Shown here: positions 1 to 64,000 of the stretch, one piece after another
How positions within the stretch are numbered: position 1 is the first letter of the stretch
Layout of the letters: every line of letters begins with the position of its first letter
Source of the DNA: Escherichia coli
GTDB taxonomy: Bacteria > Pseudomonadota > Gammaproteobacteria > Enterobacterales > Enterobacteriaceae
Length of the DNA: 64,000 bases
Reading direction: 5' to 3' (one strand)
Assembly: GCF_002854065.1 (NCBI RefSeq)
Contig: NZ_CP024147.1
Notes under the pieces: generated by a model
What the model saw: the letters and a program-made list of their open reading frames with translations, nothing else
Told to the model about the DNA's origin: nothing
The model's database searches: none
Position numbers and translations under genes: made by a program

Positions 1-2403
<2,403 letters not shown>

Positions 2404-3837
2404 CTATTTCAAGCGATAGTAAAGCTCACGGTACGACTTCGCCGCGACCTGCCAGCTAAAATCCATTGCCATAGCCTGACGTTGCACAAACCGCCACAGT
2501 GAAGGACGGGACCACAGTACAAAAGCACGTCGAATAGCCCGTAACAGCGACCAGGCATTACTATCTTCAAAGACAAACCCACTGGCGACGCCATCTGCAA
2601 GGTTCTCAAGAGAACAGTCAGAAACCGTATCAGCAAGCCCACCGGTGCGCCGCACTAACGGCAGCGTACCGTACTTCAATCCATAAAGTTGCGTTAAGCC
2701 GCACGGTTCAAAACGGCTGGGCACCAGAATGACGTCCGCGCCGCCCATAATGCGATGCGAAAATGCTTCGTGATAGCCAATCTGAACGCCCACTTGGCCG
2801 GGGTATTCCGCTGCCGCCGCAAGGAAACCTTCCTGCAGCACCGGATCGCCCGCGCCGAGTAGCGCCAGCTGCCCGCCCTGCTCCAGAAGGCCCGGTAAGG
2901 CTTCCAGCACCAGGTCGAGACCTTTCTGGCTGGTCAGACGGCTCACCACTGCAAAAAGCGGCACTTTATCGTCAACCTTAAGCCCCATTGCGATTTGTAA
3001 CTGGCGCTTATTTTCCGCTTTATCTTCCAACGTATCGCGGGTGTAACGCGAGGCCAACAGTAAGTCCGTCTCTGGACTCCAGATTTTCTCGTCCACGCCG
3101 TTCAGTACGCCGGAAAGACGCCCTTCACGGTGACGCTGTTGCAACAGACCTTCCATACCGTAGGCAAACTGCGGTTCGGTGATCTCGCGAGCGTAGGTTG
3201 GACTGACCGCCGTAATGTGATCGGCATAGTACAGACCGGCCTTCAGGAAAGAGATTTGTCCGTTGAATTCCAGCCCATGAATATTAAAGAATGACCATGG
3301 CAATTGGATGTCATTCATGTGATGTGCATAAAACATGCCTTGATAGGCCAGGTTGTGCACAGTAAACACCGACTTCGCCGGACGCCCGCGCGCCGCCAGA
3401 TACGCAGGCGCAAGGCCTGCATGCCAGTCGTGCGCATGCACCACATCAGGACGCCAGAATGGGTCAAGCCCGCTGGCCATTTCTGCCCCAACCCACCCCA
3501 GCAGCGCAAAACGCAATACGTTGTCGGTATAGGCAAATAAGTTGGTATCGTGATACGGGCTTCCCGGACGATCATAGAGATGCGGCGCGTCAATCAGGTA
3601 TATGCCAACCCCGTTGTAATGACCGAACAACAGCGTGATATGCCCGGCAAAGGTATCACGACGGGATACTACCTGCGCATCGGTCACGCCACGGCGAATA
3701 TCGGGAAATGCAGGCAACAGTACGCGAGCGTCAACGCCGTCTGCGATTTGTGCTGCGGGTAATGCCCCAATAACATCAGCCAGACCGCCGGTTTTAAGCA
3801 GCGGGAACATCTCTGAACATACATGTAAAACCTGCAT
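2404..3837 (-). CDS. glgA: glycogen synthase
   Basis: 477-aa [25 protein letters not shown]...; start overlaps glgC stop by 1 nt. Confidence 0.96.
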
Positions 3838-5132
3838 TATCGCTCCTGTTTATGCCCTAACTTCCGTAGCATTTCGCGCGTTACCAGCACGATGCCTTCT
3901 TCTGAACGATAGAAACGACGTGCATCTTCCTCTGCGTTTTCACCAATCACCATGCCTTCCGGAATAACACAAGCACGATCGATGACGCAGCGGCGCAGAC
4001 GGCACGAGCGACCTACCCATACTTCCGGTAACAATACGGCGGAATCAATGTTGCAGAATGAATTCACGCGAACGCGCGAGAACAGAACGGACTGCACCAC
4101 CACCGAACCGGAGATCACACAACCGCCGGATACCAGTGAGTTAAGGGTCATCCCGTGGCTACCGGAGCGATCCTGCACGAATTTCGCTGGCGGTAATGAT
4201 TCATTGTAGGTGCGAATTGGCCAATTGCGATCGTACATATCCAGTTCCGGCACCACAGAGGCCAGATCGAGGTTCGCTTTCCAGTAAGCTTCCAGCGTAC
4301 CCACATCGCGCCAGTACGGCTCGGCATCCGGATCGGATTGTACGCAAGAGAGCGGGAACGGGTGCGCATAGGCCAGACCGGCTTCGGTGATCTTGGGAAT
4401 CAAATCTTTGCCAAAGTCGTGGCTGGAGTTCTCATCGCGATCGTCTTCTTCCAGCAGTTCATACAGATAGTCGGCGTCAAAGACGTAGATACCCATACTC
4501 GCCAGAGATTTGCTCGGATCGTTCGGCATTGACGGCGGGTTAGCAGGTTTTTCAACGAATTCGATAATTTTATCGTTCTCATCAACCGCCATAACGCCAA
4601 ATGCGGAGGCTTCTTCAATCGGTACTGGCATACAAGCAACGGTGCAACGTGCGCCTTTTTCGACGTGATCGATAAGCATACGCGAGTAGTCTTGCTTGTA
4701 GATATGGTCGCCCGCCAGGATCACCACGTATTCCGCTTTATAACGGCGGATAATATCGAGGTTTTGGGTGACCGCATCTGCGGTGCCGCGATACCAGTTT
4801 TCCCCTTTCATTCTCTGCTGCGCTGGCAGCAGATCGACAAACTCGTTCATTTCTTCATTAAAGAATGACCAGCCGCGCTGAATGTGCTGCACCAGAGTGT
4901 GGGACTGGTACTGGGTGATCACGCCCATACGACGGATCCCGGAGTTGATGCAGTTAGACAGCGCAAAGTCGATAATGCGGAACTTACCGCCGAAGTGTAC
5001 GGCCGGTTTTGCTCGCTTATTGGTTAAATCCTTCAGGCGGGTACCACGTCCTCCCGCCAGTATCAGGGCAACAGATTTCAATGGCAGCTGGCGCGCCAAC
5101 ATTAAGTGATCGTTCTTCTCTAAACTAACCAT
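3837..5132 (-). CDS. glgC: glucose-1-phosphate adenylyltransferase
   Basis: ORF 3837..5168; internal ATG at 5130-5132 gives [17 protein letters not shown]... with GGRGTRL nucleotide-binding motif; upstream in-frame start is likely spurious. Confidence 0.93.
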
Positions 5133-5149
5133 GACTAACTCCTTTTTTA

Positions 5150-7123
5150 TCATCTCTGGAACACACACAATCCGTGTGCAGGTCCCTGCCAGACAGCCGT
5201 AATCACTGGGTTATCCTCTCCAGCGAATGGGGGAATGGCGTGCCACTCCCCAGCAGGTAAAACAATCTCTGTTACCTCAAGCGTGGCGTTAATTGCGATC
5301 AAAAAGCGATCCGAGAGCAGAATTTGCAGCTGTTTCGGCCCGTTTTGCCACTCATCCGTGCTTAAAGGTTGAGCATATCGATTTAGCCAACGGACATTGC
5401 CGTCGCCTTCTTCCCACCAGCGATTCTCCACCAAAGCGGGAATACGCTTGCGCAGATGGATTAACGCGGCGGTAAATGCGGTTAAACCACTGCTTGCCTG
5501 CGACCAGTCCAACCAGGTTAATTGGTTATCCTGACAGTAGGCATTGTTATTGCCATGCTGGCTGTGACCATGTTCGTCACCGGCCAGTAACATCGGCGTG
5601 CCCTGGGAGAGCAACAACGTTGTTAACAGGGCATGAATGCTGTCGCGCCGCCGTTCAACCAGATCAAGAGTACCGCCTAACCCTTCTTTACCATGATTGT
5701 TACTGTAATTGTTGTTGGTCCCGTCGCGATTTTCTTCTCCGTTTGCTTCATTGTGTTTATGGTTGAAACAAACGCAGTCGCGAAGCGTAAAACCGTCATG
5801 CGCGGTGACGAGATTAATCGCGGCACTCGGCAGACGACCATTACGTTTAAAAACATCGCTGGAGGCAGCAAAACGCCCGGCAAACGCCCCCAGAGGCAAA
5901 TCATAATGTAGCCAGAAACGACGGGCAGCATCGCGGAAATGATCGTTCCACTCGGCAAACAGCGGCGGGAAATTTCCCACCTGATAACCACCAGGAGCGA
6001 TATCCCACGGTTCAGCAATTAACTTCACCTGCGAGAGCACCGGGCAGTTCTGGATAGCGGTAAACAACGGCGCATCCTGACGGAACTCTGGCGTACGGCC
6101 CATGACTGCCGCCAGATCAAAGCGGAAACCATCGACGTGGCAGGTTTCTACCCAATAACGCAGGCAGGCGCTGGCATAATCCACCACCGCCGGGTGACTC
6201 AAATTGAGCGTGTTGCCACAACCGGTCCAGTTGTGATAATCGCCGTCTTCTCTTATCCAATAATAGCTACGGTTGTCGATCCCACGCAGCGAGAATAACG
6301 GGCCGTCGAGGTCCAGTTCCGCACTATGGTTGAGCACGATATCAAGAATGACTTCGATACCCGCTTTATGCAGTGCTTTGATTGCATCGCGAAACTCATG
6401 CAGCGCCGTTTCTGGCGAGCAGGCATACGCCGGATGCAGCGCAAACATCGCCACCGGGTTGTAACCCCAGTAGTTACTTAGCCCCATGCGTTGCAGACGT
6501 GGTTCACTGGCAAACTGCGCCACTGGCAGCAGTTCCAGCGCGGTAATGCCCAATTGTTTCAAATAGTTGATCATCACCGGATGCCCGAGGGCTTTATAAG
6601 TGCCACGGATCTCGACCGGGATCTCCGGGTGCAGGTACGTTAATCCTTTAACATGGGCTTCATAAATGATGGTGCTGCCCCACGGCGTGCGCGGCGGGGC
6701 ATCATCTTCCCAGTCATAGTGATCAACCACCACTACGCATTTCGGCGCAATGGCGGCGTTGTCGCGATAGTCAGGTTCATTATGACCGGCGTGCAGCAGC
6801 GGGTTATCTTTAAACTCCCCGTCAATTTGCCGCGCGCAAGGATCAATCAACAACTTCGCCGGGTTAAAGCGATGCCCCTCGGCGGGTTGCCAGGGGCCAT
6901 GAACGCGATAACCATAACGCAAACCCGGGCGCGCATCCGGCAGATAACCGTGCCAAATGTCGCCACTGTGCCCTGGCAAGTCATAGCGATGTTCCTGGCC
7001 ATTGGCGTCAAAGACACACAGCTCTACCCGCTCGGCATGAGCGGAGAAAAGTGTGAAGTTGACGCCCTGACCGTCGTAATGCGCGCCGAGGGGAGCGGGT
7101 TTGCCAATGGCGAGTTGTGTCAT
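5150..7123 (-). CDS. glgX: glycogen debranching enzyme (GH13)
   Basis: 657-aa [26 protein letters not shown]...; alpha-amylase family catalytic region. Confidence 0.95.
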
Positions 7124-9306
7124 TCTGCCTCCCGAACCAGCCAGATAGTGGCCAGCGGTGGTAGCGTCAGGCTTAGTGAATGCTGACGACCGTGGCTGGC
7201 AATCTCATCGCTGTGTACCGTGCCGCCATTGCCTGCATTACTGCCGTGATAGTGCATGGAATCGGTATTGAGGATCTCACGCCATTTGCCTGGCTGATTA
7301 ATGCCGAAGCGATAATCATGACGCGGCACCGGCGTAAAGTTACTGGCAACAATGATTTCGTTACCCTCTTTATCGCGACGCACAAAGATCAGCACCGAGC
7401 GTTCTTTGTCATCCACCACCAGCCATTCAAAGCCGTACGGGTCAAAATCCAGTTCATGCATCGCTTTATGGTGGCGGTAGGTGAGGTTCAGATCGCGCAC
7501 CAGACGCTGGACACCGTGGTGCCAGTTATCGCCGCCTTCCAACAGATGCCAGTCGAGGCTGGCGTCATGGTTCCACTCGCGGCCCTGGGCAAATTCGTTC
7601 CCCATGAACAGCAGTTTCTTGCCCGGAAATGCCCACATCCAGCCATAGTAAGCGCGCAGGTTAGCGAATTTCTGCCATGCGTCGCCCGGCATGCGGTCGA
7701 GAATCGATTTTTTACCGTGGACCACTTCATCATGCGACAACGGTAGGACGAAGTTTTCAGTGTAGTTGTAGAGCATCCCGAAGGTCAGTTTATCGTGATG
7801 ATACTGACGATAAATCGGGTCGAGCTTCATGTAGTCCAGGGTGTCATGCATCCAGCCGAGGTTCCACTTGTACCAGAAGCCCAGACCGCCCATATCCTGC
7901 GGACGAGAAACGCCAGGGAAATCGGTAGACTCCTCAGCCATTGTCACCGCACCGGAAACCTGCTCACCAAGAATACGGTTGGTATTACGCAAGAATTCAA
8001 TCGCTTCAAGATTCTCGCGCCCGCCAAATTCGTTCGGGATCCACTCCCCCTCTTTACGGCTGTAGTCACGATAAATCATCGACGCCACCGCATCGACGCG
8101 CAGCGCATCAATACCAAAACGTTCAATCCAGTAAAGCGCGTTACCGACGAGGAAGTTACTGACTTCACGGCGACCATAGTTGTAAATCAGCGTGTTCCAG
8201 TCCTGATGATAGCCTTCGCGCGGATCGCTGTGTTCATACAAGTTCGTACCATCAAATTCGGCAAGCGCAAAGTCATCAGTCGGGAAGTGGCCTGGCACCC
8301 AGTCGAGAATCACGTTCAGACCAGCTGCGTGTGCAGCATCAATGAAATAACGGAAGTCGTCGCGAGTACCAAAACGGCGGGTTGGTGCATACAGGCCGGT
8401 TGGCTGATAACCCCAACTGCCATCGAAGGGATGCTCGTTAATGGGCAGTAGTTCGAGGTGGGTAAAGCCCATCCATTTAGCATAAGGCACCAGTTGATCG
8501 GCCAGCTCGCGGTAGCTCAACCAGAAATTGTTGTCGGTGTGGCGACGCCAGGAGCCCAGGTGAACTTCATAAATAGAGATTGGCGCATCAAACTGATTCG
8601 CTTTTTTGCGCTCTTCAGTCTGTACAACCTTTTCCGGCAGCCCGCAAATAAGAGACGCGGTTTCCGGGCGCATTTGCGCTTCGAAGGCATAAGGGTCGGA
8701 CTTCAGACGCAAGTTGCCATTGGCATCAATCATCTCGTATTTATAGAGCTGACCGTTATGCGCCCCAGGGATAAACAGTTCCCAGATGCCGCTCTCTTTA
8801 CGCAGGCGCATCGGGTGACGGCGACCGTCCCAGTAGTTGAATTGCCCAACCACCGAGACCCGACGGGCGTTTGGAGCCCAGACAGAGAAACGCGTACCTG
8901 TGACGCCATCCATAGTATCTGCATGCGCGCCTAAAGTTTCATACGGGCGCAGGTGAGTACCTTCAGATAATAGCCAGGCATCCATTTCCTGGATTAGCGG
9001 ACCAAAACGGTAAGGATCATCAATCAGGTTTTGCTGACCATGCCAGACAACAGCCAACTGATAGCGGAAAAAATTCTTACGTCGCGGAATGATGCCGCTA
9101 AAGAATCCCCGTGAGTCGAGACACTCCAGTTTTGCGAGTTTGCGCCCGGTTTTCGGTTCAATCACCCAGACATCGGTAGCGTCGGGTAAAAGGGCACGGA
9201 CTTCCAGTCCCGCGGTGGTTTTATGCATTCCCAGTACGGAAAAAGGATCCGCAAAATGGCCTGCAATTAGCGCGTTAATCACGTCTCTATCGATACGATC
9301 GGACAT
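7120..9306 (-). CDS. glgB: 1,4-alpha-glucan branching enzyme
   Basis: 728-aa [29 protein letters not shown]...; 4-nt overlap with glgX start. Confidence 0.95.
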
Positions 9307-9578
9307 GCTTGTCTTCCTGTTTTATTGTGTCACCCCATCCAATTGGATTTTTGACTTCTGGTTGTGACATTTTTTTGACCTGAACGGCGCAGCACTCTGT
9401 GCATCCTCTCTGCGTCGTCCTCACTTCAGGTAAGGCTGTGAATACTCATGTATTCAGCCACCCTTAAAGAATAGCCAATGCTCTATTTAACTCCCGGTAA
9501 ATCATGAAACATCTGCGCTTACTCCTGTATTACGCACTAACAGGGGCGGCATCGCGCCCCAGATTTAATGAATAAAGA

Positions 9579-10682
9579 TTACGCCAGTTGACGAAGCATC
9601 CGACGCAGCGGCTCCGCGGCCCCCCACAGCAGCTGGTCGCCCACGGTAAAGGCTGACAGGAACTCTGGTCCCATATTCAGCTTACGCAGGCGGCCTACCG
9701 GCGTGGTCAGCGTGCCGGTAACGGCAGCTGGGGTTAGCTCACGCATAGTGATTTCCCGATCGTTCGGAACGACTTTCGCCCACGGATTGTGTGCAGCCAG
9801 CAGTTCTTCCACGGTCGGAATAGACACATCTTTTTTCAATTTAATAGTGAATGCCTGGCTGTGGCAGCGCAATGCCCCGACACGCACACATAAACCATCT
9901 ACCGGAATTACGGAAGATGTGTTGAGGATCTTGTTGGTTTCCGCCTGCCCTTTCCACTCTTCGCGGCTCTGACCGTTATCGAGCTGTTTGTCGATCCACG
10001 GAATCAGGCTACCCGCCAGCGGCACGCCAAAGTTATCCACCGGCAGCTCACCGCTACGGGTTAAGGTTGTGACTTTGCGTTCGATATCGAGAATAGCAGA
10101 GGACGGGGTCGCGAGTTCATCTGCTACATGGCCATACAGATGGCCCATCTGGGTTAATAACTCACGCATATGTCGCGCACCACCGCCGGAAGCGGCCTGG
10201 TAGGTTGCAACGGACACCCAATCAACAAGATCATTGGCGAATAAACCACCCAACGACATCAACATCAGGCTTACGGTACAGTTACCGCCAACAAAAGTCC
10301 TGATGCCATTATTTAATCCGTCGGTAATGACGTCCTGATTGACGGGGTCAAGAATGATGATGGCGTCATCTTTCATGCGCAGAGACGATGCTGCGTCAAT
10401 CCAGTAACCCTGCCATCCGCTTTCACGAAGCTTTGGATAGATTTCGTTGGTATAATCGCCGCCCTGACAGGTCACAATGATATCGAGGGCCTTTAGCGCC
10501 TCCAGATCAAAGGCATCCTGAAGTGTGCCAGTGGTTCCGCCAAAAGACGGCGCAGCCTGACCAAGCTGAGAAGTAGAAAAAAAGACAGGGCGAATGGCGT
10601 CGAAGTCGCGCTCTTCAACCATGCGTTGCATGAGAACGGAGCCGACCATACCGCGCCAGCCGATAAAACCAACATTTTTCAT
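9579..10682 (-). CDS. asd: aspartate-semialdehyde dehydrogenase
   Basis: ORF 9579..10742; ATG at 10680-10682 gives [17 protein letters not shown] (Rossmann N-terminus); 20-codon upstream extension judged spurious. Confidence 0.94.
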
Positions 10683-10873
10683 AAGCGTTTTTTCCTGCAA
10701 AGATGTGTGCTGTATAAATGTGCCGGTCTCCTCTTGGCACATCTTTCACCATACAAAAAGCAGCCAAAGTCGCAAGTGAAATTAATCAATGATAGCGAAG
10801 CCATCAGTAATGCGACTTATCCTGCTTTGTTAGCACGCAGAAAGTCCGCGGCAATTATCAGGGAATTTGAGTT

Positions 10874-11467
10874 ATGAATGAAATCATTTCTGCAGCAGTT
10901 TTATTGATCCTGATTATGGATCCGCTCGGAAACCTACCTATTTTCATGTCCGTACTGAAACATACTGAACCGAAAAGACGGCGGGCAATCATGGTGCGAG
11001 AGTTGCTTATTGCTCTCCTGGTGATGCTGGTGTTCCTGTTTGCGGGTGAGAAAATTCTGGCATTTCTCAGCCTACGAGCAGAAACCGTCTCCATTTCTGG
11101 CGGCATCATTCTGTTTCTAATTGCCATTAAGATGATTTTCCCCAGCGCTTCAGGAAATAGCAGCGGGCTTCCGGCAGGTGAAGAGCCATTTATCGTGCCG
11201 CTGGCAATTCCGCTGGTCGCCGGGCCAACTATTCTCGCCACGCTGATGTTGTTGTCTCATCAGTACCCGAATCAGATGGGACATCTGGTGATTGCTCTGC
11301 TGCTGGCCTGGGGCGGCACCTTTGTCATCCTGCTACAGTCTTCGCTATTTTTACGTCTGCTGGGCGAGAAAGGGGTGAACGCACTTGAACGCCTGATGGG
11401 ATTGATTCTGGTGATGATGGCAACCCAGATGTTCCTCGACGGCATTCGAATGTGGATGAAGGGGTAA
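10874..11467 (+). CDS. yhgN: MarC-family (UPF0056) inner membrane protein
   Basis: 197-aa hydrophobic ORF MNEIISAAVLLILIMDPLGNLPIF...; divergent from asd. Confidence 0.9.
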   Translation: MNEIISAAVLLILIMDPLGNLPIFMSVLKHTEPKRRRAIMVRELLIALLVMLVFLFAGEKILAFLSLRAETVSISGGIILFLIAIKMIFPSASGNSSGLPAGEEPFIVPLAIPLVAGPTILATLMLLSHQYPNQMGHLVIALLLAWGGTFVILLQSSLFLRLLGEKGVNALERLMGLILVMMATQMFLDGIRMWMKG

Positions 11468-11473
11468 GGTTCA

Positions 11474-11517
11474 AACAGGTGCTGCACACAACCAGACGCG
11501 GCACCTGTTTTATTACC
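11474..11517. terminator. hairpin plus T-run between convergent yhgN and the DprA-like gene (likely bidirectional terminator)
   Basis: Arms aaacaggtgc (11474-11483) and gcacctgttt (11501-11510), followed by ttttatt. Confidence 0.5.
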
Positions 11518-12715
11518 TGAACTGATAATGACCTTCGCCCAATCGGATAACCCTTCCCTCTTCTTCTGCGCGGTTCAGCCACACACTAATTTGTTCGATG
11601 GTTAAACCAGTACAAGACGCCAGCCTTTCAATACTTATCGATTCCTTTGCAAGGATCGCCAGTTCCGCCACAAAGAGTTGATAAAAATCGACAGGCGTAT
11701 ACGCGGGCATTACTGCGTAATTTGCGTCATCTTCATGCAGCGAAAACAGTTCTGGTTGAGCGTTACGGAGTGCTCTGTCATACATCAGCCCAGGAACGTC
11801 TGGCAGTCTGATCGTCACATTCTCAGCCTGTTCAGCACTCCATGACGCCCCATTTTCTACTAATCGTGAATTGGCTGATTGCATATCCTGATTTGGTTTA
11901 ACCTGCACAGGCAGCCACTGATGTTTTAATGCCTCCATCGCCCCGGTTATCGTTCCACCGGTCATTCCCGCACGTACAACCATTGCGCTTTCAGCAAGGC
12001 AATAAATATATTTATTTCGCGCCATCGCATTGCCGACGGTGAAACGTACCTCTGGGTAAAACGGCGAAATCAACACCAGGTTGCCTGCTATAAGCCCTTC
12101 ACGCCATTTCACTAACGTACTCGTTTTTAACAAGCTATCAGCTAATACGCCAACGGCAGTTCCCCCGGCCTCCAGTACCGACGCCATTGCACATTCATCA
12201 ATACCTCGCGCACCACCAGAGATAACGCAAATCCCCTGTTGGGCCAGTTTCGCGGCCAGTTGTTGGGTATAGCGCAAATCGTCAGTCGGAGCATCTCGCG
12301 AGCCAACAATCGCCATACCTTCCGCTTGCAGTAATGCTTTATTCCCGCAGCCAAATAAAACGGGAGGTGCATCCGTTCGCAATCGGTTTTTCAAGCGAAC
12401 GGGATAATCAGCATCTCCGCGGGTTAAGATCCATAAACCGGCGCGTTGCCACTTATCTACCGCCAACGCCAGACTATGACCACGCGCCAGCAAGCCAAGA
12501 ATACGCTCCTGAGAAATACGCGGATCGCTCCAGCCTGTAAGTTTCTCTTGCGGTTGCGGCACCAGAAGCTCGGCGGGACTGATACGTTGGTGCTTCAGCC
12601 ATAATGCAAACTTCCCCCATTCACTATTACTAAGAGGTTTATACTCACTCGCCGCCGCGCGAGAAAAATCGCTGGTTAGCAGGAGAGTTGCTTGTGCATT
12701 GGCTGAAAGATTCAT
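11513..12715 (-). CDS. DprA/Smf-like (DNA-processing protein A family) protein
   Basis: ORF 11513..12808; DprA Rossmann-core signature ...IVGSRDAPTDDLRYTQQLAAKLAQQGICVISGGARGIDECAMASVLEAGGTAVGVLADSL... Start set at ATG 12713-12715, which overlaps the upstream TGA (12715-12717) by 1 nt; alternative start 12808. Confidence 0.75.
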   Translation of the reverse strand: MNLSANAQATLLLTSDFSRAAASEYKPLSNSEWGKFALWLKHQRISPAELLVPQPQEKLTGWSDPRISQERILGLLARGHSLALAVDKWQRAGLWILTRGDADYPVRLKNRLRTDAPPVLFGCGNKALLQAEGMAIVGSRDAPTDDLRYTQQLAAKLAQQGICVISGGARGIDECAMASVLEAGGTAVGVLADSLLKTSTLVKWREGLIAGNLVLISPFYPEVRFTVGNAMARNKYIYCLAESAMVVRAGMTGGTITGAMEALKHQWLPVQVKPNQDMQSANSRLVENGASWSAEQAENVTIRLPDVPGLMYDRALRNAQPELFSLHEDDANYAVMPAYTPVDFYQLFVAELAILAKESISIERLASCTGLTIEQISVWLNRAEEEGRVIRLGEGHYQFR

Positions 12716-14822
12716 CAATTTTTTACCGAGGTAGAAGCAAGGGCAAGAGGATAAACCGTCGGGCAACCTGCCTGGCGTAACAGTGCTGTCAGAACTGTCA
12801 GCGTCCATGCAGAATCCACGATATCGTCAACCAGCAACGCCGGACCAGGCATCAAAGGAGGGGTAATCACAAACGCCCCGTCGAGATTTTGACACTGGTG
12901 GAAACGGTTTTGCTGCATTTTCTGCGGTGGATTGTCCACGACTTTTTCAATGGCATCAATAATAGGTAAGCCAAGTTTCGCCGCCAGTCGCCGGGCAAAA
13001 TCAGGAACCAGGTCGAGGTGCTTTAATGAAGGAACGCAGCATACCCAGGTTGGTTCAGGATGCGGATTCCAGCGTTGGCGAACCATTTCCGCACATGCCT
13101 CCACCAGTTCATCACTGAATCGCCCCGTTTTTTTCTCCTGTGCTACCTGCTTTCCCCACCCGGAATCTCCCCAACGAGAAAGGATTCGCCCCGTAGATCC
13201 TTGTAAAATCGCAGGCAAGTTCCCTTTAAATCCGTATTGCGTAAAAGCCCCAGCTGCCACCTGTTTATTGAGATTTAATGACAGGTCAGCGTGTTTAATA
13301 AATAAGTTTGCCGCATGGAGTAAGCCGCTATCAATGTCGGGCGACAACAACGGATGCTGAAGACAACTGCTACATTTACCACAATGTTCGGCACCTGGCT
13401 CATCGAGTGCGCGGCGCAGAAATTGCATTTTGCACTCCTTGGTCGTGATATAGCTTTCAACGTCTGCCAGCTCACTTTTTCTCTGATTCATCAAATGGTT
13501 AATTCGTTCATGGTCAGGAGAAAAACTGACAATTGTTCTGCGCCATAATTTCTCGGTATACACCACAGGCGATGGATTTTCAGCTACCAATAATTTCAGT
13601 GCTTTTTCTATTTGCCCATAACGGAGATTCGTCCGTTGTTCAATGCCTCGTAAGGTAAGACCGTCATTCACGCTAAGTACGTTGAGTATTTCATGAATTT
13701 GCGCCTCCGCAGGAAAGGCGCTTTCACGGAAGAATTTATGAATAGCACGGTCTTCACTGCCGCAAAGCAGTATGCCAACAGCAGAATCGATACCGCGACC
13801 GGCACGCCCCACCTGTTGGTAGTAACCAACTATCGAACCTGGCATCTGGTAATGAATAACAAACCCCAAATCCGGTTTGTCAAAGCCCATTCCCAGCGCC
13901 GTTGTCGCAACCAGCACTTTAATTTTATTTGCCAGCAACGCCTGCTCCAGATATTCCCTGGCAGTATTAGAATCTTCCGCGCCTTCACAAGTCACGCCGC
14001 TGTAGTAAGCAAATGCACTGATACCATTTTTCCTTAACCACTCGGCGACAAGTTCGGCATCGCGAGTAGTCAGGGTATAAACAATTCCCGATTTGGAAAA
14101 CTGAGGGAAAACTGAGGGATAACCGTTGCTAACCATGCCAGACGGGATGACTGTTCACCTAAGACTAAGGCATCAAGCGCCAAACTTTCGCGAGCCAGCG
14201 TTCCACGCTGAATCACAATGTCACCCAATTGCTGACGGATATCCTCAACGACACGGTTATTCGCTGTCGCGGTTGTACCCAGAACAGGGGTATTCGCAGG
14301 TAGTTGGCGCAAAATATCTAATATACGTCGGTAATCCGGGCGAAAATCGTGGCCCCAATCAGAGATGCAGTGCGCCTCGTCGACCACAAGCAAGCCAATA
14401 TGATCGGCTATAGGATATAAAACCGTTTCGATAAAGTCCTGGTTTGCCAAACGTTCCGGGGAAACCAGCAAGCAATCGACCTCACCTTGCAGCAACTTAT
14501 CGCTAATGCGCTGCCATTCTTCTCTGTTTGTAGAATTCAACGTTTCAGCCGTAATACCTAACCGTTCAGCGGCGGCAACCTGGTTACGCATCAGGGCAAG
14601 CAAAGGAGAGATGATAATTGTCGGGCCAGCGCCGCGATCGCGGAAGATTTTACTGGCGATGAAGTACACAGCACTTTTCCCCCAGCCAGTGCGTTGGACA
14701 ACCAGCAGTTTTCGCCGTTGGTTCACCACCGCGTCTATGGCTTCCCATTGCCCTTCCCTGAAAGTAGCGGTGGTATTTCCTAACATCCGCTGTAAAAGCA
14801 ATTCAGCTGCGTGCTTTTCCAT
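12715..14822 (-). pseudogene. RecQ-like helicase fused to a C-terminal ComF/PRTase-like domain, frameshifted by an 11-bp tandem duplication
   Basis: Two overlapping minus-strand ORFs (14070..14822 and 12715..14136). The N-terminal part carries Walker A QRTGWGKS and DEAH-type VVDEAHCISDWGHDFRPDY; the C-terminal part carries the helicase C-domain (VATTALGMGFDKPDLGFVIHYQMPGSIVGYYQQVGRAGRG), a CxxCxxC cluster and a PRPP-binding-like ALLVDDIVDS segment. Deleting one 11-bp copy in silico joins them into a ~696-codon ORF (...ATVIPQFSKSGIVYTLTTRDAE...). Confidence 0.75.
14097..14118. repeat. perfect 11-bp tandem duplication (aaaactgaggg x2) causing the helicase frameshift
   Basis: Copies at 14097-14107 and 14108-14118 read directly from the sequence. 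Confidence 0.9.
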
Positions 14823-14922
14823 CTTTATCTCCTGCGATCTTTAGGCAGTGATTAGAACGGATTATTTGCAGGTAAATTTGCGAGAGAGATCAAAAAGATG
14901 AAGAGAGGAGAAAAGAGAAATG

Positions 14923-14950
14923 AATTACTGCGAGCAAGCTCGCAGTAATT
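14923..14950. terminator. perfect palindrome (13-bp arms, 2-nt centre) just downstream of gntU; probable gntU terminator, possibly also an operator
   Basis: aattactgcgagc-aa-gctcgcagtaatt; pyrimidine-rich tract follows on the minus strand; partial direct repeat cgcagtaatt at 14954-14963. Confidence 0.55.
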
Positions 14951-14961
14951 TGTCGCAGTAA

Positions 14962-16302
14962 TTAACTCAACAGCTGGAACGCAATCATCCCAACGATGGC
15001 ACCGACAGTGCCGAGGATGGTTTCCATCATGGTCCAGGTTTTCAGCGTTTCGGCTTCGGTCGCGCCGGTAAATTTACCGAACAACCAGAAACCAGCGTCG
15101 TTAACGTGGCTGACAACAATCGAACCACCGGCGATACAAATCGACAGCGCCGCCATTTGCGCACCGGAGTAGTTCAGTTGTTCAATAACCGGCATCACCA
15201 GTCCCACCGCCGTTAAACAGGCAACGGTTGCAGAACCCTGAATGATGCGCACTGCAGCGGCCAGCACGAAGCAGGTGATGGCAATCGGCAGGCCCATGCC
15301 GGTTAACGCTTCGCCCAGTGCCGGACCTACGCCAGAGTCAACCAGCACCTGTTTGAACACGCCGCCCGCACCAATCACCAGCAGAATGATCCCCGCCGGT
15401 TGCAGCGCGTGACCGCAAATATCCATCACTTTGTCTTTTGGCATGCCCTGACGCATTGCCAGGCCATAAATCGCTACCAGACAAGCAACCAGAATCGCGG
15501 TAAACGGATGACCAATAAACTCGAACCATTCGTAAGCGGTAGAGCCTTCCGGCACAAAACGCGCGGCAATGGTTTTCAGCCCCACCAGCACCAGCGGCAG
15601 CAGGATCAGCGACAGGCTGAATCCGAAGGACGGCATTTTGCCTTCGCCGAGATGCGGCTCGCTGATGTCGTCAGGAATATGCAGCTCAACGTAACGGCTG
15701 ATGAAGTTACCCCACAGCGGCCCGGCAATAATCATTCCCGGAATTGCCGCACACAGGCCAATCAGGATCATCCAGCCAAAATCGGCGTTCATCTGCGATG
15801 CCAGCAGCATTGGCGCTGGCCCAGGCACCAGGAACGCCGCCGCGGCCGCCACGCCTGCGAATAATGGGATTACCAGCTTCACCAGGTTCGTACCGGTGTG
15901 GCGCGCCATTGAGAAAGCAACGCTAATCAGCAGAACAATCGCCACTTCAAAGAACAGCGGTAGCGCACAGACCAGCCCCGCAAGGCCGATGGCATAATGC
16001 GCGCGGCTGTGACCGAAGGATTTGAGCATTTTGACGGCAATCTGATCGACTGCGCCGGTTTCATGTAAGATCTTGCCAAACATAGCTCCCAGGGCGACAA
16101 CCACCGCCAGGAAGCCGAGGGTGCCTCCCATCCCTTTTTCCATCGTCGCTGCGATTTTATCGAGCGGCATACCGGAAAAAAGGCCAGCCCCCATGGACAC
16201 CACCATTAAAGCCAGGAAAGCGTGCATACGCGCCTTCATGACTAAAAACAGCAGCAGTAAAACAGACCCTACTGCTGTTAAAACAAGCGTTAATGTAGTC
16301 AC
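14962..16302 (-). CDS. gntU: low-affinity gluconate permease (GntP family)
   Basis: 446-aa polytopic ORF MTTLTLVLTAVGSVLLLLFLVMKARM... Confidence 0.94.
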   Translation of the reverse strand: MTTLTLVLTAVGSVLLLLFLVMKARMHAFLALMVVSMGAGLFSGMPLDKIAATMEKGMGGTLGFLAVVVALGAMFGKILHETGAVDQIAVKMLKSFGHSRAHYAIGLAGLVCALPLFFEVAIVLLISVAFSMARHTGTNLVKLVIPLFAGVAAAAAFLVPGPAPMLLASQMNADFGWMILIGLCAAIPGMIIAGPLWGNFISRYVELHIPDDISEPHLGEGKMPSFGFSLSLILLPLVLVGLKTIAARFVPEGSTAYEWFEFIGHPFTAILVACLVAIYGLAMRQGMPKDKVMDICGHALQPAGIILLVIGAGGVFKQVLVDSGVGPALGEALTGMGLPIAITCFVLAAAVRIIQGSATVACLTAVGLVMPVIEQLNYSGAQMAALSICIAGGSIVVSHVNDAGFWLFGKFTGATEAETLKTWTMMETILGTVGAIVGMIAFQLLS

Positions 16303-16305
16303 TAC

Positions 16306-16833
16306 TTATTTGCCTTTTTTAATAACCTCAATGGTGCTTGCCACAACACCTTCCAGCGGTTGATCGATATCCACCACCAGTACATCGGTTTCGTCCGCAC
16401 CCGGCTCCTGCAGCGTTTCAAACTGCGTCACCAACATTTGGGTTTTAAAGAAATGGCCTTTGCGCGCTTTCAGGCGGCTTTCAATCACATCAAAATCGCC
16501 TTTCAGGTAGATGAAAGAGAGATTCGGATTACCTTCACGCAGCAAGTCGCGATAGTGTTTTTTCAATGCAGAACAGACGATCAGTGACACTTTATTAGTG
16601 CGCTGCATAGCAAACGCGGCGTCGTTCAGCGCCTGCAACCACGGTTTGCGATCGTCGTCATTCAGCGGTTCGCCAGACGCCATTTTTTCGATATTGCGCC
16701 GTGGATGGAGGAAATCGCCATCAAGAAACGCGGCATGAAGTTGATGCGCCACTTCACTGGCGACCGCAGATTTGCCGCTGCCCGATACGCCCATCAAGAC
16801 GTAAATGTGGTGATCATGGTTAGTCGTGCTCAA
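16306..16833 (-). CDS. gntK: gluconokinase (thermoresistant)
   Basis: ORF 16306..16854; P-loop GVSGSGKS; start placed at TTG 16831-16833 giving MSTTNHDHHIYVLMG; exact start uncertain. Confidence 0.88.
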   Translation of the reverse strand: MSTTNHDHHIYVLMGVSGSGKSAVASEVAHQLHAAFLDGDFLHPRRNIEKMASGEPLNDDDRKPWLQALNDAAFAMQRTNKVSLIVCSALKKHYRDLLREGNPNLSFIYLKGDFDVIESRLKARKGHFFKTQMLVTQFETLQEPGADETDVLVVDIDQPLEGVVASTIEVIKKGK

Positions 16834-16864
16834 AGTGGTGCCCCCACAATACAAGAATTAAAAA

Positions 16865-16893
16865 ATGTTACGGGTAACTGTTATCGGTAACAT
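16865..16893. promoter_or_regulatory. GntR operator-like dyad in the gntK promoter region
   Basis: atgttacgggtaactgttatcggtaacat, two ATGTTAC-N-GTAACAT-like half-site pairs upstream of gntK. Confidence 0.5.
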
Positions 16894-16972
16894 TCTCCGG
16901 CCGGACAATATCAGAAGCAATATCCATCCGTGCCTTAAGTGTATAAGTGTGAGCTACTTCAAATTTGTGGGC

Positions 16973-17968
16973 TTAAATAGATCCGCCCGGTGACAAGGTG
17001 AAACCTAAATCTAACATTTTCGGTGTCACAGATTCGCCACGAATACGCGCCAGAAGGCGTTCAGCGCCAATACTGCCCATCCGCTCACGCGGCGTCAGCA
17101 CGCTCGCAAGTCGTGGCTCCATCACCTGACCAATGTCATGACCGTGGAAACCGGCAATCGCCATATCGTCAGGAACTTTTAACCCCAGACGCTGACATTC
17201 AAACGCCGCGCCGACCGCCAGATCATCATTAGTACAGAACACGCCATCCAGCTGCGGATATTCCCGCCGCGCCTGGCGAATCAGTTCAATACCGGAAGAG
17301 TAAGAAGAAGATTGCTCAACCATCACGCTATACGGCACCAGGCCTGCATCCAGCATCGCCTGTTCGTATCCCTTCTGTTTGATGATAGTACGTTCGTCGA
17401 GACGTGCGCCGAGATAGGCAATATGGCGATGCCCGCGAGCAATAATGGCGGTGGTCATCTGGCGTGCCGCTTCAAAGTTATCAAAACCGACGGCGATATC
17501 GAGGCACGGCGACTTGCTGTCCATCAGTTCCACCACGGGAATACCCGCCACTTCAATCATCTTTAAGGTGCGCGGCGTGTGCGTACGTTCAGTGAGGATC
17601 AGGCCGTCGATATTCCAGGAGAGCATGGATTCGAGGCGTTCTTGCTCCATTTCCGGTTTATAACCGTAGTGGGCCAGCATGGTCTGATAACCGTGCGCGT
17701 CGGTGACGCTTTCGATTCCGCGTAATACTTCCGCGAAAACCTGGTTGGTGAGAGAAGGTAACAGGACGCCAATCGCCCGGCTGGTGGCGTTAGAGAGGAT
17801 ATCGGGCGCACGATTGGGAATATAGCCCAGTTCATCAAGAGCCGCGGCAATCTTGCCGCGTAGAGCGACGGAAACCTGCTCCGGGTTGCGTAAAAAACGG
17901 CTGACCGTCATTTTGGTCACGCCTACACGGTCAGCCACATCCTGAAGTACGGGTCTTTTCTTTTTCAT
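16973..17968 (-). CDS. gntR: LacI-family gluconate repressor
   Basis: 331-aa ORF MKKKRPVLQDVADRVGVTKMTVSRFL... (HTH N-terminus, periplasmic-binding-like fold). Confidence 0.94.
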   Translation of the reverse strand: MKKKRPVLQDVADRVGVTKMTVSRFLRNPEQVSVALRGKIAAALDELGYIPNRAPDILSNATSRAIGVLLPSLTNQVFAEVLRGIESVTDAHGYQTMLAHYGYKPEMEQERLESMLSWNIDGLILTERTHTPRTLKMIEVAGIPVVELMDSKSPCLDIAVGFDNFEAARQMTTAIIARGHRHIAYLGARLDERTIIKQKGYEQAMLDAGLVPYSVMVEQSSSYSSGIELIRQARREYPQLDGVFCTNDDLAVGAAFECQRLGLKVPDDMAIAGFHGHDIGQVMEPRLASVLTPRERMGSIGAERLLARIRGESVTPKMLDLGFTLSPGGSI

Positions 17969-18191
17969 CGTCCTGAAGGTACAAAAGAGATAGATTCTCT
18001 TAGTTTAACACGGACGCATCAGAACCTTCCCGGGGAAAACAGTGCTTGTTTACAATTATTAGATATACACTAAATCAATTGCATCGCATTGTGCTAACGA
18101 CGCGGCAAAACCCCGGAAGCGTACATCAGCACGCGACCGGAGCGAGCGAGGAAGCCTGCAAAAAGGCAGGCTTCAAAGATGCCGTTGAGTT

Positions 18192-18887
18192 TTAAACCGG
18201 CGGCAGATCGAACAGTAACACTTCGCTGTCGCTATCCGCATGGATGGAGATTGCCTGCTCATCCCAGATTGCCAGACCATCGCTGGTCGAGGCTTTCACG
18301 CCGTTAATGGTGACATTGCCTTTCACCACCTGGATCCAGACGCGGCGTTCAGCGGCAATCTGATGCACCGACTGCTCATCTTTCAGCAACGCCCAGCGGT
18401 ACAGTTCCATATCCTGATGCACTTTCAATGAGCCATCTCGCGCATCCGGCGAGAGCACCAGCTGTTTGCCCTGTACGGCATCGAAGCGACGCTGTTCATA
18501 ACGCGGCGTAATACCGTTTTCTTCAGGCATGATCCAGATCTGATACAGATGCAGACGCTCGGTGCTGCTTGGGTTGTACTCTGAGTGACGAATACCCGTA
18601 CCAGCACTCATAATCTGGAACTCACCCGCCGGAACCTGCTCTTTATTGCCCATGCTGTCCTGGTGCTCAACAGTACCTTCCAGCACGTAGGTCAAAATTT
18701 CCATATCTTTATGCGGGTGAGTGCCGAAGCCCTGCCCTGCTTCAATCACGTCGTCGTTAATCACGCGCAGCGCGGAGAAGCCCATAAAGTTCGGATCGTA
18801 ATAGTTGGCAAAAGAGAAAGTATGCCAGGAGTCCAGCCAGCCATGATTTGCATGACCACGTTCATTTGCTTTGCGTAAGTAGATCAT
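18192..18887 (-). CDS. yhhW: pirin-like cupin (quercetin 2,3-dioxygenase family)
   Basis: 231-aa ORF with cupin His motif GFGTHPHKDMEILTYVLEG. Confidence 0.9.
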   Translation of the reverse strand: MIYLRKANERGHANHGWLDSWHTFSFANYYDPNFMGFSALRVINDDVIEAGQGFGTHPHKDMEILTYVLEGTVEHQDSMGNKEQVPAGEFQIMSAGTGIRHSEYNPSSTERLHLYQIWIMPEENGITPRYEQRRFDAVQGKQLVLSPDARDGSLKVHQDMELYRWALLKDEQSVHQIAAERRVWIQVVKGNVTINGVKASTSDGLAIWDEQAISIHADSDSEVLLFDLPPV

Positions 18888-19009
18888 TTGTATTCGCCCC
18901 CTGAATGATTTCGATGGGCTTAGTGTGGACCCGATCTGCCTGGGATGATAGAGGGTGAAAATTGCCCCCTCTGTTCAAAAAAATTGAACTATTAGAGGGG
19001 CCATCAAAC

Positions 19010-20047
19010 TTACTTCGCGAGAGTCACTGTGGAGGGAGAGGCTTGCTCGAATCCGCGTTCAAGGATTTCCAGATTGGTAAGAACTTCAGATTCCTTGACG
19101 TAATTTGGCGCACCGTGGGTGATGGTTTGATACAACGCATCATAAACGCGCCCGTAATCGCCCATCTCCGGCTTCATCTCTTCTCTGACCGTCACGCCCT
19201 CGTCATTGACATACTCCAGCACACCGACCGAATCATCCGCTGCGAATCCCGGTTCGCCCGGCATAATATTAGCCTTCAGGCTGGTTTCCTGCTGGTCGAT
19301 ACCGTATTTAATAAACGAACCTTTCTTACCGTGAACGATAAATTTCGGATAATCGATTTTCACCAGATGGCTGGTTTTGACGATGGCTTTTAGATCGCCA
19401 TAAAACAGTTGCGCTTCGAAAGTATCGTCAGGATTGGCTTTAATGCGCAGGCTGCGGATGTCATAAGCGACGTGATCCGGGCGACCGAACAGAGAAATAA
19501 TCTGGTCCATCGTATGCACACCAAGGCCATAGAACGCGCCATCCTGCGGCAGCCCAGGTTTGGTTTCTGCCACCGGGCGGTAATAGTCAAAATGGCTTTC
19601 CACTTCGACAATCTCTCCCAGCTTGCCGCTTTCAATCGCTTTTTTCGCCGTCAGGAAGCAGGAATCAAAGCGACGATTCTGATATGGCGTGACGGTCAGC
19701 CCTTTGCTTTTCGCCAGTGCAAACAGCTCTTTCGCCTGCGCAAGTGTCGGAGTGAACGGTTTTTCGACCAGCACATTTTTCCCGGCTTCCAGCGCGCGCT
19801 TCGCGTACTCGAAGTGGCTGTCCGCATGGGTGCAGACAACAACCAGCTTAACATCGGGATCGTTTAGCACTTCGTTGAGATCGCTGGTGAAATGGATATG
19901 AGAGTAAATGGGAGCTTGTTCTTCCGGCTTTGCATGGCGGCGAAAAATATGCGCGACATGCCAGCTATCCTTGCGGTTAAGTACATACGGCAGATGGTAA
20001 CGGGTGGTGCTTTTGCCGAAGCCAATAAAGGCGCAGTTGATGACCAT
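19010..20047 (-). CDS. yhhX: Gfo/Idh/MocA-family oxidoreductase
   Basis: 345-aa ORF MVINCAFIGFGKSTTRYHLPYV... (N-terminal Rossmann). Confidence 0.9.
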   Translation of the reverse strand: MVINCAFIGFGKSTTRYHLPYVLNRKDSWHVAHIFRRHAKPEEQAPIYSHIHFTSDLNEVLNDPDVKLVVVCTHADSHFEYAKRALEAGKNVLVEKPFTPTLAQAKELFALAKSKGLTVTPYQNRRFDSCFLTAKKAIESGKLGEIVEVESHFDYYRPVAETKPGLPQDGAFYGLGVHTMDQIISLFGRPDHVAYDIRSLRIKANPDDTFEAQLFYGDLKAIVKTSHLVKIDYPKFIVHGKKGSFIKYGIDQQETSLKANIMPGEPGFAADDSVGVLEYVNDEGVTVREEMKPEMGDYGRVYDALYQTITHGAPNYVKESEVLTNLEILERGFEQASPSTVTLAK

Positions 20048-20169
20048 GATTTCGTCCTTTTTAAGGTGGTTATTTACACCTTAGCGCAAAGCGGACGTGG
20101 TTCCTACTGGAGTGCGCATAACGAACACAAGCACTTCCCGAGGATAAATTGAGAACGAAAGATCAAAAA

Positions 20170-20259
20170 AAAAGCCAGCACCCGGCTGGCTAAGTAATAC
20201 TGGAAGCAATGTGAGCAATGTCGTGCTTTCAGGTTCTCCGCGAGGGTCTTCCTGATCGC
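20170..20259 (-). ncRNA. ryhB: RyhB iron-sparing small RNA
   Basis: Reverse complement reads GCGATCAGGAAGACCCTCGCGGAGAACCTGAAAGCACGACATTGCTCACATTGCTTCCAGTATTACTTAGCCAGCCGGGTGCTGGCTTTT, ending in a terminator hairpin and U-run; lies in the yhhX-yhhY intergenic region. Confidence 0.9.
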
Positions 20260-20263
20260 GAGA

Positions 20264-20284
20264 CAATAATAATCATTCTCATTC
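20264..20284 (-). promoter_or_regulatory. Fur box overlapping the ryhB promoter
   Basis: Minus-strand gaatgagaatgattattattg resembles the GATAATGATAATCATTATC consensus, immediately upstream of the RyhB 5' end. Confidence 0.55.
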
Positions 20285-20380
20285 GCACTTGTCCAACACT
20301 TTTTGCAAAAAAATGCATTTGACTCGCATTCGAAAGTCAATGATGTTGAAAGGGACTTTTACCCCAAAGAGGACAAAGGA

Positions 20381-20869
20381 ATGAGTGAGATAGTGATACG
20401 CCATGCTGAAACGCGCGATTACGAGGCCATCAGGCAGATTCACGCCCAGCCGGAGGTGTATTGCAACACACTACAACTACCTCATCCTTCGGAAGGCTGG
20501 TGGCCAGAAAGATTGAAAGATCGCCAGGGTTTTAAACAACTGGTTGCCTGCATTGATGGCATCGTAGTGGGTCATCTTTTCATTGAGGCTTATCAAGGCC
20601 CACGCCGCAGTCATGTTGCAACTTTTGGTATCTGTGTTGACTCCCGCTGGCACAACCGCGGCATCGCCAGCGCCCTGATCCGCGAATTGATTGAAATGTG
20701 CGACAACTGGTTACGGATAGATCGTATTGAGTTGACGGTGTTTGCGGATAACGCCCCGGCAATCACAGTCTATAAAAAATTCGGATTTCACATAGAAGGC
20801 ACCGGCAAAAATTACGCTTTTCGTAATGGTGAATATGTCGATGCGTATTATATGGCGCGGGTGAAATAG
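20381..20869 (+). CDS. yhhY: GNAT-family N-acetyltransferase
   Basis: ORF 20303..20869; ATG at 20381 gives MSEIVIRHAETRDYEAIRQIH; GNAT acetyl-CoA motif region RGIASALI. Confidence 0.88.
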   Translation: MSEIVIRHAETRDYEAIRQIHAQPEVYCNTLQLPHPSEGWWPERLKDRQGFKQLVACIDGIVVGHLFIEAYQGPRRSHVATFGICVDSRWHNRGIASALIRELIEMCDNWLRIDRIELTVFADNAPAITVYKKFGFHIEGTGKNYAFRNGEYVDAYYMARVK

Positions 20870-20894
20870 AGAATTTGCAATCTAAGTTTGTCAT

Positions 20895-20925
20895 TTAAGC
20901 CCTCACCTACCGGGAGAGGGCTTAA
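20895..20925. terminator. hairpin between convergent yhhY and ggt
   Basis: Arms ttaagccctc (20895-20904) and gagggcttaa (20916-20925); no strong T-run. Confidence 0.4.
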
Positions 20926-20929
20926 GATA

Positions 20930-22675
20930 TTAATACCCCGCCGTTAAATCATCCACCGAGCGCGGGTCGGATGCGCCGTACAACTCACCGTCCGGCCCAA
21001 CCATAATGCTTTGTGTACTGCCCATCGCCTCTTTCAGCGCCACTTTCTGACCTTTTGCTTCCAGCAGCTTGAGCGTATCCGGGCTAAACCCTTTTTCGAC
21101 ACGCAGCTCGTCCGGCAACCACTGATGGTGGAAACGCGGCGCATTGGTCGCTTCGGCGACATTCATACCATAATCGATGCTATTCACCACCATTTGAAGC
21201 ACGGTGGTAATGATCCGGCTCCCGCCAGGGCTACCGGTGACCAGCCAGGTTTTACCGTCTTTCACCACAATGGTGGGTGACATCGATGACAGCGGGCGTT
21301 TGTTCGGCCCGACGGCGTTGGCATCACCGCCCACCAGCCCATAAATGTTCGGTACGCCCGGTTTGGCGGAGAAATCATCCATCTGGTTATTAAGCAGAAT
21401 ACCGCTCTCGCCCGCGACAATGCCCGTACCGAAGGTGGTGTTCAGCGTATAGGTCACCGCCACCGCGTTACCATCTTTATCCACCACTGAGTAATGGGTA
21501 GTTTGATTACTCTCATAAGGCGCAAGCTTACCAGGGCGAATCTCGCTGGACGGTTTCGCTTTATTGATATCGATTTGCTCGGCAATAGATTTGGCATAGG
21601 CTTTATTGGTCAGCGCCTGCCACGGGACTTTGACAAAATCCGGGTCGCCAAGATATTCCGAGCGGTCAGCGTAGGCATATTTCTCCGCTTCTGCCATGAT
21701 CTGCATCGCGTCGGCGCTGCCAAAACCGTATTTCTTCATATCGAAGTTTTCCAGAATATTGAGGATTTGTACGATATGGATCCCGCCGGAGGATGGCGGT
21801 GGCATGGAGTAAACCTGATACCCGCGATAATCGCCGCTTATCGGTGTGCGTTCGACTGCTTTATACGCCGCTAAATCTTCTTTAGTGATCAGGCCACCGT
21901 TTTTCTGCATCTCCTGGGCAATCTGTTCCGCTATCGTGCCTTTGTAGAATTCGTCCGGGCCGTTTTCGGCAATCATCTCCAGGTTCTTTGCCAGGTTCGC
22001 CTGCACCAGCTTGTCGCCCTTTTTCAGCGGCTCGCCCTCTTTCCAGAAGATAGCCTTGCTGTTTTCGTGATTCGGCAGCACTTCGCTCCCGTAGGTTTTG
22101 AGATCGTCAGCCAGCGCGTCGTTAACGATAAAACCATCGCGTGCCAGTTTAAACGCTGGCTGCACCACTTTGTTCAACGGCATTGTGCCGTATTTATCCA
22201 ACGCCAGCGAGAAACCAGCGACCGTACCGGGCGTGCCGGAAGCCAGATGCGAAGTGAGTGATTTTTTGCTGTCCGGGTTGCCCTGGTCATCGAGAAACAT
22301 ATCGCGGGTCGCTTTGGCGGGTGCCATTTCGCGGAAATCGATAGCGGTGGTATTGCCATTTTTCGAGCGGATCAGCATAAAACCACCACCGCCCAGATTC
22401 CCTGCCTGCGGATGCGTTACCGCCAGCGCGTAGCCCACAGCCACGGCGGCATCAACGGCATTCCCGCCCTCCTTGAGGATATCCACCCCCACCTGAGTGG
22501 CAGTAGCATCTACAGATGCCACCATCCCCTGTTTCGCGCGTACCGGATGAAAGACATCTTCCTCCACGCCGTAAGAAACAGGAGACGGCGCAGGTGGCGC
22601 GGCTACCGTACTAAAACAACTTCCTGAGAGCAGAGCAGCAATGGCCACCCGGCGTAAAAACGTCGGTTTTATCAT
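20930..22675 (-). CDS. ggt: gamma-glutamyltranspeptidase (periplasmic)
   Basis: ORF 20930..22702; ATG at 22673-22675 gives MIKPTFLRRVAIAALLSGSCFS (signal peptide). Confidence 0.94.
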   Translation of the reverse strand: MIKPTFLRRVAIAALLSGSCFSTVAAPPAPSPVSYGVEEDVFHPVRAKQGMVASVDATATQVGVDILKEGGNAVDAAVAVGYALAVTHPQAGNLGGGGFMLIRSKNGNTTAIDFREMAPAKATRDMFLDDQGNPDSKKSLTSHLASGTPGTVAGFSLALDKYGTMPLNKVVQPAFKLARDGFIVNDALADDLKTYGSEVLPNHENSKAIFWKEGEPLKKGDKLVQANLAKNLEMIAENGPDEFYKGTIAEQIAQEMQKNGGLITKEDLAAYKAVERTPISGDYRGYQVYSMPPPSSGGIHIVQILNILENFDMKKYGFGSADAMQIMAEAEKYAYADRSEYLGDPDFVKVPWQALTNKAYAKSIAEQIDINKAKPSSEIRPGKLAPYESNQTTHYSVVDKDGNAVAVTYTLNTTFGTGIVAGESGILLNNQMDDFSAKPGVPNIYGLVGGDANAVGPNKRPLSSMSPTIVVKDGKTWLVTGSPGGSRIITTVLQMVVNSIDYGMNVAEATNAPRFHHQWLPDELRVEKGFSPDTLKLLEAKGQKVALKEAMGSTQSIMVGPDGELYGASDPRSVDDLTAGY

Positions 22676-22794
22676 CGTTATTCTCCAGAGATTAAGGGGC
22701 AACCCCAGCTAAGCCTGGTATATAACTCTGAATTAATCCTGATGATTGCAGGAAAGGAGTAAACTTAAAGAATATCTTCAGAGGAGGATACGCG

Positions 22795-23235
22795 ATGAAA
22801 CGACTTCTGATTCTTACGGCACTCCTGCCGTTTTTCGGCTTTGCACAGCCCATTAATACTCTGAACAACCCTAACCAGCCGGGGTATCAGATCCCCAGTC
22901 AGCAGCGGATGCAAACCCAGATGCAGACTCAGCAAATCCAGCAAAAAGGGATGCTGAATCAGCAACTGAAAACGCAAACTCAGTTGCAACAACAGCATTT
23001 AGAAAACCAGATAAACAATAATTCTCAGCGGGTGTTGCAGTCACAGCCGGGGGAGCGAAATCCCGCCCGGCAGCAAATGCTGCCCAACACCAATGGCGGG
23101 ATGTTAAACAGCAACCGTAATCCGGATAGTTCGTTGAATCAGCAGCATATGTTGCCGGAGAGGAGAAACGGCGACATGCTGAATCAGCCCGGCACGCCGC
23201 AGCCTGATATACCGTTGAAAACTATTGGGCCGTAA
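22795..23235 (+). CDS. yhhA: secreted Q/N-rich low-complexity protein
   Basis: 146-aa [22 protein letters not shown]..., signal peptide then Gln-rich repeats; 3' end overlaps convergent ugpQ by 14 nt. Confidence 0.85.
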
Positions 23236-23965
23236 AGTTCGGACCAATCACATCAATCGCATCGGTACAGATGCAATCCACGCCCCAGCGCAGCAACTCT
23301 GCCGCGCGCTGGGGTTTATTGACGGTATAAACCAGAATCCGTAATCCGGCGTCTTTCAACTGCATCACTCGCGCTTTATCGAGTAACTTATGATTGAGAT
23401 GAATAGAGACGCAGCCCAGCCGCGCGGTCAGTTCTCGCCAGTCGTCGCGCCACTCATCCAGCAACAAACCGCGCGGCAGTTCTGGTACTGCCTGTTGTGC
23501 GGCTTCTAAAGCATCAATCTCAAACGATGACAGTAGCGGCGGCGTCATACCGGCCCACAGCTCGCGTGCCGCCAGCGCCACCATTTTGCCCGTTAATGGC
23601 CCGGTGCCAGTGGTGGGTTTGATTTCGATATTCGCCATCATCCCATGTTCGCGACAGCGTTCCGCCACCTGCGAAAGCAACGGCAGCGGCTCACCTTTAA
23701 ACGCTTTGCCGTACCAACTGCCTGCATCCACACGTAGTAAATCCTGCCAGTTCAGTTCACCCGCGACGCCCCAGCCGTTGCTGGTACGTTCAAGATTGTC
23801 GTCATGGAGCAGAAAGATCTCGCCATCTTTCGATAACTTCGCGTCAAATTCGATCATCTTATGACCGTATTTTGCCCCGACGTCGGTTGCCGCCAGGGTG
23901 TTTTCCGGGGCCAGCTTACCGCCGCCACGATGTGCGACGATGCGGGGATAAGGCCAGTTACTCAT
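23222..23965 (-). CDS. ugpQ: cytoplasmic glycerophosphodiester phosphodiesterase
   Basis: 247-aa [29 protein letters not shown] (GDPD motif). Confidence 0.94.
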
Positions 23966-25032
23966 ACTCGTTGTCCTGTTTCACCATCAAAAAGATGCAG
24001 CTGATTTTCCGCCAGATGCAGCCACAGCGTGCTGCCTGCCGTCGGGCGCTCCTGATGCGCCAGTCGCACCACCAGCTTCTGTTCGCCCCAGCGTCCGTGC
24101 GCCAGGTTATCTGCGCCGAGGATCTCCAGCGTGTCCATCACCAGCGGTACGCCGCCTTCTGCCTGCGAGCTTAGCGCAATATGTTCCGGGCGAATGCCGA
24201 GAGTCATTTTACGCCCGGCATACTGACGGTAGCCACCGTTTAGCGGTAGCACGATACCGCCGTCCAGTTCAAAATGCGTGCCTTCATTATTCACGCGGCC
24301 TGTCAGCAGATTCATCGCCGGACTGCCAATAAAACTCGCCACAAACAGGCTGGCGGGCTTTTCGTAGACTTCAACTGGCGTGCCAATCTGTTCGGCAACG
24401 CCGCCGTTCATCACCATTACTCGCTGGGCGAGCGTCATCGCCTCAACCTGATCGTGAGTAACGTAGAGTGATGTCGTTTTCAGGCGACGGTGCAGCTGTT
24501 GCAGTTCAAGACGCATCTGTACGCGCAGCTTGGCATCGAGGTTAGAGAGTGGCTCATCAAACAGGAACACCGCCGGATCGCGCACAATCGCGCGGCCCAT
24601 CGCCACACGCTGACGCTGACCGCCGGAAAGCTCGCGCGGGCGGCGCTTAAGCAGACCGTCCAGTTCCAGAATGCGCGCCGCCTCTTTAACGCGCTCGGCA
24701 ATTTGCTGCTTGCCCATGCCGCGAATTTTCAGCCCCCACGCCATGTTTTCTTCAACACTCATATGCGGATAAAGCGCGTAGTTCTGGAACACCATCGCAA
24801 TCCCGCGATCTTTCGGCTCCATTTCGGTCACCCGCTGGTCGTTGATCCAGATATCGCCTTCCGTCACCCGCTCCAGCCCGGCAACCATGCGCAGCAGCGT
24901 CGATTTCCCGCAGCCTGACGGCCCGACCATCACGATAAATTCGCCATCCGCCACATCAAGGGTCAGCGGTTTAATCACCTGGGTTTTGCCATCCCAGCTT
25001 TTGGTTACTGCCTGTAATTTCAGTCCTGCCAT
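23962..25032 (-). CDS. ugpC: sn-glycerol-3-phosphate ABC transporter ATPase
   Basis: ORF 23962..25071; ATG at 25030-25032 gives [13 protein letters not shown]; Walker [10 protein letters not shown], signature LSGGQRQR. Confidence 0.94.
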
Positions 25033-25033
25033 C

Positions 25034-25879
25034 TTATTTCTCACTATCGACCAGGCCGCGCACGAAGGCACGCTGCATCACTAAAACAATCACTACTGGT
25101 GGGATCAGGGTTAACAACATCGCCGCCATCACTGAGTTCCATTCTGTGGTGCCTTCGCCAGTGGCGATCATCCCTTTGATCCCTGCCACGGTGGTGCCGA
25201 GATCCACGTCGGTAATAATCAACAACGGCCACAAATACTGGTTCCAGCCGTAAATAAAGGTGATCACAAACAACGCCGCCAGATTAGTTTTGGACAACGG
25301 AAAAACGATGTCGCAAAAGAAGCGCATTGGCGATGCGCCGTCGATCCGCGCGGCTTCCACCAGTTCATCCGGTAGGGTCATAAAGAACTGGCGGAAAAGA
25401 AACGTCGCGGTCGCCGAGGCCATCAGCGGCAGCGTTAAACCTGCGTAGCTGTCGAGCATCTTCAGGTTGGCGATGACTTCCACCGTCGGGAAGATACGTA
25501 CTTCAACCGGCAACATCAGGGTGATAAAAATCATCCAGAAAAAGAGGTTACGCAGCGGAAAACGAAACCAGACAATGGCGAATGCCGAGAGCATCGAGAC
25601 GGTAATTTTGCCGAGCGTAATGCTGAACGCCATCACGAAGCTGTTAAGCAACATCCGCCAGAACGGCGCACTATTTGTGCCTACCCCGTTTACCCAGATG
25701 TTGTGGATGTTTTCCAGCAGATGCGTGCCGGGGATGAGCGTCATCGGCGCGGCGTAGATGGCCTGTTTATCCAGCGTCGCCGCGACAAACGCCACGTACA
25801 GCGGGAATAGGATCACCGCGATCCCGAGGATCAGCATGGTATGGCTGAATATCGTCAGCCACGGACGGTTCTCAATCAT
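25034..25879 (-). CDS. ugpE: sn-glycerol-3-phosphate ABC transporter permease
   Basis: 281-aa polytopic [22 protein letters not shown]... Confidence 0.94.
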
Positions 25880-26763
25880 TGGTAACGCACCTTGCTTTCA
25901 ACATAGCGGAACTGCACCACCGTCAGCACGATGACGAGGAACATCAACACCACCGACTGTGCGGCAGACGAAGCCAGATCCAGTCCGGTAAAGCCTTCAC
26001 GGTAGATCTTATAAATCAGCGTCGTGGTGGCCTGCACCGGCCCACCGGACGTGGCGGCGTCGATCACCGGGAAGGTGTCGAAGAAGGCATACACCAGGTT
26101 CACTACCAGCAGGAAGAAACTCACCGGAGCGATAAGCGGTAGCGCAATCTTAAAGAAGCGGCGAATCGGGCCTGCGCCATCAATGGCTGCGGCTTCAATC
26201 AACGAACGGGGAATGGATTGCAGCGCGGCATAGAAGAACAGAAAGTTGTAGCTGATTTGCTTCCACACCGAGGCAAACACCACCAGAAACATCGCCTGAC
26301 CGCTGTTTTGCGCGTGGTTCCAGTCGTAGCCGAACTCGGCGAGAAAATGAGTGATCAGCCCGCGACCGGGGTTAAACAAAAATATCCACAATACGGCGGC
26401 AACGGCGGGAGCCACGGCATACGGCAGCAGCATCAAGGTTTGATAGAAACGACTGCCGCGCACGATGTACTCCACCAGCGCCGCAAAGAACAGCGATACC
26501 AGCAAACCGCTGACGGTGACAAAGGTGCTGAATTTTATCGTCGTCCAGAAGGAGTCGATATAGTAGCTGTCATGAAACAGCGCGACGAAGTTATCCAGGC
26601 CGACAAACTGGCTAGAGAAACCAAACGGATCGACGCTTTGTAGCGAGTACCACAACGCTTCGCCCGCAGGCCAGATAAAAAAGATAACGGTGATGATGAG
26701 CTGCGGCGCGACCAGCAAATAAGGCAACCAGCGCGAGCGGAACACCGGACGGGATGATGACAT
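25876..26763 (-). CDS. ugpA: sn-glycerol-3-phosphate ABC transporter permease
   Basis: 295-aa polytopic [25 protein letters not shown]... Confidence 0.94.
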
Positions 26764-26783
26764 TACGGTTAATTCCTGAACTG

Positions 26784-26851
26784 TGCCGGATGCGCTTCGC
26801 TTATCCGGCCTACACGCGATGCCAGGTCAGATAAGCGAAACGCATCCGACA
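26784..26851. repeat. REP/BIME-type palindromic repeats in the ugpB-ugpA intercistronic spacer
   Basis: tgccggatgcgcttcgcttatccggcctacac followed by gtcagataagcgaaacgcatccgaca. Confidence 0.6.
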
Positions 26852-26860
26852 TTACACTGA

Positions 26861-28177
26861 TTAAGACTTCGTCGATTTCTCAAAGCGGCGCAGTAACTGG
26901 TTCCCACGCTCAACGGCGGTATCCAGTGCCTGCTGCGGTGTCTTCTTACCGGTCCACACGCTCTCCAGCTCTTCATCCACAATCACGCGGATCTGCGGCA
27001 TGTTGCCCAGACGCAGCCCTTTGGTGAACGGCAATGGCGGCTTGTTCAGCATCTGACGCGTCGCGGTATCCGCCCCTGGGTTTTTCTCATAAAAGCCCTG
27101 CTCACGAGTCAAGTCATACGCCGCTTTGGTGATTGGCAGATAACCAGTTTTCTGATGCCACTCGGCAGCATTTTCTGGCTTAGCGAGGAAGTCGAGGAAC
27201 TTCGCCACGCCGGTATAAGTTTCTTTATCTTTGCCCTGCATCACCCACAGGCTGGCCCCGCCGATAATGGCGTTTTGCGGTGCATCTTTCGCATCGGCGT
27301 CGTAAGGCATCATGCCTACGCCATAGTTGAATTTGGCGTACTCGCGAATATTAGCGAGAGAACCGGAAGAGGCGGTGGTCATCGCGCAATCACCGTTATA
27401 GAACTTCTCGGTGGATTCATCCTTACGCCCGACGTAGCTGAAATCGCCCTTCTTGTTCATCTCTTCGAGCATGGCGATGTGTTTCACCTGCTCCGGCTTG
27501 TTGAACTCCAGCACCGCATCCGTGCCGTCAAAGCCGTTGTTTTTGCTGGCAAACGGCAGACCGTTCCAGGCGCTAAAGTTTTCCAGTTGGATCCAGCCCT
27601 GCCAGCCGCTGGCGTAGCCGCACTTCATTCCGGAGGCTTTCAGTTTTGCAGAATAGTCCGCCAGATCCTGCCAGGTTTTCGGCGGCTGTTCCGGGTCTAA
27701 TCCTGCTTTCTTGAAGGCGTCTTTGTTGTAATAGAGAACGGGGGTCGAGCTGTTGAATGGCTGGGAGAGTAAGTGGCCGGTTTTGCTGTCGGAGTAGTAA
27801 CCGGAAACCGTCGGCACAAACTGCGACTCATCGAATTGAATCCCCGCCTCTTTAAACACGTCATATACCGGTTTAATGGCTTTCGACGCCATCATGGTGG
27901 CGGTGCCAACTTCATAAACCTGCAAAATAGCCGGAGCGTTGCCGGTACGAAATGCGGCAATCCCCGCGCTTAAATTCTGTTCGTAGTTGCCTTTATAGGT
28001 CGGTACAATTTTGTAATCCGGGTTTTCGGCGTTAAAACGTTGGGCCAGAGAATCCACCTCTTTACCCAGTTCCCCTTCCATAGAATGCCAGAACGGAATG
28101 GTCGTCACTGCCTGTGCATTCCCCATTAACGCCAGTCCGAGCGCCAGTGCTGAAGCTGTATAATGTAACGGTTTCAT
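26861..28177 (-). CDS. ugpB: sn-glycerol-3-phosphate periplasmic binding protein
   Basis: 438-aa [26 protein letters not shown] (signal peptide). Confidence 0.95.
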
Positions 28178-28294
28178 CGTTTATCTCTCTTGTTGTACCG
28201 AATGCGCGAATTCACGCGTTTTATGCTCGCGGGGTAACATGACATGCTCGAATTACAGAAAAATAACTTTTTTGTTACATTTGTAAGATAGTAA

Positions 28295-28314
28295 GGTGTC
28301 AGAAAGATGACAAG
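28295..28314 (-). promoter_or_regulatory. Pho box (PhoB site) in the ugpB promoter
   Basis: Minus-strand cttgtcatctttctgacacc (CTGTCAT-N4-CTGTCAC-like direct repeats) about 120 nt upstream of ugpB. Confidence 0.5.
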
Positions 28315-28435
28315 GCGGTGACGGTACGGGTGAGGGAAAATGGGAGATGGGGCACGGATATCCCGAGAATGCACTGAAAAGAGGCGATTAACGGCCAGCT
28401 AATCGCCAGAACTCCTTACCATGAAGAGCAAAAAT

Positions 28436-28466
28436 GGCAGCAAATTCTGCGTCCAGTTTTGCTGCC
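28436..28466 (-). terminator. hairpin plus T-run downstream of ORF 28537..29283 / liv operon
   Basis: Arms ggcagcaaa (28436-28444) and tttgctgcc (28458-28466); minus strand continues atttttgctctt. Confidence 0.45.
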
Positions 28467-28536
28467 CGATGAGAGCTACATTTTTCAATTTTAACAAAAG
28501 ATTGCCGCGACACTGGTCTAACGGCAAAGAAGATTT

Positions 28537-29283
28537 TCATTGCACCACACTCTGCTTCAACCGTTCATTGGCGGTCTTAATCCATTCCCGGTGGTGTTTT
28601 CTATAATGAGGTCTTGAGCGTTTAGCCGTATCAACTACAGCAACATACTGCTCGTTGGCTTCACGTAACCGACTCATTTTCGCCAACATTTCCGCATAGT
28701 AAATACGCGCCTGCGGGCCGGGGTAATAAGAAATCAATACTTCAAACTCGCTTTCCGCATCAGCGTATTTTTCTTGTGCGGCTAACGTTCTGGCAAATAA
28801 CAAATGCCCGTCTGCCGACTGAAAATCAGGGTTATAACGCATCACATCTTCCAGCGTCTGCTGACAGGCGGCGAACTCCTGAATAGCAAACTGTGCCTGC
28901 GCCAGGCTTAGCATCATTGCCGCTTCATGGGCGAATATCCCGCTTAACGCCTGCTGATAATGGGGAACGGCTTCGTGGTAACGCTCCAGACGCGCCAGCT
29001 CGTTGGCAAGTTGATAGTGGTTTTGATTGGTCTCGGCAATCGCCAGCTCTTCGGTTAATTTGCGCAGGTGACGTTCCGGATTGATTTTGTCCTGCAGGCG
29101 CATCAGAAAGGTACGCCCGTGACGGTCAGCGCCCGTTTCTGGCAGCATCACCATGACAAAATACGCCACGCAACCAATCACCGGAAAACAGAAGATGATA
29201 AAAAACCAATATCGCTCTTGTCCGGTACGGTAAGCGTGGATACAGCAAAGCATTTCAAGCATGGCGACAACGGCATAATGCAT
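28537..29283 (-). CDS. hypothetical membrane-anchored protein (PLDc_N-like hydrophobic N-terminus plus TPR-like helical repeats)
   Basis: 248-aa ORF; N-terminus HAYRTGQERYWFFIIFCFPVIGCVAYFVMVML resembles the N-terminal anchor of phospholipase-D-like proteins; C-terminal helical repeats (YHEAVPHYQQAL...); no K-12 gene recalled. Confidence 0.6.
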   Translation of the reverse strand: MHYAVVAMLEMLCCIHAYRTGQERYWFFIIFCFPVIGCVAYFVMVMLPETGADRHGRTFLMRLQDKINPERHLRKLTEELAIAETNQNHYQLANELARLERYHEAVPHYQQALSGIFAHEAAMMLSLAQAQFAIQEFAACQQTLEDVMRYNPDFQSADGHLLFARTLAAQEKYADAESEFEVLISYYPGPQARIYYAEMLAKMSRLREANEQYVAVVDTAKRSRPHYRKHHREWIKTANERLKQSVVQ

Positions 29284-29401
29284 GGGAGGGAACCTTTCCG
29301 TGGCAAATAAGTGGTCTGGTTTTAATCCTCCCGGTCAGTTGAAACAAGTCTGTATACGGACGAATAACCCGGCAGAACTTAGCTGCCGGGTTATTGATAA
29401 T

Positions 29402-30115
29402 TTACCCGCCTAAATACGCACTTCTCACCGCTTCATTCGCTAGTAGCGCATCACCAGTATCGGAGAGCACTACATGGCCGTTTTCCAGCACGTAGCCGCG
29501 ATCAGCGAGCTTTAGCGCCTGGTTGGCGTTCTGCTCGACGAGGAAGATAGTCATCCCCTGCTCGCGCAGCTGCTCGATGGTGTCGAAAATTTGCTGGATG
29601 ATAATCGGCGCAAGACCGAGCGATGGCTCATCAAGCAACAACAAACGCGGGTTGCTCATCAGCGCGCGACCAATCGCCAGCATCTGCTGTTCACCGCCGG
29701 ACATGGTGCCTGCCCGCTGAACACGGCGCTCATGCAGACGCGGGAACAGTTCATACACCCACTTTATGCGCTCCTGGAACTGGTCGCGTTCGGCAAAGAA
29801 GCCGCCCATCGCCAGGTTCTCTTCCACCGTCATCCGCGAGAAGACGCGACGCCCTTCCGGGACAATCGCTACCGCTTCGCGCATGATTTTCGCCGTCTGC
29901 CAGTCGGTAATGTCTTTATCATCAAACACAATTCGCCCGCTGGTGGCGCGTGGATCGCCGCATAATGTGCCAAGCAAGGTGGTTTTCCCCGCCCCGTTTG
30001 CGCCAATGAGGGTGACAATCTCGCCCTGATTGATATGCAGGCTCACCTCATGCAGCGCCTGGATTTTGCCGTAGTGGGCGCTGACTTTGTCAAAGGACAA
30101 CATGACTTTTTCCAT
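29402..30115 (-). CDS. livF: branched-chain amino acid ABC transporter ATPase
   Basis: ORF 29402..30127; ATG at 30113-30115 gives MEKVMLSFDKVSAHYG; Walker A GANGAGKTT. Confidence 0.94.
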   Translation of the reverse strand: MEKVMLSFDKVSAHYGKIQALHEVSLHINQGEIVTLIGANGAGKTTLLGTLCGDPRATSGRIVFDDKDITDWQTAKIMREAVAIVPEGRRVFSRMTVEENLAMGGFFAERDQFQERIKWVYELFPRLHERRVQRAGTMSGGEQQMLAIGRALMSNPRLLLLDEPSLGLAPIIIQQIFDTIEQLREQGMTIFLVEQNANQALKLADRGYVLENGHVVLSDTGDALLANEAVRSAYLGG

Positions 30116-30116
30116 C

Positions 30117-30884
30117 TTATGCCTCACCTAAATAGGCACGGATCACGTCCGGGTTATTACGGATTTGCTCCGGCGTACCGTTTGCCAGCGGCGTCCCCTG
30201 ATTGACCACGTAAATTCGGTCCGAAATTCCCATCACCAGCTTCATATCGTGTTCAATCAACAAGATAGTGGTGTTGTGATGGTTACGCAGTTCGGCAATC
30301 AGCTCATCCAGCTCTTTGGTTTCTTTTGGGTTAAGACCTGCTGCCGGTTCGTCGAGCATTAAAATCTCCGGCTGCGTCACCATGCAGCGGGCAATCTCCA
30401 GACGGCGCTGGTCACCATAGGCCAGGTTACTCGCCTGACGGTTGGCGTGTTCCAGCAAACCAATACGCTCAAGCCAGGTGGCGGCGCGGTCGAGCGCTTC
30501 GCTCTGGGTGCGACGGAAAGACGGCGTTTTCAACAGGCCTGAGAACAGCCCGGTTTTCAGTTGCTGATGCTGCGCCACCAGCAGGTTTTCAATTACCGTC
30601 ATTTCACGGAACAGACGCACATGCTGGAAGGTACGCACCACGCCCATGCGGGCAATTTGCTGCCCCGGTAAACCTTCCAGATGCTGATCGCGCAGTAAAA
30701 TGGTGCCTCCTGTGGGTTTGTAGAATCCGGTCAGGCAGTTAAAGACCGTGGTTTTTCCGGCACCGTTAGGACCGATTAACGAGACGATCTCCTGCGGGTA
30801 CAATTCAAGATTGACGTTATTCACAGCCAGCAGGCCGCCGAAGCGCATCATCAGGCCGTTAACAGATAATAATGGCTGACTCAT
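30117..30884 (-). CDS. livG: branched-chain amino acid ABC transporter ATPase
   Basis: 255-aa [20 protein letters not shown]...; Walker [10 protein letters not shown]. Confidence 0.95.
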
Positions 30885-32158
30885 GCCTGCTCTCCTTTCG
30901 CTGCGCCGTTTTTCAGCTTCAGTTGCGGGCGCGTCATGGGCAGCAAGCCCTGCGGACGCCAGATCATCATCAGCACCATCAAACCACCGAGCATTAACAT
31001 GCTGTATTCGTTGAAATCACGCATCAACTCGCGCGACACCACCAGCAAAATTGCCGCCAGAATTACCGCAAATTGCGAGCCCATACCGCCGAGCACCACT
31101 ATCGCCAGCACAAACGCCGATTCGGCAAAGGTGAAGGATTCCGGGCTGACAAAGCCCTGACGCGCAGCAAACAGCGTTCCGGCAAAACCGGCAAACGCGG
31201 CGCTGATGGTAAAGGCAGTCAGCTTGATACGACGCGGGCTTAAGCCCAGCGAACGGCAGGCGATTTCATCTTCACGCAACGCTTCCCACGCACGCCCCAG
31301 CGGCATCCGCAGCAGGCGGTTAATGACAAACAGGCTTAGCACCACCAGCAGCAACGCCACCAGGTAGAGGAAGATGACACGATCGGAGGGATCGTATTTC
31401 AGGCCAAAGAAATTACTGAACGTGTCCCAGCCGCCTTCACGAGCGGTACGGCTGAACTCGAGTCCGAAGAGTGTCGGTTTCGGGATCTGACTGATACCGT
31501 TCGGGCCGCCGGTAATTCCGGTGTTATTGAGCAGCAATATGCGCACAATTTCGCCGAAACCGAGGGTAACGATCGCCAGATAGTCGCCGCGCAGGCGCAG
31601 CACCGGAAAACCGAGCAGGAAGCCCGCCGCCGCTGCCATTAACCCGGCAATCGGCAGACAGGTCCAGAAGCCCAGGCCGTAATAGTGATTGAGCAGCGCA
31701 AAGGTGTAAGCGCCGATGGCGTAAAAGCCGCCGTAACCCAGCACCAGCAGGCCAGAAAGCCCTACCACCACGTTCAGCCCGAGACCAAGGATAATGTAGA
31801 TCATGGTCAAGGTGGCGATATCCACCGTCCCGCGTGAAACCATAAACGGCCACGCCACCGCAAGCACCAGCAGCGCCACGAGAAACAGCTTTTGCCTCAC
31901 CGTGGAGCCATCAATGGCGGGCAGAATAAACTTCGGTCCGGAAACGCTTTTCAACCCTTTCTGGAAAGCCGGTCGCAAAAGCTGGAAGAAAAAGACCACC
32001 GCCGTGCCGATAAACACCCACTGCCAACGGATGTCTGAAGCCGTGTCGACCACCAGTTTGGTGCCATCCAGCTCCAGTTGTACGCCCATAAAGACGCCCG
32101 CCAGGACAAAAAACATCGCGGCAGAGAACAACGCCATTGCAATATGCATCGGTTTCAT
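30881..32158 (-). CDS. livM: branched-chain amino acid ABC transporter permease
   Basis: 425-aa polytopic ORF. Confidence 0.94.
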
Positions 32159-33081
32159 ACTTTCTCTACCTCCGGGCGACCCAGAATACCGGTAGGCATC
32201 ACCAGCAGCACCAGAATCAGCAGGGCGAATGAGACCACATCTTTATATTCCGTACTCAGATAGGCAGAAGAGAGCGCCTCCGCAATCCCCAGAATCAGCC
32301 CGCCAATCATCGCTCCCGGAATGCTGCCAATCCCACCGAGCACCGCCGCGGTAAAGGCTTTCATCCCGGCCATAAAGCCGATGTAGGGGTTAATTACGCC
32401 GTAGAACTGGCCGAGCAGTACGCCCGCCACCGCCGCCATCGCCGCACCAATCACAAAGGTCAGCGCAATCACCCGGTCGGTGTTAATGCCAAGCAGACTC
32501 GCCATTTTCAGATCTTCCGCACAGGCACGACACGCGCGCCCCATACGGGAATAACGAATGAAAATCGTCAGCGCCAGCATGGCGAGGAAAGTAACAATCC
32601 AGATCACCGCCTGCATGGTAGTAATAGAGGCAGAGAAGTTTTCGCTATGGCCCACCACCCACTGACCGTTAAACAGGCTCGGCAGCGCCACGTCGCGCGA
32701 ACCTTCGGTCAGGCTGACGTAGTTTTGCAGGAAGATGGACATACCGATTGCCGAGATGAGTGCAATCAGGCGCTTGGAGTTACGCACCGGGCGATAGGCC
32801 ACCCGTTCGATACTCCAGCCGTAGGCGCTGGCAATGACGATTGCGCCGACGAATCCCGCCGCCACCAGCAGCCAGCCGGTATCAATGCCCAGCATCATCA
32901 GCGCGGCGATGATCATAAAAGAGACGTAGCTGCCAATCATGTAAACCTCGCCGTGGGCGAAGTTGATCATGCCGATAATGCCGTAAACCATGGTGTAGCC
33001 GATGGCTATCAGCGCGTAGGTACTGCCCAGCGTGACGCCGTTAAACATCTGCTGCAAGAAATATAAAAACTGCTCAGACAT
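32155..33081 (-). CDS. livH: branched-chain amino acid ABC transporter permease
   Basis: 308-aa polytopic [22 protein letters not shown]... Confidence 0.95.
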
Positions 33082-33128
33082 AAGGTAACCTTTCTAAACC
33101 CGCCCGCATTTCACGGGCGGTGGGATTT

Positions 33129-34238
33129 TCACTTGGCTGCCGTGGATGAACCGTCGGCGTGCCACTGGAAGACACCAAAATCAAATCCCTTAAGATCGCC
33201 TTTTTCATCCCAGTTCAGCGGCCCAATCACGGTGTTTGCACCGTTAGCTTTTAAATCTTTCACCAGCGCCAGCGGCTCATCGCTGCCGGTACGTTCAAGG
33301 GCAGTTGCCAGAGATTGCACCGCCGCGTAGGTGATCCAGACATAAGGCCCGGACGGATCTTTCTTGTCTGCTTTCAGCGCATCAACGATGCCCTGGTTTG
33401 CCGGATCCTGGTCATAGCGTTTTGGCATAGTGACCAACATGCCTTCGGCGGCATCACCGGCAATGTTCGACAACGACGCATTACCCACACCTTCCGGCCC
33501 CATAAACTGGGTTTTCAGGCCAACGGAACGGGCCTGGCGCAGCATCTGCCCCATTTCCGGGTAGTAACCGCCGTAGTAAACGAAGTCGATGTTTTCTTTT
33601 TTCAGGCGGGCGATCAGCGCGGAGAAATCTTTCTCCCCGGCGGTAATACCGTCGAAGAAGACGACGTTGGCGTTAGCCGCTTTCAGCCCGTTCTGCACCG
33701 AACGCGCCAGCCCTTCGCCATACTGTTGTTTGTCGTGAATGATGGCGATGCGCTGGGGCTTCACCGTCTCAAGAATGTATTTTGCCGCCGTTGGTCCCTG
33801 GGAAGAGTCCAGCCCGGCAGTACGCATAATGTGTTGATAACCGCGTTGGGTCAGCTCCGGGTTGGTCGCTCCCGGCGAGATCATCAGAATACCTTCGTCT
33901 TCATAGATATCTGACGCAGGCTGGGTAGAAGAAGAACACAGATGACCAATAACGTATTTAATGCCGTCATTAACGATTTTGTTGGCGACCGCAACGGCTT
34001 GTTTCGGGTCGCAGGCGTCGTCATATTCCACGCCAACCAGCTTATCGCCTTTAATTCCCCCTTTGGCATTAATGTCTTTAATCGCCTGACGCGCGCCGTT
34101 AAATTCCATATCGCCCCACTGGGCAATCGGGCCGGACATCGCGCCGACAACGGCAACTTTAATATCGTCGGCTAAAGCGGTGTGTGAAATTGCCAGTGCA
34201 ATCATCCCTGCGATGATAGTTTTCGCATTCCGTTTCAT
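33129..34238 (-). CDS. livK: leucine-specific periplasmic binding protein
   Basis: ORF 33129..34292; ATG at 34236-34238 gives [23 protein letters not shown] (signal peptide). Confidence 0.94.
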
Positions 34239-34661
34239 AGTCAAAAATCCCCATTCGTGATGTTGTGTTGCTTTGTTTTTATGTGTTAACAAATCAGACT
34301 GTTCTTTTTTTATACTGCACTGTTTTTGCCTGTCTGATTAAGGGTTTAGCGCAGTATTTTGTGATAATAGCGATTAAAGTCCCTATTTTTCAGTCGATTA
34401 AGAACAGATAATATTCTGAATTTATTGATAGATAAACAGAAAAAAGCGCCTTTGTCAGCATAAAATAACGGCACAAAGGGCGGAATAATTCACTACCATT
34501 CAGGGGATTATGCTGGGTATTTTTCATTCTCTAATGTTTTAACTTTGTAATTATTGCTGTTAAAAAATTAATCACCTGCCAAAAGAAATAAAAAAGAGAA
34601 AGCCTCCGATTAAATTATTTCGCTACACTGGTTCCACTTTTGTGATTTACACGGGTTCCCC

Positions 34662-35045
34662 ATGAAGCTGACCATCATTCGATTAGAAAACTTTAGCGAC
34701 CAGGACCGGATTGACCTGCAAAAGATCTGGCCGGAGTATTCCCCTTCCTCTTTACAGGTTGACGATAACCACCGTATCTACGCCGCGCGTTTTAACGAGC
34801 GCCTGCTCGCGGCCGTGCGGGTAACCTTAAGCTGCACGGAGGGCGCACTGGATTCCCTGCGCGTGCGGGAAGTCACCCGCCGTCGCGGTGTGGGGCAATA
34901 TCTGCTGGAAGAGGTTTTGCGTGATAATGCCAGCGTTTCATCCTGGTGGATGGCGGATGCAGGCGTGGAAGATCGCGGCGTGATGGCGGCGTTTATGCAG
35001 GCACTGGGATTTACGGCACAACAGGGCGGCTGGGAAAAGCGTTAA
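34662..35045 (+). CDS. panM: PanD maturation/regulatory factor (GNAT-like)
   Basis: 127-aa ORF MKLTIIRLENFSDQDRIDLQKIWPEY... Confidence 0.88.
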   Translation: MKLTIIRLENFSDQDRIDLQKIWPEYSPSSLQVDDNHRIYAARFNERLLAAVRVTLSCTEGALDSLRVREVTRRRGVGQYLLEEVLRDNASVSSWWMADAGVEDRGVMAAFMQALGFTAQQGGWEKR

Positions 35046-35085
35046 TCGTCAAGTTTGATTTCAAAAGTGATGACCAACGAGAAAT

Positions 35086-35188
<103 letters not shown>

Positions 35189-35244
35189 AAGCAACGTACT
35201 CGATATTAGCAATTTGGCGGCAACCCAAAGTTGCCGATTAATGA

Positions 35245-36348
35245 TTACTTCGCATCGGTCGCCGTGCCGTTGGCGTGCCAGTCAAACACACCGAACTCAA
35301 AGCCTTTCAGATCACCTTTCTCATCCCACGTCAGCGGACCCATCACGGTATCAACCGAGTTCGCTTTCAGGTATTTGGCGATCTCAGCCGGATCGTCAGA
35401 CTGATTCAGGCCCGCCTGCAAAGATTGCAGCGCGGCGTAGGTGGTCCAGACGAATGCGCCGCTTGGGTCCTGTTTTTTCGCTTTGATCGCATCAACAATG
35501 GGTTTGTTCGCCGGAACCTGATCGTAGTTCTTCGGCTTGGTCACCAGCAGCCCTTCCGCTGATTCGCCCGCAATGTTAGACAGCGAAACGTTAGCCACGC
35601 CTTCCGGCCCCATAAACTGAGTTTTCAGCCCTGCCGCGCGTGCCTGACGCAGGATTTGCCCCATTTCCGGGTGATAACCGCCGTAGTAAACGAAGTCGAT
35701 ATTCTCTTTTTTCAGACGCGCCACCAGCGTTGAGAAATCTTTTTCCCCGGCGGTGATACCATCAAAGAACACCACGTTAGCATTGCCTTTCTTCAGGCCG
35801 TCCTGCACCGCTCGCGCCAGACCTTCGCCGTATTGCTGTTTGTCGTGAACGATAGCAATACGCTGCGGTTTCACTTTCTCAAGAATATATTTCGCCGCCG
35901 TCGGCCCCTGGTCGGAGTCCAGGCCGGTAGTGCGCAGGATCAGCTGATAGCCACGGGCGGTCAGCTCCGGCGCGGTTGCCGCTGGGGTGATCATTAAAAT
36001 GCCTTCGTCTTCGTAGATGTCAGACGCAGGCTGCGTTGATGAAGAACAGAGGTGACCAATCACATATTTAATGCCGTCGTTAACGACTTTGTTCGCCACC
36101 GCAACCGCCTGTTTCGGGTCACAGGCATCGTCATATTTTACGATTTGCAGTTTGTTGCCTTTAATGCCGCCTTTAGCGTTGATATCCGCAACCGCCTGCT
36201 CTGCGCCGGTAAACTCCTGGTCACCGTACTGCGCAACCGGACCGGACATTGCGCCCACGACCGCGACTTTAATATCTTCTGCCAGAGCCATATTACTGAA
36301 TGCCAGCGCGATACATCCTGCCAGTAACGCTTTACCCTTTATGTTCAT
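35245..36348 (-). CDS. livJ: Leu/Ile/Val periplasmic binding protein
   Basis: ORF 35245..36405; ATG at 36346-36348 gives [23 protein letters not shown] (signal peptide). Confidence 0.94.
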
Positions 36349-36563
36349 CCTGAGAATCCCCATTCTTCTGGTTATTACGTGTGTTGTGATGTTGTTGTTC
36401 AGCACTTTATTTCGTTTTATGCATGACTACCCGTGCTTTAGCAGCATACTCTGCTAAAACATACCCGATTTTTATGATATTGGAATAGCTATTTTGACAG
36501 TTTATTAACAATCTGCGTGGGGATTGGCGTTTTGCCGGAGGGGAAATTGATTATTGTAGAGGC

Positions 36564-36598
36564 CCAAAAAACAAAAACCCCGGACTCGCATCCAGGGT
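36564..36598 (-). terminator. rpoH rho-independent terminator
   Basis: Minus-strand RNA CCCUGGA-UGCGAG-UCCGGGG (7-bp stem with one G-U pair) followed by UUUUUGUUUUUU. Confidence 0.6.
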
Positions 36599-36618
36599 TC
36601 TCTGCTTAATAGCGGAAA

Positions 36619-37473
36619 TTACGCTTCTATAGCAGCGCGCAGTTTTTTCATCGCGTTCTTTTCCAGCTGGCGTACACGTTCAGCGGAAACACCGTAACGG
36701 TCAGCCAGTTCCTGCAACGTGGACTTGTTGTCTTCGTCCAGCCAGCGCGCGCGGATGATGTCCTGGCTGCGTTCGTCCAGACCCTGCATCGCGTCGGTCA
36801 GACGGTTTGCTGCCTGCTCTTCCCAGTTATCATCTTCAATGCCGTCGGCAAAGTTAGATGATTTATCCTGCAGATAGAGCACCGGTGCCATCGGTTGGCT
36901 GTCGGAATCGTCGTCGGAAGACAGGTCAAAGGTCATGTCCTGTGCCGCCATACGTGATTCCATCTCACGTACGTCTTTGCTGGTTACGCCCAGTTCACGG
37001 GCCACCATTTCGACTTCATCCTGGTTAAACCAGCCCAAACGCTGCTTGGTTTTACGCAGGTTGAAGAACAGTTTGCGCTGCGCTTTGGTGGTCGCAACTT
37101 TGACGATACGCCAGTTACGCAGAACGTATTCGTGGATCTCTGCTTTGATCCAGTGAACGGCGAAGGAGACCAGGCGCACACCCACTTCCGGGTTAAAACG
37201 GCGCACTGCTTTCATCAGGCCGATGTTACCTTCCTGAATCAAATCCGCCTGTGGCAGGCCATAGCCCGCATAATTACGAGCAATATGAACAACAAACCGC
37301 AGGTGAGACAGGATCAGCGTTTTAGCTGCTTCCAGATCGCCATGGTAATGCAGCTTTTCAGCCAGCGCCCGCTCCTCGTCAGCCGACAACATCGGCCACG
37401 CGTTAGCTGCCCGGATGTAGGAATCCAGGTTGCCAACTGGGGCTAAAGCTAAACTTTGCATTTTGTCAGTCAT
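36619..37473 (-). CDS. rpoH: RNA polymerase sigma-32 (heat-shock sigma factor)
   Basis: 284-aa [54 protein letters not shown]... Confidence 0.97.
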
Positions 37474-37579
37474 TCAAATCCTCTCAATCGATATCTTCTG
37501 GCGCTTCAGTGGTAGCAACAACTGTGCCAGAGCTTAAGAGCAACGAGGTTATCATTCACTGTTTTATCAGACCGTGATT

Positions 37580-37588
37580 TTATCCACA
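37580..37588. promoter_or_regulatory. DnaA box in the rpoH promoter region
   Basis: ttatccaca (consensus TTATNCACA), about 110 nt upstream of the rpoH start. Confidence 0.45.
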
Positions 37589-37717
37589 AGTTCAATGCAA
37601 GCTTGTGAATAAATTACGCACAAAATGTGACATAGAGATGAAATACCGGGAAGAGACAACGGGGTCTCTTTCCCTACTACGGAACCCATTGCAGGGAAAG
37701 AGTATAACACGCTTTTA

Positions 37718-38776
37718 TTATTCAGGCGTAAAGTGGCGTAAATGTTGTACCGTGGCAAGCCACGCTGCCACCCAGCCAATCATCGAGCATACCAGCAGCA
37801 ATAGCAGGCATTCATCGAACGATAAGCCATTGATATCAAACTTCGTTCCGAAAACCTGTGCCACTTCCGCAACCGCCGATGACAATCGCAGTACCAGAAT
37901 TTCTGACAAAATTAGTGACAACAATGCGCCAGAAAACCCCAGCAATGCGCCACCGTACAGGAACGGGCGCAGGATGAAACCATCCGTTGCACCAATCAGT
38001 TTCTGCACGTTAATGGAGTCACGACGAGCAAAGATACTCAGGCGTACACTGTTACCGATGACGAGGAACACTGCCGCCACCATCAACACGCCGATCATCG
38101 CCGAAACGCGCCCGACCAGCCCGGTCAACGCCGCCAGACGAGCAAACCAGCTGTCATCCATCCGCACTTCGTCAATGCCGTTAATCTGCGTGATACGATC
38201 GCGCAGCGTATTCAGTGATTCCGTCCCCTGAAAATCGAGTTTCGGGATCACCACCGCCACTGCCGGAAGCGGGTTTTCTTCCAGCATATCCAGCGCACCA
38301 CCAAAACCAGACCAGTTACGGAACTCACCCAGTGCGTCTTCACGAGAAAGATAATTCACTTTCTCCACGCCTTGCTCGGCCTGCAACTGTGCCACCACGC
38401 CCGCAGCAGCGTCATCGTCCAGCGTTTTTTGCAGATAAACAGTGATTTGCGGTGACGGATAATATTGCGTCGCCGCCTGGTTAACGTTTTTGTACACCAT
38501 ATAACAGACGCTGGGCAGCGTCAGGGAGATGGCGATAACCATCACCGTTAAAAACGTGGCGAACGGTTTGCTTTTCAGATCCTGCAATGCGCCGTGGAAG
38601 GCATAGCGCACCTGTTCGTTGAAAACGTTGGTTTTGCGATTTACCGGTTTTGGCGAGGATTTCGCGCGTTTCGGTGCGTTACGACCGCCGTCGCCTGAGC
38701 CGCCGACCGATTTACGGAAGCGATCAAGACGCCCGCCAAACTGCCGAATATGATTGATTGCATCGCGCTTATTCAT
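37718..38776 (-). CDS. ftsX: cell division ABC transporter permease-like protein
   Basis: ORF 37718..38803; ATG at 38774-38776 gives [20 protein letters not shown]. Confidence 0.94.
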
Positions 38777-39437
38777 GGCCCACGCCTCCATGCAAGTGAC
38801 CATCGCTCAGGGTGAGCATGCGATAGGAACGCCGCGAAATCAGGTTGATGTCGTGCGTTGCCATCAATACGGTTACCCCAACGCGGTTAAACTCTTCAAA
38901 CAGACGTAGAATCCCTTCCGACAACGCGTCGTCCAGGTTACCAGTCGGTTCGTCCGCCAGCAGTACCGCGGGCTTATTCACCACCGCGCGGGCAATGCCA
39001 ACACGCTGTTGTTCACCGCCGGAAAGCTGAATAGGAAAGTTCTTCGCTTTGTCCAGTAGCCCGACTTTATCCAGCGCCGCCGACACCCGGCGACGAATAT
39101 CGTCACCGCTGGCACCGGCGATAATCAGCGGGATCGCCACGTTATCGTAGACAGTACGGTCCATCAGTAGATGGTGATCCTGGAAAATCATGCCAATCTG
39201 GCGGCGCAGAAACGGAACTTCACGGTTTTTCAGACGCGTGATGTCATGGCCGCTAAACCAGATTTTCCCGGCGCTGGGCCGCTCAATCCCACAGATCAGC
39301 TTCAGGAGGGTACTTTTCCCTGCGCCGGAATGACCGGTCAGAAACGCCATCTCACCCGGCTGCATATGGAACGTAACGCCCTGCAGCGCCTGTCTCCCAC
39401 CGAGATAAGCCTTGCTGACATGTTCAAAGCGAATCAT
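38769..39437 (-). CDS. ftsE: cell division ABC transporter ATPase
   Basis: 222-aa [24 protein letters not shown]...; Walker [10 protein letters not shown]. Confidence 0.95.
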
Positions 39438-39439
39438 TG

Positions 39440-40936
39440 TTAATCCTCTCGGGCAAAAAGTGCCTCTATAAAGTCGTCCGCCTTAAACGGACGCAAATCC
39501 TCAATACGTTCGCCGACACCAATGTAGCGGATAGGGATACCAAACTGGTCAGCCACCGAGAAAATTACCCCGCCTTTCGCCGTGCCGTCCAGTTTCGTTA
39601 GCGTGATGCCGGTTAAGCCAACAGCTTCGTGGAACAGTTTGGCCTGGCTTACCGCGTTCTGCCCGGTGCTGGCATCAATAGTCAGCATAACTTCATGCGG
39701 CGCTTCAACGTCGAGTTTCTTCATCACGCGGACGATTTTCTTCAACTCTTCCATCAGATGCGATTTGTTCTGCAGACGTCCGGCGGTATCGGCAATCAGG
39801 ACGTCGATATTACGCGCTTTAGCTGCCTGAATGGCGTCGAAGATAACAGAGGCGGAATCCGCACCGGTATGCTGGGCAATCACCGGAATATTGTTGCGCT
39901 GACCCCAGACCTGAAGCTGTTCAACCGCTGCTGCACGGAAAGTATCGCCCGCCGCCAGCATCACCGATTTACCCTGCTGCTCAAACTGACGCGCCAGCTT
40001 ACCAATCGTCGTGGTTTTACCCACACCGTTGACGCCCACCATCAGGATCACGAACGGCGTTTTACCTTCAACATTCAGCGGCTCATCGACTTTCGCCAGA
40101 ATCTCGCCCATCTCTTCTTTCAGCAGGCCATAGAGCGCCTCGGCATCACGAAGCTGCTTGCGGGATGCGCCTTCCGTCAGATTGGTGATAATTTTACGTG
40201 TGGTTTCCACGCCCACATCGGCGATCAACAGCTGTTCTTCCAGCTCTTCAAAAAGATCATCGTCGATTTTTTTACCGCGGAACAGGCTGATAAATCCGGA
40301 ACCGAGGTTTTCTTTGGTTTTTAACAGGCTGCGTTTCAGGCGCGCGAAGAAACCTTCTTTGGTCGGCTTTTCCTGCTCCTGAGCAATTTCTCCCACCGGC
40401 TGCTCTTCTTCTGCCGGAGGAACCACCATCACCGCCTCTTCTGCCGCTTCGGCAGCCAGCGCCTGTGTTTCCAGCTCTTCGTCGGTGATTTCTTCTTTAG
40501 CCGCTTCTTCTTCCGCCGCTTCGACAATCTCTACGGTTTCCGCTTCAGCCTGCCACTCTTTTGGCGAAACCTCTTCGGCGTTGACGTCTTCCGGCAACGG
40601 CAGTTCTTCACGTTCGATAGCCACTGGCTCCGGCGTTTCTTCTACGACCGGTTCCGGCTGTGCAACGACTTCCGCTTCAGGCTGCGCTTTTTCACTTTCA
40701 GCTACCTGTTCAGTGACTTCCACAACTTCGGCAGCAAAAGTTTCCGCCTCGGCTTCAGTATGCGCCTGCGGCTGCTCTTCAACGGCTTGTTCAGAAGCCT
40801 TCACAGGCTCTTGCGCCTGAACGATTTCTTCTACAACCGGTTGTTCATTCTGAACTTCTGTCTCTTTTTCCGGGGTCTGCTCTTTTTGACCAAAGCCCAG
40901 CCAGGAAAAAAAGCCACGTTTTTTTTCTTTCGCCAT
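39440..40936 (-). CDS. ftsY: signal recognition particle receptor
   Basis: 498-aa ORF; acidic repetitive N-domain (E/A/Q-rich), C-terminal SRP GTPase (GVNGVGKTTTIGKLA). Confidence 0.95.
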   Translation of the reverse strand: MAKEKKRGFFSWLGFGQKEQTPEKETEVQNEQPVVEEIVQAQEPVKASEQAVEEQPQAHTEAEAETFAAEVVEVTEQVAESEKAQPEAEVVAQPEPVVEETPEPVAIEREELPLPEDVNAEEVSPKEWQAEAETVEIVEAAEEEAAKEEITDEELETQALAAEAAEEAVMVVPPAEEEQPVGEIAQEQEKPTKEGFFARLKRSLLKTKENLGSGFISLFRGKKIDDDLFEELEEQLLIADVGVETTRKIITNLTEGASRKQLRDAEALYGLLKEEMGEILAKVDEPLNVEGKTPFVILMVGVNGVGKTTTIGKLARQFEQQGKSVMLAAGDTFRAAAVEQLQVWGQRNNIPVIAQHTGADSASVIFDAIQAAKARNIDVLIADTAGRLQNKSHLMEELKKIVRVMKKLDVEAPHEVMLTIDASTGQNAVSQAKLFHEAVGLTGITLTKLDGTAKGGVIFSVADQFGIPIRYIGVGERIEDLRPFKADDFIEALFARED

Positions 40937-41085
40937 TTGCGACTACACTCCTCGCTGTTGCTTCATGGCACAGCGTTAACGCTATGTACATAGCAGCTAA
41001 AAAAATGATGAAATAGTCTATCACTTAACTTAATTCACATCACCGCCTGCAAGTATGTGTTATCTGGCGGATTGAGCAATTTATC

Positions 41086-41682
41086 ATGAAAAAACCGAAT
41101 CATTCCGGCAGCGGCCAAATCCGCATTATTGGCGGGCAGTGGCGAGGCCGTAAACTCCCGGTTCCTGATAGCCCAGGTCTGCGCCCCACCACCGACCGCG
41201 TACGCGAAACGTTATTTAACTGGCTGGCTCCGGTCATTGTTGACGCCCAATGTCTGGATTGCTTCGCCGGAAGCGGCGCACTGGGGCTGGAAGCGTTATC
41301 ACGCTACGCTGCGGGGGCCACGTTGATTGAGATGGATCGTGCAGTTTCTCAGCAGTTAATTAAGAACCTGGCGACACTAAAAGCAGGCAATGCACGCGTG
41401 GTGAACAGCAACGCAATGTCATTCCTGGCGCAAAAAGGCACACCGCATAATATCGTGTTTGTCGATCCACCGTTCCGCCGTGGCTTGTTAGAAGAGACGA
41501 TAAATTTACTGGAAGATAACGGCTGGCTGGCTGATGAAGCCCTGATTTATGTCGAAAGCGAAGTCGAAAACGGTCTGCCCACTGTTCCGGCAAACTGGTC
41601 ATTACATCGGGAAAAAGTGGCGGGTCAGGTGGCTTATCGGCTGTATCAACGCGAAGCACAAGGAGAAAGTGATGCTGATTAA
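41086..41682 (+). CDS. rsmD: 16S rRNA m2G966 methyltransferase
   Basis: 198-aa ORF MKKPNHSGSGQIRIIGGQWRGRKL...; SAM-MTase motifs DCFAGSGALGLEA and FVDPPF. Confidence 0.92.
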   Translation: MKKPNHSGSGQIRIIGGQWRGRKLPVPDSPGLRPTTDRVRETLFNWLAPVIVDAQCLDCFAGSGALGLEALSRYAAGATLIEMDRAVSQQLIKNLATLKAGNARVVNSNAMSFLAQKGTPHNIVFVDPPFRRGLLEETINLLEDNGWLADEALIYVESEVENGLPTVPANWSLHREKVAGQVAYRLYQREAQGESDAD

Positions 41683-41941
41683 TATTGGACGTTTGTTAAT
41701 GCTCTGCGTTTGGGGATTTTTAATCCTCAACCTGGTGCATCCCTTCCCGCGTCCGCTGAATATTTTCGTTAACGTGGCGCTGATTTTTACCGTGCTGATG
41801 CATGGTATGCAGCTGGCGCTGTTGAAATCGACCTTGCCGAAAGATGGCCCGCAGATGACCACCGCCGAAAAGGTGCGGATTTTCCTTTTCGGCGTGTTTG
41901 AACTGCTGGTCTGGCAGAAGAAATTTAAAGTTAAAAAATAA
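41672..41941 (+). CDS. yhhL: small inner membrane protein (DUF1145)
   Basis: ORF 41549..41941; ATG at 41672 preceded by aggag RBS gives MLINIGRLLMLCVWGFLIL; overlaps rsmD 3' end by 11 nt. Confidence 0.85.
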   Translation: MLINIGRLLMLCVWGFLILNLVHPFPRPLNIFVNVALIFTVLMHGMQLALLKSTLPKDGPQMTTAEKVRIFLFGVFELLVWQKKFKVKK

Positions 41942-41943
41942 CC

Positions 41944-42303
41944 TTATTGTTTGCCTACAAAGCTGACAAAGCGCGTTCCTTTATAGCTCAGCGTACCTTT
42001 ATCGCCCACTGTCAGGGCGTGGTACTGCTGGGCGTCGAGGCGAAACGTTTGCTCCATTCCTCCGCTTTGCGGTTTGAAGCTTGCCTCATAGCGTATACTG
42101 GTGCCTGCCGGAGTCACTTCTTGCTGGCGCGAACGGCGATCGTTAATCGGTTTTTCCCGCTTGTTGCTCACCACCACCAGCTTTTGCTGGAGCGGAGCCA
42201 TATCATTATCAGCTTTTTCCCGTCGCTGTTGCATAAAACGAAACGATGCGGCGACGACAATTAAGCCAATGATAACAATAAAGAAAAGAGGTGGTTTGCT
42301 CAT
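41944..42303 (-). CDS. yhhM: DUF2500 membrane-anchored protein
   Basis: 119-aa ORF MSKPPLFFIVIIGLIVVAASFRF... Confidence 0.85.
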   Translation of the reverse strand: MSKPPLFFIVIIGLIVVAASFRFMQQRREKADNDMAPLQQKLVVVSNKREKPINDRRSRQQEVTPAGTSIRYEASFKPQSGGMEQTFRLDAQQYHALTVGDKGTLSYKGTRFVSFVGKQ

Positions 42304-42443
42304 CTTTATCCCTCATCGGAAAATGCGGAATTAAGCATACCCTGCCAGTTATGGTGTTGTCATCCGTCCACCCTCGCCACTAAACTGGAAGCAAGACCGT
42401 AGGCATTCCGCCTACGAAAAAATAACGAATTCAAGGAACTAAG

Positions 42444-43070
42444 ATGCTTTGGTCGTTTATCGCTGTCTGTCTTTCCGCATGGCTATCTGTGGATGCATCG
42501 TATCGTGGGCCAACCTGGCAACGCTGGGTGTTTAAACCGTTAACCCTTCTTCTCCTGCTGTTACTGGCCTGGCAAGCGCCGATGTTCGACGCCATTAGCT
42601 ATCTGGTGCTGGCAGGGCTGTGCGCCTCACTGCTGGGCGATGCGCTAACCCTGTTGCCACGTCAACGTCTGATGTACGCCATCGGCGCGTTTTTCCTCTC
42701 GCACCTGCTGTACACCATCTATTTCGCCAGTCAGATGACGCTCTCTTTCTTCTGGCCTCTGCCACTGGTGTTGCTGGTTCTGGGCGCGCTGTTACTGGCG
42801 ATTATCTGGACGCGGCTGGAAGAGTATCGTTGGCCCATCTGCACGTTTATCGGCATGACGCTGGTGATGGTGTGGCTGGCAGGTGAACTGTGGTTCTTCC
42901 GTCCGACCGCTCCGGCACTCTCTGCGTTTGTCGGCGCTTCGTTGCTGTTTATCAGTAACTTTGTCTGGCTGGGTAGCCACTATCGCCGACGCTTCCGTGC
43001 GGATAACGCGATTGCTGCGGCCTGCTACTTTGCCGGTCACTTCCTCATCGTCCGCTCGCTGTATCTCTGA
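42444..43070 (+). CDS. yhhN: YhhN-family polytopic membrane protein
   Basis: 208-aa hydrophobic ORF. Confidence 0.9.
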
Positions 43071-43076
43071 TAAAAC

Positions 43077-43108
43077 TTGACTCTGGAGTCGACTCCAGAG
43101 TGTATCCT
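43077..43108 (+). promoter_or_regulatory. zntA promoter with ZntR (MerR-type) operator
   Basis: -35 ttgact (43077-43082), perfect 22-bp palindrome actctggagtcgactccagagt (43080-43101) within a 20-bp spacer, -10 tatcct (43103-43108). Confidence 0.7.
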
Positions 43109-43143
43109 TCGGTTAATGAGAAAAAACTTAACCGGAGGATGCC

Positions 43144-45342
43144 ATGTCGACTCCTGACAATCACGGCAAGAAAGCCCCTCAATTTGCTGCGTTCAAACCG
43201 CTAACCACGGTACAGAACGCCAACGACTGTTGCTGCGACGGCGCATGTTCCAGCACGCCAACGCTCTCTGAAAACGTCTCCGGCACCCGCTATAGCTGGA
43301 AAGTCAGCGGCATGGACTGCGCCGCCTGTGCGCGCAAGGTAGAAAATGCCGTGCGCCAGCTTGCAGGCGTGAATCAGGTGCAGGTACTGTTCGCCACCGA
43401 AAAACTGGTGGTCGATGCCGACAATGACATCCGTGCACAAGTTGAATCTGCGGTGCAAAAAGCGGGCTATTCCCTGCGCGATGAACAGTCCGCCGAAGAA
43501 CCGCAAGCATCACGCCTGAAAGAGAATTTGTCGCTGATTACGCTAATCGTGATGATGGTAATCAGCTGGGGTCTGGAGCAGTTCAATCATCCGTTTGGGC
43601 AACTGGCGTTTATCGCGACCACGCTGGTTGGGCTGTACCCGATTGCTCGTCAGGCATTACGGCTGATCAAATCAGGCAGTTACTTCGCCATTGAAACGTT
43701 AATGAGCGTAGCTGCTATTGGTGCGCTGTTTATTGGCGCAACGGCTGAAGCTGCGATGGTGTTGCTGCTGTTTTTGATTGGTGAACGACTGGAAGGCTGG
43801 GCCGCCAGCCGCGCGCGTCAGGGCGTTAGCGCGTTAATGGCGCTGAAACCAGAAACCGCCACGCGCCTGCGTAACGGTGAGCGGGAAGAGGTGGCGATTA
43901 ACAGCCTGCGCCCTGGCGATGTGATTGAAGTCGCCGCAGGTGGACGTTTGCCTGCCGACGGTAAACTGCTCTCACCGTTTGCCAGTTTTGATGAAAGCGC
44001 CCTGACCGGCGAATCCATTCCGGTGGAGCGCGCAACGGGCGATAAAGTCCCTGCTGGTGCCACCAGCGTAGACCGTCTGGTGACGTTGGAAGTATTGTCA
44101 GAACCGGGAGCCAGCGCCATTGACCGGATTCTGAAACTGATCGAAGAAGCCGAAGAGCGTCGCGCTCCCATTGAGCGGTTTATCGACCGTTTCAGCCGTA
44201 TTTACACGCCAGCGATTATGGCCGTCGCCCTGCTGGTAACGCTGGTGCCGCCGCTGCTGTTTGCCGCCAGCTGGCAAGAGTGGATTTATAAAGGCCTGAC
44301 GCTGCTGCTGATTGGCTGCCCATGTGCGTTAGTTATCTCCACGCCCGCGGCGATTACCTCCGGGCTGGCAGCAGCGGCACGTCGTGGGGCGTTAATTAAA
44401 GGCGGTGCGGCGCTGGAGCAGCTAGGTCGTGTTACCCAGGTGGCGTTTGATAAAACCGGTACGCTGACCGTCGGTAAACCGCGCGTTACCGCGATTCATC
44501 CGGCAACGGGTATTAGTGAATCTGAACTGCTGACACTGGCGGCGGCGGTCGAGCAAGGCGCGACGCATCCACTGGCGCAGGCCATCGTGCGCGAAGCACA
44601 GGTTGCTGCACTCGCCATTCCCGCCGCCGAATCACAGCGGGCGCTGGTCGGGTCTGGCATTGAAGCGCAGGTTAACGGTGAGCGCGTATTGATTTGCGCT
44701 GCCGGGAAACATCCCGCTGATGCATTTGCTGGTTTAATTAACGAACTGGAAAGCGCCGGGCAAACGGTAGTGCTGGTAGTACGTAACGATGACGTGCTTG
44801 GTGTCATTGCGTTACAGGATACCCTGCGCGCCGATGCTGCAACTGCCATCAGTGAACTGAACGCGCTGGGCGTCAAAGGGGTGATCCTCACCGGCGATAA
44901 TCCACGCGCAGCGGCGGCAATTGCCGGGGAGCTGGGGCTGGAGTTTAAAGCGGGCCTGTTGCCGGAAGATAAAGTCAAAGCGGTGACCGAGCTGAATCAA
45001 CATGCGCCGCTGGCGATGGTCGGTGACGGTATTAACGACGCGCCAGCGATGAAAGCTGCCGCCATCGGGATTGCTATGGGTAGCGGCACAGACGTGGCGC
45101 TGGAAACCGCCGACGCAGCATTAACCCATAACCACCTGCGCGGTCTGGTGCAAATGATTGAACTGGCACGTGCAACTCACGCCAATATCCGCCAGAACAT
45201 CACTATTGCGCTGGGGCTGAAAGGGATCTTCCTCGTCACCACGCTGTTAGGAATGACCGGACTATGGCTGGCGGTGCTGGCAGATACGGGTGCGACGGTG
45301 CTGGTGACAGCGAATGCGTTAAGATTGTTGCGCAGGAGATAA
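43144..45342 (+). CDS. zntA: Zn/Cd/Pb-exporting P1B-type ATPase
   Basis: 732-aa ORF; N-terminal metal-binding GMDCAAC, CPC motif (IGCPCALV), phosphorylation site DKTGTLT. Confidence 0.95.
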   Translation: MSTPDNHGKKAPQFAAFKPLTTVQNANDCCCDGACSSTPTLSENVSGTRYSWKVSGMDCAACARKVENAVRQLAGVNQVQVLFATEKLVVDADNDIRAQVESAVQKAGYSLRDEQSAEEPQASRLKENLSLITLIVMMVISWGLEQFNHPFGQLAFIATTLVGLYPIARQALRLIKSGSYFAIETLMSVAAIGALFIGATAEAAMVLLLFLIGERLEGWAASRARQGVSALMALKPETATRLRNGEREEVAINSLRPGDVIEVAAGGRLPADGKLLSPFASFDESALTGESIPVERATGDKVPAGATSVDRLVTLEVLSEPGASAIDRILKLIEEAEERRAPIERFIDRFSRIYTPAIMAVALLVTLVPPLLFAASWQEWIYKGLTLLLIGCPCALVISTPAAITSGLAAAARRGALIKGGAALEQLGRVTQVAFDKTGTLTVGKPRVTAIHPATGISESELLTLAAAVEQGATHPLAQAIVREAQVAALAIPAAESQRALVGSGIEAQVNGERVLICAAGKHPADAFAGLINELESAGQTVVLVVRNDDVLGVIALQDTLRADAATAISELNALGVKGVILTGDNPRAAAAIAGELGLEFKAGLLPEDKVKAVTELNQHAPLAMVGDGINDAPAMKAAAIGIAMGSGTDVALETADAALTHNHLRGLVQMIELARATHANIRQNITIALGLKGIFLVTTLLGMTGLWLAVLADTGATVLVTANALRLLRRR

Positions 45343-45348
45343 GGCAAA

Positions 45349-45412
45349 CCGATCGCAACATTGAGCGCGATCGGTCCCCTCGCTCCTCTGGGGAGAGGGT
45401 TAGGGTGAGGGG
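45349..45412. repeat. intergenic hairpin plus G-rich palindromic repeat between zntA and tusA
   Basis: Arms ccgatcgc/gcgatcgg, then cccctcgctcctctggggagagggttagggtgagggg; a spurious ORF across it translates to LTLTLSPEERG. Confidence 0.4.
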
Positions 45413-45443
45413 AAAAGGCGGCATCGAAGCCAATCTGCCCCCA

Positions 45444-45689
45444 TCAACCACCTTTACGAATCAAATAACGATAAGGCAGTCCATCCGTCTCTTTGGCAAC
45501 CAGTTCGTGTTCCATAAAGGTACAAAACCCAGGGATATCGCGGGTCGTCGCCGGATCGTCAGCAATAATCAGCAACGTTTCACCTGGCTGCATATTGCGC
45601 ACTGTTTTGCGCACCATCATTACTGGTTCCGGGCAGCGCAGGCCAAGTGCGTCGAGTGTGTGGTCAGGGCTGGAAAAGAGATCGGTCAT
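45444..45689 (-). CDS. tusA: sulfur carrier protein (tRNA 2-thiouridine synthesis)
   Basis: 81-aa [28 protein letters not shown] (conserved CPxP cysteine). Confidence 0.95.
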
Positions 45690-45909
45690 TTTCTTCTCAT
45701 CACATAAAAAAACGGCGCTAGTTTACGCCCTGTGAGTCCGTAAGCAAACCAGGTTAACGATTGCGTAAAAATTAACCATTGCATTGTCAACGTAAAGCAG
45801 TATCATGCGGCGGCTCGAAAAAAGGGTAAGCACGTTATTATGTTAAGGTAACAGACGTGTCGTACGTATTGGGTTCCCTCACCCCAATGGTTAATCAAAA
45901 AGGTACAAT

Positions 45910-46575
45910 ATGAACGTTTTCTCGCAAACTCAACGCTATAAAGCGTTGTTCTGGTTATCGTTATTTCATCTGCTGGTGATCACCTCCAGTAACTATCTGG
46001 TTCAGCTTCCCGTCTCCATTTTTGGTTTCCATACCACCTGGGGCGCGTTTAGCTTTCCGTTTATCTTTCTCGCTACCGACCTGACCGTACGTATTTTTGG
46101 CGCACCGCTGGCCCGTCGTATCATCTTTGCGGTGATGATCCCGGCATTGCTGATCTCCTACGTCATCTCGTCGCTATTCTATATGGGTTCATGGCAGGGA
46201 TTCGGCGCACTCGCCCACTTCAACCTGTTTGTCGCCCGTATCGCCACCGCCAGTTTCATGGCCTACGCGCTGGGACAGATCCTCGACGTGCACGTTTTTA
46301 ACCGCCTGCGTCAGAGTCGCCGCTGGTGGCTGGCACCGACAGCGTCCACACTGTTCGGTAACGTCAGCGACACGCTGGCCTTTTTCTTCATTGCCTTCTG
46401 GCGTAGCCCGGATGCCTTTATGGCTGAACACTGGATGGAAATCGCGCTGGTCGATTACTGTTTCAAAGTGTTAATCAGTATCGTTTTCTTCCTGCCAATG
46501 TATGGCGTATTACTCAATATGCTGTTGAAAAGACTGGCAGATAAATCCGAAATCAACGCTTTGCAGGCGAGTTAA
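45910..46575 (+). CDS. yhhQ: queuosine-precursor transporter family membrane protein
   Basis: 221-aa polytopic ORF MNVFSQTQRYKALFWLSLFHLLV... Confidence 0.9.
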   Translation: MNVFSQTQRYKALFWLSLFHLLVITSSNYLVQLPVSIFGFHTTWGAFSFPFIFLATDLTVRIFGAPLARRIIFAVMIPALLISYVISSLFYMGSWQGFGALAHFNLFVARIATASFMAYALGQILDVHVFNRLRQSRRWWLAPTASTLFGNVSDTLAFFFIAFWRSPDAFMAEHWMEIALVDYCFKVLISIVFFLPMYGVLLNMLLKRLADKSEINALQAS

Positions 46576-46647
46576 AGGTTCGTTATCAGAGTTGTGATAA
46601 GATGGATGAATGAGCCGTTATGGCCGTTTATCGAAAGGAAGAAGTCA

Positions 46648-47205
46648 ATGCGCAATCTGGTTAAATATGTCGGAATTGGCCTGCTGGTTATGGGGCTTGC
46701 GGCCTGTGATGATAAAGACACTAACGCTACGGCGCAGGGTTCGGTCGCGGAAAGTAACGCTACCGGGAATCCCGTCAACCTGCTTGATGGCAAGTTAAGT
46801 TTCTCGCTGCCAGCGGATATGACCGACCAGAGCGGTAAGCTGGGAACGCAGGCCAATAACATGCATGTCTGGTCCGACGCCACCGGTCAGAAAGCAGTCA
46901 TCGTCATCATGGGCGATGATCCGAAAGAAGATCTGGCGGTGCTGGCGAAGCGTCTGGAAGATCAGCAACGTAGCCGCGATCCGCAGCTGCAAGTGGTAAC
47001 CAATAAAGCCATTGAGCTGAAAGGTCACAAAATGCAGCAGTTAGACAGTATTATCTCCGCGAAAGGCCAGACGGCGTACTCTTCCGTTATTCTGGGTAAC
47101 GTGGGTAATCAACTGCTAACCATGCAAATTACGCTGCCAGCTGACGATCAGCAAAAAGCGCAGACAACCGCAGAAAACATCATTAATACGCTGGTTATTC
47201 AGTAA
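46648..47205 (+). CDS. dcrB: periplasmic lipoprotein DcrB
   Basis: ORF 46594..47205; ATG at 46648 gives [20 protein letters not shown] (lipobox). Confidence 0.9.
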
Positions 47206-47208
47206 GTT

Positions 47209-48426
47209 TTAAGATGATGAGGCGGCCTCAGGGACGTGTTCCGGAGGCCGTTTTTTTAATCGCCACGTCAGTAATAACGCGATTGCGACCAGTCCCGCCG
47301 CCGCCAGATAAATCACCGGTACGCCCGCCCAGCTCATCACCAGCCCAGCCAGTGGTCCGGTCACGCCAAGCGATAAATCCATAAATACGGTGTAAGTTGC
47401 CAGCGCCGCCCCCTGATTTTGCTGCGGAACCGCTTTTACCGCCACTACACCCAATGCCGGGAACACCAGCGAAAACCCGGCCCCCGCCAGTAAGACGCCG
47501 ATTTTCGCCATCCACGGCATAGTCGCCACGCCAACCAGTAGCAGGCCGATTATCTCAACGCTAAAGCAAATCATCGCTACGTTTAAGCCGCCGATACGGT
47601 TAATGCCGTTAGGGAATAACAAACGCGTACCGACAAACGCACAGCTAAACAGCGTCAGCGCGAAAGCCGCACCGTCCCAACCTTTAGCGTCATAAAACAG
47701 CGTGATAAAGGTGGCGATGACGCCAAATCCGGCGGAAGCCAACGCCAGCGCCATACCGTATAGCCAGACGCGCCCAAGCACCGCGCGAAACGGCAGCGGT
47801 TTGCCTTTACTGGCTTTTACCGTCGGACGCGGGATCGCCAACAAAATGGCCACCAGCGCCACGGCCATAATGATTAACGCTAACGCCTGCAAGCCGCCCC
47901 AGTGATAAAACACGACACCTAACGGCGCACCCATCGCCATCGCCCCATAAGTGACAATACCGTTCCACGAAATCACCCGTCCGATATGCAGCGAGCCAAC
48001 CACGCCAACGCCCCACAGGGTCGATCCCGTTCCGGCAAAACTTTGCCCAATCCCAAGGATGACGCGTCCCAGGCAAAGTAATAACAGGCTGATGACGGGC
48101 AGACTGGCGGTTAATCCTGCCGTCAGATATCCCAGACCGCTCAAAAAGCAGCCGCATAAACCGAAGACGACAATCTTTTTGGGGCCCAGCAAATCGGCGT
48201 AACGTCCGGCATGAGGACGGCTCAGCAAGGTGGCAAAATATTGCAGGCTGATAACCAATCCTGCCCAGAAAGCGCTAAAGCCCATCACATCATGGACATA
48301 GCCCGGTAATACAGCGAGCGGCAACCCGATGGTGAGGTAGCTGGCGAAGTTAAACATGACAATGGAGACAATGCGCAAATTCAGGCGCAATCCGTTTAGC
48401 GCGGGTTCGGCTACGGGTTCGGGCAT
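47209..48426 (-). CDS. yhhS: MFS transporter
   Basis: ORF 47209..48468; ATG at 48424-48426 gives MPEPVAEPALNGLRLNLRIVSIVMFNF; 12 predicted TM segments. Confidence 0.9.
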   Translation of the reverse strand: MPEPVAEPALNGLRLNLRIVSIVMFNFASYLTIGLPLAVLPGYVHDVMGFSAFWAGLVISLQYFATLLSRPHAGRYADLLGPKKIVVFGLCGCFLSGLGYLTAGLTASLPVISLLLLCLGRVILGIGQSFAGTGSTLWGVGVVGSLHIGRVISWNGIVTYGAMAMGAPLGVVFYHWGGLQALALIIMAVALVAILLAIPRPTVKASKGKPLPFRAVLGRVWLYGMALALASAGFGVIATFITLFYDAKGWDGAAFALTLFSCAFVGTRLLFPNGINRIGGLNVAMICFSVEIIGLLLVGVATMPWMAKIGVLLAGAGFSLVFPALGVVAVKAVPQQNQGAALATYTVFMDLSLGVTGPLAGLVMSWAGVPVIYLAAAGLVAIALLLTWRLKKRPPEHVPEAASSS

Positions 48427-48557
48427 GAGGATCACCACATTTTTACAACAGTGTTTCATTTTTACCACGTGCTGACGTGAAAATCAGCAGTAAGAATCAG
48501 AATATTGCTGGCGTGACTCCCGCTACACTTAATACAAAAAGTCACAAGGAAGCCCCA

Positions 48558-49607
48558 ATGGAAACCCCTCAACCCGATAAAACGGGCATGCACATTCTGC
48601 TCAAGCTGGCCTCGCTGGTAGTGATCCTGGCGGGCATTCACGCAGCGGCAGATATCATTGTGCAGCTGTTACTGGCGCTGTTTTTTGCCATCGTCCTCAA
48701 CCCGCTCGTCACCTGGTTTATTCGTCGGGGAGTACAACGCCCCGTTGCCATTACGATTGTAGTGGTGGTGATGCTGATCGCACTAACCGCGCTGGTCGGC
48801 GTACTGGCGGCATCGTTTAACGAATTTATCTCTATGCTGCCGAAGTTTAATAAGGAGCTGACGCGCAAACTTTTTAAATTGCAGGAGATGTTGCCTTTTC
48901 TTAATTTGCATATGTCGCCGGAGCGAATGCTGCAGCGGATGGACTCGGAAAAAGTGGTTACCTTCACCACGGCGCTAATGACCGGGCTTTCCGGGGCAAT
49001 GGCGAGCGTGCTTTTGCTGGTGATGACCGTAGTTTTTATGCTGTTTGAAGTGCGCCACGTCCCTTACAAAATGCGTTTTGCGCTGAATAACCCACAGATT
49101 CACATCGCAGGATTACACCGCGCACTTAAAGGCGTTTCGCATTATCTGGCGTTAAAGACGCTACTCAGTTTATGGACAGGTGTCATCGTCTGGCTGGGGC
49201 TGGAGCTGATGGGGGTGCAGTTTGCGCTGATGTGGGCAGTACTGGCGTTTTTGCTTAACTACGTGCCCAATATCGGCGCGGTAATTTCCGCCGTACCGCC
49301 AATGATTCAGGTGCTGCTGTTTAATGGTATTTACGAATGTATTCTGGTCGGCGCATTGTTTTTAGTTGTCCATATGGTCATCGGCAATATTTTAGAGCCA
49401 CGGATGATGGGCCATCGCCTGGGGATGTCCACCATGGTGGTATTTCTTTCATTGTTAATTTGGGGATGGCTGCTCGGCCCGGTAGGGATGCTACTTTCGG
49501 TGCCATTAACCAGCGTGTGTAAAATCTGGATGGAAACGACGAAAGGCGGTAGCAAACTGGCGATTTTACTGGGGCCGGGCAGACCGAAAAGTCGGTTACC
49601 GGGTTAA
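48558..49607 (+). CDS. yhhT: AI-2E/PerM-family transporter
   Basis: ORF 48477..49607; ATG at 48558 (RBS aagga) gives METPQPDKTGMHILLKLASLVV. Confidence 0.9.
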   Translation: METPQPDKTGMHILLKLASLVVILAGIHAAADIIVQLLLALFFAIVLNPLVTWFIRRGVQRPVAITIVVVVMLIALTALVGVLAASFNEFISMLPKFNKELTRKLFKLQEMLPFLNLHMSPERMLQRMDSEKVVTFTTALMTGLSGAMASVLLLVMTVVFMLFEVRHVPYKMRFALNNPQIHIAGLHRALKGVSHYLALKTLLSLWTGVIVWLGLELMGVQFALMWAVLAFLLNYVPNIGAVISAVPPMIQVLLFNGIYECILVGALFLVVHMVIGNILEPRMMGHRLGMSTMVVFLSLLIWGWLLGPVGMLLSVPLTSVCKIWMETTKGGSKLAILLGPGRPKSRLPG

Positions 49608-49626
49608 TAGCACCTCCTGAGCAGGC

Positions 49627-49657
49627 AATGGCCACCGTTTATCTAACAGTGGCCATT
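49627..49657 (+). terminator. yhhT terminator hairpin
   Basis: Arms aatggccac (49627-49635) and gtggccatt (49649-49657), followed by tgatttg. Confidence 0.45.
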
Positions 49658-49659
49658 TG

Positions 49660-49986
49660 ATTTGAGGAAATGATGAAACATTATTCAGAAAATTAATTTA
49701 AAAAAACCATTCCTTAAGTCAAATATATATAAACGCCGAATAGCGATTAAATCCTTCTCAAAGAATGCACTGATAACATTGTGTTATTTTTATTGCCTCA
49801 TTTTTCTCACTCACTTATAGTTGGTCCCTGCTGGCAGTAATTTAGTCATTTCAGAGATTTTTACTCTGATGTGCACTTACTGACTTATCTCACAAGTAAT
49901 TTTTTCTCTAAATAAAGAATAGTGATGCCAGCAATTACAGTTAAATCTTGCTTTACTCGTAAAAACAATACTTTAATGGGGTTCTA
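49660..49986. other. AT-rich junction between core (yhhT) and accessory cluster; probable island boundary and cluster promoter
   Basis: Visibly AT-rich (long A/T runs), no ORFs in any frame, immediately precedes the first cluster gene. Confidence 0.6.
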
Positions 49987-50376
49987 ATGAGACATTACAT
50001 GAAGTGGTTTGCGGCTATTGCTGTTGTGGGTGCTTTAGCAGGTTGCGCGCGTACTGCGCCAATTGATCAGGTTCACTCAACCGTCAGCGCTGGTCATACC
50101 CAGGAACAAGTGAAAAAAGCGATTCTGAAAGCTGGCGTTGAACGCAAATGGATTATGTCCGAAGCCGGACAAGGCATAATTAAAGCACGTCAACAGTCAC
50201 GCGATCATTCAGCGGAAATACGCATTAACTACACGGCATCCAGCTACGATATCAATTATGAAAATAGCCAGAACCTACAAGCGTCAGGCGGACAAATTCA
50301 TAAAAACTACAATCGCTGGGTCCGCAATCTCGACAAAGATATTCAACTGAATTTGTCAGCGGGCGCAGATTTATAA
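49987..50376 (+). CDS. small lipoprotein, first gene of the APE-type cluster
   Basis: 129-aa ORF MRHYMKWFAAIAVVGALAGC (signal peptide plus lipobox); alternative start 49999; lower GC than downstream genes. Confidence 0.7.
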   Translation: MRHYMKWFAAIAVVGALAGCARTAPIDQVHSTVSAGHTQEQVKKAILKAGVERKWIMSEAGQGIIKARQQSRDHSAEIRINYTASSYDINYENSQNLQASGGQIHKNYNRWVRNLDKDIQLNLSAGADL

Positions 50377-50435
50377 TTCTTCCTAAAGTCGGGCCGTTGC
50401 GGTCCGATAATAATTTAATTCCCTCTTAACAGGTT

Positions 50436-51503
50436 GTGCCCAACATGTACGAACAGGATTCTCTTAGCGCACTGGATGCGATTACCGAAGCTCAACGCAT
50501 TGCCTTTGCCCCTATGCTTTTTCAAACAGCACTCTGCCTACGTAATGCGGGTGTACTTTCATATCTGGATCGGCAAGGCAAACATGGCGCAACGCTGGCT
50601 GATATCACCGAACATAGCCATATCAACGAATATGCTGCCAGCGTTCTGTTAGATATGGGCTTAAGCGGGCGAATTATTACCTGTAAAGAGGGAATTTATT
50701 ACCTGGCGAAAATCGGTCATTACCTCCTGCATGACACTATGACTCGCGTGAATATGGATTTCACCCAGGATGTCTGTTACCAGGGGCTCTTCTTCCTCGC
50801 CGATTCACTCAATGAAGGAAAACCTTCCGGGTTAAAAGTATTTGGCGACTGGTCGACGATATATCCGGCACTTTCGCAATTACCAGACGCCGCTCGTGAA
50901 AGCTGGTTTGCGTTTGATCATTACTATTCAGATGGCGCATTTAACGCCGTACTGCCTTATGTATTCGCCAACAACCCCACAACATTGTACGATGTAGGCG
51001 GCAATACGGGTAAGTGGGCTTTGCGTTGCTGCAAATACAATGAAAACATCGCCGTGACGTTATTAGATCTGCCACAACAAATCGTACTAGCGAAAGAAAA
51101 TATCGCGAATGCAGGTTTTTCTGATCGCATAGATTTCCATGCGGTGGATATGCTAAGCGATGCCCCATTACCGGGCGAGGCTGATATCTGGTGGATGAGC
51201 CAATTTTTAGACTGTTTTTCACCCGAACAAATAATTAGCATACTCAGCAAAATTGCCAGCGTAATGAAGCCTGGCGCAAAAGTTTGCATCATGGAGTTGT
51301 TCTGGGATGCGCAGCGGTTTGAAGCAGCATCGTTTAGCCTGAACGCGTCCTCACTTTATTTTACCTGCATGGCAAACGGTAACAGCCGTTTCTATAGTGC
51401 AGAGAAATTTTACGACTATCTGAATAAAGCAGGATTCCAGGTAGCAGAGCGCCACGATAATTTAGGCGTTGGGCATACACTTTTGATATGCCAAAAGAAA
51501 TAA
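50436..51503 (+). CDS. apeB: SAM-dependent (O-)methyltransferase
   Basis: 355-aa ORF; Rossmann SAM motif LYDVGGNTGKWAL. Symbol inferred from conserved ape cluster order; verify. Confidence 0.7.
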   Translation: MPNMYEQDSLSALDAITEAQRIAFAPMLFQTALCLRNAGVLSYLDRQGKHGATLADITEHSHINEYAASVLLDMGLSGRIITCKEGIYYLAKIGHYLLHDTMTRVNMDFTQDVCYQGLFFLADSLNEGKPSGLKVFGDWSTIYPALSQLPDAARESWFAFDHYYSDGAFNAVLPYVFANNPTTLYDVGGNTGKWALRCCKYNENIAVTLLDLPQQIVLAKENIANAGFSDRIDFHAVDMLSDAPLPGEADIWWMSQFLDCFSPEQIISILSKIASVMKPGAKVCIMELFWDAQRFEAASFSLNASSLYFTCMANGNSRFYSAEKFYDYLNKAGFQVAERHDNLGVGHTLLICQKK

Positions 51504-51543
51504 TCGTCACTTAATAATTTTGGTTTACCGCGGGCGCGCGTTG

Positions 51544-52266
51544 ATGAAATTTACATTAAATATTACCGACTGGCAGGCACTGGCGCCTGGACTTAGCGAA
51601 GCGCAGCAATGGCAAGCATGGTCGCGCCAGCCGTGGGCGATTGACCCTGCCGCGCCGTTGGCAAAATTAAGTGAACTGCCAATGATGACCGCCCGCCGCC
51701 TCAGTTCAGGCAGCAAACTGGCTGTTGAATGCGGTCTGGCAATGCTACGCCGCCATCAGCCAGACGCCGTTTTGTATACCAGTCGTCATGGCGAACTGGA
51801 GCGCAATTACCGCATTGTTCATGCACTGGCAACCGAACAGGCGCTTTCTCCGACGGACTTCGCGCTCTCCGTACACAACTCTTCCGTGGGTAACCTGACC
51901 ATTGCGGCCAAACAGCCGATCGTTTCGTCATCGCTTTCGGCTGGTCGCGACACTTTCCAGCAAGGTTTGTGTGAAGTGCTTAGTCTGTTACAGGCGGGCT
52001 ACCAGCGCGTGTTGATGGTCGATTTTGATGGCTTTCTGCCTGAGTTCTATCATCCACAACTGCCCGCAGAAATGCCGACCTGGCCGTACGCCGTCGCGCT
52101 GGTGATTGAAGCTGGCGATGAGTGGCAATGTGGAACGCAGTCAGCCATTGCGGGTAATGAAACAACACTGCCGCAAAGCATGTTGTTTTTACAGCACTAT
52201 TTACAAAATGCGGACACATTTTCACTGCCTGGCGAGCGCGTACAGTGGCGCTGGAGCCGTGGATGA
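51544..52266 (+). CDS. apeC: short KS-like partner protein (chain-length-factor-like)
   Basis: ORF 51520..52266 (TTG); ATG at 51544 gives MKFTLNITDWQALAPG; about 240 aa, far shorter than a full KAS; ATGA overlap with the next gene. Confidence 0.6.
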   Translation: MKFTLNITDWQALAPGLSEAQQWQAWSRQPWAIDPAAPLAKLSELPMMTARRLSSGSKLAVECGLAMLRRHQPDAVLYTSRHGELERNYRIVHALATEQALSPTDFALSVHNSSVGNLTIAAKQPIVSSSLSAGRDTFQQGLCEVLSLLQAGYQRVLMVDFDGFLPEFYHPQLPAEMPTWPYAVALVIEAGDEWQCGTQSAIAGNETTLPQSMLFLQHYLQNADTFSLPGERVQWRWSRG

Positions 52267-53084
52267 GTAAGCTGCTGTCACGTCTGGAGTGGACCTGGCG
52301 ACTGGTCATGACCGGGTTATGTTTTGCCCTGTTTGGTCTCGGCGGCCTGCTGCTTTCTGTCGTGTGGTTTAACATATTGTTAGTTTTGGTGTGGGATACT
52401 TCCCGCCGCCGTCGTTTGGCGCGTCGCAGCATTGCCGCCAGTTTTCGCCTGTTTTTAACTGTCGCGAAAGGGCTTGGCGTGCTGGATTATCGTATTGATG
52501 GCGCTGAAATTTTACGTCAGGAACGCGGTTGCCTCGTCGTAGCCAATCATCCCACGCTGATCGATTACGTGCTGCTGGCGTCAGTCATGCCAGAAACTGA
52601 CTGCCTGGTGAAAAGCGCGCTGTTAAAAAATCCTTTTCTTGGCGGCGTCGTGCGGGCGGCAGATTATTTAATCAACAGCGAAGCTGAAACCCTGTTACCC
52701 CGCTGCCAACAGCGACTGGCACAGGGTGACACTATCCTGATTTTCCCCGAAGGCACGCGAACGAAGCCCGGTGAAAAAATGACGCTGCAGCGCGGGGCGG
52801 CGAATATTGCCGTGCGCTGTGCCAGCGATTTACGCATCGTGACGATCGGCTGTAGCGAGCATCTGCTGGATAAACAAAGTAAATGGTATGACGTTCCACC
52901 TGACCGGCCGTTTTTTACGGTTGCAGTCCATGGTCGGGTTGAAATCAATAAATTTTACGATGCAACTTCACAAGAACCGGCGCTGGCAGCAAGGCAGTTA
53001 AACCGGCATCTTTTGCTTCAATTACAACAAGGTTGTTTACCTCTCTCAGGAATAAATAATGCAAGCGCTTTATCTGGAAATTAA
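52263..53084 (+). CDS. lysophospholipid/glycerol-3-phosphate acyltransferase family protein
   Basis: ORF 52245..53084; HX4D motif NHPTLIDY and FPEGTRT motif; start chosen at the ATGA overlap (52263). Confidence 0.75.
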   Translation: MSKLLSRLEWTWRLVMTGLCFALFGLGGLLLSVVWFNILLVLVWDTSRRRRLARRSIAASFRLFLTVAKGLGVLDYRIDGAEILRQERGCLVVANHPTLIDYVLLASVMPETDCLVKSALLKNPFLGGVVRAADYLINSEAETLLPRCQQRLAQGDTILIFPEGTRTKPGEKMTLQRGAANIAVRCASDLRIVTIGCSEHLLDKQSKWYDVPPDRPFFTVAVHGRVEINKFYDATSQEPALAARQLNRHLLLQLQQGCLPLSGINNASALSGN

Positions 53085-53316
53085 AAACCTCATCATCAGC
53101 ACCCTCAATCTGGACGAGTTGACGCCTGATGATATCGATACCGACGCGCCGCTGTTTGGCGACGGTTTAGGGCTGGACTCTATCGATGCCCTGGAACTGG
53201 GACTGGCAGTAAAAAATGAGTACGGCATCGTGCTCTCTGCGGAAAGCGAAGAGATGCGTCAGCACTTTTTCTCCGTCGCCACTCTGGCCTCTTTCATTGC
53301 TGCGCAACGTGCCTGA
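53059..53316 (+). CDS. apeE: acyl carrier protein
   Basis: 85-aa acidic ORF with phosphopantetheine-site motif LGLDSIDALEL. Confidence 0.8.
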   Translation: MQALYLEIKNLIISTLNLDELTPDDIDTDAPLFGDGLGLDSIDALELGLAVKNEYGIVLSAESEEMRQHFFSVATLASFIAAQRA

Positions 53317-53327
53317 GGAAAGCCATC

Positions 53328-53579
53328 ATGACAGAACAACAAACCGTCTATCAGGAAGTCTCAGCCCTGCTGGTTAAGCTGTTTGAAATCGATCCGCAGG
53401 ACATCAAACCTGAAGCGCGCCTGTACGAAGATCTGGAACTGGACAGCATCGACGCCGTTGACATGATTGTGCACCTGCAAAAGAAAACCGGTAAGAAAAT
53501 CAAGCCGGAAGAGTTTAAAGCAGTGCGTACAGTCCAGGATGTCGTCGAGGCTGTAGAACGCCTGCTACAAGAAGCCTGA
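53328..53579 (+). CDS. apeF: acyl carrier protein
   Basis: 83-aa ORF with LELDSIDAVDM motif. Confidence 0.8.
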   Translation: MTEQQTVYQEVSALLVKLFEIDPQDIKPEARLYEDLELDSIDAVDMIVHLQKKTGKKIKPEEFKAVRTVQDVVEAVERLLQEA

Positions 53580-53583
53580 TCTG

Positions 53584-54165
53584 ATGTCGGGCATTCGCTC
53601 GCTACCGATGATTAAGCTGCTGACTGGATTATTGCTGCTCGCCTGGCCGTTTGTGATTTGGTTTGGCTTAGCGCATAACGGCCTGCACTGGCTGTTGCCG
53701 CTAATAGCGTTGCTGCTTTTGTTGCGCCTGCGCCAGACCCGTCGCCAGGCGGGGCCGCTCCAGGTCGTCACACAAATCGTCGCTGTCGTGGGCATCGCAT
53801 TATGTGTCGCCAGCGTTCTGTTGAAAACACACCAGCTACTGCTGTTTTACCCGGTAGTGGTTAACGCGGTCATGCTGGCGGTTTTTGGCGGTTCGCTGTG
53901 GTCGGCAATGCCGATAGTTGAGCGGCTGGCGCGTTTGCAGGAGCCAGATCTGCCGGAAAAGGGCATGCGCTATACCCGCCGCGTCACGCAAATCTGGTGC
54001 GGCTTTTTCATCATCAACGGTGGAATTGCCCTCTTTACCGCGCTTTATGCCGATATGTCGTTATGGACCGCCTGGAACGGCATGATTGCTTATTTGTTGA
54101 TGGGAACATTAATGGCTGGTGAATGGCTGGTGCGCCGTCAGGTGATGAAAAGAGATCGCGCATGA
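53584..54165 (+). CDS. integral membrane protein of unknown function
   Basis: 193-aa ORF with several hydrophobic segments (LLLAWPFVIWFGL, VVGIALCVASVLL, ...). Confidence 0.65.
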   Translation: MSGIRSLPMIKLLTGLLLLAWPFVIWFGLAHNGLHWLLPLIALLLLLRLRQTRRQAGPLQVVTQIVAVVGIALCVASVLLKTHQLLLFYPVVVNAVMLAVFGGSLWSAMPIVERLARLQEPDLPEKGMRYTRRVTQIWCGFFIINGGIALFTALYADMSLWTAWNGMIAYLLMGTLMAGEWLVRRQVMKRDRA

Positions 54166-55523
54166 AGCAGACCTTACCGCTTGCACGCTGGCTGACTGCG
54201 CCACGCTCTGATGACACACCCATTGCGTGGCTGGACGAAAGCTTCTGGACGCTGGGCGATTTGCGTCACGATGTCGCGCAACTTATCTGCCGCTTGCAGC
54301 AACAGCCGGGTGAACGCTGGGCGCTGTGCTTTGAGAACAGCTATCTGTTTATCGTTGCCCTGCTCGCCACGCTACACGCCGGAAAAACGCCGGTGCTTCC
54401 GGGGCATAACCGTGTTATCCAGCTTAACGAGCAACGTGAACTTTTTGATGGTGTGCTTAGCGACAGCGAACTTAACTGGCAAGGTTCATTGCTGTTGGTA
54501 GCAAGTTCCCCACAAATCGCGACACAATCCTTCACCTTTGCCGCTATAGCGCCAGAGGCTTTTATCGAGCTGTTTACCTCCGGTTCCACGGGACAGCCGA
54601 AACGGGTGATTAAACCTGTTCATTTGCTGGATCGTGAAGCAGAACTGCTGGCTGAACGATTAGGCGCACGTCTGGCGGGTTGTCGTGTCGTCGGTTCCGT
54701 ATTGCCGCAGCATTTGTACGGCCTGACTTTTCGCGTTTTCCTGCCCATGGCGTTGGGATTACCGCTGCACGCCGCCATGCTCTGGTATGTCGAACAGTTT
54801 GCCGCGTTGAGTCATCAGCATCGCTATATCTTCATCAGCAGCCCGGCATTTTTGAAGCGCCTGGATACCCAGCTTTCTCCGCCACCCGTTCAGGTGCTTC
54901 TCTCTGCTGGCGGTGAGCTGCCGTGGCAGGATGTACAACACACCGCAAGCTGGCTGCGCGTCTGGCCTGATGAAATCTACGGCAGCACGGAAACCGGTGT
55001 CATCGCCTGGCGTTACCGCGAACAAGAGCAACGCCGCTGGCTACCCTTCCCTGGTATGCAGTTCCAGGCCGAAGGTGATTCTTTTCGTCTCTTTTCACCG
55101 CTGATGGCGGAAGATAACGGCCTGTTACTCGACGATCTCTTGCAGTTTAGCCAGGACGGTCAGTTCCATCTGATGGGGCGTCGTGGGCGCATCGTTAAGA
55201 TTGAAGAAAAACGTATTTCACTCCAGGAAGTAGAACAACGTCTGCTGGCGCTGGACGGTATTCGCGAGGCGGCGGCAGTTCCCGTTACGCGCGGCGGGCG
55301 TCAGAGCATAGGCGTTTTGCTGGTGCTGGATGACGAAGCTCATCTGCAATGGCAGAACGGCGGCGGGCATAGCCAGGAAATGACCTGGCGGCGTTTACTG
55401 CGCCCGACGCTGGAGCCAGTTGCTATTCCGCGTTACTGGCGCGTTATTGATGAAATGCCAGTAAACAGTATGAACAAGCGTGTCTATGCGCAATTACAGG
55501 AGTTATTTCATGAAGCCCCATGA
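54162..55523 (+). CDS. apeH: AMP-dependent synthetase/ligase (acyl/aryl-activating enzyme)
   Basis: ORF 54123..55523; start at the ATGA overlap 54162 (MKQTLPLARW); AMP-binding motif TSGSTGQPKRV. Confidence 0.78.
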   Translation: MKQTLPLARWLTAPRSDDTPIAWLDESFWTLGDLRHDVAQLICRLQQQPGERWALCFENSYLFIVALLATLHAGKTPVLPGHNRVIQLNEQRELFDGVLSDSELNWQGSLLLVASSPQIATQSFTFAAIAPEAFIELFTSGSTGQPKRVIKPVHLLDREAELLAERLGARLAGCRVVGSVLPQHLYGLTFRVFLPMALGLPLHAAMLWYVEQFAALSHQHRYIFISSPAFLKRLDTQLSPPPVQVLLSAGGELPWQDVQHTASWLRVWPDEIYGSTETGVIAWRYREQEQRRWLPFPGMQFQAEGDSFRLFSPLMAEDNGLLLDDLLQFSQDGQFHLMGRRGRIVKIEEKRISLQEVEQRLLALDGIREAAAVPVTRGGRQSIGVLLVLDDEAHLQWQNGGGHSQEMTWRRLLRPTLEPVAIPRYWRVIDEMPVNSMNKRVYAQLQELFHEAP

Positions 55524-55863
55524 AATCGAGCGCCATCAGGCACAAACGAATCACCTTGAAATTGTTCTGCATCTCAGGGCGGATCTGTTCTGGTTTCGCG
55601 GTCATTTTGCCGTGCAACCATTACTCCCAGGAGTTGCGCAAATCGACTGGGCGATGAGCTACGCGCTCAATCTGCTCGCGCCTGGCTGGCGTTTTCACTC
55701 CATTCAGAACATAAAATTCCAGTCTCCGTTGCTGCCGGAAAACCGCGTCACGCTCGCGCTTAACTGGCAGGAAGAACGCCAGATTCTGAGCTTTAGCTAT
55801 CAGCGTCACGACGGTGACGCCCGCCACACCGCCAGTAGCGGGAAGATCCGCCTATGTCGGTAA
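55510..55863 (+). CDS. apeI: hotdog-fold (3R)-hydroxyacyl-ACP dehydratase-like protein
   Basis: ORF 55480..55863; FabA/FabZ-like motif GHFAVQPLLPGV; start 55510 overlaps the upstream gene. Confidence 0.7.
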   Translation: MKPHEIERHQAQTNHLEIVLHLRADLFWFRGHFAVQPLLPGVAQIDWAMSYALNLLAPGWRFHSIQNIKFQSPLLPENRVTLALNWQEERQILSFSYQRHDGDARHTASSGKIRLCR

Positions 55864-57530
55864 ACTTTTCTCCCTGCGTGTTGATTCCCTGCTATAACCA
55901 CGGCGCGATGATGCCGGGCGTGCTGGCGCGTCTTAAGCCATTTAATCTCCCCTGTATTGTGGTGGACGACGGCAGCGATGCCGCCACGCAACAGCAACTG
56001 GATAATCTGGTTAGCGAACAGCCTGGCGTGACCTTAATTCGCTTAGCAGAAAACGCAGGTAAAGGCGCGGCAGTGATGCGTGGCTTACAGGCAGCGGCAG
56101 ACGCAGGGTTCAGCCATGCGGTGCAGGTGGATGCTGACGGTCAACATGCGATTGAAGATATCCCCAAACTGCTGGCACTCGCTGAACGACACCCTGCGGC
56201 GCTGATCTCCGGCCAGCCAATTTACGATGACTCCATCCCCCGCTCACGGCTTTACGGGCGCTGGGTCACCCACGTCTGGGTATGGATCGAAACGCTCTCC
56301 CTGCAACTGAAAGACAGCATGTGCGGCTTTCGCGTTTATCCGGTTGCGCCAACGCTGCAACTGGCAAAACACGCCACCATCGGCAAGCGGATGGATTTCG
56401 ACACTGAAGTGATGGTGCGCCTCTACTGGCAGGGAAACACCAGCTATTTCGTGCCGACCCGCGTCACCTATCCACTGGACGGGCTTTCGCATTTTGATGC
56501 CCTGAAAGATAACGTCCGCATCTCGCTCATGCACACGCGTCTGTTTTTCGGCATGTTACCGCGTATTCCTTCACTGCTGATGCGCCGCTCTTCCAGCCAC
56601 TGGGCGCGGCAGAGTGAAGTGAAAGGATTATGGGGAATGCGCCTGATGCTGCTGGTCTGGCGTCTGCTGGGAAGAACGGCGTTTAGCGCGCTGCTTTACC
56701 CGGTGGTGGGCGTCTACTGGCTCACTGCTTCTCGTGCGCGCAAAGCGTCGCAAGACTGGCTCGCCCGTGTACGACAGCATCAACCACAGGCGGCAAAACT
56801 CAACAGCTATCAGCACTTTCTACGTTTCGGTAATGCCATGCTCGACAAAATCGCCAGTTGGCGCGGCGAGCTGCAACTGGGGCGCGATGTGCTGTTTGCG
56901 CCAGGCGCAGAAGCGGCACTTAACGTCAGCGATCCGCGCGGCAAATTGCTGCTGGCCTCGCATCTTGGCGATGTGGAAGTGTGCCGGGCGCTGGCAAAAA
57001 TTCAGGGCTACAAAACCATTAACGCGCTGGTGTTTAGCGAAAACGCCCAACGCTTTAAACAGATAATGCAGGAGATGGCCCCGCAGGCCGGCATCAACCT
57101 GATGCCGGTAACGGATATCGGCCCGGAAACCGCCATCCTGCTCAAAGAGAAGCTGGATAACGGCGAATGGGTGGCGATTGTCGGTGACCGCATCGCCGTC
57201 AACCCGCAACGCGGCGGCGACTGGCGCGTCTGCTGGAGTCCGTTTATGGGCCAGCCTGCGCCCTTCCCACAGGGGCCGTTTATTCTCGCGTCTATTTTGC
57301 GCTGCCCGGTGAATCTGATTTTCGCCCTGCGCCAGCACGGCAAGCTGCATATTCACTGCGAAACCTTTGCCGACCCGCTGCTGTTGCCGCGTGGCGAACG
57401 CCAACAGGCGCTGCAAAACGCTATCGACCACTACGCCGCGCGTCTGGAACATTACGCGCTCCAGTCGCCCCTCGACTGGTTTAATTTTTTCGATTTCTGG
57501 CAACTGCCGGAAATTCAGGACAAGGAGTAA
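55854..57530 (+). CDS. bifunctional GT2 glycosyltransferase / lipid-A-type acyltransferase-like protein
   Basis: 558 aa; N-terminus CVLIPCYNHG...VVDDGSDA...DADGQH (GT-A DxD); C-terminal half resembles HtrB/LpxL-type acyltransferases. Confidence 0.7.
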   Translation: MSVNFSPCVLIPCYNHGAMMPGVLARLKPFNLPCIVVDDGSDAATQQQLDNLVSEQPGVTLIRLAENAGKGAAVMRGLQAAADAGFSHAVQVDADGQHAIEDIPKLLALAERHPAALISGQPIYDDSIPRSRLYGRWVTHVWVWIETLSLQLKDSMCGFRVYPVAPTLQLAKHATIGKRMDFDTEVMVRLYWQGNTSYFVPTRVTYPLDGLSHFDALKDNVRISLMHTRLFFGMLPRIPSLLMRRSSSHWARQSEVKGLWGMRLMLLVWRLLGRTAFSALLYPVVGVYWLTASRARKASQDWLARVRQHQPQAAKLNSYQHFLRFGNAMLDKIASWRGELQLGRDVLFAPGAEAALNVSDPRGKLLLASHLGDVEVCRALAKIQGYKTINALVFSENAQRFKQIMQEMAPQAGINLMPVTDIGPETAILLKEKLDNGEWVAIVGDRIAVNPQRGGDWRVCWSPFMGQPAPFPQGPFILASILRCPVNLIFALRQHGKLHIHCETFADPLLLPRGERQQALQNAIDHYAARLEHYALQSPLDWFNFFDFWQLPEIQDKE

Positions 57531-57533
57531 AGG

Positions 57534-57956
57534 GTGCTTAACGATCCCCGATTTACCGCTGAAGTCGAGCTGACCATTCCCTTTCACGACGTCGATATGA
57601 TGGGCGTGGCCTGGCACGGTAACTATTTTCGCTACTTTGAAGTGGCCCGCGAGGCGCTGCTCAACCAGTTCAATTACGGCTATCGGCAGATGAAAGAGTC
57701 CGGTTATTTGTGGCCAGTGGTCGATGCGCGGGTGAAATATCGCCACGCCCTCACCTTTGAGCAACGCATCCGCGTGCGTGCGCATATCGAAGAGTTCGAA
57801 AACCGTCTGCGGATTGGCTATCAGATTTTCGATGCCGAAACGGGCAAACGCGCCACCACCGGATACACCATTCAGGTCGCGGTCGACGAGCAAAGTCGCG
57901 AACTGTGCTTTGTCAGCCCCGATATTCTGTTTGAACGCATGGGAGTCAAACCATGA
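57534..57956 (+). CDS. apeK: 4HBT/YbgC-type acyl thioesterase
   Basis: 140-aa ORF (GTG start); hotdog thioesterase pattern HDVDMMGVAWHGNYFRYFEVAR. Confidence 0.75.
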   Translation: MLNDPRFTAEVELTIPFHDVDMMGVAWHGNYFRYFEVAREALLNQFNYGYRQMKESGYLWPVVDARVKYRHALTFEQRIRVRAHIEEFENRLRIGYQIFDAETGKRATTGYTIQVAVDEQSRELCFVSPDILFERMGVKP

Positions 57957-58558
57957 AATTTTTACCGCTACTGGCGCTGCTGATTAGCCCGTTTGTGAGC
58001 GCCCTGACCCTGGACGATCTTCAGCAACGCTTTACCGAACAATCGGTGATCCGCGCCCATTTCGATCAAACCCGGACGATTAAAGATCTGCCGCAGCCGC
58101 TGCGATCTCAGGGCCAGATGTTGATCGCCCGCGACCAGGGGCTGTTGTGGGATCAAACCTCACCGTTCCCCATGCAACTATTACTGGACGATAAACGCAT
58201 GGTGCAGGTGATCAACGGTCAGCCGCCGCAAATCATCACGGCAGAAAACAACCCGCAGATGTTTCAGTTTAACCACCTGCTGCGCGCGCTGTTCCAGGCC
58301 GATCGCAAAGTGCTGGAACAAAACTTCCGCGTCGAATTTACCGACAAAGGCGAAGGCCGCTGGACGCTGCGCCTGACCCCAACCACCACGCCGCTGGATA
58401 AAATTTTCAACACCATCGATCTCGCCGGGCAAACCTATCTGGAGAGCATTCAACTTAATGATAAACAGGGCGATCGCACCGATATTGCTCTTACCCAACA
58501 TCAACTGACGCCAGCGCAACTGACCGATGACGAACGCCAACGTTTTGCCGCCCAGTAA
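57953..58558 (+). CDS. LolA-like outer-membrane lipoprotein carrier
   Basis: 201 aa, signal peptide MKFLPLLALLISPFVSA; LolA-family length and layout. Confidence 0.65.
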   Translation: MKFLPLLALLISPFVSALTLDDLQQRFTEQSVIRAHFDQTRTIKDLPQPLRSQGQMLIARDQGLLWDQTSPFPMQLLLDDKRMVQVINGQPPQIITAENNPQMFQFNHLLRALFQADRKVLEQNFRVEFTDKGEGRWTLRLTPTTTPLDKIFNTIDLAGQTYLESIQLNDKQGDRTDIALTQHQLTPAQLTDDERQRFAAQ

Positions 58559-60845
58559 ACGCCCCGCGCTGTTATGGGGGCTAGTCTGCCTGGTCATGGC
58601 GGCGGCGTTGCTGATCCTGCTGCCGCAATCACGGCTGAACAGTAGCGTGCTGGCTATGTTACCCAAACAGGCGATGGGCGATATTCCCCCAGCGCTGAAT
58701 GACGGCTTTATGCAGCGTCTGGACCGCCAACTGGTGTGGCTGGTCAGCCCCGGTAAAGAGGCTAATCCCAGGGTGGCTCAGGAGTGGCTGACGCTGCTGC
58801 AAAAATCCGCTGCGCTCGGCGACGTTAAAGGGCCAATGGATGCCGCCAGCCAGCAAGCGTGGGGCGCGTTTTTCTGGCAGCACCGCAACGGCCTGATTGA
58901 CCCCGACACCCGCGCCCGCCTGCAAAACGGCGGCGAAGCGCAGGCGCAGTGGATCCTCTCCCAGCTTTATTCTGCATTCTCCGGGGTAAGCGGCAAGGAG
59001 CTGCAAAACGATCCGCTGATGTTAATGCGCGGCTCGCAGCTGGCGATGGCAAAAAATGGCCAGCGTTTGCGGCTGATGGACGGCTGGCTGGTGACGCAGG
59101 ATCCCCAGGGCAACTACTGGTATCTGCTGCACGGCGAACTGGCGGGATCGTCGTTTGATATGCAGCAAACCCACCAGCTCATCACGACCCTGAATACGCT
59201 GGAAAAGGATCTGAAAACGCGTTACCCACAGGCGCAGTTGCTCTCGCGCGGCACGGTATTTTACAGCGATTACGCCAGTCAACAGGCGAAGCAGGATATC
59301 TCAACCCTGGGCGTGGCAACGCTGCTGGGGGTGATATTACTGATTGTGGCGGTGTTCCGCTCTTTGCGCCCATTGTTGCTTTGCGTGATTTCCATCGGCA
59401 TCGGCGCGCTGGCGGGAACGGTCGCCACTTTATTGATTTTCGGTGAATTACACCTGATGACGCTGGTGATGAGCATGAGCGTTATCGGCATTTCCGCTGA
59501 CTACACGCTCTATTATCTCACCGAGCGGATGGTGCACGGCAACGACGTTTCGCCGTGGCAAAGCCTGGCGAAAGTACGCAATGCCCTGCTGCTGGCGCTG
59601 CTCACCACCGTGGCGGCATATCTGATTATGATGCTCGCCCCCTTCCCCGGCATTCGCCAGATGGCGATTTTTGCCGCCGTCGGGTTGAGCGCCTCCTGTC
59701 TGACCGTCCTGTTCTGGCATCCGTGGCTGTGCCGTGGCCTGCCGGTGCGTCCGGTTCCGGCGATGGCGCTGATGCTGCGCTGGCTGGCAGCGTGGCGGCG
59801 CAATAAAAAACTGTCGCTGGGTCTGCCCGTCGCGCTGGCGCTGTTTTCGCTGGCGGGGATGTCAATGCTGCGCGTCGATGACGATATCTCGCAGTTACAG
59901 GCGCTGCCGCAGCATATTCTGGCGCAGGAGAAAGCCATTACCGCCCTGACCGGACAAAGCGTCGATCAAAAATGGTTTGTGGTTTACGGCGATTCGCCAC
60001 AGCAAACATTGCGGCGACTGGAGAAATATACCGCCTCACTTGAGTATGCGAAAAAAGAGGGGCTTATCAGCAACTACCGCACCATTCCGCTGAACTCCCT
60101 TGCGCGGCAGGAGGAAGATTTACAACTGCTGAAAACGGCGGCCCCGACAGTAACAAAAGCGCTGCAAAATGCCGGGCTGACGGCAGTGAACCCGGATCTC
60201 AACGCCATGCCAGTGAACGTTGATGAATGGCTGGCAAGCCCTGCCAGTGAAGGCTGGCGTCTGCTGTGGCTGACGCTGGAAAACGGCGAAAGCGGCGTAC
60301 TGGTGCCGGTTGAAGGGGTTAAAAGTAGCGCGTTGATGCAGGAAATCGCCACATATTACCCTTGCGGCATTGCCTGGGTTGATCGCAAAAGCACCTTTGA
60401 TGAGTTGTTCGCGCTTTACCGTTATGTCTTAACCGGCTTGTTGCTGGTGGCGCTGGCGGTGATTGCCTGCGGCGCAGTGGCCCGTCTCGGCTGGCGCAAA
60501 GGGCTTATCAGCCTTGTACCTTCGGTGCTTTCGCTGGGTTGTGGTCTGGCGGTGCTGGCGATGAGCGGGCAGGCGGTGAATCTCTTTTCGCTGCTGGCGC
60601 TGGTGCTGGTGCTTGGCATCGGCATCAACTACACGCTGTTTTTCAGTAATCCGCGCGGCACACCATTAACTTCGCTACTGGCGATCACGCTGGCAATGCT
60701 CACCACCTTGCTGACGCTGGGAATGCTGATATTCAGCGCCACCCAGGCCATCAGCAGTTTTGGCATTGTGCTGGTGAGCGGTATTTTCACCGCCTTCCTG
60801 CTTTCGCCGCTGGCGATGCCCGATAAAAAGAGAACAAAAAAATGA
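58527..60845 (+). CDS. MMPL/RND-superfamily exporter
   Basis: 772-aa ORF with two blocks of TM helices separated by large soluble domains. Confidence 0.75.
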   Translation: MTNANVLPPSKRPALLWGLVCLVMAAALLILLPQSRLNSSVLAMLPKQAMGDIPPALNDGFMQRLDRQLVWLVSPGKEANPRVAQEWLTLLQKSAALGDVKGPMDAASQQAWGAFFWQHRNGLIDPDTRARLQNGGEAQAQWILSQLYSAFSGVSGKELQNDPLMLMRGSQLAMAKNGQRLRLMDGWLVTQDPQGNYWYLLHGELAGSSFDMQQTHQLITTLNTLEKDLKTRYPQAQLLSRGTVFYSDYASQQAKQDISTLGVATLLGVILLIVAVFRSLRPLLLCVISIGIGALAGTVATLLIFGELHLMTLVMSMSVIGISADYTLYYLTERMVHGNDVSPWQSLAKVRNALLLALLTTVAAYLIMMLAPFPGIRQMAIFAAVGLSASCLTVLFWHPWLCRGLPVRPVPAMALMLRWLAAWRRNKKLSLGLPVALALFSLAGMSMLRVDDDISQLQALPQHILAQEKAITALTGQSVDQKWFVVYGDSPQQTLRRLEKYTASLEYAKKEGLISNYRTIPLNSLARQEEDLQLLKTAAPTVTKALQNAGLTAVNPDLNAMPVNVDEWLASPASEGWRLLWLTLENGESGVLVPVEGVKSSALMQEIATYYPCGIAWVDRKSTFDELFALYRYVLTGLLLVALAVIACGAVARLGWRKGLISLVPSVLSLGCGLAVLAMSGQAVNLFSLLALVLVLGIGINYTLFFSNPRGTPLTSLLAITLAMLTTLLTLGMLIFSATQAISSFGIVLVSGIFTAFLLSPLAMPDKKRTKK

Positions 60846-61426
60846 TCAAATCCACATTCTGGCGAGCGTTCGCCCTGACCGCTACGCTTATCCTCACCGG
60901 CTGTAGCCACTCGCAACCAGAACAGGAAGGCCGCCCGCAGGCGTGGCTGCAACCTGGCACGCGCATCACGCTGCCGGCACCAGGGATTTCACCCGCAGTC
61001 AATTCGCAGCAACTGTTGACCGGCAGCTTCAACGGCAAAACCCAGTCGCTGTTAGTGATGCTTAACGCCGACGATCAGAAAATCACCCTTGCCGGGCTGT
61101 CGTCGGTCGGCATTCGCCTGTTTCTGGTGACCTACGATGCGCAAGGGCTACGCGCCGAGCAATCCATCGTCGTCCCACAGTTACCGCCCGCAAGTCAGGT
61201 ACTGGCTGACGTGATGCTCAGCCACTGGCCGATTAGCGCCTGGCAACCGCAACTTCCCGCAGGATGGACACTTCGCGACAACGGTGACAAACGCGAGCTG
61301 CGTAACGCCAGCGGCAAACTGGTCACGGAAATCACCTATCTGAATCGCAAGGGCAAACGCGTGCCAATCAGCATTGAGCAGCATGTCTTTAAATACCACA
61401 TCACCATTCAATACTTAGGTGACTGA
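60842..61426 (+). CDS. lipoprotein (DUF3261-like)
   Basis: 194 aa, MIKSTFWRAFALTATLILTGC lipobox. Confidence 0.65.
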   Translation: MIKSTFWRAFALTATLILTGCSHSQPEQEGRPQAWLQPGTRITLPAPGISPAVNSQQLLTGSFNGKTQSLLVMLNADDQKITLAGLSSVGIRLFLVTYDAQGLRAEQSIVVPQLPPASQVLADVMLSHWPISAWQPQLPAGWTLRDNGDKRELRNASGKLVTEITYLNRKGKRVPISIEQHVFKYHITIQYLGD

Positions 61427-62597
61427 TATGATTTATATTTCCGCCGTCGGCATGATCAACGCCCTGGGAAATAACCTTGACGAAATCGCAACCAACCTGA
61501 CTCGCGGTGTTGCTCCCGGCATGCGCCCGCGCGCAGGCTGGTTGCAGGGGCATCCGCAGGCGGTCCTGGCTGGCGTGGATGGCGAGCTTCCGCTTATCCC
61601 GGAAAAATTCGCTGCGCACCGCTCGCGCAACAATCAGATCCTGCTGGCGGCGCTGGCGCAGATCCAGCCGCAGGTTGATGACGCTATCGCGAAATATGGT
61701 CGCGAGCGCATCGCGATTGTACTTGGCACCAGCACCTCCGGCCTGCATGAAGGCGACACGCACGTTAACCTGCGCACCCACGGGCAGCCGAGCACCACAT
61801 GGCACTACGCGCAACAGGAACTCGGCGATCCGTCGCGTTTTCTCAGCCACTGGCTGGCGCTCGACGGCCCGGCCTATACCCTTTCAACCGCCTGCTCTTC
61901 CAGCGCCAGAGCGATAATCAGCGGGCGCAGGCTTATCGAAGCGGGGCTGGTCGATGCCGCCATTGTGGGTGGCGCAGACACCCTGAGCCGGATGCCGATT
62001 AACGGTTTTCACAGCCTCGAATCGCTGTCGCCAACCTTATGTCAGCCGTTTGGTCGTGACCGCGCAGGTATCACCATTGGTGAAGGGGCGGGGCTAATGC
62101 TGCTGACCCGGGAACCGCAGCCCATCGCGTTGCTGGGCGTTGGTGAATCGAGCGACGCTTACCATATTTCGGCCCCGCATCCGCAGGGCGAAGGGGCGAT
62201 CCGCGCCATTAATCAGGCACTGACCGATGCGCAGCTTACGCCAGATGACGTCGGCTATATCAACCTGCACGGCACCGCCACGCAACTCAACGACCAGATT
62301 GAATCGATGGTGCTTAACGCCCTGTTTGGCGAACGCGTACCGTGCAGCTCCACCAAACATTTGACCGGCCACACGCTGGGCGCGGCGGGCATTACCGAAG
62401 CAGCAATCAGTATGTTGATCTTACAGCGTGATTTACCGCTGCCCGCCCAAGATTTCAGCCTGTCGCCACGCGATCCCACGCTGCCACCCTGCGGCATTAT
62501 CGAAAAACCGCAGCCGCTGGCTCGTCCGGTGATCCTGTCCAATTCCTTCGCCTTTGGCGGCAATAACGCCAGCATTCTGCTCGGGAGGGTTTCGTGA
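61419..62597 (+). CDS. apeO: beta-ketoacyl-ACP synthase (KAS I/II-like)
   Basis: 392 aa; active-site Cys TACSSS, His motifs HGTATQLND and GHTLGAAG. Confidence 0.85.
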   Translation: MTDMIYISAVGMINALGNNLDEIATNLTRGVAPGMRPRAGWLQGHPQAVLAGVDGELPLIPEKFAAHRSRNNQILLAALAQIQPQVDDAIAKYGRERIAIVLGTSTSGLHEGDTHVNLRTHGQPSTTWHYAQQELGDPSRFLSHWLALDGPAYTLSTACSSSARAIISGRRLIEAGLVDAAIVGGADTLSRMPINGFHSLESLSPTLCQPFGRDRAGITIGEGAGLMLLTREPQPIALLGVGESSDAYHISAPHPQGEGAIRAINQALTDAQLTPDDVGYINLHGTATQLNDQIESMVLNALFGERVPCSSTKHLTGHTLGAAGITEAAISMLILQRDLPLPAQDFSLSPRDPTLPPCGIIEKPQPLARPVILSNSFAFGGNNASILLGRVS

Positions 62598-63058
62598 GCC
62601 ACTATTTATCCCCCGGCGCTTATCTGCCCCACGACGCGCCCATGTTACTGCTGGAAGACGTGGTGAGCGTCAGCGATGACAGCGCGGTGTGCCGCGTGAC
62701 GGTTTCGCCCAGTGGCGTACTGGCACCGTTTCTCGACCCGGACGGCAATCTCCCCGGCTGGTTTGCCCTTGAACTGATGGCGCAAACCGTCGGCGTCTGG
62801 TCTGGCTGGCATCGCCACCAGCAGGGCAAAAACAGTATTGAGTTAGGGATGATACTGGGCGCGCGTGAATTGCTTTGCGCCGCTGGCATTCTGCCCGCAG
62901 GCCAGACGCTGACCATTACCGTCAAACTGCTGATGCAGGACGATCGCTTCGGCAGTTTTGAGTGCAGCATCAACGACGGCGAGGCGACGGGCCGCATTAA
63001 CACCTTCCAGCCGACCGCGGAAGAACTTACCACCCTGTTTCAACAAGGAGCGTCCTGA
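62594..63058 (+). CDS. apeP: hotdog-fold dehydratase
   Basis: 154-aa ORF; 4-nt overlap with KS, 1-nt overlap with KR. Confidence 0.7.
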   Translation: MSHYLSPGAYLPHDAPMLLLEDVVSVSDDSAVCRVTVSPSGVLAPFLDPDGNLPGWFALELMAQTVGVWSGWHRHQQGKNSIELGMILGARELLCAAGILPAGQTLTITVKLLMQDDRFGSFECSINDGEATGRINTFQPTAEELTTLFQQGAS

Positions 63059-63789
63059 TGAGTCGTTCAGTTCTGGTTACTGGTGCCAGCAAAGGCATTG
63101 GTCGCGCCATCGCCTGCCAACTGGCGGCAGACGGCTTTAACATTGGCGTTCACTATCACCGTGACGCCACAGGCGCTCAGGAAACGCTGAATGCCATTGT
63201 CGCCAACGGGGGTAACGGGCGTTTGCTCAGTTTCGACGTCGCAAACCGCGAACAGTGTCGGGAAGTGCTGGAGCATGAGATCGCGCAACACGGTGCCTGG
63301 TACGGCGTGGTCAGTAACGCCGGGATCGCCCGCGATGCCGCTTTTCCGGCTTTAAGCGATGACGACTGGGATGCGGTGATCCACACCAACCTCGACAGTT
63401 TCTACAACGTCATTCAGCCGTGCATTATGCCAATGATCGGCGCGCGCCAGGGTGGGCGCATCATCACGCTGTCCTCGGTTTCCGGCGTAATGGGCAATCG
63501 CGGCCAGGTGAATTACAGCGCAGCCAAAGCCGGAATTATCGGCGCAACTAAAGCGCTGGCTATCGAACTCGCGAAGCGCAAAATCACCGTCAACTGCATC
63601 GCGCCGGGGCTTATTGATACCGGGATGATCGAAATGGAAGAGAGCGCTCTGAAAGAGGCAATGTCGATGATCCCCATGAAACGTATGGGCCAGGCGGAAG
63701 AAGTTGCCGGGCTTGCCAGTTATTTAATGTCTGATATTGCGGGTTACGTCACCCGCCAGGTTATTTCCATCAACGGAGGGATGTTATGA
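63058..63789 (+). CDS. apeQ: 3-oxoacyl-ACP reductase (SDR, FabG-like)
   Basis: 243 aa; TGASKGIGRAIA NAD(P)-binding and YSAAKAG catalytic motifs. Confidence 0.88.
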   Translation: MSRSVLVTGASKGIGRAIACQLAADGFNIGVHYHRDATGAQETLNAIVANGGNGRLLSFDVANREQCREVLEHEIAQHGAWYGVVSNAGIARDAAFPALSDDDWDAVIHTNLDSFYNVIQPCIMPMIGARQGGRIITLSSVSGVMGNRGQVNYSAAKAGIIGATKALAIELAKRKITVNCIAPGLIDTGMIEMEESALKEAMSMIPMKRMGQAEEVAGLASYLMSDIAGYVTRQVISINGGML

Positions 63790-64000
63790 CACGTCGCGTA
63801 GTGATTACAGGAATGGGCGGCGTGACTGCCTTTGGTGAAAACTGGCAGGACGTTTCTGCACGCTTACTGGCGTATGAAAATGCGGTGCGCAAAATGCCGG
63901 AGTGGCAGGTCTACGATGGCCTGCACACCCTGCTTGGCGCGCCTGTTGATGATTTCACGCTACCGGAGCACTATACCCGCAAGCGTATCCGTGCGATGGG
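63786..64000 (+). CDS. apeR: beta-ketoacyl-ACP synthase (partial, N-terminal 71 codons; continues beyond window)
   Basis: ATG at 63786 (ATGA overlap with KR); MTRRVVITGMGGVTAFGENWQD (KAS N-terminus). Confidence 0.75.
   Translation, partial: MTRRVVITGMGGVTAFGENWQDVSARLLAYENAVRKMPEWQVYDGLHTLLGAPVDDFTLPEHYTRKRIRAM

Follow-up and report, generated by a model that had tools for sequence, protein, structure and literature searches.

The region between yhgN and gntU in the Escherichia coli DNA analysed here, a stretch of 64,000 nucleotides referred to as the window, can be assigned with high confidence to the chromosomal rqlH-rqlI (PsyrTA) operon of E. coli, a known system that is present in a disabled state. 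The correct label for its two genes is an rqlH (psyrT) pseudogene and rqlI (psyrA), and the locus constitutes neither a new nor an active defence system.

The locus and its boundaries

In the ORF list, yhgN ends at 11467 and gntU at 14962, leaving a gap of 3494 bp (11468-14961) where K-12 MG1655 has a 56-bp spacer. A preliminary description of this DNA had put the excess over K-12 at about 3.4 kb, which the comparison bears out. Two minus-strand genes occupy the gap in place of the spacer. A repeat search located an inverted repeat with 13-nt arms and a 12-nt loop (11473-11510) between the convergent stops of yhgN and rqlI; its sequence is missing from the K-12 spacer and so forms part of the inserted DNA, and it is probably a bidirectional terminator. 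At the opposite end, the 139-bp region upstream of rqlH (14823-14961, minus strand) opens with a perfect 13-nt palindrome just past the gntU stop (14923-14950), found to be terminator-like by a terminator scan and an inverted-repeat search, and continues as an untranslated leader in which an AGGAG Shine-Dalgarno sequence (14833-14829) lies 6 nt 5' of the rqlH ATG at 14822. These terminator-like hairpins set the operon apart from both yhgN and gntU. A promoter scan of 11400-15050 returned zero sigma-70 consensus sites and did not locate the rqlH promoter, and an Rfam scan of the whole window found nothing in or beside the locus, its sole match being RyhB at 20166-20230.

Interpretation of the insert as a mobile element was rejected: direct repeats across the locus boundaries and an integrase at the locus were both absent, the GC content (0.45-0.52) resembles that of the flanking DNA, and the K-12 spacer is cleanly replaced.

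The rqlH pseudogene and its intact partner

The rqlH pseudogene (12715-14822, minus strand) appears in the window as two ORFs, 14822-14070 (250 codons) and 14136-12715 (473 codons). Alignment and a repeat search traced the split to an 11-bp tandem duplication at 14095-14116 (copies at 14095-14105 and 14106-14116), which reads GGAAAACTGAG twice on the plus strand and CCCTCAGTTTT twice on the coding strand. Relative to an intact allele (L001), the extra copy aligns as an 11-base insertion at 14095-14105. The duplication shifts the frame after codon 239, and deletion of one copy yields an ORF of 698 codons. The single protein of about 700 codons described earlier therefore exists once the gene is repaired (698 aa), but not in the window as it stands.

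Of the two parts, only the first (14070-14822, minus strand) is predicted to be translated; it consists of 239 native and 11 out-of-frame residues ending at a TGA at 14072-14070, and of the helicase motifs it retains only I (GWGKS, 46), II (DEAH, 148) and III (TATA, 184). The out-of-frame 3' part (12715-14094, minus strand; codons 240-698 and the stop) encodes the second helicase lobe, including motif VI, the Cys cluster and the phosphoribosyltransferase (PRTase) domain. Judged by its sequence, rqlH is a pseudogene whose translation would end short of the second helicase lobe, the zinc cluster and the toxic domain, although frameshifting at a low level, or loss of the extra copy, may occur. 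RefSeq flags the same allele as 'frameshifted' in strain CUWW06, and strain 100416 shares the duplication in an allele that is additionally interrupted by an IS5 insertion. A sequencing error was rejected, because the duplication is common to two independent RefSeq assemblies, each otherwise differing from the window, and its presence in strain 100416 means that it is not the error of one assembly.

Downstream, the intact rqlI (11513-12715, minus strand) encodes a DprA-like (SLOG/Rossmann) antitoxin of 400 aa, as assigned by PADLOC and Pfam (DNA_processg_A, 6.1e-50). Its ATG (12715-12713) shares one base with the rqlH TGA (12717-12715) in the sequence TGATG (12717-12713), so that both the DprA/Smf-like gene and the 1-nt overlap reported earlier hold. 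RqlI differs by 0-4 amino acids from the alleles of six other genomes. The gene thus persists as a putative orphan antitoxin gene. Its product is expected to be poorly translated in the source strain, since rqlI has no separate ribosome-binding site and ribosomes would halt 1.35 kb upstream of its start.

Assignment to PsyrTA/RqlHI

Repaired RqlH matches the PADLOC PsyrT model with 1061.7 bits (residues 3-697 on profile positions 5-687 of 689), and RqlI matches PsyrA with 669.1 bits (E = 5.5e-202; residues 1-400 on positions 1-397 of 398). Both models are thus matched end to end. In the unrepaired sequence, the N-terminal rqlH fragment covers PsyrT positions 5-241 and the 3' fragment positions 237-687, and the E-values of the three ORFs (2.7e-122, 9.9e-193 and 5.5e-202) exclude a chance match. 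The fusion of helicase and PRTase had been considered unusual and without a named system; on the contrary, it defines the known PsyrTA/RqlHI family and is not an unusual orphan.

PsyrTA was named from Pseudomonas syringae (Sberro et al. 2013), and a preprint equates it with RqlHI as one system. In the extraintestinal pathogenic E. coli strain F11, rqlH lies upstream of rqlI with overlapping stop and start, and the products are 698 and 400 aa long (Russell & Mulvey 2015; PMC4670107). The operon of the source strain shares with that of F11 the species, gene order and protein lengths, and K49, D148 and D663 of repaired RqlH match the residue numbers that Russell & Mulvey give for F11. Orthology with F11 rests on this numbering, on the lengths and on an intact ST131 allele, which was compared in place of the F11 sequence and is 97% identical to repaired RqlH at the amino-acid level. 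The hallmarks of the family are all present, namely a RecQ-family SF2 helicase with a zinc Cys cluster, a PRTase C-terminus with D663 and a DprA-like partner of about 400 aa, as is the two-gene order, in which the toxin gene lies upstream on the same strand and its end overlaps the antitoxin start. The departure, both from F11 and from PsyrTA in general, is that the two genes are not both intact: with rqlH frameshifted, production of the genotoxic PRTase domain is lost. From sequence, then, the locus is a member of PsyrTA/RqlHI by descent, presumably without function.

Domain structure and predicted fold of RqlH

The RecQ-type helicase, Cys cluster and ComF/PRTase-like C-terminus recognized in the preliminary description are all recovered. 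Pfam models matched repaired RqlH at 2.1e-24 (DEAD), 9.5e-13 (Helicase_C), 0.003 (RecQ_Zn_bind) and, in a weak or marginal match, 0.0087 (Pribosyltran), and the protein passes the cut-off of the RecQ family model TIGR00614 recQ_fam (250.7 bits; cut-off 219.8). The zinc-binding cluster consists of C460, C477, C480 and C483 (13434-13363). A PDB sequence search aligned the core with E. coli RecQ (3.5e-53); it returned only RecQ-type cores for RqlH, gave the PRTase domain no match at the sequence level and turned up no structure of PsyrT or PsyrA. For this reason the PRTase domain was approached by structure prediction and a comparison of folds.

The AlphaFold2 model of the C-terminal domain (residues 489-698; 12718-13347, minus strand) has a mean pLDDT of 95.4 and a pTM of 0.91, and shows a type I PRTase fold. 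All 50 matches listed by Foldseek against the PDB are PRTase-fold proteins, the top one being Helicobacter pylori ComF (7p0h; E = 1.3e-4, TM 0.51, identity 13%). The motif V661-D662-D663-I-V-D666-S-A-W-T lies at about 12831-12802, with D663 at 12825-12823, and D662 and D663 are invariant across 48 diverse homologues. The putative PRPP loop, DDIVDSAWT, looks divergent from the loops of purine PRTases.

Distribution among E. coli genomes

Of 5426 complete E. coli genomes, 1650 (30%) carry the locus, always on the chromosome, and it sits at the yhgN-gntU site in every genome inspected for position. It is accordingly an accessory pair and not a core one. The 11-bp duplication occurs in just two of the 1650 locus-bearing genomes (match across the lesion at 99% identity or more). 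Independent rqlH lesions exist in O157:H7, where a 29-bp tandem duplication interrupts the gene, in O55:H7 and in others; at least 13 were counted in a sample of 60 genomes. Among 72,556 plasmids, 11 match the C-terminal domain of RqlH; no phage record does.

Function of the intact system and proposed mechanism

The PsyrTA homologue tested against phages reportedly came from another genus. In F11, RqlH is toxic without RqlI, its toxicity requires the PRTase motif and is abolished by D663A, and loss of rqlI is harmful only when rqlH is present; co-immunoprecipitation of RqlI with RqlH is lost upon removal of residues 510-698 (PMC4670107). PsyrTA is also counted among the two-gene systems with an identified role in phage resistance, and its psyrA deletion was not transformable (preprint). 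PsyrTA of strain NILS69 caused a growth defect when expressed in K-12, with no protective activity detected. A literature search returned mechanism papers on ShosTA, together with surveys, and no later mechanistic paper on PsyrTA itself.

From these data, the locus can be regarded as a candidate phage-defence operon. An intact RqlH would act as a RecQ-family helicase with a genotoxic ComF-like PRTase C-terminus that triggers SOS induction, filamentation and mutagenesis, as shown for F11. RqlI, whose translation would be coupled to the end of rqlH, would bind RqlH in a manner that depends on the PRTase-containing C-terminus of RqlH and neutralise its toxicity, likewise as in F11. Extrapolating from heterologous PsyrTA and the related ShosTA, phage infection may upset the balance between RqlH and RqlI; PRTase activity would then be freed, and the replication of both cell and phage halted, as in abortive infection. 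In the source strain, the 11-bp duplication would limit RqlH to part of helicase lobe 1, conferring neither toxicity nor defence.

Related systems and alternative explanations

ShosTA likewise pairs a PRTase-domain toxin with a DprA-like antitoxin, and filamentation and DNA damage result from both systems. The toxicity of ShosT requires PRPP binding. The kinship to ShosTA-type modules that had been proposed is borne out by the match of RqlI to the ShosA model (4.2e-26), which is far weaker than that to PsyrA, and by its matches to the ShosA structures 8zva and 9vzo in the PDB sequence search. According to the ShosTA papers, however, ShosT lacks a helicase, whereas the PRTase of RqlH is fused to one, and no ShosT model is among the listed PADLOC matches of RqlH, so that the locus is not a ShosTA system. 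ShosA, moreover, neutralises ShosT without binding it, via ssDNA and RecA, while RqlI co-precipitates with RqlH. Mycobacterium smegmatis RqlH (reference 21 of PMC4670107), the source of the helicase residues K49 and D148, also combines a RecQ-like helicase with a C-terminal PRTase, but no toxin-antitoxin behaviour is reported for it, as far as PMC4670107 describes. RqlI is absent from mycobacteria and most Gram-positive bacteria, which carry RqlH alone (PMC4670107).

The preliminary description also drew a parallel with competence. A module analogous to ComFA/ComFC/DprA, in which the helicase-PRTase fusion handles incoming ssDNA and the DprA-like protein loads RecA, is very unlikely. In structure, the C-terminal domain does come closest to H. 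pylori ComF, with which it shares the type I PRTase fold and acidic DD motif, and RqlI does contain a DNA_processg_A domain. ComF is a standalone protein that acts in DNA uptake, whereas in RqlH the domain is joined to a helicase and belongs to a toxin. RqlI also falls below the cut-offs of the DprA equivalogs TIGR00732 (100.4 against 191.15) and NF008007, the E. coli type (77.1 against 495), the helicase is of the RecQ family, and the pair is accessory. The parallel, then, is one of resemblance only. Russell & Mulvey raised it too, but F11 and other ExPEC encode in addition a DprA nearer the canonical one, and the toxicity of RqlH without RqlI is the behaviour of a toxin-antitoxin pair rather than of an uptake machine (PMC4670107). 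A housekeeping role, whether as a RecQ paralogue that serves DNA repair together with an accessory factor or as part of a Dpd-type DNA-modification system outside any conflict, is exceedingly improbable. The alignment of the core with E. coli RecQ, the many DpdF models of PADLOC that match RqlH and the occurrence of RqlH without RqlI in Gram-positive bacteria would fit such a role. Yet the scores for RqlH lie well below the equivalog cut-offs for RecQ (295.2 against 640.2 for TIGR01389; 223 against 1015 for NF008279) and DpdF (146.8 against 550 for NF041063), and the locus is flanked by yhgN and gntU only, with no dpd genes. Its presence varies among strains, its toxin gene was inactivated independently in several lineages, and the harm done by rqlI loss depends on rqlH.

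A further explanation is that the two rqlH ORFs still work, either as a functional split gene that yields separate subunits or joined by programmed ribosomal frameshifting at the duplication, which is rich in T. An in-frame ATG is available to the downstream ORF at 14136, the overlap between the two ORFs amounts to 67 nt, and a TTTT run lies inside the duplication. The distribution led to rejection of this highly improbable explanation, as all but two of the 1650 loci have a single copy and a continuous ORF length. No Shine-Dalgarno sequence was found ahead of 14136, and the break falls between both helicase lobes, leaving the N-terminal fragment without motif VI. RefSeq labels the allele frameshifted, and its gain of IS5 in strain 100416 is as expected for a dead gene. 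The lesions by which different lineages have lost rqlH are for the most part short tandem duplications, a reversible type of change (11 bp in the source strain, 29 bp in O157:H7). They prompt a different account, in which E. coli would switch the costly genotoxic gene off and on by gain and loss of duplications, with the antitoxin kept as insurance, or else the orphan RqlI would be kept for a DprA-like function of its own that is independent of RqlH. Either version seems unlikely.

Implications

Under the preferred reading of a disabled RqlHI operon, the independent inactivation of rqlH, with rqlI intact in the six alleles checked, fits the published genotoxicity of RqlH and suggests that this toxin is often selected against. 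The biochemical target of the PRTase domain attached to the helicase is no easier to pursue in the source strain, whose copy is broken.

Both rqlH fragments match PsyrT strongly, and defence finders based on ORFs could therefore still call PsyrTA in the source strain and in O157:H7. As broken loci can be called in this way, figures for the prevalence of PsyrTA may include dead copies.

Identity of the yhgN-gntU operon

The locus between yhgN and gntU is a pseudogenised copy of a known system, PsyrTA, which the literature treats as one system with RqlHI. The PADLOC PsyrT profile matches two rqlH fragments (2.7e-122 and 9.9e-193) at contiguous profile positions, 5-241 and 237-687, and aligns end to end with repaired RqlH (1061.7 bits), the protein obtained by deleting one copy of an 11-bp repeat in silico. 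The PsyrA profile matches RqlI at 5.5e-202, and together these models settle the identity as PsyrTA. Russell and Mulvey described RqlHI of E. coli F11 as a two-gene operon with rqlH upstream, encoding proteins of 698 and 400 aa, and mutated RqlH residues K49, D148, and D663 (DIVD663) (PMC4670107). Repaired RqlH contains GWGKS with K49, a DEAH motif beginning at D148, and DIVD beginning at D663, and is 97% identical to an intact ST131 allele. Given the profile matches, the F11 lengths and residues, and the ST131 identity, this operon has already been characterised, and the preliminary description was wrong to regard the fusion as unnamed and unusual. What it observed is nonetheless real and its interpretation partly right: its helicase, PRTase, and DprA-like domain calls hold, as does its suspicion of a ShosTA-like defence module.

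Two PADLOC models named DpdF match solely the PRTase end of RqlH (12715-13425, residues 462-698): PDLC02869 (74 positions, ~5e-54) and PDLC02866 (255 positions, 8e-19). Since they match this end alone, some 'DpdF' models apparently derive from RqlH-like fragments, and a PsyrT fragment could be wrongly called DpdF by them.

State of rqlH and rqlI

Three minus-strand ORFs (11513-12808, 12715-14136, and 14070-14822) lie between yhgN (10874-11467, plus), itself preceded by asd (9579-10682, minus), and gntU (14962-16302, minus), which is followed by gntK and gntR. The ORFs at 14822-14070 and 14136-12715 are two pieces of a single helicase gene. Alignment with the intact allele of strain DSM 103246 (locus L001) reveals a single 11-base insertion at 14095-14105. 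GGAAAACTGAG stands twice in perfect tandem at 14095-14116, and the insertion is one of the two copies; deleting one restores an ORF of 698 codons. The repaired product has Pfam DEAD, Helicase_C, RecQ zinc-binding, and weak Pribosyltran matches. The Cys cluster noticed earlier is present (Cys460, 477, 480, and 483), spaced 17/3/3 as in the zinc site of E. coli RecQ.

Translation of rqlH begins at the ATG at 14822, 6 nt downstream of a strong AGGAG site, and yields 239 native residues and 11 foreign ones before it stops at 14072-14070. Helicase motifs I to III are retained in the truncated product, but lobe 2 with motif VI is missing, as are the zinc cluster and the entire PRTase domain. As toxicity requires the PRTase motif in published work and this domain is truncated away, the toxin function of RqlH is lost in the window.

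The downstream gene, rqlI (12715-11513, minus, 400 aa), is intact. Its product matches Pfam DNA_processg_A (6.1e-50) and a SLOG family, and the alleles of six other genomes differ from it at 0-4 residues. RefSeq annotates a 431-aa form starting at 12808 with a 94-nt overlap with rqlH. The start at 12715 is better supported, because positions 1-397 of the 398-position PsyrA profile align to RqlI residues 1-400 and the literature length is 400 aa. This start overlaps the upstream TGA by one base (TGATG, 12717-12713), as had been read from the sequence. Having no Shine-Dalgarno of its own, rqlI depends on this overlap, and its translation would be reduced because ribosomes now stop 1.35 kb upstream.

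The PRTase domain

By itself, the Pfam PRTase match to the RqlH C-terminus is marginal (E 0.0087), and no sequence-level relative of the domain was found in the PDB. Residues 489-698 have 1639 representative homologue clusters, many at the C-terminus of ~700-aa proteins; 48 of these homologues were aligned and the domain was modelled (mean pLDDT 95.4, pTM 0.91). All 50 Foldseek hits listed against the PDB have a PRTase fold, the top among them being H. pylori ComF (7p0h; E 1.3e-4, TM 0.51). In the alignment D662 and D663 are invariant and D666, S667, W669, and T670 nearly so. They lie in the loop DDIVDSAWT, which appears divergent from purine PRTase loops. Model and alignment confirm a PRTase fold with an acidic motif, for which PRPP binding is putative.

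Seven larger metagenomic proteins (913 to 1720 aa; homologue representatives P0014, P0076, P0110, P0111, P0115, P0127, and P0150) carry an RqlH-type PRTase at the C-terminus and may be other fusion architectures.

Proposed function and alternatives

In F11, RqlH without RqlI causes SOS induction, filamentation, growth arrest, and mutagenesis, and its toxicity is abolished by D663A or by deletion of residues 509-690 and greater when the helicase is dead (PMC4670107). The PRTase motif is required for toxicity, yet the PRTase domain alone is non-toxic, and co-precipitation of RqlI with RqlH requires the C-terminal region (PMC4670107). The literature counts PsyrTA with the two-gene systems that take part in phage resistance and reports failure to transform a psyrA deletion; NILS69 PsyrTA expressed in K-12 gave no detected protection and caused a growth defect. 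In ShosTA, called related to RqlHI/PsyrTA, ShosT binds PRPP, this binding is required for toxicity, and purine metabolism and replication are disturbed, with ShosA working via ssDNA and RecA. Intact RqlHI would thus be a toxin-antitoxin or abortive-infection module in which the helicase part tethers or regulates a PRTase effector that DprA-like RqlI may restrain until infection upsets the balance.

The preliminary description also raised competence-type DNA processing by a helicase/PRTase and DprA-like pair. The resemblance has a real basis, for the RqlH C-terminus does have a ComF-like fold and RqlI a DprA-like domain, but RqlI falls under the DprA equivalog cut-offs, the helicase belongs to the RecQ family (250.7 bits against an NCBIfam cut-off of 219.8), and the F11 pair acts as a toxin-antitoxin, so that this interpretation is unsupported. 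A Dpd-type or housekeeping RecQ role was rejected: repaired RqlH is below the cut-offs for DpdF (146.8 against 550) and the true RecQ equivalog (295.2 against 640.2), and the gene context is missing. A programmed frameshift or split gene was likewise rejected, as the duplication occurs in 2/1650 loci and no ribosome-binding site precedes the in-frame ATG at 14136.

Distribution and recurrent lesions

Of 5426 complete E. coli genomes, 1650 carry the locus, in single copy and never on a plasmid, and it occupies the yhgN-gntU position in the seven genomes inspected. Only two of them carry the 11-bp duplication: CUWW06, from wastewater in Thailand, and 100416, from stool in Gambia, the latter also with IS5 within rqlH. 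The window is identical to neither, since RqlI residue 167 is not that of CUWW06 and the IS5 of 100416 is absent; the lesion is therefore a real allele common to a small lineage.

Different lesions occur in O157:H7 (loci L002 and L006), where rqlH has a 29-bp tandem duplication adjoining the equivalent of window position ~12995, together with a 1-bp deletion at that of 14306; its first stop is at codon 203, and rqlI is intact. The rqlH match in O55:H7 DEC5A (H77) spans 2096 nt, one base under intact length, which suggests that the deletion preceded the duplication. Sixty of the 1650 locus-bearing genomes were sampled systematically and scored by rqlH match span: 47 had the intact length (2097 nt), 10 the O157-type span (+28 nt), and one each the O55:H7 span (-1 nt), an ISKpn26 insertion, and a truncation. 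Disruption therefore affects at least 13 of the 60, a count blind to nonsense mutations. Inactivation of rqlH with retention of rqlI in the genomes checked fits a genotoxic gene often selected against. Phylogroup E2 is presumably the O157:H7 lineage; if so, the enrichment of PsyrTA in E2 in a published survey may include dead copies.

The ISKpn26 insertion and the truncation, in genomes H85 (S1-KEN-03-A) and H130 (g1-11), are further independent rqlH disruptions; in the truncated case the gene is split between two places, and 'conjugal transfer protein TraF' is annotated beneath the match. A 100-kb E. coli plasmid (H131, NZ_OX030731.1, 38870-39478) carries a gene for an RqlH-like protein that has diverged to 60% identity across the PRTase domain, so the species also has a second PsyrT lineage, borne on a plasmid.

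Insert boundaries

In K-12 MG1655 the yhgN-gntU stop-to-stop spacer is 56 bp with one hairpin inside; here 3494 bp (11468-14961) take its place, with no likeness to that spacer evident by eye. The GC of the insert (0.45-0.52) is near flank values, and neither direct repeats at its boundaries nor an integrase was found. Each end has a hairpin of its own: one at 11473-11510, where yhgN and rqlI converge and between their stops, and a perfect 13-nt palindrome at 14923-14950, directly past the gntU stop. The latter is most simply the gntU terminator, arrived with the insert.

Three copies of the motif AATTACTGCGA, two direct and one inverted, surround the gntU stop (14923-14963) and make this palindrome. 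The motif is superficially LexA-box-like (TACTG...CAGTA), but its spacer is 12 nt and that of a LexA box 10 nt. The sole Rfam family in the window is an ordinary-looking RyhB small RNA (20166-20230, minus; RF00057, 83.1 bits).

Follow-up and report, generated by a model that had tools for sequence, protein, structure and literature searches.

RqlH and RqlI of ExPEC have been described as the products of a toxin-antitoxin-like two-gene operon (Russell and Mulvey 2015, PMC4670107), in which RqlH toxicity leads to induction of the SOS response and RqlI matters for gut colonization (PMC4670107). That paper holds no account of the rqlHI promoter, of the junction with gntU, or of the palindrome found there, and a literature search returned nothing on the hairpin, on an rqlHI promoter, or on gntU 3′ ends in strains that bear the module. 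The closest counterpart to the hairpin lies in K-12-type genomes such as ATCC 8739 (L002), where the yhgN-gntU spacer measures 56 bp. In the gntU sense, this spacer holds the hairpin CCCGGUAG-loop-CUACCGGG followed by UUCUUUUC, which starts 9 nt past the gntU stop codon and is a different, canonical terminator.

The window, by which we mean the whole 64-kb stretch of DNA that was analyzed, matches E. coli O157:H7. Its yhgN-gntU spacer is 3,494 bp long (11468-14961) and holds two minus-strand genes, psyrT/rqlH and psyrA/rqlI, both of which were matched over their full length by PADLOC (PsyrT, E=0; PsyrA, 7e-202). The homology of ATCC 8739 to the window ends at both stop codons, so that the 56-bp and 3,494-bp alleles swap between these two codons and the difference is no simple insertion. 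The helicase reading frame starts at 14822 on the minus strand; gntU and rqlH are therefore co-oriented, with 139 nt between them. In O157 the helicase gene is annotated as a frameshifted pseudogene, and in other strains it is intact (698 aa). An 11-bp tandem duplication at 14095-14116 (GGAAAACTGAG twice), absent from the intact L003 and L009 alleles, is the sole intragenic length difference among the three and thus explains the frameshift, which divides the O157-type gene into reading frames 14070..14822 and 12715..14136. The features of the locus are collected in Table 1. The hairpin behind gntU, which is shared by several enterobacterial genera, is most likely a terminator of a commonplace kind that had so far gone undescribed, and no insertion scar.

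Table 1. Positions in the window of the features discussed.
Feature	Coordinates	Strand	Basis or remark
psyrA/rqlI, DprA-like antitoxin gene	11513..12808	-	PsyrA match 7e-202
psyrT/rqlH, RecQ-like helicase-PRTase toxin gene, pseudogene here	12715..14822	-	PsyrT match E=0
gntU (gluconate transporter)	14962..16302	-	ORF list; gene whose transcript the hairpin would end
gntU stop codon (TAA)	14962..14964	-	homology with K-12-type genomes ends here
Third 11-mer copy (AATTACTGCGA on gntU-sense strand)	14953..14963	-	direct repeat of the hairpin's 5′ arm
Stem-loop	14923..14950	-	repeat finder, terminator scan, MFE fold, covariation in nine lineages
Core CTGCGAG-N4-CTCGCAG	14928..14945		nine-lineage alignment
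C/U-rich G-free tail (CAUUUCUCUUUUCUCCUCUCUUCAUCUU)	14895..14922	-	directly 3′ of the stem
CRP-site-like TTTGA-N6-TCGCA (TCACA in most lineages)	14879..14894	-	alignment, 65% identity against 34-44% in flanks
-10-like TCTAAT (cTAAAT/cTTAAT in other lineages)	14851..14856	-	alignment; tentative promoter element
Hairpin at the other boundary (AAACAGGTGCTGC / GCGGCACCTGTTT, then TTTATT)	11473..11510		repeat finder

The initial annotation had reported a perfect inverted repeat with 13-bp arms in the gntU-rqlH spacer, and both a reading of the sequence and a repeat finder bear this out: the arms, AATTACTGCGAGC (14923-14935) and GCTCGCAGTAATT (14938-14950), are 13 nt each, 100% complementary, and separated by a gap of 2 nt. 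Inverted repeats with arms of at least 13 nt did not arise in any of 40 first-order Markov simulations, and the window holds only two perfect ones whose 13-nt arms enclose a loop of 8 nt or less (14923-14950 and 29363-29395). The palindrome is therefore not a product of chance. The direct repeat that had been noted alongside it is likewise real and does overlap the gntU stop codon (TTA on the plus strand, 14962-14964), but it is slightly longer than had been claimed, being an 11-mer (TCGCAGTAATT) with direct copies at 14940-14950 and 14953-14963. Exact occurrences of this 11-mer are limited to three positions in the window.

An 81-bp stretch that includes the palindrome is present in 1,650 of 5,426 complete E. 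coli genomes. The helicase gene likewise occurs in 1,650, and both are always single-copy, chromosomal, and at one locus. The 49-mer used as a query is exact in 1,637 of the 1,650 copies and carries one or two mismatches in the other 13; in strain F11, the ExPEC strain studied previously (PMC4670107), it is identical to that of the window. In the remaining genomes the match to the window begins only at the gntU stop codon. By the criterion of the initial annotation, the palindrome would simply be the native gntU terminator if it were present unchanged in strains that lack the module. It is absent from all of the ~3,770 module-less genomes, the K-12-type spacer carrying a different hairpin, and it is therefore not the K-12 'native' terminator. 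The structure, its position, and the fact that it occurs strictly with this allele can be read directly from these genomes. Should the palindrome terminate gntU, then ~30% of complete E. coli genomes, O157:H7, ST131, CFT073, and F11 included, would have a gntU terminator that differs from that of K-12.

The two hairpins nonetheless have much in common. Each is a gntU-sense stem-loop that begins 9-11 nt past the stop codon and leads into a pyrimidine- or U-rich run, and their folding energies in context are comparable. Where the K-12-type hairpin differs is in its unrelated sequence, in a stem that is G/C-rich to the base, and in its better U-tract (UUCUUUUC). Furthermore, it lies between convergent genes and can serve both, whereas the hairpin in the window has a co-oriented operon downstream.

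Three diverged E. coli haplotypes (O157-, B2-, and KSC207-type) carry identical palindromes and repeats. Since the block diverges at the level of the core genome (gntU 97-98%), the lack of any difference in 39 bp is unremarkable, and identity within E. coli was dropped as evidence of constraint; the decisive evidence on this point comes from other genera. Between the O157- and B2-types, the 58 bp before the helicase start (14823-14880) are just 71% identical, the 5′ half of the helicase gene (13501-14822) 92%, rqlI 99%, and the palindrome 100%, and this mosaic divergence points to recombination breakpoints inside the module. In a single genome, HB6 (L004, NZ_CP040305.1; 448-470, corresponding to 14940-14963 of the window), the deletion of exactly one 13-bp repeat unit leaves the palindrome arm overlapping the gntU stop codon. 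This is either a slipped-strand loss or an assembly error. The deletion suggests a slippage-prone direct repeat that can be dispensed with, at least where the toxin gene is already dead. No equivalent perfect 11-mer copy is present in the other genera; the extra 11-mer over the stop codon is an E. coli-specific duplication or homogenization event, and is probably dispensable.

A protein search combined with contig look-ups showed that the nearest relatives of RqlH beyond E. coli and Shigella are 68-73% identical and come from Citrobacter freundii, Silvania, and six further enterobacterial lineages, represented by assemblies and metagenomes. Wherever their contigs reach, the order gntR-gntK-gntU-rqlH-rqlI is found at the same locus, with a gntU-rqlH spacer of ~141 bp. 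Downstream of the module lie yhgN and asd in most relatives; there is no yhgN call before asd in L096, and the L107 and L108 contigs are too short to show the downstream gene. In L104, an AIM24-family gene follows the module instead of yhgN. The locus order shared across genera implies an old arrangement, as opposed to a recent insertion into O157. The PsyrTA/RqlHI module would thus be better regarded as a long-standing allele of the yhgN-gntU spacer, and the main value of this result lies in correct annotation.

The hairpin has been retained along with the gene order. In a nine-lineage alignment it occupies the same position, with a short stop-to-stem distance throughout. The core arms CTGCGAG and CTCGCAG are unchanged in seven of the nine lineages, one arm being altered in each of L101 and L107, and pairwise identity across lineages is 94-97% in the core arms, 77% in the end of gntU, 44% in the loop, and 34-44% in the flanking spacer. 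The five outer pairs of the stem change on both sides together, such that A-U, U-A, G-C, and C-G pairs are all seen, and RNAalifold, given the alignment, arrives at this stem unaided. Over the nine lineages, 96.3% of cells are paired, and 5 of the 12 pairs show double changes (15 cells). The covariation score was reached in none of 500 shuffles, and registers slid along the alignment were only 23-57% paired. By this comparative measure, base pairing has been under selection across genera. Wobble changes, with three of the G-U type against one of the A-C type, are too few to tell which strand or molecule is concerned.

Read in the sense of gntU, the predicted RNA forms a 12-bp stem (AAUUACUGCGAG / CUCGCAGUAAUU) with a CUUG loop and five G-C pairs. 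The stem is contained in the minimum free energy fold, and the hairpin alone has a folding energy of -16.2 kcal/mol (-11 to -22 kcal/mol in the other lineages). It starts 11 nt past the gntU TAA, in a layout that is the same in all nine lineages, and at a distance that, judging by ribosome footprints, would place it just out of reach of a terminating ribosome. The stem leads into CAUUUCUCUUUUCUCC in the gntU sense, and a terminator scan of 14500-15300 recognized the hairpin and its tail as the sole terminator-like site. In every lineage the ~28 nt past the stem are rich in pyrimidines and poor in G, and it is this composition that is kept, not the sequence. Moreover, a terminator is to be expected after the gntU stop codon, because K-12-type genomes have a canonical terminator hairpin there.

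In its G/C core stem, tetraloop, position after the stop codon, and covarying pairing, as well as in an A-rich 5′ flank that is complementary to a U-rich 3′ flank, the hairpin resembles canonical Rho-independent terminators. It departs from them in that its U-tract is interrupted (CAUUUCUCUUUU) and is poor in some lineages, and in that its core is unusually invariant. While the U-tract passes a simple rule (at least five T in 8 nt, starting 0-2 nt past the stem), the first 8 nt of the tail contain only four U in E. coli, and just one or two in Silvania, L101, and L108. The mediocre U-tract therefore counts against a terminator, as does the A/U-rich base of the stem, which is not ideal for an intrinsic one.

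On balance, the initial proposal that the palindrome probably terminates gntU is favored by its anatomy, its position, and the compensatory changes in nine lineages, even though it is not the terminator native to K-12. We consider it reasonably probable that the palindrome serves as a factor-independent gntU terminator, probably an incomplete one that may be assisted by Rho, which would also protect the 3′ end and insulate rqlHI. The palindrome would act at the RNA level, as a stem-loop past the coding part of the gntRKU operon transcript, in the 3′ untranslated end behind gntU. It has a G/C-rich core and an A/U-rich base, with a C/U-rich G-free tract after it, and termination there would be factor-independent and probably incomplete. 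The G-free C/U tract resembles a Rho entry site, so that termination may be partly Rho-dependent, with Rho possibly assisting at the hairpin. The stem would furthermore shield the 3′ end of the gntU mRNA, and termination would keep gluconate-induced transcription out of the rqlHI (psyrTA) toxin-antitoxin/defense operon. We infer actual termination at the hairpin, with insulation as its benefit, from anatomy, position, covariation, and analogy to the K-12 terminator. Were the hairpin leaky, gluconate-induced read-through would in part govern how strongly a genotoxic RecQ-like toxin and phage-defense system is expressed, which would be relevant to gut colonization by ExPEC, where RqlI matters (PMC4670107).

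Two properties of the alignment bear on this conclusion. Firstly, covariation does not settle the matter in favor of a terminator, as a dimeric DNA-binding protein that co-evolved with a palindromic site could yield the same pattern. Secondly, the 7+7 core varies less than the flanking coding ends do (77%), which could reflect sequence-specific recognition and not pairing alone. If the core is indeed read for its sequence, it might terminate or attenuate transcription conditionally, or else bind a protein or an RNA, and in this way tie transcription of the gluconate operon, and perhaps cAMP-CRP by way of the conserved CRP-like motif 45 nt downstream, to expression of PsyrTA/RqlHI. We regard such coupling as unlikely; were it true, it would represent carbon-source control of phage defense, hard-wired at a conserved chromosomal junction. 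The nine-lineage alignment could serve directly in the design of mutants that disrupt the stem or restore its pairing.

The weak U-tract of several lineages and the short stop-to-stem distance in all of them would also suit a conditional attenuator, that is, a leaky, regulated terminator at which gntU transcription, perhaps together with a ribosome that ends translation 11 nt before the stem, determines how much rqlHI is expressed. Such an arrangement is consistent with the placement of gntU and rqlH on the same strand, 139 nt apart, and with a strict scan of 14500-15300 for sigma-70 promoters, which returned none in the gntU-rqlH spacer. In E. coli, moreover, the 3′ arm of the hairpin has two identical 11-mers available as pairing partners, and the duplicated 5′ arm would thereby give an alternative pairing. 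However, the duplicated arm is absent beyond E. coli and deleted in HB6, and conserved promoter-like motifs downstream of the hairpin suggest that rqlHI has an independent promoter. Attenuation thus appears distinctly unlikely.

The promoter-like motifs in question are a CRP-like site, ~45 nt downstream of the hairpin, and a -10-like hexamer ~22 nt further on, both of which are kept across nine lineages in an otherwise unconserved spacer. The CRP-like block was also seen as a small conserved palindrome (columns 97-108 of the RNAalifold alignment), and it has an invariant G, A and T, C at what we take to be the key positions of the CRP consensus. The site would presumably centre near -42.5, as in class II CRP promoters, and the two motifs together may constitute a class II CRP-dependent rqlHI promoter.

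The location of these motifs also bears on the suggestion, made in the initial annotation, that the palindrome is a repressor operator for the adjacent module. Many toxin-antitoxin operons are autoregulated through palindromes, and like the operators of the type II systems relBE, mazEF, and higBA, the palindrome is perfect and lies upstream of a toxin-antitoxin operon. Its 7-bp half-sites are perfectly symmetric, nearly invariant, and ~11 bp apart from centre to centre, as might be expected if the duplex were bound by a dimeric regulator (RqlI, an RqlHI complex, or a host factor) controlling rqlHI. The C-terminus of RqlI also gives a faint HTH_26 match, albeit one below threshold (E=0.03, 15 bits against a cutoff of 22). 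Yet unlike the relBE, mazEF, and higBA operators, the palindrome lies off the promoter: there are no promoter-like hexamers at the palindrome itself, the promoter-like motifs being 45-90 nt downstream, and its centre is ~45 nt upstream of the CRP-like motif and ~80 nt upstream of the -10-like motif. The PsyrTA antitoxin also differs from those of the type II systems in that it is DprA-like and has no recognized DNA-binding domain; in RqlI, Pfam recognizes the DNA_processg_A/SLOG core alone, and matches to the PDB are confined to the DprA core. In addition, the conserved one-strand pyrimidine-rich tail would have no role in an operator.

The operator motif, if such it were, would further be expected in other contexts of the module, but it stays behind. 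More distant psyrT loci were represented by the 80 found among the matches listed, all of them at most 65% identical, of which 78 were scorable. Upstream palindromes were not enriched at these 78 loci, where the best inverted repeats were distributed like those of shuffled controls apart from a few unrelated outliers, and a general PsyrTA operator was rejected on this basis. None of the 80 loci among the matches listed has the core motif, nor does a glmS-context module (66% identity; metagenome contigs L102 and L103), in which an unrelated hairpin follows the glmS stop codon. The layout is hence the same, but the hairpin goes with the upstream gene. In these two contigs the PsyrTA module adjoins DUF883, holin-like, and TfoX_C/deaminase genes, a different integration context. 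As the palindrome is clear of the promoter elements and its motif does not travel with the module, we consider an operator highly doubtful.

Conversely, no instance of the hairpin behind gntU without the module was found, either in a metagenome scan or among the E. coli genomes. The scan, for a gntU stop codon with the G-type hairpin core, returned two loci, both of which belong to known lineages and bear the module. Because the hairpin is never seen without the module, its distribution cannot separate a terminator of gntU from a 5′ boundary element of the module.

As had also been proposed initially, the palindrome and direct repeat might be a scar, whether att-like, a target duplication, or an element end, left by the recombination or insertion that brought in the module. 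Homology with module-less genomes does stop exactly at the gntU stop codon, beside the repeats, and the tandem 11-mers do look like a duplication. However, no 11-mer, direct or inverted repeat is shared between 11468-11520 and 14900-14963, and the absence of matching repeats at the two ends of the module largely refutes a scar. Furthermore, the module consists of two genes, with no integrase, transposase, or recombinase; the 56-bp and 3,494-bp alleles replace each other, contrary to simple insertion; and the arrangement and hairpin are kept across genera with compensatory changes that a neutral scar would not show. The synteny and the unlike module ends together render this origin very improbable.

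Two further identities were considered for the palindrome, and both are close to negligible in probability. Intergenic palindromes of E. coli are often REP elements, which raises the possibility of a dispersed repeat (REP/BIME-like, or a MITE). Yet a permissive BLAST search (E up to 10) of 5,426 genomes with the 49-mer found this locus alone, in 1,650 genomes and never on a plasmid, the two 'places' reported per genome being the two strands of the palindrome. Nor did any Rfam family match, the only hits being sub-threshold noise from snoRNA and miRNA models. A dispersed repeat is refuted by the single locus per genome in these 1,650 genomes and by its absence from the others. The second identity is that of a LexA/SOS box. 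The gammaproteobacterial LexA box has the consensus TACTG(TA)5CAGTA, with CTG-N10-CAG spacing. The outer TACTG...CAGTA of the palindrome are similar to LexA half-sites, and toxic RqlH triggers the SOS response (PMC4670107). However, the spacing in the palindrome is CTG-N12-CAG, and the TA flanks are not conserved in the other lineages; a LexA box was rejected for its wrong spacing.

At the other boundary of the module, the hairpin at 11473-11510 has 13-nt arms that are 92% complementary and lies between the convergent yhgN and rqlI genes. Its sequence is unrelated to that of the palindrome, and it is a probable terminator, substituting on that side for the hairpin of the K-12 spacer.

Several other short features of the window were recorded in passing. 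On the plus strand, a 13-codon reading frame (MNYCEQARSNLSQ) at 14920-14961 runs antisense to the hairpin, with AGGAG 9 nt before its ATG, and is probably fortuitous. The perfect inverted repeat with 13-nt arms at 29363-29395, AATAACCCGGCAG-n7-CTGCCGGGTTATT, is intergenic between the same-strand minus reading frames 28537..29283 and 29402..30127, and is probably a terminator. Lastly, a perfect 22-bp palindrome, with 11-nt arms and no spacer, is found at 43080-43101.

Follow-up and report, generated by a model that had tools for sequence, protein, structure and literature searches.

The closest described system is ryhB of Escherichia coli K-12 MG1655 (b4451, SraI; NC_000913 3580922-3581016, minus strand), which is repressed directly by Fur and whose RNA base-pairs with the sodB and sdhCDAB mRNAs, needs Hfq for its action and leads, through RNase-dependent decay of its targets, to an iron-sparing response (PMC3788343). 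For this same K-12 sequence, the induction of ryhB upon iron limitation or fur deletion is known, as are the Hfq-dependent stability of the RNA and the decay of its targets (PMC3788343). As far as the promoter is concerned, an oligonucleotide carrying the K-12 ryhB site is shifted by Fur in gel assays, and, according to an information-theory model, the spacer between yhhX and yhhY contains a 25.2-bit cluster of Fur sites located at -15 of ryhB (PMC2189734). At the other end of the gene, the U-tail of RyhB consists of 9 U, and poly-U is required at the 3' end for Hfq binding (PMC4509938). The orthologous ryhB of K. pneumoniae occupies the same yhhX-yhhY position as that of E. coli (PMC3415461).

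More generally, the RyhB homologues and paralogues of other Enterobacterales (RyhB and RyhB-2 of K. pneumoniae, as well as the second copies of Yersinia, Serratia, Photorhabdus and Pantoea) contain the same 27-nt core and, just as in E. coli, are preceded by a Fur box and end in an intrinsic terminator with a long U-tail. They differ from E. coli in the sequence and the length of their 5' regions and also in the Fur box, which in most of the other Enterobacterales homologues reads GATAATGATTATTATTG, as opposed to GAGAATGATTATTATTG in E. coli. What is more, the second RyhB copies of other Enterobacterales occupy different loci.

PrrF1 and PrrF2 of Pseudomonas (RF00444) are functional analogues of RyhB; namely, they are Fur-repressed and down-regulate iron-containing proteins. 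Both are covered by a published list of homologues (PMC3788343). That said, PrrF shows no real sequence or structure relationship to the DNA analysed here, a 64-kb stretch of E. coli DNA that we refer to as the window: its match reaches 21.3 bits (E 0.32) where the threshold is 90, and apart from this sub-threshold match a permissive Rfam scan of positions 19900-20500 gave nothing extra. We rejected the PrrF match, below threshold as it is, as a product of chance or of shared A/T-rich and terminator features.

Identity and anatomy of ryhB in the window

We are nearly certain that the ryhB copy in the window is functional and encodes the small regulatory RNA that E. coli uses in its iron-sparing response, repressed by Fur and dependent on Hfq. 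The gene is located in the 333-nt intergenic region between yhhX (minus strand) and yhhY (plus strand), in the same position and the same orientation as in MG1655. This is the orthologous position expected of RyhB, and the same arrangement is found in related genera. The individual parts are as follows.

20165-20259, minus strand: ryhB gene, by 100% identity to MG1655 b4451 and by the Rfam RF00057 match
20165-20173, minus strand: run of nine T, read directly from the sequence; 3' poly-U tail of the RNA and part of the Hfq-binding module
20173-20191, minus strand: hairpin of the Rho-independent terminator, AGCCAGCCGGGTGCTGGCT, from the terminator scan
20200-20226, minus strand: conserved 27-nt core, GCACGACATTGCTCACATTGCTTCCAG, RyhB nt 34-60, the target-pairing region, from the exact-match scan
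20214-20222, minus strand: sodB-pairing nucleotides, GACAUUGCU, RyhB nt 38-46, from the 9-bp sodB complement
20262-20280, no strand assigned: Fur box, the palindromic operator GACAATAATAATCATTCTC, by match to the consensus; identical in K-12
20266-20271, minus strand: -10 hexamer TATTAT, positions -12 to -7, from the promoter scan; identical in K-12
20290-20295, minus strand: -35 hexamer TGGACA, with an 18-nt spacer to the -10, from the promoter scan

In an Rfam scan of the 64-kb window, the RyhB family (RF00057), for which the gathering score is 55, matched at 20166-20230 on the minus strand with 83.1 bits (E 3.6e-14). This is the only gathering-level Rfam match in the window, it was repeated on the intergenic region, and it spans the whole of the model, from 1 to 67. 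Since the model represents just the 3' 67 nt of RyhB, the 5' end of the RNA lies beyond what it can verify; the 5' 29 nt are 100% identical to the curated MG1655 ryhB annotation. By identity to K-12, transcription starts at G 20259, the 90-nt RNA corresponds to 20170-20259 on the minus strand, and a 95-nt annotation in the style of MG1655 runs over 20165-20259, its lower end being the last T of the U-tract. An earlier note on this DNA had claimed a 90-nt RyhB on the minus strand of the yhhX-yhhY spacer and had named, beforehand, an Rfam scan of the interval as the refuting test; the match well above threshold, together with the identity to MG1655, confirms the claim. The interval given there, 20170-20284, was right in that the RNA, the -10 hexamer and the Fur box lie inside it, but it leaves the -35 hexamer just outside, and its lower end is 5 nt short of the end of the U-tract at 20165. 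Folded as a single sequence, the 90-nt RNA is not more stable than its shuffles (z = -0.67), a result that speaks neither for nor against the assignment. We encountered no sequence evidence against the RyhB identity.

The ryhB promoter is the sole sigma-70-like promoter that a consensus scan found in 20000-20450, with 10 of 12 consensus positions matched. The Fur box agrees with the 19-bp consensus GATAATGATAATCATTATC at 16 of 19 positions, and it is the one match with up to 3 mismatches in the entire 64 kb, where 0.01 would be expected from shuffled sequences. Counted from the start at 20259, it extends from -3 to -21 and therefore lies over the -10 hexamer, which is the position expected of a repressor that blocks RNA polymerase. 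In other words, the Fur-box-like site that had been reported across the promoter is indeed there, and the operator, to which Fur is predicted to bind, overlaps the promoter as one would expect for the RyhB family. The terminator had been reported as well, and it is the single intrinsic terminator detected in the scanned 20000-20450: a hairpin at 20191-20173 with a 7-bp stem, 5 G-C pairs and a 5-nt loop, followed by the T-run. A Rho-independent terminator with a long 3' U-tail is a further property of the family, and binding of Hfq to it is predicted.

The single-stranded target-pairing core of the RyhB family is present too, its 27 nt being the same as in K-12. In particular, all 9 nt of RyhB 38-46 can pair with positions -4 to +5 of K-12 sodB (AGCAAUGUC), a perfect complement that reaches across the AUG. 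How specific is this complementarity? In a seed test, RyhB nt 31-68, the region from the 5' hairpins to the terminator, was compared with sodB -30 to +21, the latter taken from K-12, and a 9-bp complement was reached by 0.5% of 2014 ATG-centred control windows and by 1% of shuffled seeds. The duplex energy in the same test is not distinctive, as 18% of the ATG-centred control windows score equally; the one distinctive feature was the perfect 9-bp complement over the AUG. The complementarity to the sodB initiation region that is typical of the family is thus found here, with sodB taken from K-12. Folding the full-length 90-nt RyhB against 100 nt of sodB resulted in an end-to-end duplex that does not exceed controls. 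That test was poorly designed because it ignores intramolecular structure, and the seed-region test was used in its place. The identity of this RyhB, its anatomy, its complementarity to sodB and its conservation, to which we return below, are direct results of the present analysis.

As for the mechanism, Fur binding, Hfq dependence and target decay are known from published work on the K-12 sequence, which is identical, and would combine in the following way. With sufficient iron, Fur carrying Fe2+ would occupy the operator that overlaps the -10 hexamer and would block the sigma-70 promoter. With iron scarce, Fur would depart, allowing an RNA of about 90 nt to be made from 20259 and to end at the intrinsic terminator. 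Hfq would bind RyhB through the 3' hairpin and the terminal poly-U tail, and the single-stranded core would pair with mRNAs for non-essential iron proteins (e.g. sodB and sdhCDAB) at their translation-initiation regions. Such pairing would block translation and bring about RNase-dependent decay of the mRNAs, whereby iron would be saved. Since the RNA is identical to K-12 RyhB, the interactions established in K-12 should apply, provided that the targets are intact in the genome from which the window derives.

Conservation across genera

The 27-nt core occurs exactly in at least 120 loci of Enterobacterales, Aeromonadales and Vibrionales, and a genome often contains two copies of it (exact-match scan). 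Among the matches listed, 115 instances have enough flank for a search of the 100 nt upstream of the core, and a Fur box is present there in 80% of them if up to 4 mismatches are allowed, and in 96.5% if up to 5 are. As controls, these two levels were reached by 0 of 2300 and by 0.09% of random windows taken from the same loci, and by 0.04% and 0.74% of shuffled upstream sequences. Similarly, a terminator hairpin with a T-run, defined as a hairpin of at least 6 bp and then at least 5 T within 60 nt of the core, accompanies 107 of 121 instances among the matches listed. Here, ten distinct pairs of terminator arms are seen, each mutually complementary (GCCAGC/GCTGGC, GCCCGC/GCGGGC, GGCCAG/CTGGCC and GCCGGC/GCCGGC being examples); the terminator stem is maintained through compensatory changes.

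To map conservation in the spacer between yhhY and ryhB, we footprinted it by a MAFFT alignment of 40 unique sequences, drawn from many genera. The block that dominates the conservation outside the core is composed of the ryhB -35 and the Fur box with the -10, ACAAGTGCGAATGA[T/G]AATGATTATTATTG. Across the 40 unique sequences, the ACA of the -35 hexamer is kept and the -10 hexamer is nearly invariant between genera. The 5' third of RyhB varies across genera both in sequence and in length.

Two exact RyhB cores at different loci were observed in many species, of Yersinia, Photorhabdus, Serratia, Pantoea, Hafnia, Pectobacterium and others (loci L008/L009, L014/L015, L029/L030 and L040/L041). In two further loci, L084 (Salinivibrio costicola) and L088, two cores are arranged in tandem about 307 nt apart, each with a Fur-box-like site.

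The neighbouring genes yhhX and yhhY

On its two sides, ryhB is flanked by the following features.

19010-20047, minus strand: yhhX, GFO/IDH/MocA-family oxidoreductase, from the ORF list and Pfam, matching the E. coli annotation
20048-20097, minus strand: yhhX-proximal block, GCGCTAAGGT ... ACCTTAAAAAGGAC ... ATG, conserved in 16 loci
20319-20347, plus strand: candidate yhhY promoter, by inference; TTGACT at 20319-20324, a 17-nt spacer and GATGTT at 20342-20347
20381-20869, plus strand: yhhY, GNAT N-acetyltransferase, from the ORF list and Pfam, matching the E. coli annotation

Could the Fur-regulated promoter be there mainly for yhhX? One can argue for a ryhB-yhhX operon in which ryhB serves as terminated leader, much as sgrS does for setA, and in which readthrough makes yhhX iron-responsive. 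We regard this as a doubtful reading, although several observations are in its favor. In both systems, an sRNA gene with a leaky terminator is followed by a protein gene on the same strand; co-transcription has been shown for sgrS-setA, while for ryhB-yhhX it is suggested only (PMC4509938). Namely, ryhB 'seems to be co-transcribed' with yhhX, which in the words of the same authors 'has not been shown experimentally' (PMC4509938). In normal growth, approximately 20% of polymerases pass the ryhB terminator; termination improves under stress, and in iron depletion it is enhanced and not relaxed (PMC4509938). That said, yhhX mRNA does go up in low iron, and this response is lost in a ryhB deletion that also lacks the promoter (PMC8896160).

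The spacing between the two genes speaks on both sides as well. In the window, yhhX is on the same strand as ryhB and lies 117 nt downstream of the U-tract, and the yhhX start codon follows the U-tract after as little as 39 nt in two Enterobacter-type loci. However, this spacer is anything between 39 and 450 nt long over the 16 loci measured, several more loci have yhhX beginning 843-1465 nt downstream of the core, and REP-like palindromic insertions are present in the spacer of some Escherichia and Citrobacter loci. Moreover, among the matches listed, the tandem ryhB-yhhX arrangement occurs in 20 of 89 loci, whereas RyhB itself is far more widespread.

Between ryhB and yhhX, no further sigma-70-like promoter came out of the consensus scan, as the readthrough reading would have it. 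On the other hand, a conserved GCGCTAWGGT, located some 30 nt before the yhhX start codon and with its TAAGGT at about 20077-20082 of the window, resembles a -10 element of yhhX's own. In all 16 of the 16 loci examined, which come from several genera (L005-L116), GCGCTA[A/T]GGT ... ACCTTAAAAAGGAC stands directly upstream of the yhhX start codon, and the gap that separates this block from the RyhB U-tract can be close to zero or as long as about 400 nt, REP-like palindromes included. The block may comprise a -10-like element or promoter of yhhX, its 5' UTR and its ribosome-binding site. In the two Enterobacter-type loci, the block abuts the RyhB U-tract, so any -35 would fall inside the terminator. 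Taken together, the comparative data on ryhB-yhhX co-transcription are mixed and give neither clear support nor exclusion. We put forward only tentatively, and as something rather unlikely, the view that in E. coli and its close relatives the ryhB promoter and the leaky terminator provide an iron-responsive entry to yhhX, forming a conditional operon. The reading we prefer for the locus remains that of a functional small RNA gene.

As concerns the opposite side, yhhY is divergent from ryhB, an arrangement kept in 42 of 104 loci among the matches listed; in the divergent loci among these, the yhhY start codon is 142-212 nt from the core, mostly 150-160. Among the matches listed, divergent yhhY-ryhB is more widely conserved than tandem ryhB-yhhX. 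The TTGA(C) at 20319-20323 is one of the few conserved footprint blocks outside the ryhB promoter, and since TTGAC is conserved across genera, 20319-20347 may be the promoter of yhhY, with TTGAC at 20319-20323 as its plausible -35 element. This candidate is below the cut of the consensus promoter scan of 20000-20450. It would stand back-to-back with the ryhB promoter, approximately 45 bp from the Fur box. A literature search on Fur regulation of yhhY gave nothing that addresses it directly.

At 20873-20929 of the window, yhhY is followed directly by ggt, where K-12 has yhhZ-yrhA::IS1-yrhD-yrhB. The K-12 segment absent here amounts to about 3.45 kb (NC_000913 3581629-3585080), and strain 100416 is arranged likewise.

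Conservation within E. coli and the annotation of the locus

When compared with MG1655, the RNA, promoter, Fur box and terminator of the window copy are identical, and the intergenic alignment is without differences from well upstream of the -35 to 23 nt beyond the U-tract. The 333-nt spacer as a whole contains 4 differences from K-12 (3 substitutions and one 1-nt indel), none of them in the sRNA or the promoter. The earlier description of the locus as fully conserved is therefore accurate, RNA, promoter and Fur box being base-for-base those of the characterised K-12 ryhB. The same picture emerges from the population: the ryhB intergenic region was found in 5424 of 5426 complete E. coli genomes, and 5386 of these 5424 have the 141-nt block of sRNA and promoter at an identity of at least 99%.

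These numbers bear directly on the idea that the locus might be a silent or decaying relic of ryhB, whose expression or function has been lost in this strain. Nothing in the sequence is in its favor. We consider it very improbable, since neither the RNA and its terminator nor the Fur box and the -35 and -10 hexamers show a single substitution against K-12, and since identity of the block at the level of at least 99% in 5386 of 5424 genomes is what purifying selection would give; the two together rule out a decayed relic in practice. That the interval encodes a small protein instead of a non-coding RNA is even further from being credible: the six-frame list does contain two minus-strand ORFs with TTG starts, 20081-20266 (61 aa) and 20104-20340 (78 aa), but transcription starts at 20259, downstream of either start codon, which leaves both codons out of the RNA, each ORF continues through the terminator, the core-terminator linker and the 5' region change length across species in non-multiples of three, and the 27-nt core is invariant, without third-position variation and unlike coding sequence, the transcription-start position and the indel pattern ruling out a protein-coding reading of these overlapping ORFs.

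Some exceptional genomes were seen in the same survey. In 2 of the 5426 complete E. coli genomes, there was no match to the ryhB region, and a few genomes have two or three places for it (5429 places in 5424 genomes). The copy in NZ_CP195448.1 is 93.9% identical, with an apparent indel.

Elsewhere in the window, several stretches depart from K-12. A 3.5-kb insertion at 11468-14961, between yhgN and gntU, is absent from K-12 and contains a PsyrTA-type module; of the 5426 complete E. coli genomes, 1650 have the insertion. It includes the DprA-like PsyrA at 11513-12808 on the minus strand (PADLOC E 7e-202) and the RecQ-like helicase PsyrT, the latter divided between two ORFs (14070-14822 and 12715-14136) that overlap, lie in different frames and match profile positions 5-241 and 237-687, respectively, a split that suggests a frameshift. 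Upstream of ugpB, in the ugpB-livF gap, a 1-kb stretch at 28361-29401 takes the place of 215 bp of K-12 and contains a 248-aa TPR-repeat ORF (28537-29283, minus strand) for which PADLOC gave no match. Finally, collinearity with K-12 ends after yhhT, where K-12 has acpT-nikABCDER. In its place, 49604-64000 carries a lipid/polyketide-type cluster that resembles aryl-polyene clusters, with genes for an O-methyltransferase, ketoacyl synthases, an acyltransferase, an AMP-binding enzyme, a glycosyltransferase, a LolA-like protein, an MMPL transporter, a DUF3261 protein, an ApeP-like dehydratase and an SDR reductase.

What do these results mean for the locus? Nothing in it deviates from textbook RyhB, and it is therefore already known and ordinary. 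RyhB is among the best-studied bacterial small RNAs and the window copy is identical to the reference, so its biological interest is small and its value lies in annotation. Namely, the remark in the earlier note that the gene is invisible to ORF-based annotation proved correct also for RefSeq: the PGAP records of E. coli that we examined carry no feature under the sRNA, and among the records examined an ncRNA feature exists only in the curated one of MG1655. As both ORF tracks and the examined PGAP records miss ryhB, a covariance-model pass is needed in order to label the yhhX-yhhY spacer correctly, and labelling ryhB prevents gene calls on the spurious overlapping ORFs of 61 and 78 aa. The sole point of research value, a minor one that has already been raised in the literature, is the co-transcription of ryhB with yhhX, and a role of readthrough in yhhX expression would add to the function of RyhB as a small RNA, not replace it.

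Follow-up and report, generated by a model that had tools for sequence, protein, structure and literature searches.

Hotspots of accessory genes in Escherichia coli lie between conserved core genes, and their contents are exchanged by recombination. A previous study predicted that yhhZ-yrhAB constitutes one genomic island, 'Gist34' (PMC3309015). YhhZ was described as an 'evolved Hcp' whose HNH domain was called degenerate (PMC2907695), and as a His-Me finger nuclease of polymorphic toxin systems (PMC5714182). Hcp-ET1, a Hcp-HNH DNase with a cognate immunity gene, is an antibacterial toxin delivered by a type VI secretion system (T6SS), and K-12 itself lacks a T6SS (PMC6730261, reviewing Ma et al. 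2017). The study that predicted 'Gist34' also credited E. coli yhhZ-yrhAB with methionine-to-cysteine conversion, citing work on Bacillus subtilis (PMC3309015). What these E. coli genes encode is a predicted Hcp-HNH toxin, a member of the YrhA family and an Imm35 protein. The attribution appears to be name-based, resting on shared gene names only.

In the stretch of E. coli DNA analysed here (64,000 nucleotides, hereafter the window), none of these genes stands between yhhY and ggt, which are separated by a spacer of 60 bp. We show herein the outgroup polarity, the anatomy, the population frequencies and the recombination breakpoints of this junction. The 60-bp junction very probably represents the ancestral, empty allele of a site at which ~80% of complete E. 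coli genomes carry an AT-rich cassette of horizontal origin. This finding is ordinary, and the island has already been recognised as foreign DNA in the K-12 literature.

Anatomy of the yhhY-ggt junction and of the K-12 insert

The genes yhhY (+ strand) and ggt (- strand) converge, and the distance between their stop codons is exactly 60 bp, a point on which the window sequence, the list of open reading frames (ORFs) and the RefSeq annotation (that of the 100%-identical strain E. coli CUWW06) agree (Table 1). A sequence-only reading of this DNA had described the two genes as convergent, with a 60-bp gap that contains a single hairpin, and the sequence, ORFs, annotation and folding all bear out that description. 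YhhY matched Pfam Acetyltransf_1 (1.6e-16) and the NCBIfam equivalog NF007527 (1.8e-97). The spacer is composed of a leader of ~28 nucleotides followed by a GC-rich hairpin. It matched no Rfam family; RyhB, located upstream between yhhX and yhhY, was the sole RNA family found. The RyhB gene is missing from the feature table of the CUWW06 record.

Table 1. Features of the window discussed in the text, with their coordinates
Feature	Position	Strand	Basis or remark
DprA gene and frameshifted RecQ-family helicase gene, between yhgN and gntU	11513-14822		K-12 has only 56 bp there
RyhB sRNA	20166-20230	-	Rfam, 83.1 bits, E 7e-16
yhhY, GNAT N-acetyltransferase gene	20381-20869	+	stop TAG 20867-20869; ORF list, RefSeq annotation
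Divergent yhhY patch	20471-20830 (approximate)	+	~79% nucleotide identity to other Escherichia alleles
yhhY-ggt spacer, unoccupied form of the K-12 island site	20870-20929	.	collinear with its counterparts in EC958, 042, E. albertii, E1V33 and E69
Spacer hairpin (UUAAGCCCUC ... GAGGGCUUAA)	20895-20925	.	folds stably on both strands
ggt, gamma-glutamyltransferase	20930-22675	-	stop codon 20930-20932; ORF list, RefSeq annotation
Tetratricopeptide-repeat protein and small ORF, between ugpB and livF	28388-29283		no K-12 counterpart
Gene cluster downstream of yhhT	49604-64000		no K-12 match; K-12 has acpT-nik-rhsB there

A distance of 3,454 bp separates these two stop codons in K-12 MG1655, and the interval contains yhhZ, a yrhA pseudogene split by IS1E, yrhD and yrhB. 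The statement of the sequence-only reading that several genes and an IS1 copy lie between yhhY and ggt in K-12 was therefore correct. The segment that it gave, yhhZ-yrhA-IS1-yrhB, named genes that are indeed present; it left out yrhD and placed IS1 beside yrhA, whereas the element sits inside that gene. In blastn alignments of the window with K-12, homology breaks off at the junction, at 20868, and restarts at 20930, and K-12 does not possess the same 60-bp junction. The flanks are orthologous up to this point (95.6% identity over 18000-20868 and 96.0% over 20930-25000), and the two ggt genes are 96% identical from the stop codon onward. Local alignment of the window's spacer with the whole K-12 island picked up nothing but the hairpin stem (score 17) and one 10-mer, with no island remnant.

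The K-12 insert has a GC content of 31-35%, versus ~50-58% in its flanks. It is supported as foreign, horizontally acquired DNA, with the K-12 reference in the derived state at this site. YhhZ begins with an N-terminal Hcp/TssD domain (Pfam T6SS_HCP, 1.6e-11; TIGR03344, 1.3e-34), and its match to HNH is weak (17.4 bits, below the Pfam cutoff of 21.4). Intact YrhA (164 amino acids, strain EC556) matched NCBIfam NF038335 (3.4e-37). An immunity-type gene is found downstream of the YhhZ gene, namely that for YrhB, which matched Pfam Imm35 (4e-23). The cassette is thus predicted to encode a Hcp-HNH type VI toxin (YhhZ), YrhA, YrhD and an Imm35 immunity protein (YrhB), of which the first and last would act as toxin and immunity protein, respectively.

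The insert contains no integrase and no att site. A target-site duplication in K-12, which the sequence-only reading had proposed to look for, was not found for the island, whose ends carry neither such a duplication nor att repeats (the longest direct or inverted repeats there are 7-mers). The motifs 'TGTCATT' and 'CAAAAT', which occur at both ends, were considered as a duplication and discarded as too short to interpret. Only IS1E within yrhA has a duplication, of 9 bp (GACATTAAA), and since this duplication is its own, the element represents a later hit within the island.

The 10-bp outer stem of the window's hairpin is formed by pairing of 20895-20904 with 20916-20925 (core AAGCCCTC...GAGGGCTT at 20897-20923), and folding of the hairpin yields -19.7 kcal/mol for the + strand, with a z of -3.0, and -18.9 kcal/mol for the - strand, with a z of -3.4. 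Conservation of the stem extends across Escherichia, 98.7% of cells being paired. A search for covariation yielded one compensatory pair, which was equalled by 74 of 500 shuffles and is not significant; we therefore claim conservation alone for this structure. No U-tract follows the stem on its 3' side on either strand (the sequence there is AAGAUAUUAAU for the + strand, AAAUGACAAAC for the - strand), and it is for want of a canonical U-tract that the hairpin is absent from the terminator scan list. The K-12 variant of the hairpin has UAUUUUGU on the ggt strand. The hairpin is probably a common 3'-end/terminator structure for the yhhY and ggt transcripts.

A REP/BIME-type dispersed repeat was also considered for the hairpin and rejected, as it gave a single match in the 64-kb window at up to three mismatches. 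By eye, the spacers of Citrobacter and Klebsiella look distinct from the Escherichia hairpin. E. albertii has the same stem, but the interior of its hairpin (locus 6482-6514; TCCCGGTAGGCGA) reads as the reverse complement of that in E. coli (ACCTACCGGGA), which looks like a flipped hairpin loop.

Outgroup polarity, junction types and their frequencies

When one genome per bacterial species was scanned with a YhhY profile, 45 loci were recovered, of which 41 contained ggt as well as yhhY. In 38 of these 41 loci the two genes lie side by side in convergent orientation, a short gap apart; the gap measure ranges from 41 to 129 in the 38 loci, versus 67 for the window. All five Escherichia species representatives in which both genes were found show the adjacency. 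The spacer is 62 bp in E. albertii, 70 bp in E. whittamii and 60 bp in Escherichia sp. E1V33, and two further species representatives labelled as E. coli have spacers of 60 and 59 bp. Spacers of 36-122 bp occur in the sampled Citrobacter, Enterobacter, Klebsiella, Lelliottia, Trabulsiella and Pluralibacter, and yhhY and ggt are likewise direct convergent neighbours in Kluyvera. Moreover, the Escherichia spacers (E. albertii, E1V33, E69, E. whittamii and SCPM; 59-70 bp) align column for column with that of the window, hairpin included. The adjacency in outgroups, together with these collinear spacers, argues strongly that the compact junction is ancestral and that K-12 carries an insertion. The sequence-only reading had offered, as if they were two options, that this strain shows the uninterrupted state or that K-12 carries an insertion; these are one and the same proposition, and the outgroups speak for it.

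Three of the 41 loci are exceptions, with msrA/msrB-like genes in Buttiauxella, a metNIQ-like transporter in Franconibacter and degraded repeats in Leclercia. The idea that the site is a toxin hotspot in other genera as well was rejected, as the inserts of these three genera are unrelated.

The distribution of the junction types within the species was drawn from 5,426 complete E. coli genomes. A compact junction is present in 986 of them (18%), ~90 of which, as judged from identity bands, have the second variant described below. The gene yhhZ is present in 3,806 (70%; genomes with a yhhZ match, counted by match rather than by locus), the DUF4225 cassette in 343 (6%; essentially the O157:H7/O55:H7 lineage), and derivatives and other states, obtained by subtraction, in ~290 (~5%). 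The filled state is the E. coli majority and the compact state a common minority, an ordinary presence/absence difference. The compact state is present in the ST131 strain EC958 and in strain 042. That the short junction is an artefact of assembly or collapse is close to inconceivable: nothing counts for such a reading, and the same junction was recovered in 986 complete genomes from independent projects, EC958 and 042 included, as well as in other Escherichia species.

The island-bearing types comprise the full island (K-12, 536 and EC556), the DUF4225 cassette of O157, a yrhB-only form with a 431-bp spacer and an IS1-yrhD-yrhB form of 1,690 bp. All of them have the same right end, AGCCCTCTTCCCACGAAGAGGGCCGCTAACC, which abuts the ggt stop codon, and their left ends differ. 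In the O157 form a 5' remnant of yrhB is fused to the hairpin, which suggests that the island types descend from one yrhB-containing insertion that was remodelled afterwards.

A second compact variant was found in E. coli 2009C-3133 (locus 9311-9369, 59 bp). This junction is composed of the left 28 nucleotides of the window's spacer, followed by a hairpin and 3' flank of the K-12 type. Island-bearing genomes align to it from the first base of the hairpin onward, so the island is bounded by the yhhY stop codon on one side and the hairpin on the other. As an empty-site reference, the 2009C-3133 junction suits the island-bearing haplotype best.

Partial deletions of the island exist, as the yrhB-only form, the IS1-yrhD-yrhB form and the O157 form with its 5' yrhB remnant illustrate, and a precise deletion of a K-12-type island in this lineage could be imagined as the source of the window's junction. 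We hold such an origin to be highly improbable. The island haplotypes are devoid of the 28-nucleotide left part of the ancestral spacer and differ in the hairpin interior and the 3' flank; no deletion could have restored a spacer in column-for-column agreement with those of E. albertii and E1V33, and the window's spacer is free of island sequence.

Exchange of junction alleles and the history of this lineage

Two strains with opposite junction states illustrate how the alleles move. The uropathogenic strain 536 (island) and EC958 (compact) have the same YhhY protein; nucleotides 1-347 of their yhhY genes are identical, nine differences fall within nucleotides 348-489, and the first ~450 bp of ggt are 99-100% identical. 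Every sampled island allele ends yhhY with AAG-TAA (last codon and stop), whereas every sampled compact allele ends it with AAA-TAG or AAA-TAA. These breakpoints, together with the split in the last codon and stop, indicate that the two junction states are swapped through homologous recombination within the genes on either side.

The course of events that we consider very probable is as follows. In the ancestral state, yhhY and ggt converged on a short spacer. A cassette then came to lie after the yhhY stop codon and before a variant of the ancestral hairpin, the arrangement of K-12 and most E. coli, and IS1E entered yrhA afterwards. Homologous recombination, crossing over near the 3' end of yhhY and within ggt, has carried both the filled and the empty allele through the species.

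The yhhX, ryhB, ggt 5' half and yhhA of the window are 99.1-99.5% identical to those of an O157-type genome that carries the DUF4225 cassette, whereas 20471-21630, spacer included, is only 79-97.7% identical to that genome. The high-identity flanks around this lower-identity segment place the junction inside a recombination mosaic of ~1.2 kb. Since alleles move by recombination in the flanks, the empty allele of this lineage could be a secondary acquisition: the junction would once have been filled and then exchanged, through homologous allelic replacement, for that of a compact-type donor, and the sequence itself would still be of the ancestral type. We regard this history as possible but rather doubtful. 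The mosaic is what it would leave behind, such swaps do occur (536 and EC958 have common flanks and different junction states), and EC556 combines the rare yhhY allele described below with the full island. Nonetheless, acquisition of its cassette by the O157 lineage through recombination into a window-like background would be expected to leave this pattern as well, and the 3' 700 bp of the window's ggt have no close match in any sampled genome (97.7% at most). Whether it was always empty or was regained, the junction sequence of the window is of the ancestral type.

The ggt gene is unusually diverse and mosaic in E. coli: compared in 350-bp blocks, pairs of alleles share 92-99% identity, roughly as little as they share with other Escherichia species. 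The yhhY-ggt segment of the window was matched at an identity of at least 98% by only seven of the 5,426 genomes.

A more unusual feature than the junction itself is the divergent patch within yhhY. Over ~360 bp, the window's allele is 79% identical to those of K-12, EC958, O157, E. albertii, E. whittamii and E1V33, and these six alleles are 91-96% identical among themselves. The dS of the patch is ~0.9, versus 0.35 for K-12 against E. albertii, and its dN/dS is 0.14, with values of 0.11-0.14 in every sub-region, which gives no signal of positive selection. The patch occurs in ~161 of the 5,426 E. coli genomes (~3%), with a bimodal distribution of identity, and searches of one genome per species and of 5.8 billion proteins turned up no donor. 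Linkage of the rare yhhY allele to the compact state was rejected, as EC556 carries the rare allele with the full island and EC958 is compact with the common allele. One might suppose that the patch is a long-lived functional polymorphism in the acceptor-binding half of the GNAT protein, selected beside a toxin/immunity hotspot, and not a neutral relic from an unsampled Escherichia-like lineage; we consider this supposition improbable.

Among enterobacterial genera, the identity of YhhY to the window's protein is 59-79% and varies even among Enterobacter species, versus mostly 84-93% for YhhX and GGT across the same loci. The lower identity of YhhY than of its neighbours indicates that yhhY evolves, or is exchanged, much faster than the genes for YhhX and GGT.

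Relation to other variable spots and to known systems

Three other spots at which the window departs from K-12 are listed in Table 1. The RecQ gene of the yhgN-gntU spot is also carried by the uropathogenic strain 536. At the ugpB-livF site, 2009C-3133 has a Doc/Phd toxin-antitoxin pair, which marks this site as another small variable spot. The cluster downstream of yhhT encodes acyl carrier proteins, ketoacyl synthases, dehydratases, an AMP-binding enzyme, a glycosyltransferase, and MMPL and LolA-like proteins, and presumably resembles an aryl-polyene-type lipid cluster.

For the yhhY-ggt site, the comparison fixes the direction of the difference: the K-12 segment yhhZ-yrhA::IS1E-yrhD-yrhB was acquired, and the 60-bp junction is the original. 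It also supplies an empty-site reference at the level of single bases, plus a second compact variant with a K-12-type hairpin, both of which are useful for annotating a small toxin/immunity hotspot, and it serves as a reminder that at yhhY-ggt the K-12 reference is the derived state.

The closest described counterpart is the yhhZ-yrhA-yrhD-yrhB island of K-12, which occupies the same chromosomal site between orthologous yhhY and ggt genes (96-97% identity up to the stop codons). Unlike it, the window has none of the 3,454 bp and retains the ancestral 60-bp spacer with a different hairpin variant. The likeness to Hcp-ET1-type cassettes belongs to the K-12 insert and is absent from the window; it is a likeness of domain architecture, in which an Hcp N-terminus, joined in YhhZ to a candidate HNH nuclease domain that scores below threshold, is followed by immunity-type genes (Imm35). 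The hairpin of the window, for its part, is like the bidirectional intrinsic terminators of convergent genes in being single, GC-rich, located between converging stop codons, stable on both strands and conserved in the genus, but it is unlike them in having no U run on either strand, and the K-12 variant has UAUUUUGU. As compared with the recombination-exchanged hotspots of E. coli, the yhhY-ggt site is small (0.06-3.5 kb) and has no adjacent tRNA gene; it nonetheless resembles them in its alternative cassettes (yhhZ, DUF4225, yrhB-only and IS1 derivatives), in having no integrase or att site, and in the position of its breakpoints within the flanking core genes.

Follow-up and report, generated by a model that had tools for sequence, protein, structure and literature searches.

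A strain-variable gene between livF and ugpB of Escherichia coli encoding a probable membrane-anchored TPR protein with a ClsA-like N-terminal hairpin

[quoted passage not shown] Both are encoded by core E. coli genes, whereas the TPR-protein gene described here is accessory. The anchor that most resembles the putative one in our protein is of another type, namely the PLDc_N hairpin of the PLD-type cardiolipin synthase ClsA (b1249). This hairpin consists of two hydrophobic N-terminal helices and a short basic loop, and a mixed-charge linker of net +3 leads from it into the globular C-terminal domain. In wild-type cells, this globular domain was reported to lie uniformly in the cytoplasm, and the basic loop and the net +3 linker to act as retention signals (Sawasato, Dowhan & Bogdanov, Sci Adv 2025, PMC11698083). 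The two-TMD hairpin also encodes inversion of the globular domain to the periplasm upon PE depletion or osmotic down-shock, and topological flexibility was associated with the presence of both positive and negative charges behind TMD2 (PMC11698083). Owing to the conserved PxxG, the second helix may enter the membrane as a re-entrant loop, and the dual topology of ClsA did not need the PxxG motif itself (PMC11698083). In small proteins that combine PLDc_N with SHOCT, PLDc_N is a portable N-terminal membrane module on non-catalytic C-terminal domains (PMC3581485).

Here we describe a gene in a window of E. coli DNA (the whole stretch that was analysed, 64,000 nucleotides) that is strain-variable and very probably encodes a genuine TPR protein anchored in the membrane. 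Such presence and absence of a gene between two core operons is ordinary. The family to which it belongs is sizeable, is uniform in architecture and extends over several proteobacterial orders, and the way in which it pairs a PLDc_N hairpin with a TPR array is a modest curiosity.

The gene, its distribution and its history

The ORF lies on the minus strand at 28537..29283, stop codon included, and encodes 248 aa; in the ORF listing of the window, its ATG is the first possible start after the upstream stop. It is located in the 1225-bp spacer between ugpB (26861..28177, minus strand) and livF, the stop of which is at 29402 on the same strand. We compared five intact Escherichia alleles, those of the window, O157:H7, Escherichia sp. 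E1V33, Escherichia sp. MOD1-EC7003 and E. whittamii, and obtained dS of 0.10-0.37 and dN of 0.016-0.044, which gives dN/dS of 0.07-0.22. A word-indexed search returned 30 homologs, all of about 243-255 aa, and identity ranged from 94% (E. fergusonii/E. coli) through ~75% in Citrobacter and 44% in Pseudomonas indica to 36% in Exilibacterium. The family profile matched at least 635 proteins at E<=1e-30 among 1.84 billion representative proteins (clusters at 50% identity), and the best 150 of these 635 matches were nearly all 243-255 aa long and aligned end-to-end. The AlphaFold2 (AF2) model, built from a 20-sequence alignment, is all-helical and confident (mean pLDDT 88.8, pTM 0.69). Because of the low dN/dS, the confident fold and the large family of homologs, the ORF is a genuine gene under purifying selection.

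The gene is already catalogued and is not new. Its protein is RefSeq WP_023308415.1, annotated as "tetratricopeptide repeat protein" in E. coli 100416 (from human stool, Gambia), with which the window is identical. The O157:H7 gene appears as WP_000558842.1 in one genome and as ECs_4300, "hypothetical protein", in Sakai. The very same amino-acid sequence occurs on 448 contigs of a public collection, and its 90%-identity cluster has 1039 members. No Pfam or NCBIfam model is dedicated to the family. An earlier note, made from the letters of the window, had placed a 248-aa minus-strand ORF at exactly 28537-29283, had taken its product for a genuine protein, had supposed the gene to be absent from K-12, and had called it strain-variable or unannotated. 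The coordinates agree with the ORF listing, and purifying selection, fold and family size bear out the second point. "Strain-variable" is also right (659/5426 genomes), but "unannotated" is not, as RefSeq annotates every occurrence.

These 659 carriers among the 5426 complete E. coli genomes (12%) all have the gene in the chromosome, at 93-100% nucleotide identity, and include O157:H7, O55:H7 and one O145 strain. The flanks are present in 5425 of the 5426 genomes, and at least 80% of the region is covered in 658 only. Thus the gene marks ~12% of complete E. coli genomes, including the O157:H7/O55:H7 lineage, off from K-12. In K-12 MG1655, ugpB and livF are separated by 399 bp without the gene. 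Blastn of this spacer showed that it shares with the window just the 183 bp adjoining ugpB (window 28178-28360). The segment that is present or absent is therefore the 1041 bp at 28361..29401, in place of which K-12 has 216 bp of unrelated DNA (positions 1762-1977 of locus L002) with REP/BIME-like palindromes (GCCGGATGCGGCGTAAACGCC..., GCCTGATAAGCG...) and a livF terminator hairpin of its own, GGAGTC-AAAA-GACTCC-TTT. The absence from K-12 that the earlier note had supposed was thereby seen directly, and a remnant of the gene in K-12 was ruled out because the 216-bp stretch has no homology to 28361-29401.

Further variation was seen in this neighbourhood. In E. coli ETEC1731 (NZ_CP122816.1, locus L095), a larger deletion takes yhhA, the entire ugp operon and the ugpB-livF spacer, and fuses a truncated ggt directly to livF. 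In the panM-livJ spacer (window about 35046-35244) lies a second presence/absence site: panM and livJ are only ~200 bp apart in the window, and between them O157:H7 Sakai has genes for an acetyltransferase and an antitoxin, ECs_4307/ECs_4308 (locus L094, 26978-27778).

The gene also sits between livF and ugpB, in this order, in Escherichia sp. E1V33, E. whittamii, E. albertii, C. freundii, Citrobacter sp. NCU1 and a Pseudocitrobacter MAG. At the locus of Escherichia sp. MOD1-EC7003, livF is again followed by the gene, and ugpB was not found within the DNA examined there. Since the order is kept in Escherichia, Citrobacter and Pseudocitrobacter, the simplest reading is that the gene is ancestral in the Escherichia/Citrobacter clade and was lost by most E. 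coli, not inserted. It would have been inherited vertically, and loss in most E. coli, K-12 included, would have occurred by a swap for REP-containing DNA. The spacer itself is a hotspot for small cargo and the locus is fluid, because C. freundii has, from the gene to ugpB (locus L004, 6850-8324), two unannotated ORFs of 93 and 135 aa and a Phd/YefM-Fic toxin-antitoxin pair. In E. whittamii, the gap of ~530 bp between livF and the gene contains a 96-aa hydrophobic ORF (MDFLTVVLKLFCCAVVL...; locus L018, 5597-5887), and the corresponding spacer of E. albertii is similar in size.

The alleles of the gene have a complex history. Between the window and O157:H7 (locus L001, 1938-2684), dS is mosaic, being 0.27 in codons 1-60, 0.38 in codons 61-130 and 0.057 in codons 131-247. 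The spread of 93-100% allele identity within E. coli is wide for a chromosomal gene with such conserved neighbours, and the LivF and UgpB proteins of the window do not differ from those of Escherichia sp. E1V33 (100% identity). This mosaic dS, together with the high allele divergence beside such neighbours, suggests intragenic recombination between old alleles.

Two other accounts of the gene were weighed against vertical inheritance. It might be horizontally acquired cargo of an island, such as part of a defence or toxin-antitoxin hotspot; the small ORFs and the Phd/YefM-Fic pair beside it in C. freundii, the extra ORF in E. whittamii, and the unusually divergent, mosaic alleles of E. coli all show how variable the locus is. 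However, the slot directly downstream of livF is kept across three genera, no mobile-element genes lie nearby, and plasmid copies are absent from the 5426 complete E. coli genomes. Base composition (GC 50.1%, GC3 54%) is ordinary for E. coli and below that of its highly expressed neighbours. The protein matched none of the PADLOC-DB defence models at E<=0.1 and none of the PHROG phage families, and a defence or phage origin was rejected on these grounds. We consider island cargo very improbable. It is even harder to believe that the ORF is a spurious or decaying relic without function. The gene is missing in 88% of E. coli genomes, its Shine-Dalgarno sequence is weak, no clear promoter precedes it, and it is frameshifted in E. 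albertii NBRC 107761; yet the ORF is intact with dN/dS of 0.07-0.22 over lineages with dS up to 0.37, and length and architecture of the family are conserved across Proteobacteria. The frameshift in NBRC 107761, the E. albertii type strain (locus L019, 6001-6746), is a 1-bp deletion at nucleotide 555 followed by two in-frame stops, so that the copy in this strain is a pseudogene.

The hairpin, the linker and the TPR domain

Codons 1-47 (29143..29283, minus strand) encode a putative two-helix membrane hairpin. In the AF2 model, a helix of residues 2-20 is followed by the basic loop RTGQERY (R19-Y25) and by a helix from residue 25 to about 47-52, which is kinked at P34xxG37. Hydrophobicity is strong in helix 2 (KD19 up to 2.6) and weak, about 1.0, in helix 1, where E10 and H16 are located. 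The mean net charge of the loop in the family is +1.7 in 7 residues. In an alignment of 141 diverse family members that share 24-46% identity with the query, conservation within the hairpin was as follows: H16 97%, W26 99%, P34 92%, G37 99% and Y41 99%. Indeed, the most conserved non-structural positions of the family lie in this hairpin and not in the TPR domain.

The hairpin resembles PLDc_N (PF13396). The Pfam match of the window protein covers residues 26-43 with 16.3 bits (E=0.0099), which is under the gathering cut-off of 23.3 bits. Among 20 closer family members, 15 matched PLDc_N at E<=0.1, with a best E of 2.2e-5. Alignment by hhalign with full-length E. coli ClsA paired residues 23-47 with ClsA 37-61 (E=0.0018), with a probability of 15% over this short stretch. 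The register with ClsA TM2 is exact: W26, P34, G37 and Y41 correspond to W40, P48, G51 and Y55, so that the same motif, W-x7-P-x2-G-x3-Y, follows the basic loop in both proteins. The PLDc_N-like N-terminus claimed in the earlier note is thus justified at the family level, by 15 of 20 members and by the ClsA register, although the protein's own Pfam score is below the cut-off. One family-specific feature, the nearly invariant His of helix 1 (H16), distinguishes the TPR family from ClsA.

The hairpin is followed by a basic linker, codons 48-70 (29074..29142, minus strand), with a conserved P48 and a conserved D-P69; P48 and P69 are each 95% conserved in the 141 relatives. The pLDDT of the linker, 56-75, is the lowest of the model. 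Residues 48-72 have on average 5.0 K/R versus 3.0 D/E in the family (net +2.0), and residues 48-75 of the window protein have 7 K/R and 4 D/E (net +3). A mixed-charge linker of net +3 therefore leads into the C-terminal domain here as in ClsA.

Codons 71-248 (28540..29073, minus strand) encode about five TPR helix pairs and a basic C-terminal capping helix with a conserved W234. The AF2 model has eleven helices in residues 71-247, arranged as tandem antiparallel pairs in a right-handed superhelix, i.e., about five TPR pairs and the capping helix. The Pfam model TPR_19 gave 36.4 bits (cut-off 25; E=6.8e-9), several other TPR models matched as well, and TPR_19, TPR_16, TPR_14 and TPR_6 matched 20 of 20 family members. 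The TPR-like helical repeats noticed by eye are hence recognized by Pfam above its cut-off. W234 is 90% conserved in the 141 relatives, and the last 30 residues are strongly basic, with a net charge of +6 and a family median of +4.

The C-terminal domain, unlike that of ClsA, is a TPR array, and the TPR protein has no PLD/HKD domain. The cardiolipin synthase model TIGR04265 scored 12.6 bits against a cut-off of 290 and covered the hairpin alone. A PLD-type cardiolipin synthase was rejected because Pfam found no PLDc domain and hhalign to full-length ClsA covered 25 columns only; without the catalytic PLD/HKD domain, the protein is not a cardiolipin synthase. The small PLDc_N proteins mentioned above differ in that their C-terminal module is SHOCT, not TPR. 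As for LapB/YciM and YfgM, their matches to the TPR protein are generic TPR matches without specific sequence similarity, and the putative anchor of the protein described here is a PLDc_N hairpin. The C-terminus is a basic helix without Cys pairs, and no rubredoxin or zinc-ribbon family was among the Pfam matches of the protein; a LapB/YciM-type adaptor, which would carry a C-terminal rubredoxin-type zinc-binding domain, was rejected accordingly. The Tol-Pal model for YbgF/CpoB, TIGR02795, gave 30.4 bits against a cut-off of 90.1, a generic TPR resemblance. MamA, YrrB and TTC0263, which are stand-alone TPR scaffolds, are 14-20% identical to the protein and have no membrane hairpin. Structural matches were generic, and no specific structural relative was found among them.

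Topology and possible role

The explanation that we favour overall, and regard as probable, is an ancestral accessory gene for a membrane-anchored cytoplasmic TPR adaptor; for the cytoplasmic-adaptor part taken separately, the chances are even or slightly better. The PLDc_N-type two-helix hairpin with its W-x7-P-x2-G-x3-Y motif would anchor the small protein in the inner membrane. The basic linker would then keep the TPR domain of about five repeats, along with the basic helix at its C-terminus, on the cytoplasmic side. Judged by what TPR domains generally do, this domain would most likely bind a partner protein there, as an adaptor or scaffold. The charge pattern and the homology to the experimentally mapped hairpin of ClsA lead us to infer a cytoplasmic TPR domain under normal conditions.

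The main rival to the cytoplasmic orientation is a periplasmic one. In an N-out/C-out topology, the RTGQERY loop, basic as it is, would be cytoplasmic and the TPR domain periplasmic, with a function in the envelope like that of CpoB/YbgF, YfgM or NlpI. The YbgF score far under the cut-off (30.4 versus 90.1 bits) and the generic structural matches speak against such a function. So do the charges behind helix 2, since the first 13 residues have on average 2.5 K/R and the first 25 a net charge of +2, which is a retention signal, and the homologous hairpin of ClsA retains the C-terminal domain in the cytoplasm of wild-type cells (PMC11698083). Moreover, the soluble domains of the family have 0-6 cysteines and no pairing pattern. 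We therefore think the N-out/C-out topology unlikely. Somewhat more doubtful still is an account in which the hairpin is the functional core, i.e., a topological switch that responds to lipids or osmolarity, or a sensor of anionic lipids, and would relocate the TPR domain across membrane faces or to cardiolipin-rich domains. The motif residues are the most conserved of the family and in register with ClsA, the ClsA hairpin carries the information for inversion, and the family shares a mixed-charge linker (5.0 K/R, 3.0 D/E); but this reasoning is wholly by analogy, and conservation of the motif need not relate to flipping, since PxxG is dispensable for the dual topology of ClsA. Fainter again is the chance that, by the same analogy, the ClsA-type hairpin is a general portable lipid-responsive module, so that the side or location of the TPR domain would shift with phospholipid composition or osmotic shock. 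If this were true, the TPR family would be the first non-enzymatic client of the ClsA "flipping" mechanism.

Returning to the membrane-anchored cytoplasmic adaptor, the gene neighbourhoods named no partner for it. ORF clustering at 80 homolog loci in named genomes and the called genes around distant homologs revealed no conserved gene partner. At 23 high-GC loci, the simple ORF caller picked antisense ORFs, which are an artefact in this clustering. The neighbourhoods are lineage-specific: enterics have liv/ugp, and some Pseudomonas have a PnuC/NadR-like pair and an FAD monooxygenase. Guilt by association was rejected as a way to a function because synteny is lineage-specific only. No published experimental work on the gene, and no direct record of its expression, was found in the literature searched. 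The family could serve as a simple non-enzymatic system for studying the ClsA-type hairpin, because its most conserved element is the hairpin that controls the topology of ClsA.

Signals around the gene

Right after the livF stop, a perfect 13-bp hairpin, AAUAACCCGGCAG-N7-CUGCCGGGUUAUU, was found by RNA folding at 29363..29395 (minus strand). It is present in E. coli-type alleles and has no clear U-tract, and the terminator scan did not call it. It may act as a leaky terminator of liv or may stabilise the RNA, and read-through from liv may occur, because the scan did not call the hairpin and a clear U-tract is missing. The 79-nt leader that follows, at 29284..29362 (minus strand), is a putative regulatory block with the arrangement ACAGACTTGTTTCA...GGGAGGATTAAAAC...GGAAAGG...CCCTCCC-ATG. 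It is nearly invariant in six Escherichia sequences, including those that differ further upstream, and is partly kept in C. freundii (ACAGACTTGTTTCA ... GGAGG).

Judging from its sequence, the leader may contain a weak promoter, and a helix in it may block access to the start region. A search for a consensus sigma-70 promoter in it was negative, and TTGTTT-N17-TAAAAC is by eye at best a weak candidate. Inspection by eye against the consensus sequences gave no convincing match to sigma-E, sigma-32 or sigma-54 promoters in the leader. A GGGAGG/CCUCCC helix abuts the AUG in both the MFE and the centroid fold; its conservation does not extend to C. freundii. GGAAAGG, 9 nt upstream, is a weak Shine-Dalgarno sequence. 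Expression would come from read-through of the livKHMGF operon across the U-tract-less hairpin, from the weak leader promoter, or from both.

Downstream of the gene, the 3' UTR (28383..28527, minus strand) contains three consecutive terminator-like hairpins, at 28502-28527, 28436-28466 and 28383-28407, each of which precedes a U-rich run. The middle one, GGCAGCAAA...UUUGCUGCC followed by AUUUUUGCUCUU, has in the MFE fold of the 3' region the same coordinates as the terminator-like hairpin reported earlier, and the terminator scan also called the one at 28383-28407. The 181-nt 3' region folds with z=-3.7, and 0 of 200 shuffles folded as well. These three hairpins, which are confined to the allele group of the window, would serve to insulate the ugp promoter region; Escherichia sp. 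E1V33 and E. whittamii have one hairpin. No Rfam family matched the gene flanks at E<=1.

A 50-aa ORF at 28388..28540 (minus strand), the ATG of which overlaps the stop of the TPR gene (ATGA), runs through these hairpins. It was rejected as a gene because Escherichia sp. E1V33 and E. whittamii do not have the region and E. albertii has ATA in place of the ATG. On the other side of the gene, the livF ORF at 29402-30127 (minus strand) has GTG as its mechanical start and would encode 241 aa; RefSeq LivF has 237 aa and starts 12 nt downstream.

Follow-up and report, generated by a model that had tools for sequence, protein, structure and literature searches.

Within the 64,000-nucleotide stretch of Escherichia coli DNA analysed here (hereafter the window), the genes rsmD-yhhL-yhhM-yhhN-zntA-tusA-yhhQ follow one another in the same order as in K-12. 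The gene zntA (43144..45342, plus strand) is intact and encodes a Zn(II)/Cd(II)/Pb(II)-exporting P-type ATPase of 732 aa, which matches NF033775 across residues 1-732 of 732 (1445.6 bits; cutoff, 1240), keeps the motifs CPC, DKTGT, GMDCAAC and CCCDGAC, and is identical to K-12 ZntA at 724 of the 732 residues (8 differ; ~99% identity). Its upstream neighbour yhhN (42444..43070, plus strand) runs in the same direction and ends with the stop codon TGA at 43068-43070. The interval between the two genes holds the segment under study, 43077-43108, whose sequence by direct reading and explicit recount is TTGACTCTGGAGTCGACTCCAGAGTGTATCCT.

The segment begins 6 nt past the end of the yhhN stop codon with the -35 hexamer TTGACT (43077..43082), read directly and identical to that of K-12, followed by the 20-bp spacer CTGGAGTCGACTCCAGAGTG (43083..43102) and, again read directly, the -10 hexamer TATCCT (43103..43108), all on the plus strand. 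From the -10 hexamer to the start of zntA there are 35 nt, in which the Shine-Dalgarno sequence GGAGG (43134..43138) is separated by 5 nt from the ATG at 43144. Sigma-70 promoter geometry would place the transcription start 6-9 nt past the -10 hexamer (43114..43117), most likely at A43115 or A43116. The sigma-70 spacer optimum is 17 bp, and a standard sigma-70 scan of 42500-43700 in which spacers of 16-18 bp were allowed returned no promoter; such an empty result is expected, because the spacer here is over-long for that limit, and is therefore no evidence against a promoter at this site. The hexamers, the palindrome and the 20-bp spacer given in a preliminary description of this DNA were all correct on recount, and for the spacer, which that description required to be 19-20 bp, we again counted 20 bp.

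Between the hexamers the repeat search found the perfect 22-bp palindrome ACTCTGGAGTCGACTCCAGAGT (43080..43101), the ZntR operator with its two 11-bp half-sites, which is bounded by G on both sides and hence does not extend further. Its first 3 bp (ACT) are also the last 3 bp of the -35 hexamer, and a single base pair separates it from the -10 hexamer. The palindrome had been described as lying inside the spacer, which holds insofar as it sits between the hexamers but not literally, since it overlaps the -35 hexamer by 3 bp and no 22-bp palindrome can lie strictly inside a spacer of only 20 bp; similar wording, 'a 22 bp palindrome within a 20 bp promoter spacer', is found in the literature (PMC1526738). 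The operator sequence equals the published ZntR consensus (PMC1526738).

In a repeat search with a minimum arm of 10 (arms of 11-14 nt), ACTCTGGAGTCGACTCCAGAGT was the longest perfect palindrome of the 64 kb, the next being a 16-bp AT-only palindrome at 12001-12016. Perfect palindromes of at least 22 bp arose in 3 of 200 shuffles of the window that preserved dinucleotide composition, the naive expectation being 0.015. The 32-mer 43077-43108 as a whole is single-copy in the window with 3 mismatches allowed and was matched in none of 100 shuffles.

The preliminary description had proposed alignment with the K-12 zntA promoter as a check, and this DNA and K-12 agree without exception from the -35 hexamer through the ATG: over 43020-43160 (141 nt), the window and K-12 MG1655 differ at one nucleotide, which lies within yhhN. 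The K-12 promoter, PzntA, has been characterised by experiment as the ZntR operator-promoter, with a 20-bp spacer (Brocklehurst 1999; Outten 1999, as cited in PMC3431237 and PMC2611976). The locus here thus agrees with the K-12 one in the promoter sequence, in the neighbours yhhN-zntA-tusA and, judging from the closest genome, in the regulator, and differs from it in 8 of the 732 ZntA residues and the one yhhN nucleotide of the aligned stretch, with no difference in the promoter. Conservation extends across the species: an 87-nt segment spanning the site (43060-43146) was found as one copy in 5,425 of 5,426 complete E. coli genomes and was at least 99% identical, which at such a length means identical, in 5,362 of them.

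No zntR was detected in the 64-kb window by tblastn. The closest complete genomes, those of strains 100416 and CUWW06, are each 100.0% identical to the window over its positions 30000-54999 (25 kb), and in CUWW06 zntR lies ~152 kb from zntA in the setting yhdN-zntR-arfA and encodes protein WP_000285607.1. The ZntR of strain TR01 is the same protein, WP_000285607.1, and is identical to K-12 ZntR at 141 of 141 positions; zntR was found in 5,425 of the 5,426 complete E. coli genomes. With the regulator taken from CUWW06, the circuit of ZntR, PzntA and ZntA is very likely intact in the source strain. The identity to K-12, the published work on PzntA and the full-length ZntA also bear out the earlier reading of the site as a MerR-type, ZntR-controlled promoter of zntA. 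As judged from its sequence, 43077-43108 is the already known PzntA, with no variation in operator, spacing or target gene, and it is ordinary because it is identical to the promoter of the laboratory strain. The strain would accordingly carry the standard ZntR/PzntA zinc-efflux switch, which by itself matters little.

We regard it as almost certain that 43077-43108 is the sigma-70 promoter of zntA under control of the MerR-family regulator ZntR. For this strain, what is said of binding by ZntR, of distortion of the DNA and of the response to zinc relies on published work on K-12, whose PzntA sequence is identical, and the switch would be expected to work as follows. A ZntR dimer would occupy both 11-bp half-sites of the palindrome (43080-43101). 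Because of the 20-bp spacer, the hexamers should be too distant and out of phase for RNA polymerase, giving low basal activity, and apo-ZntR would keep PzntA near-silent. Binding of Zn(II), Cd(II) or Pb(II) to ZntR would kink and underwind the operator centre, and this distortion would shorten and re-phase the spacer, bringing both hexamers within reach of sigma regions 4 and 2, with transcription starting ~7 nt after TATCCT, the exact position being a prediction.

Published work on PzntA and its relatives is in line with this scheme. ZntR protects the -35 to -10 interval against DNase I, like MerR and CueR, at a promoter with 20-bp spacing (PMC3431237), and Zn-ZntR distorts promoter DNA and strongly activates run-off transcription, apo-ZntR having little effect (PMC2611976). 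In vivo, repression by ZntR at low zinc gives way to ~10-fold activation, and reporters built on PzntA respond to zinc (PMC9189660). In the general MerR mechanism, a spacer 2-3 bp too long displaces the -10 element and rotates it off sigma region 2, and the metal-bound MerR-type regulator kinks the operator centre and so restores alignment (PMC9909328). No ZntR operator other than PzntA is known in E. coli, and specific ZntR binding in cells persists when PzntA is deleted (PMC4507017); ZntR may thus have other targets, which would have no bearing on the PzntA site. The 'ZntR' of another paper (PMC8249747) is a slip for ZraR.

Comparison with other MerR-type systems places PzntA within a familiar family. 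The -35 hexamer TTGACT is common to PzntA, PmerT and PpbrA (PMC3431237). The PmerT/MerR pair of Tn21/Tn501 resembles PzntA in this hexamer, in a dyad between the hexamers, in an over-long spacer and in activation by DNA distortion (PMC3431237, PMC7911910, PMC9909328), but PmerT has a 19-bp spacer and a shorter, 7-4-7 dyad of other sequence. Moreover, merR is divergent from the PmerT region, whereas zntR lies ~150 kb off, without autoregulation from the PzntA site (PMC1526738). PcopA/PcueO with CueR and PpbrA/PcadA with PbrR/CadR are, like PzntA, cases of MerR-type control of a metal-efflux P-type ATPase, and their operators also span the -35 to -10 interval, but they differ in their 19-bp spacers, metal specificities and half-site sequences. 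ZntR is a noted exception, with 20 bp, among the metal sensors of Gram-negative bacteria (PMC3431237).

For this very promoter the literature gives both 19 bp (PMC9189660) and 20 bp (PMC3431237, PMC1526738, PMC7911910), and we therefore weighed a reading in which the -10 hexamer is GTATCC at 43102-43107, one base upstream. Besides the one paper that gives 19 bp, this reading has in its favour that 19 bp is the norm for MerR, CueR and PbrR promoters (PMC3431237); against it, the A expected as second base and the T expected as sixth base of a -10 hexamer are missing from GTATCC, and a length of 20 bp is reported in the other papers. Comparative data bear on the choice. One genome per species, for ~100,000 species, was scanned with the pattern TTGACTNNGGAGTNNACTCCNNAGT, which places no constraint on the -10 region, on the centre or on one symmetric pair of positions, and yielded at least 120 loci, compared with ~2 random matches expected by arithmetic. 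Among the matches listed, 97 have a ZntA-like ORF less than 450 nt downstream, and these belong to genera across Enterobacterales. In the 97 zntA promoters among the matches listed, TAnnnT occurs at the 20-bp register in 92 and at 18, 19 or 21 bp in none; the hexamer at the 20-bp register fits nAnnnT in all 97, even though 15 different hexamers are represented. These register data support a 20-bp rather than a 19-bp spacer in PzntA, and the GTATCC reading is in our judgement highly improbable. Comparative evidence for 20 bp, on a point where published values are divided between 19 and 20, is thus a by-product of the scan.

With the -10 hexamer kept as TATCCT, the same 97 zntA promoters among the matches listed also agree with the proposed mode of binding: the half-sites are kept and the central dinucleotide takes 11 values, and this free centre between kept half-sites fits a dimer that contacts the half-sites and bends the centre. 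Of the 97 zntA promoters among the matches listed, 96 retain the G at 43102, which is part of neither the palindrome nor the -10 hexamer and which forms the outer end of the leader stem described below.

The remaining 23 loci among the matches listed comprise 4 enteric contigs that end too near the site and 19 non-zntA loci from cyanobacteria, Acidobacteria, Gemmatimonadetes, Oceanobacter and other non-enteric contigs. The 20-bp TAnnnT register recurs in 22 of the 23. A MerR-family gene adjoins the site in 19 of the 19 non-enteric loci among the matches listed, and a ZntA-like ATPase lies beside it in none of the same 19. At the distant sites, dyad symmetry is preserved through paired changes (CT..AG, AT..AT, GT..AC). 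The same half-sites and 20-bp spacing would thus serve MerR-family regulators in cyanobacteria and Acidobacteria. At those cyanobacterial loci (L006, L008, L016, L046, L049, L050, L100, L107, L113, L120) in which the downstream gene is readable, the site is flanked by a divergent merR-like gene on one side and a gene for a short-chain dehydrogenase on the other. In Acidobacteria (L009, L042, L068, L091, L114) it stands right before nearly leaderless MerR-family genes whose products contain cysteines. At three other loci (L025, from Oceanobacter, and L104 and L105), it is upstream of a ~290-aa ORF that is hydrolase-like by eye, and L040 is a further locus outside the enterics with the TTGACT/TAnnnT 20-bp architecture.

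The intergenic region was also folded as RNA. Its whole RNA was predicted to form two adjacent hairpins (-35.8 kcal/mol, z = -7.95), the first of which is the operator palindrome. It might then be argued that the palindrome is mainly an RNA hairpin, a terminator or stabiliser of yhhN or an antisense terminator, and not a regulator site. The palindrome begins only 10 nt past the yhhN stop and would give a 9-bp G+C-rich RNA stem, and on the minus strand 43101-43080 was flagged as terminator-like by the scan, with CAAGTTTTAT next there. On the plus strand, however, the palindrome is followed by GUGUAUCCUU, which contains no U-tract, and was not flagged; an intrinsic terminator of yhhN was thus rejected, a hairpin being present but the U-tract missing on that strand. 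Term-seq in K-12 under three growth conditions likewise assigned no 3' end to the yhhN 3' end (PMC7815308). No minus-strand gene reads into the palindrome, and the terminator-like signal on that strand is for this reason probably incidental. The hairpin view would, moreover, leave unexplained the invariant 20-bp register, the free central dinucleotide and the presence of the same operator beside MerR-family genes in other phyla. We consider a principal role as RNA hairpin very unlikely and retain the palindrome as the ZntR operator.

The second hairpin is a 15-bp stem that joins the promoter to the ribosome-binding site. RNA folding gave as its 5' arm GTATCCTTCGGTTAA (43102..43116, plus strand), which holds the whole -10 hexamer and the next 8 nt, and as its 3' arm TTAACCGGAGGATGC (43128..43142, plus strand), which holds the whole Shine-Dalgarno sequence and reaches to 2 nt before the ATG. 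Folded alone (RNA 43100-43146), this stem has -21.3 kcal/mol and z = -6.9, equalled by none of 200 shuffles, and in RNA from 43115 on the excess structure is absent (z = -0.15). RNA started at PzntA would lack most of the 5' arm because its first nucleotide lies beyond the -10 hexamer of that promoter, and the stem would be found only in RNA started upstream because the 5' arm lies upstream of the predicted PzntA start. We therefore considered a version of the promoter reading with an added RNA layer. In transcripts that read through from yhhN, the stem would hide the ribosome-binding site; such RNA would not be translated, and Rho would stop its synthesis early in zntA. Transcripts started at PzntA would lack the 5' arm and be translated, so that ZntA output would come from ZntR-activated initiation alone. 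To this added layer we give somewhat less than an even chance.

The argument for it starts from the contrast in the E. coli fold with and without the 5' arm, which recurs in other species. Start codons of the zntA leaders were assigned by requiring a Shine-Dalgarno motif, which excludes an in-frame ATG within TTAATGA. In 85 distinct Enterobacterales leaders among the matches listed, RNA from just before the -10 hexamer to the start codon had a median z of -4.5, with z < -2 in 71 of the 85, whereas equally long RNA beginning at the predicted start of the same 85 leaders had a median z of -0.08, with z < -2 in 3 of the 85. In lineages with unrelated leaders, the pairing is kept by different sequences (TATCCT/AGGATG, TAGAGTTAAT/ATTAACTCTA and TGTAGC/GTTACA), and in an alignment of Enterobacteriaceae 89% of the cells are paired, compared with 29-56% when the partner column is slid. 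Consistent with a supply of read-through RNA, yhhN lies co-directionally upstream in 90 of 96 loci among the matches listed, the scan found no plus-strand terminator between yhhN and zntA, and K-12 Term-seq under three growth conditions assigned no 3' end to the yhhN 3' end or to zntA (PMC7815308). DirectRNA-seq with and without bicyclomycin identified a Rho termination region at K-12 MG1655 position 3606645 on the plus strand (Rho score 3.48, p = 7.9e-11; PMC7815308). This position corresponds to ~43338 of the window, 194 nt inside zntA, and would fit Rho acting on untranslated read-through RNA.

Other observations count against the added layer. The covariation, with 5 pairs changed on both sides and many G-U pairs, is real but modest, the species are closely related, and RNAalifold on the leader alignment returned an empty consensus. 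The -10 hexamer and the Shine-Dalgarno sequence are each conserved for reasons of their own, and their complementarity could be partly incidental. The stem of Erwinia and Pantoea adjoins the Shine-Dalgarno sequence but does not cover it. Both the start site and the yhhN read-through are, furthermore, deduced. Searches of the literature on zntA leader structure or yhhN read-through turned up nothing relevant, the one near match (PMC10107115) dealing with the mRNA of zntR-arfA and not of zntA. No Rfam family matched the zntA leader, the only hits being two miRNA hairpins with 20 and 15 bits against gathering thresholds of 80 and 90.

On balance, the -10 hexamer and discriminator possibly play a double role as an anti-Shine-Dalgarno arm that would insulate ZntA output from upstream transcription, a proposal that we put forward tentatively; this side observation on the stem may be new. 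A similar arrangement, 'fold-back inhibition' of transposase translation in read-through transcripts of IS10, was reportedly described by Davis, Simons and Kleckner in 1985. There, too, sequence upstream of the element's own start is said to pair with the ribosome-binding site, so that only externally initiated transcripts are silenced. The zntA case would differ from IS10 in that the putative anti-Shine-Dalgarno arm is the -10 hexamer plus discriminator of a chromosomal MerR-type promoter. If true, such a device would shield a tightly regulated gene from the gene before it in a compact manner, and, if confirmed, it would be relevant to zinc and cadmium biosensors built on PzntA, because the boundaries of the cloned fragment decide whether the stem is present.

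Two further points concern the leader. In some Erwiniaceae, namely Erwinia psidii and a Pantoea sp. (L017, L022), it contains a G+C-rich hairpin followed by a T-run, e.g. GGGATGAGCcgggttGCTCGTCCCgctaTTTTTAT; this hairpin resembles an intrinsic terminator, lies between the -10 hexamer and the Shine-Dalgarno sequence and straddles the predicted zntA start. The inverted repeat of the leader was also compared by eye with the consensus of a Fur or Zur box and rejected as such, the spacing being 1-3 nt off and the logic wrong for Zur.

Elsewhere, comparison of the window with O157:H7 strain TR01 gave 100% identity for a 451-bp query and 98.4-99.1% over long stretches, with indels, and the ataR-ataT toxin-antitoxin pair that TR01 carries in the panM/livJ interval is absent from the window (35087-35212). 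The gene for the small RNA RyhB lies at 20166-20230 on the minus strand and is the sole above-threshold Rfam match in the window (83.1 bits; gathering threshold, 55). Ketoacyl synthases, acyl carrier proteins, an ApeP-family dehydratase, and LolA-like and MMPL proteins are annotated over approximately the last 14 kb (49303-64000), which looks like an aryl-polyene-type lipid cluster.
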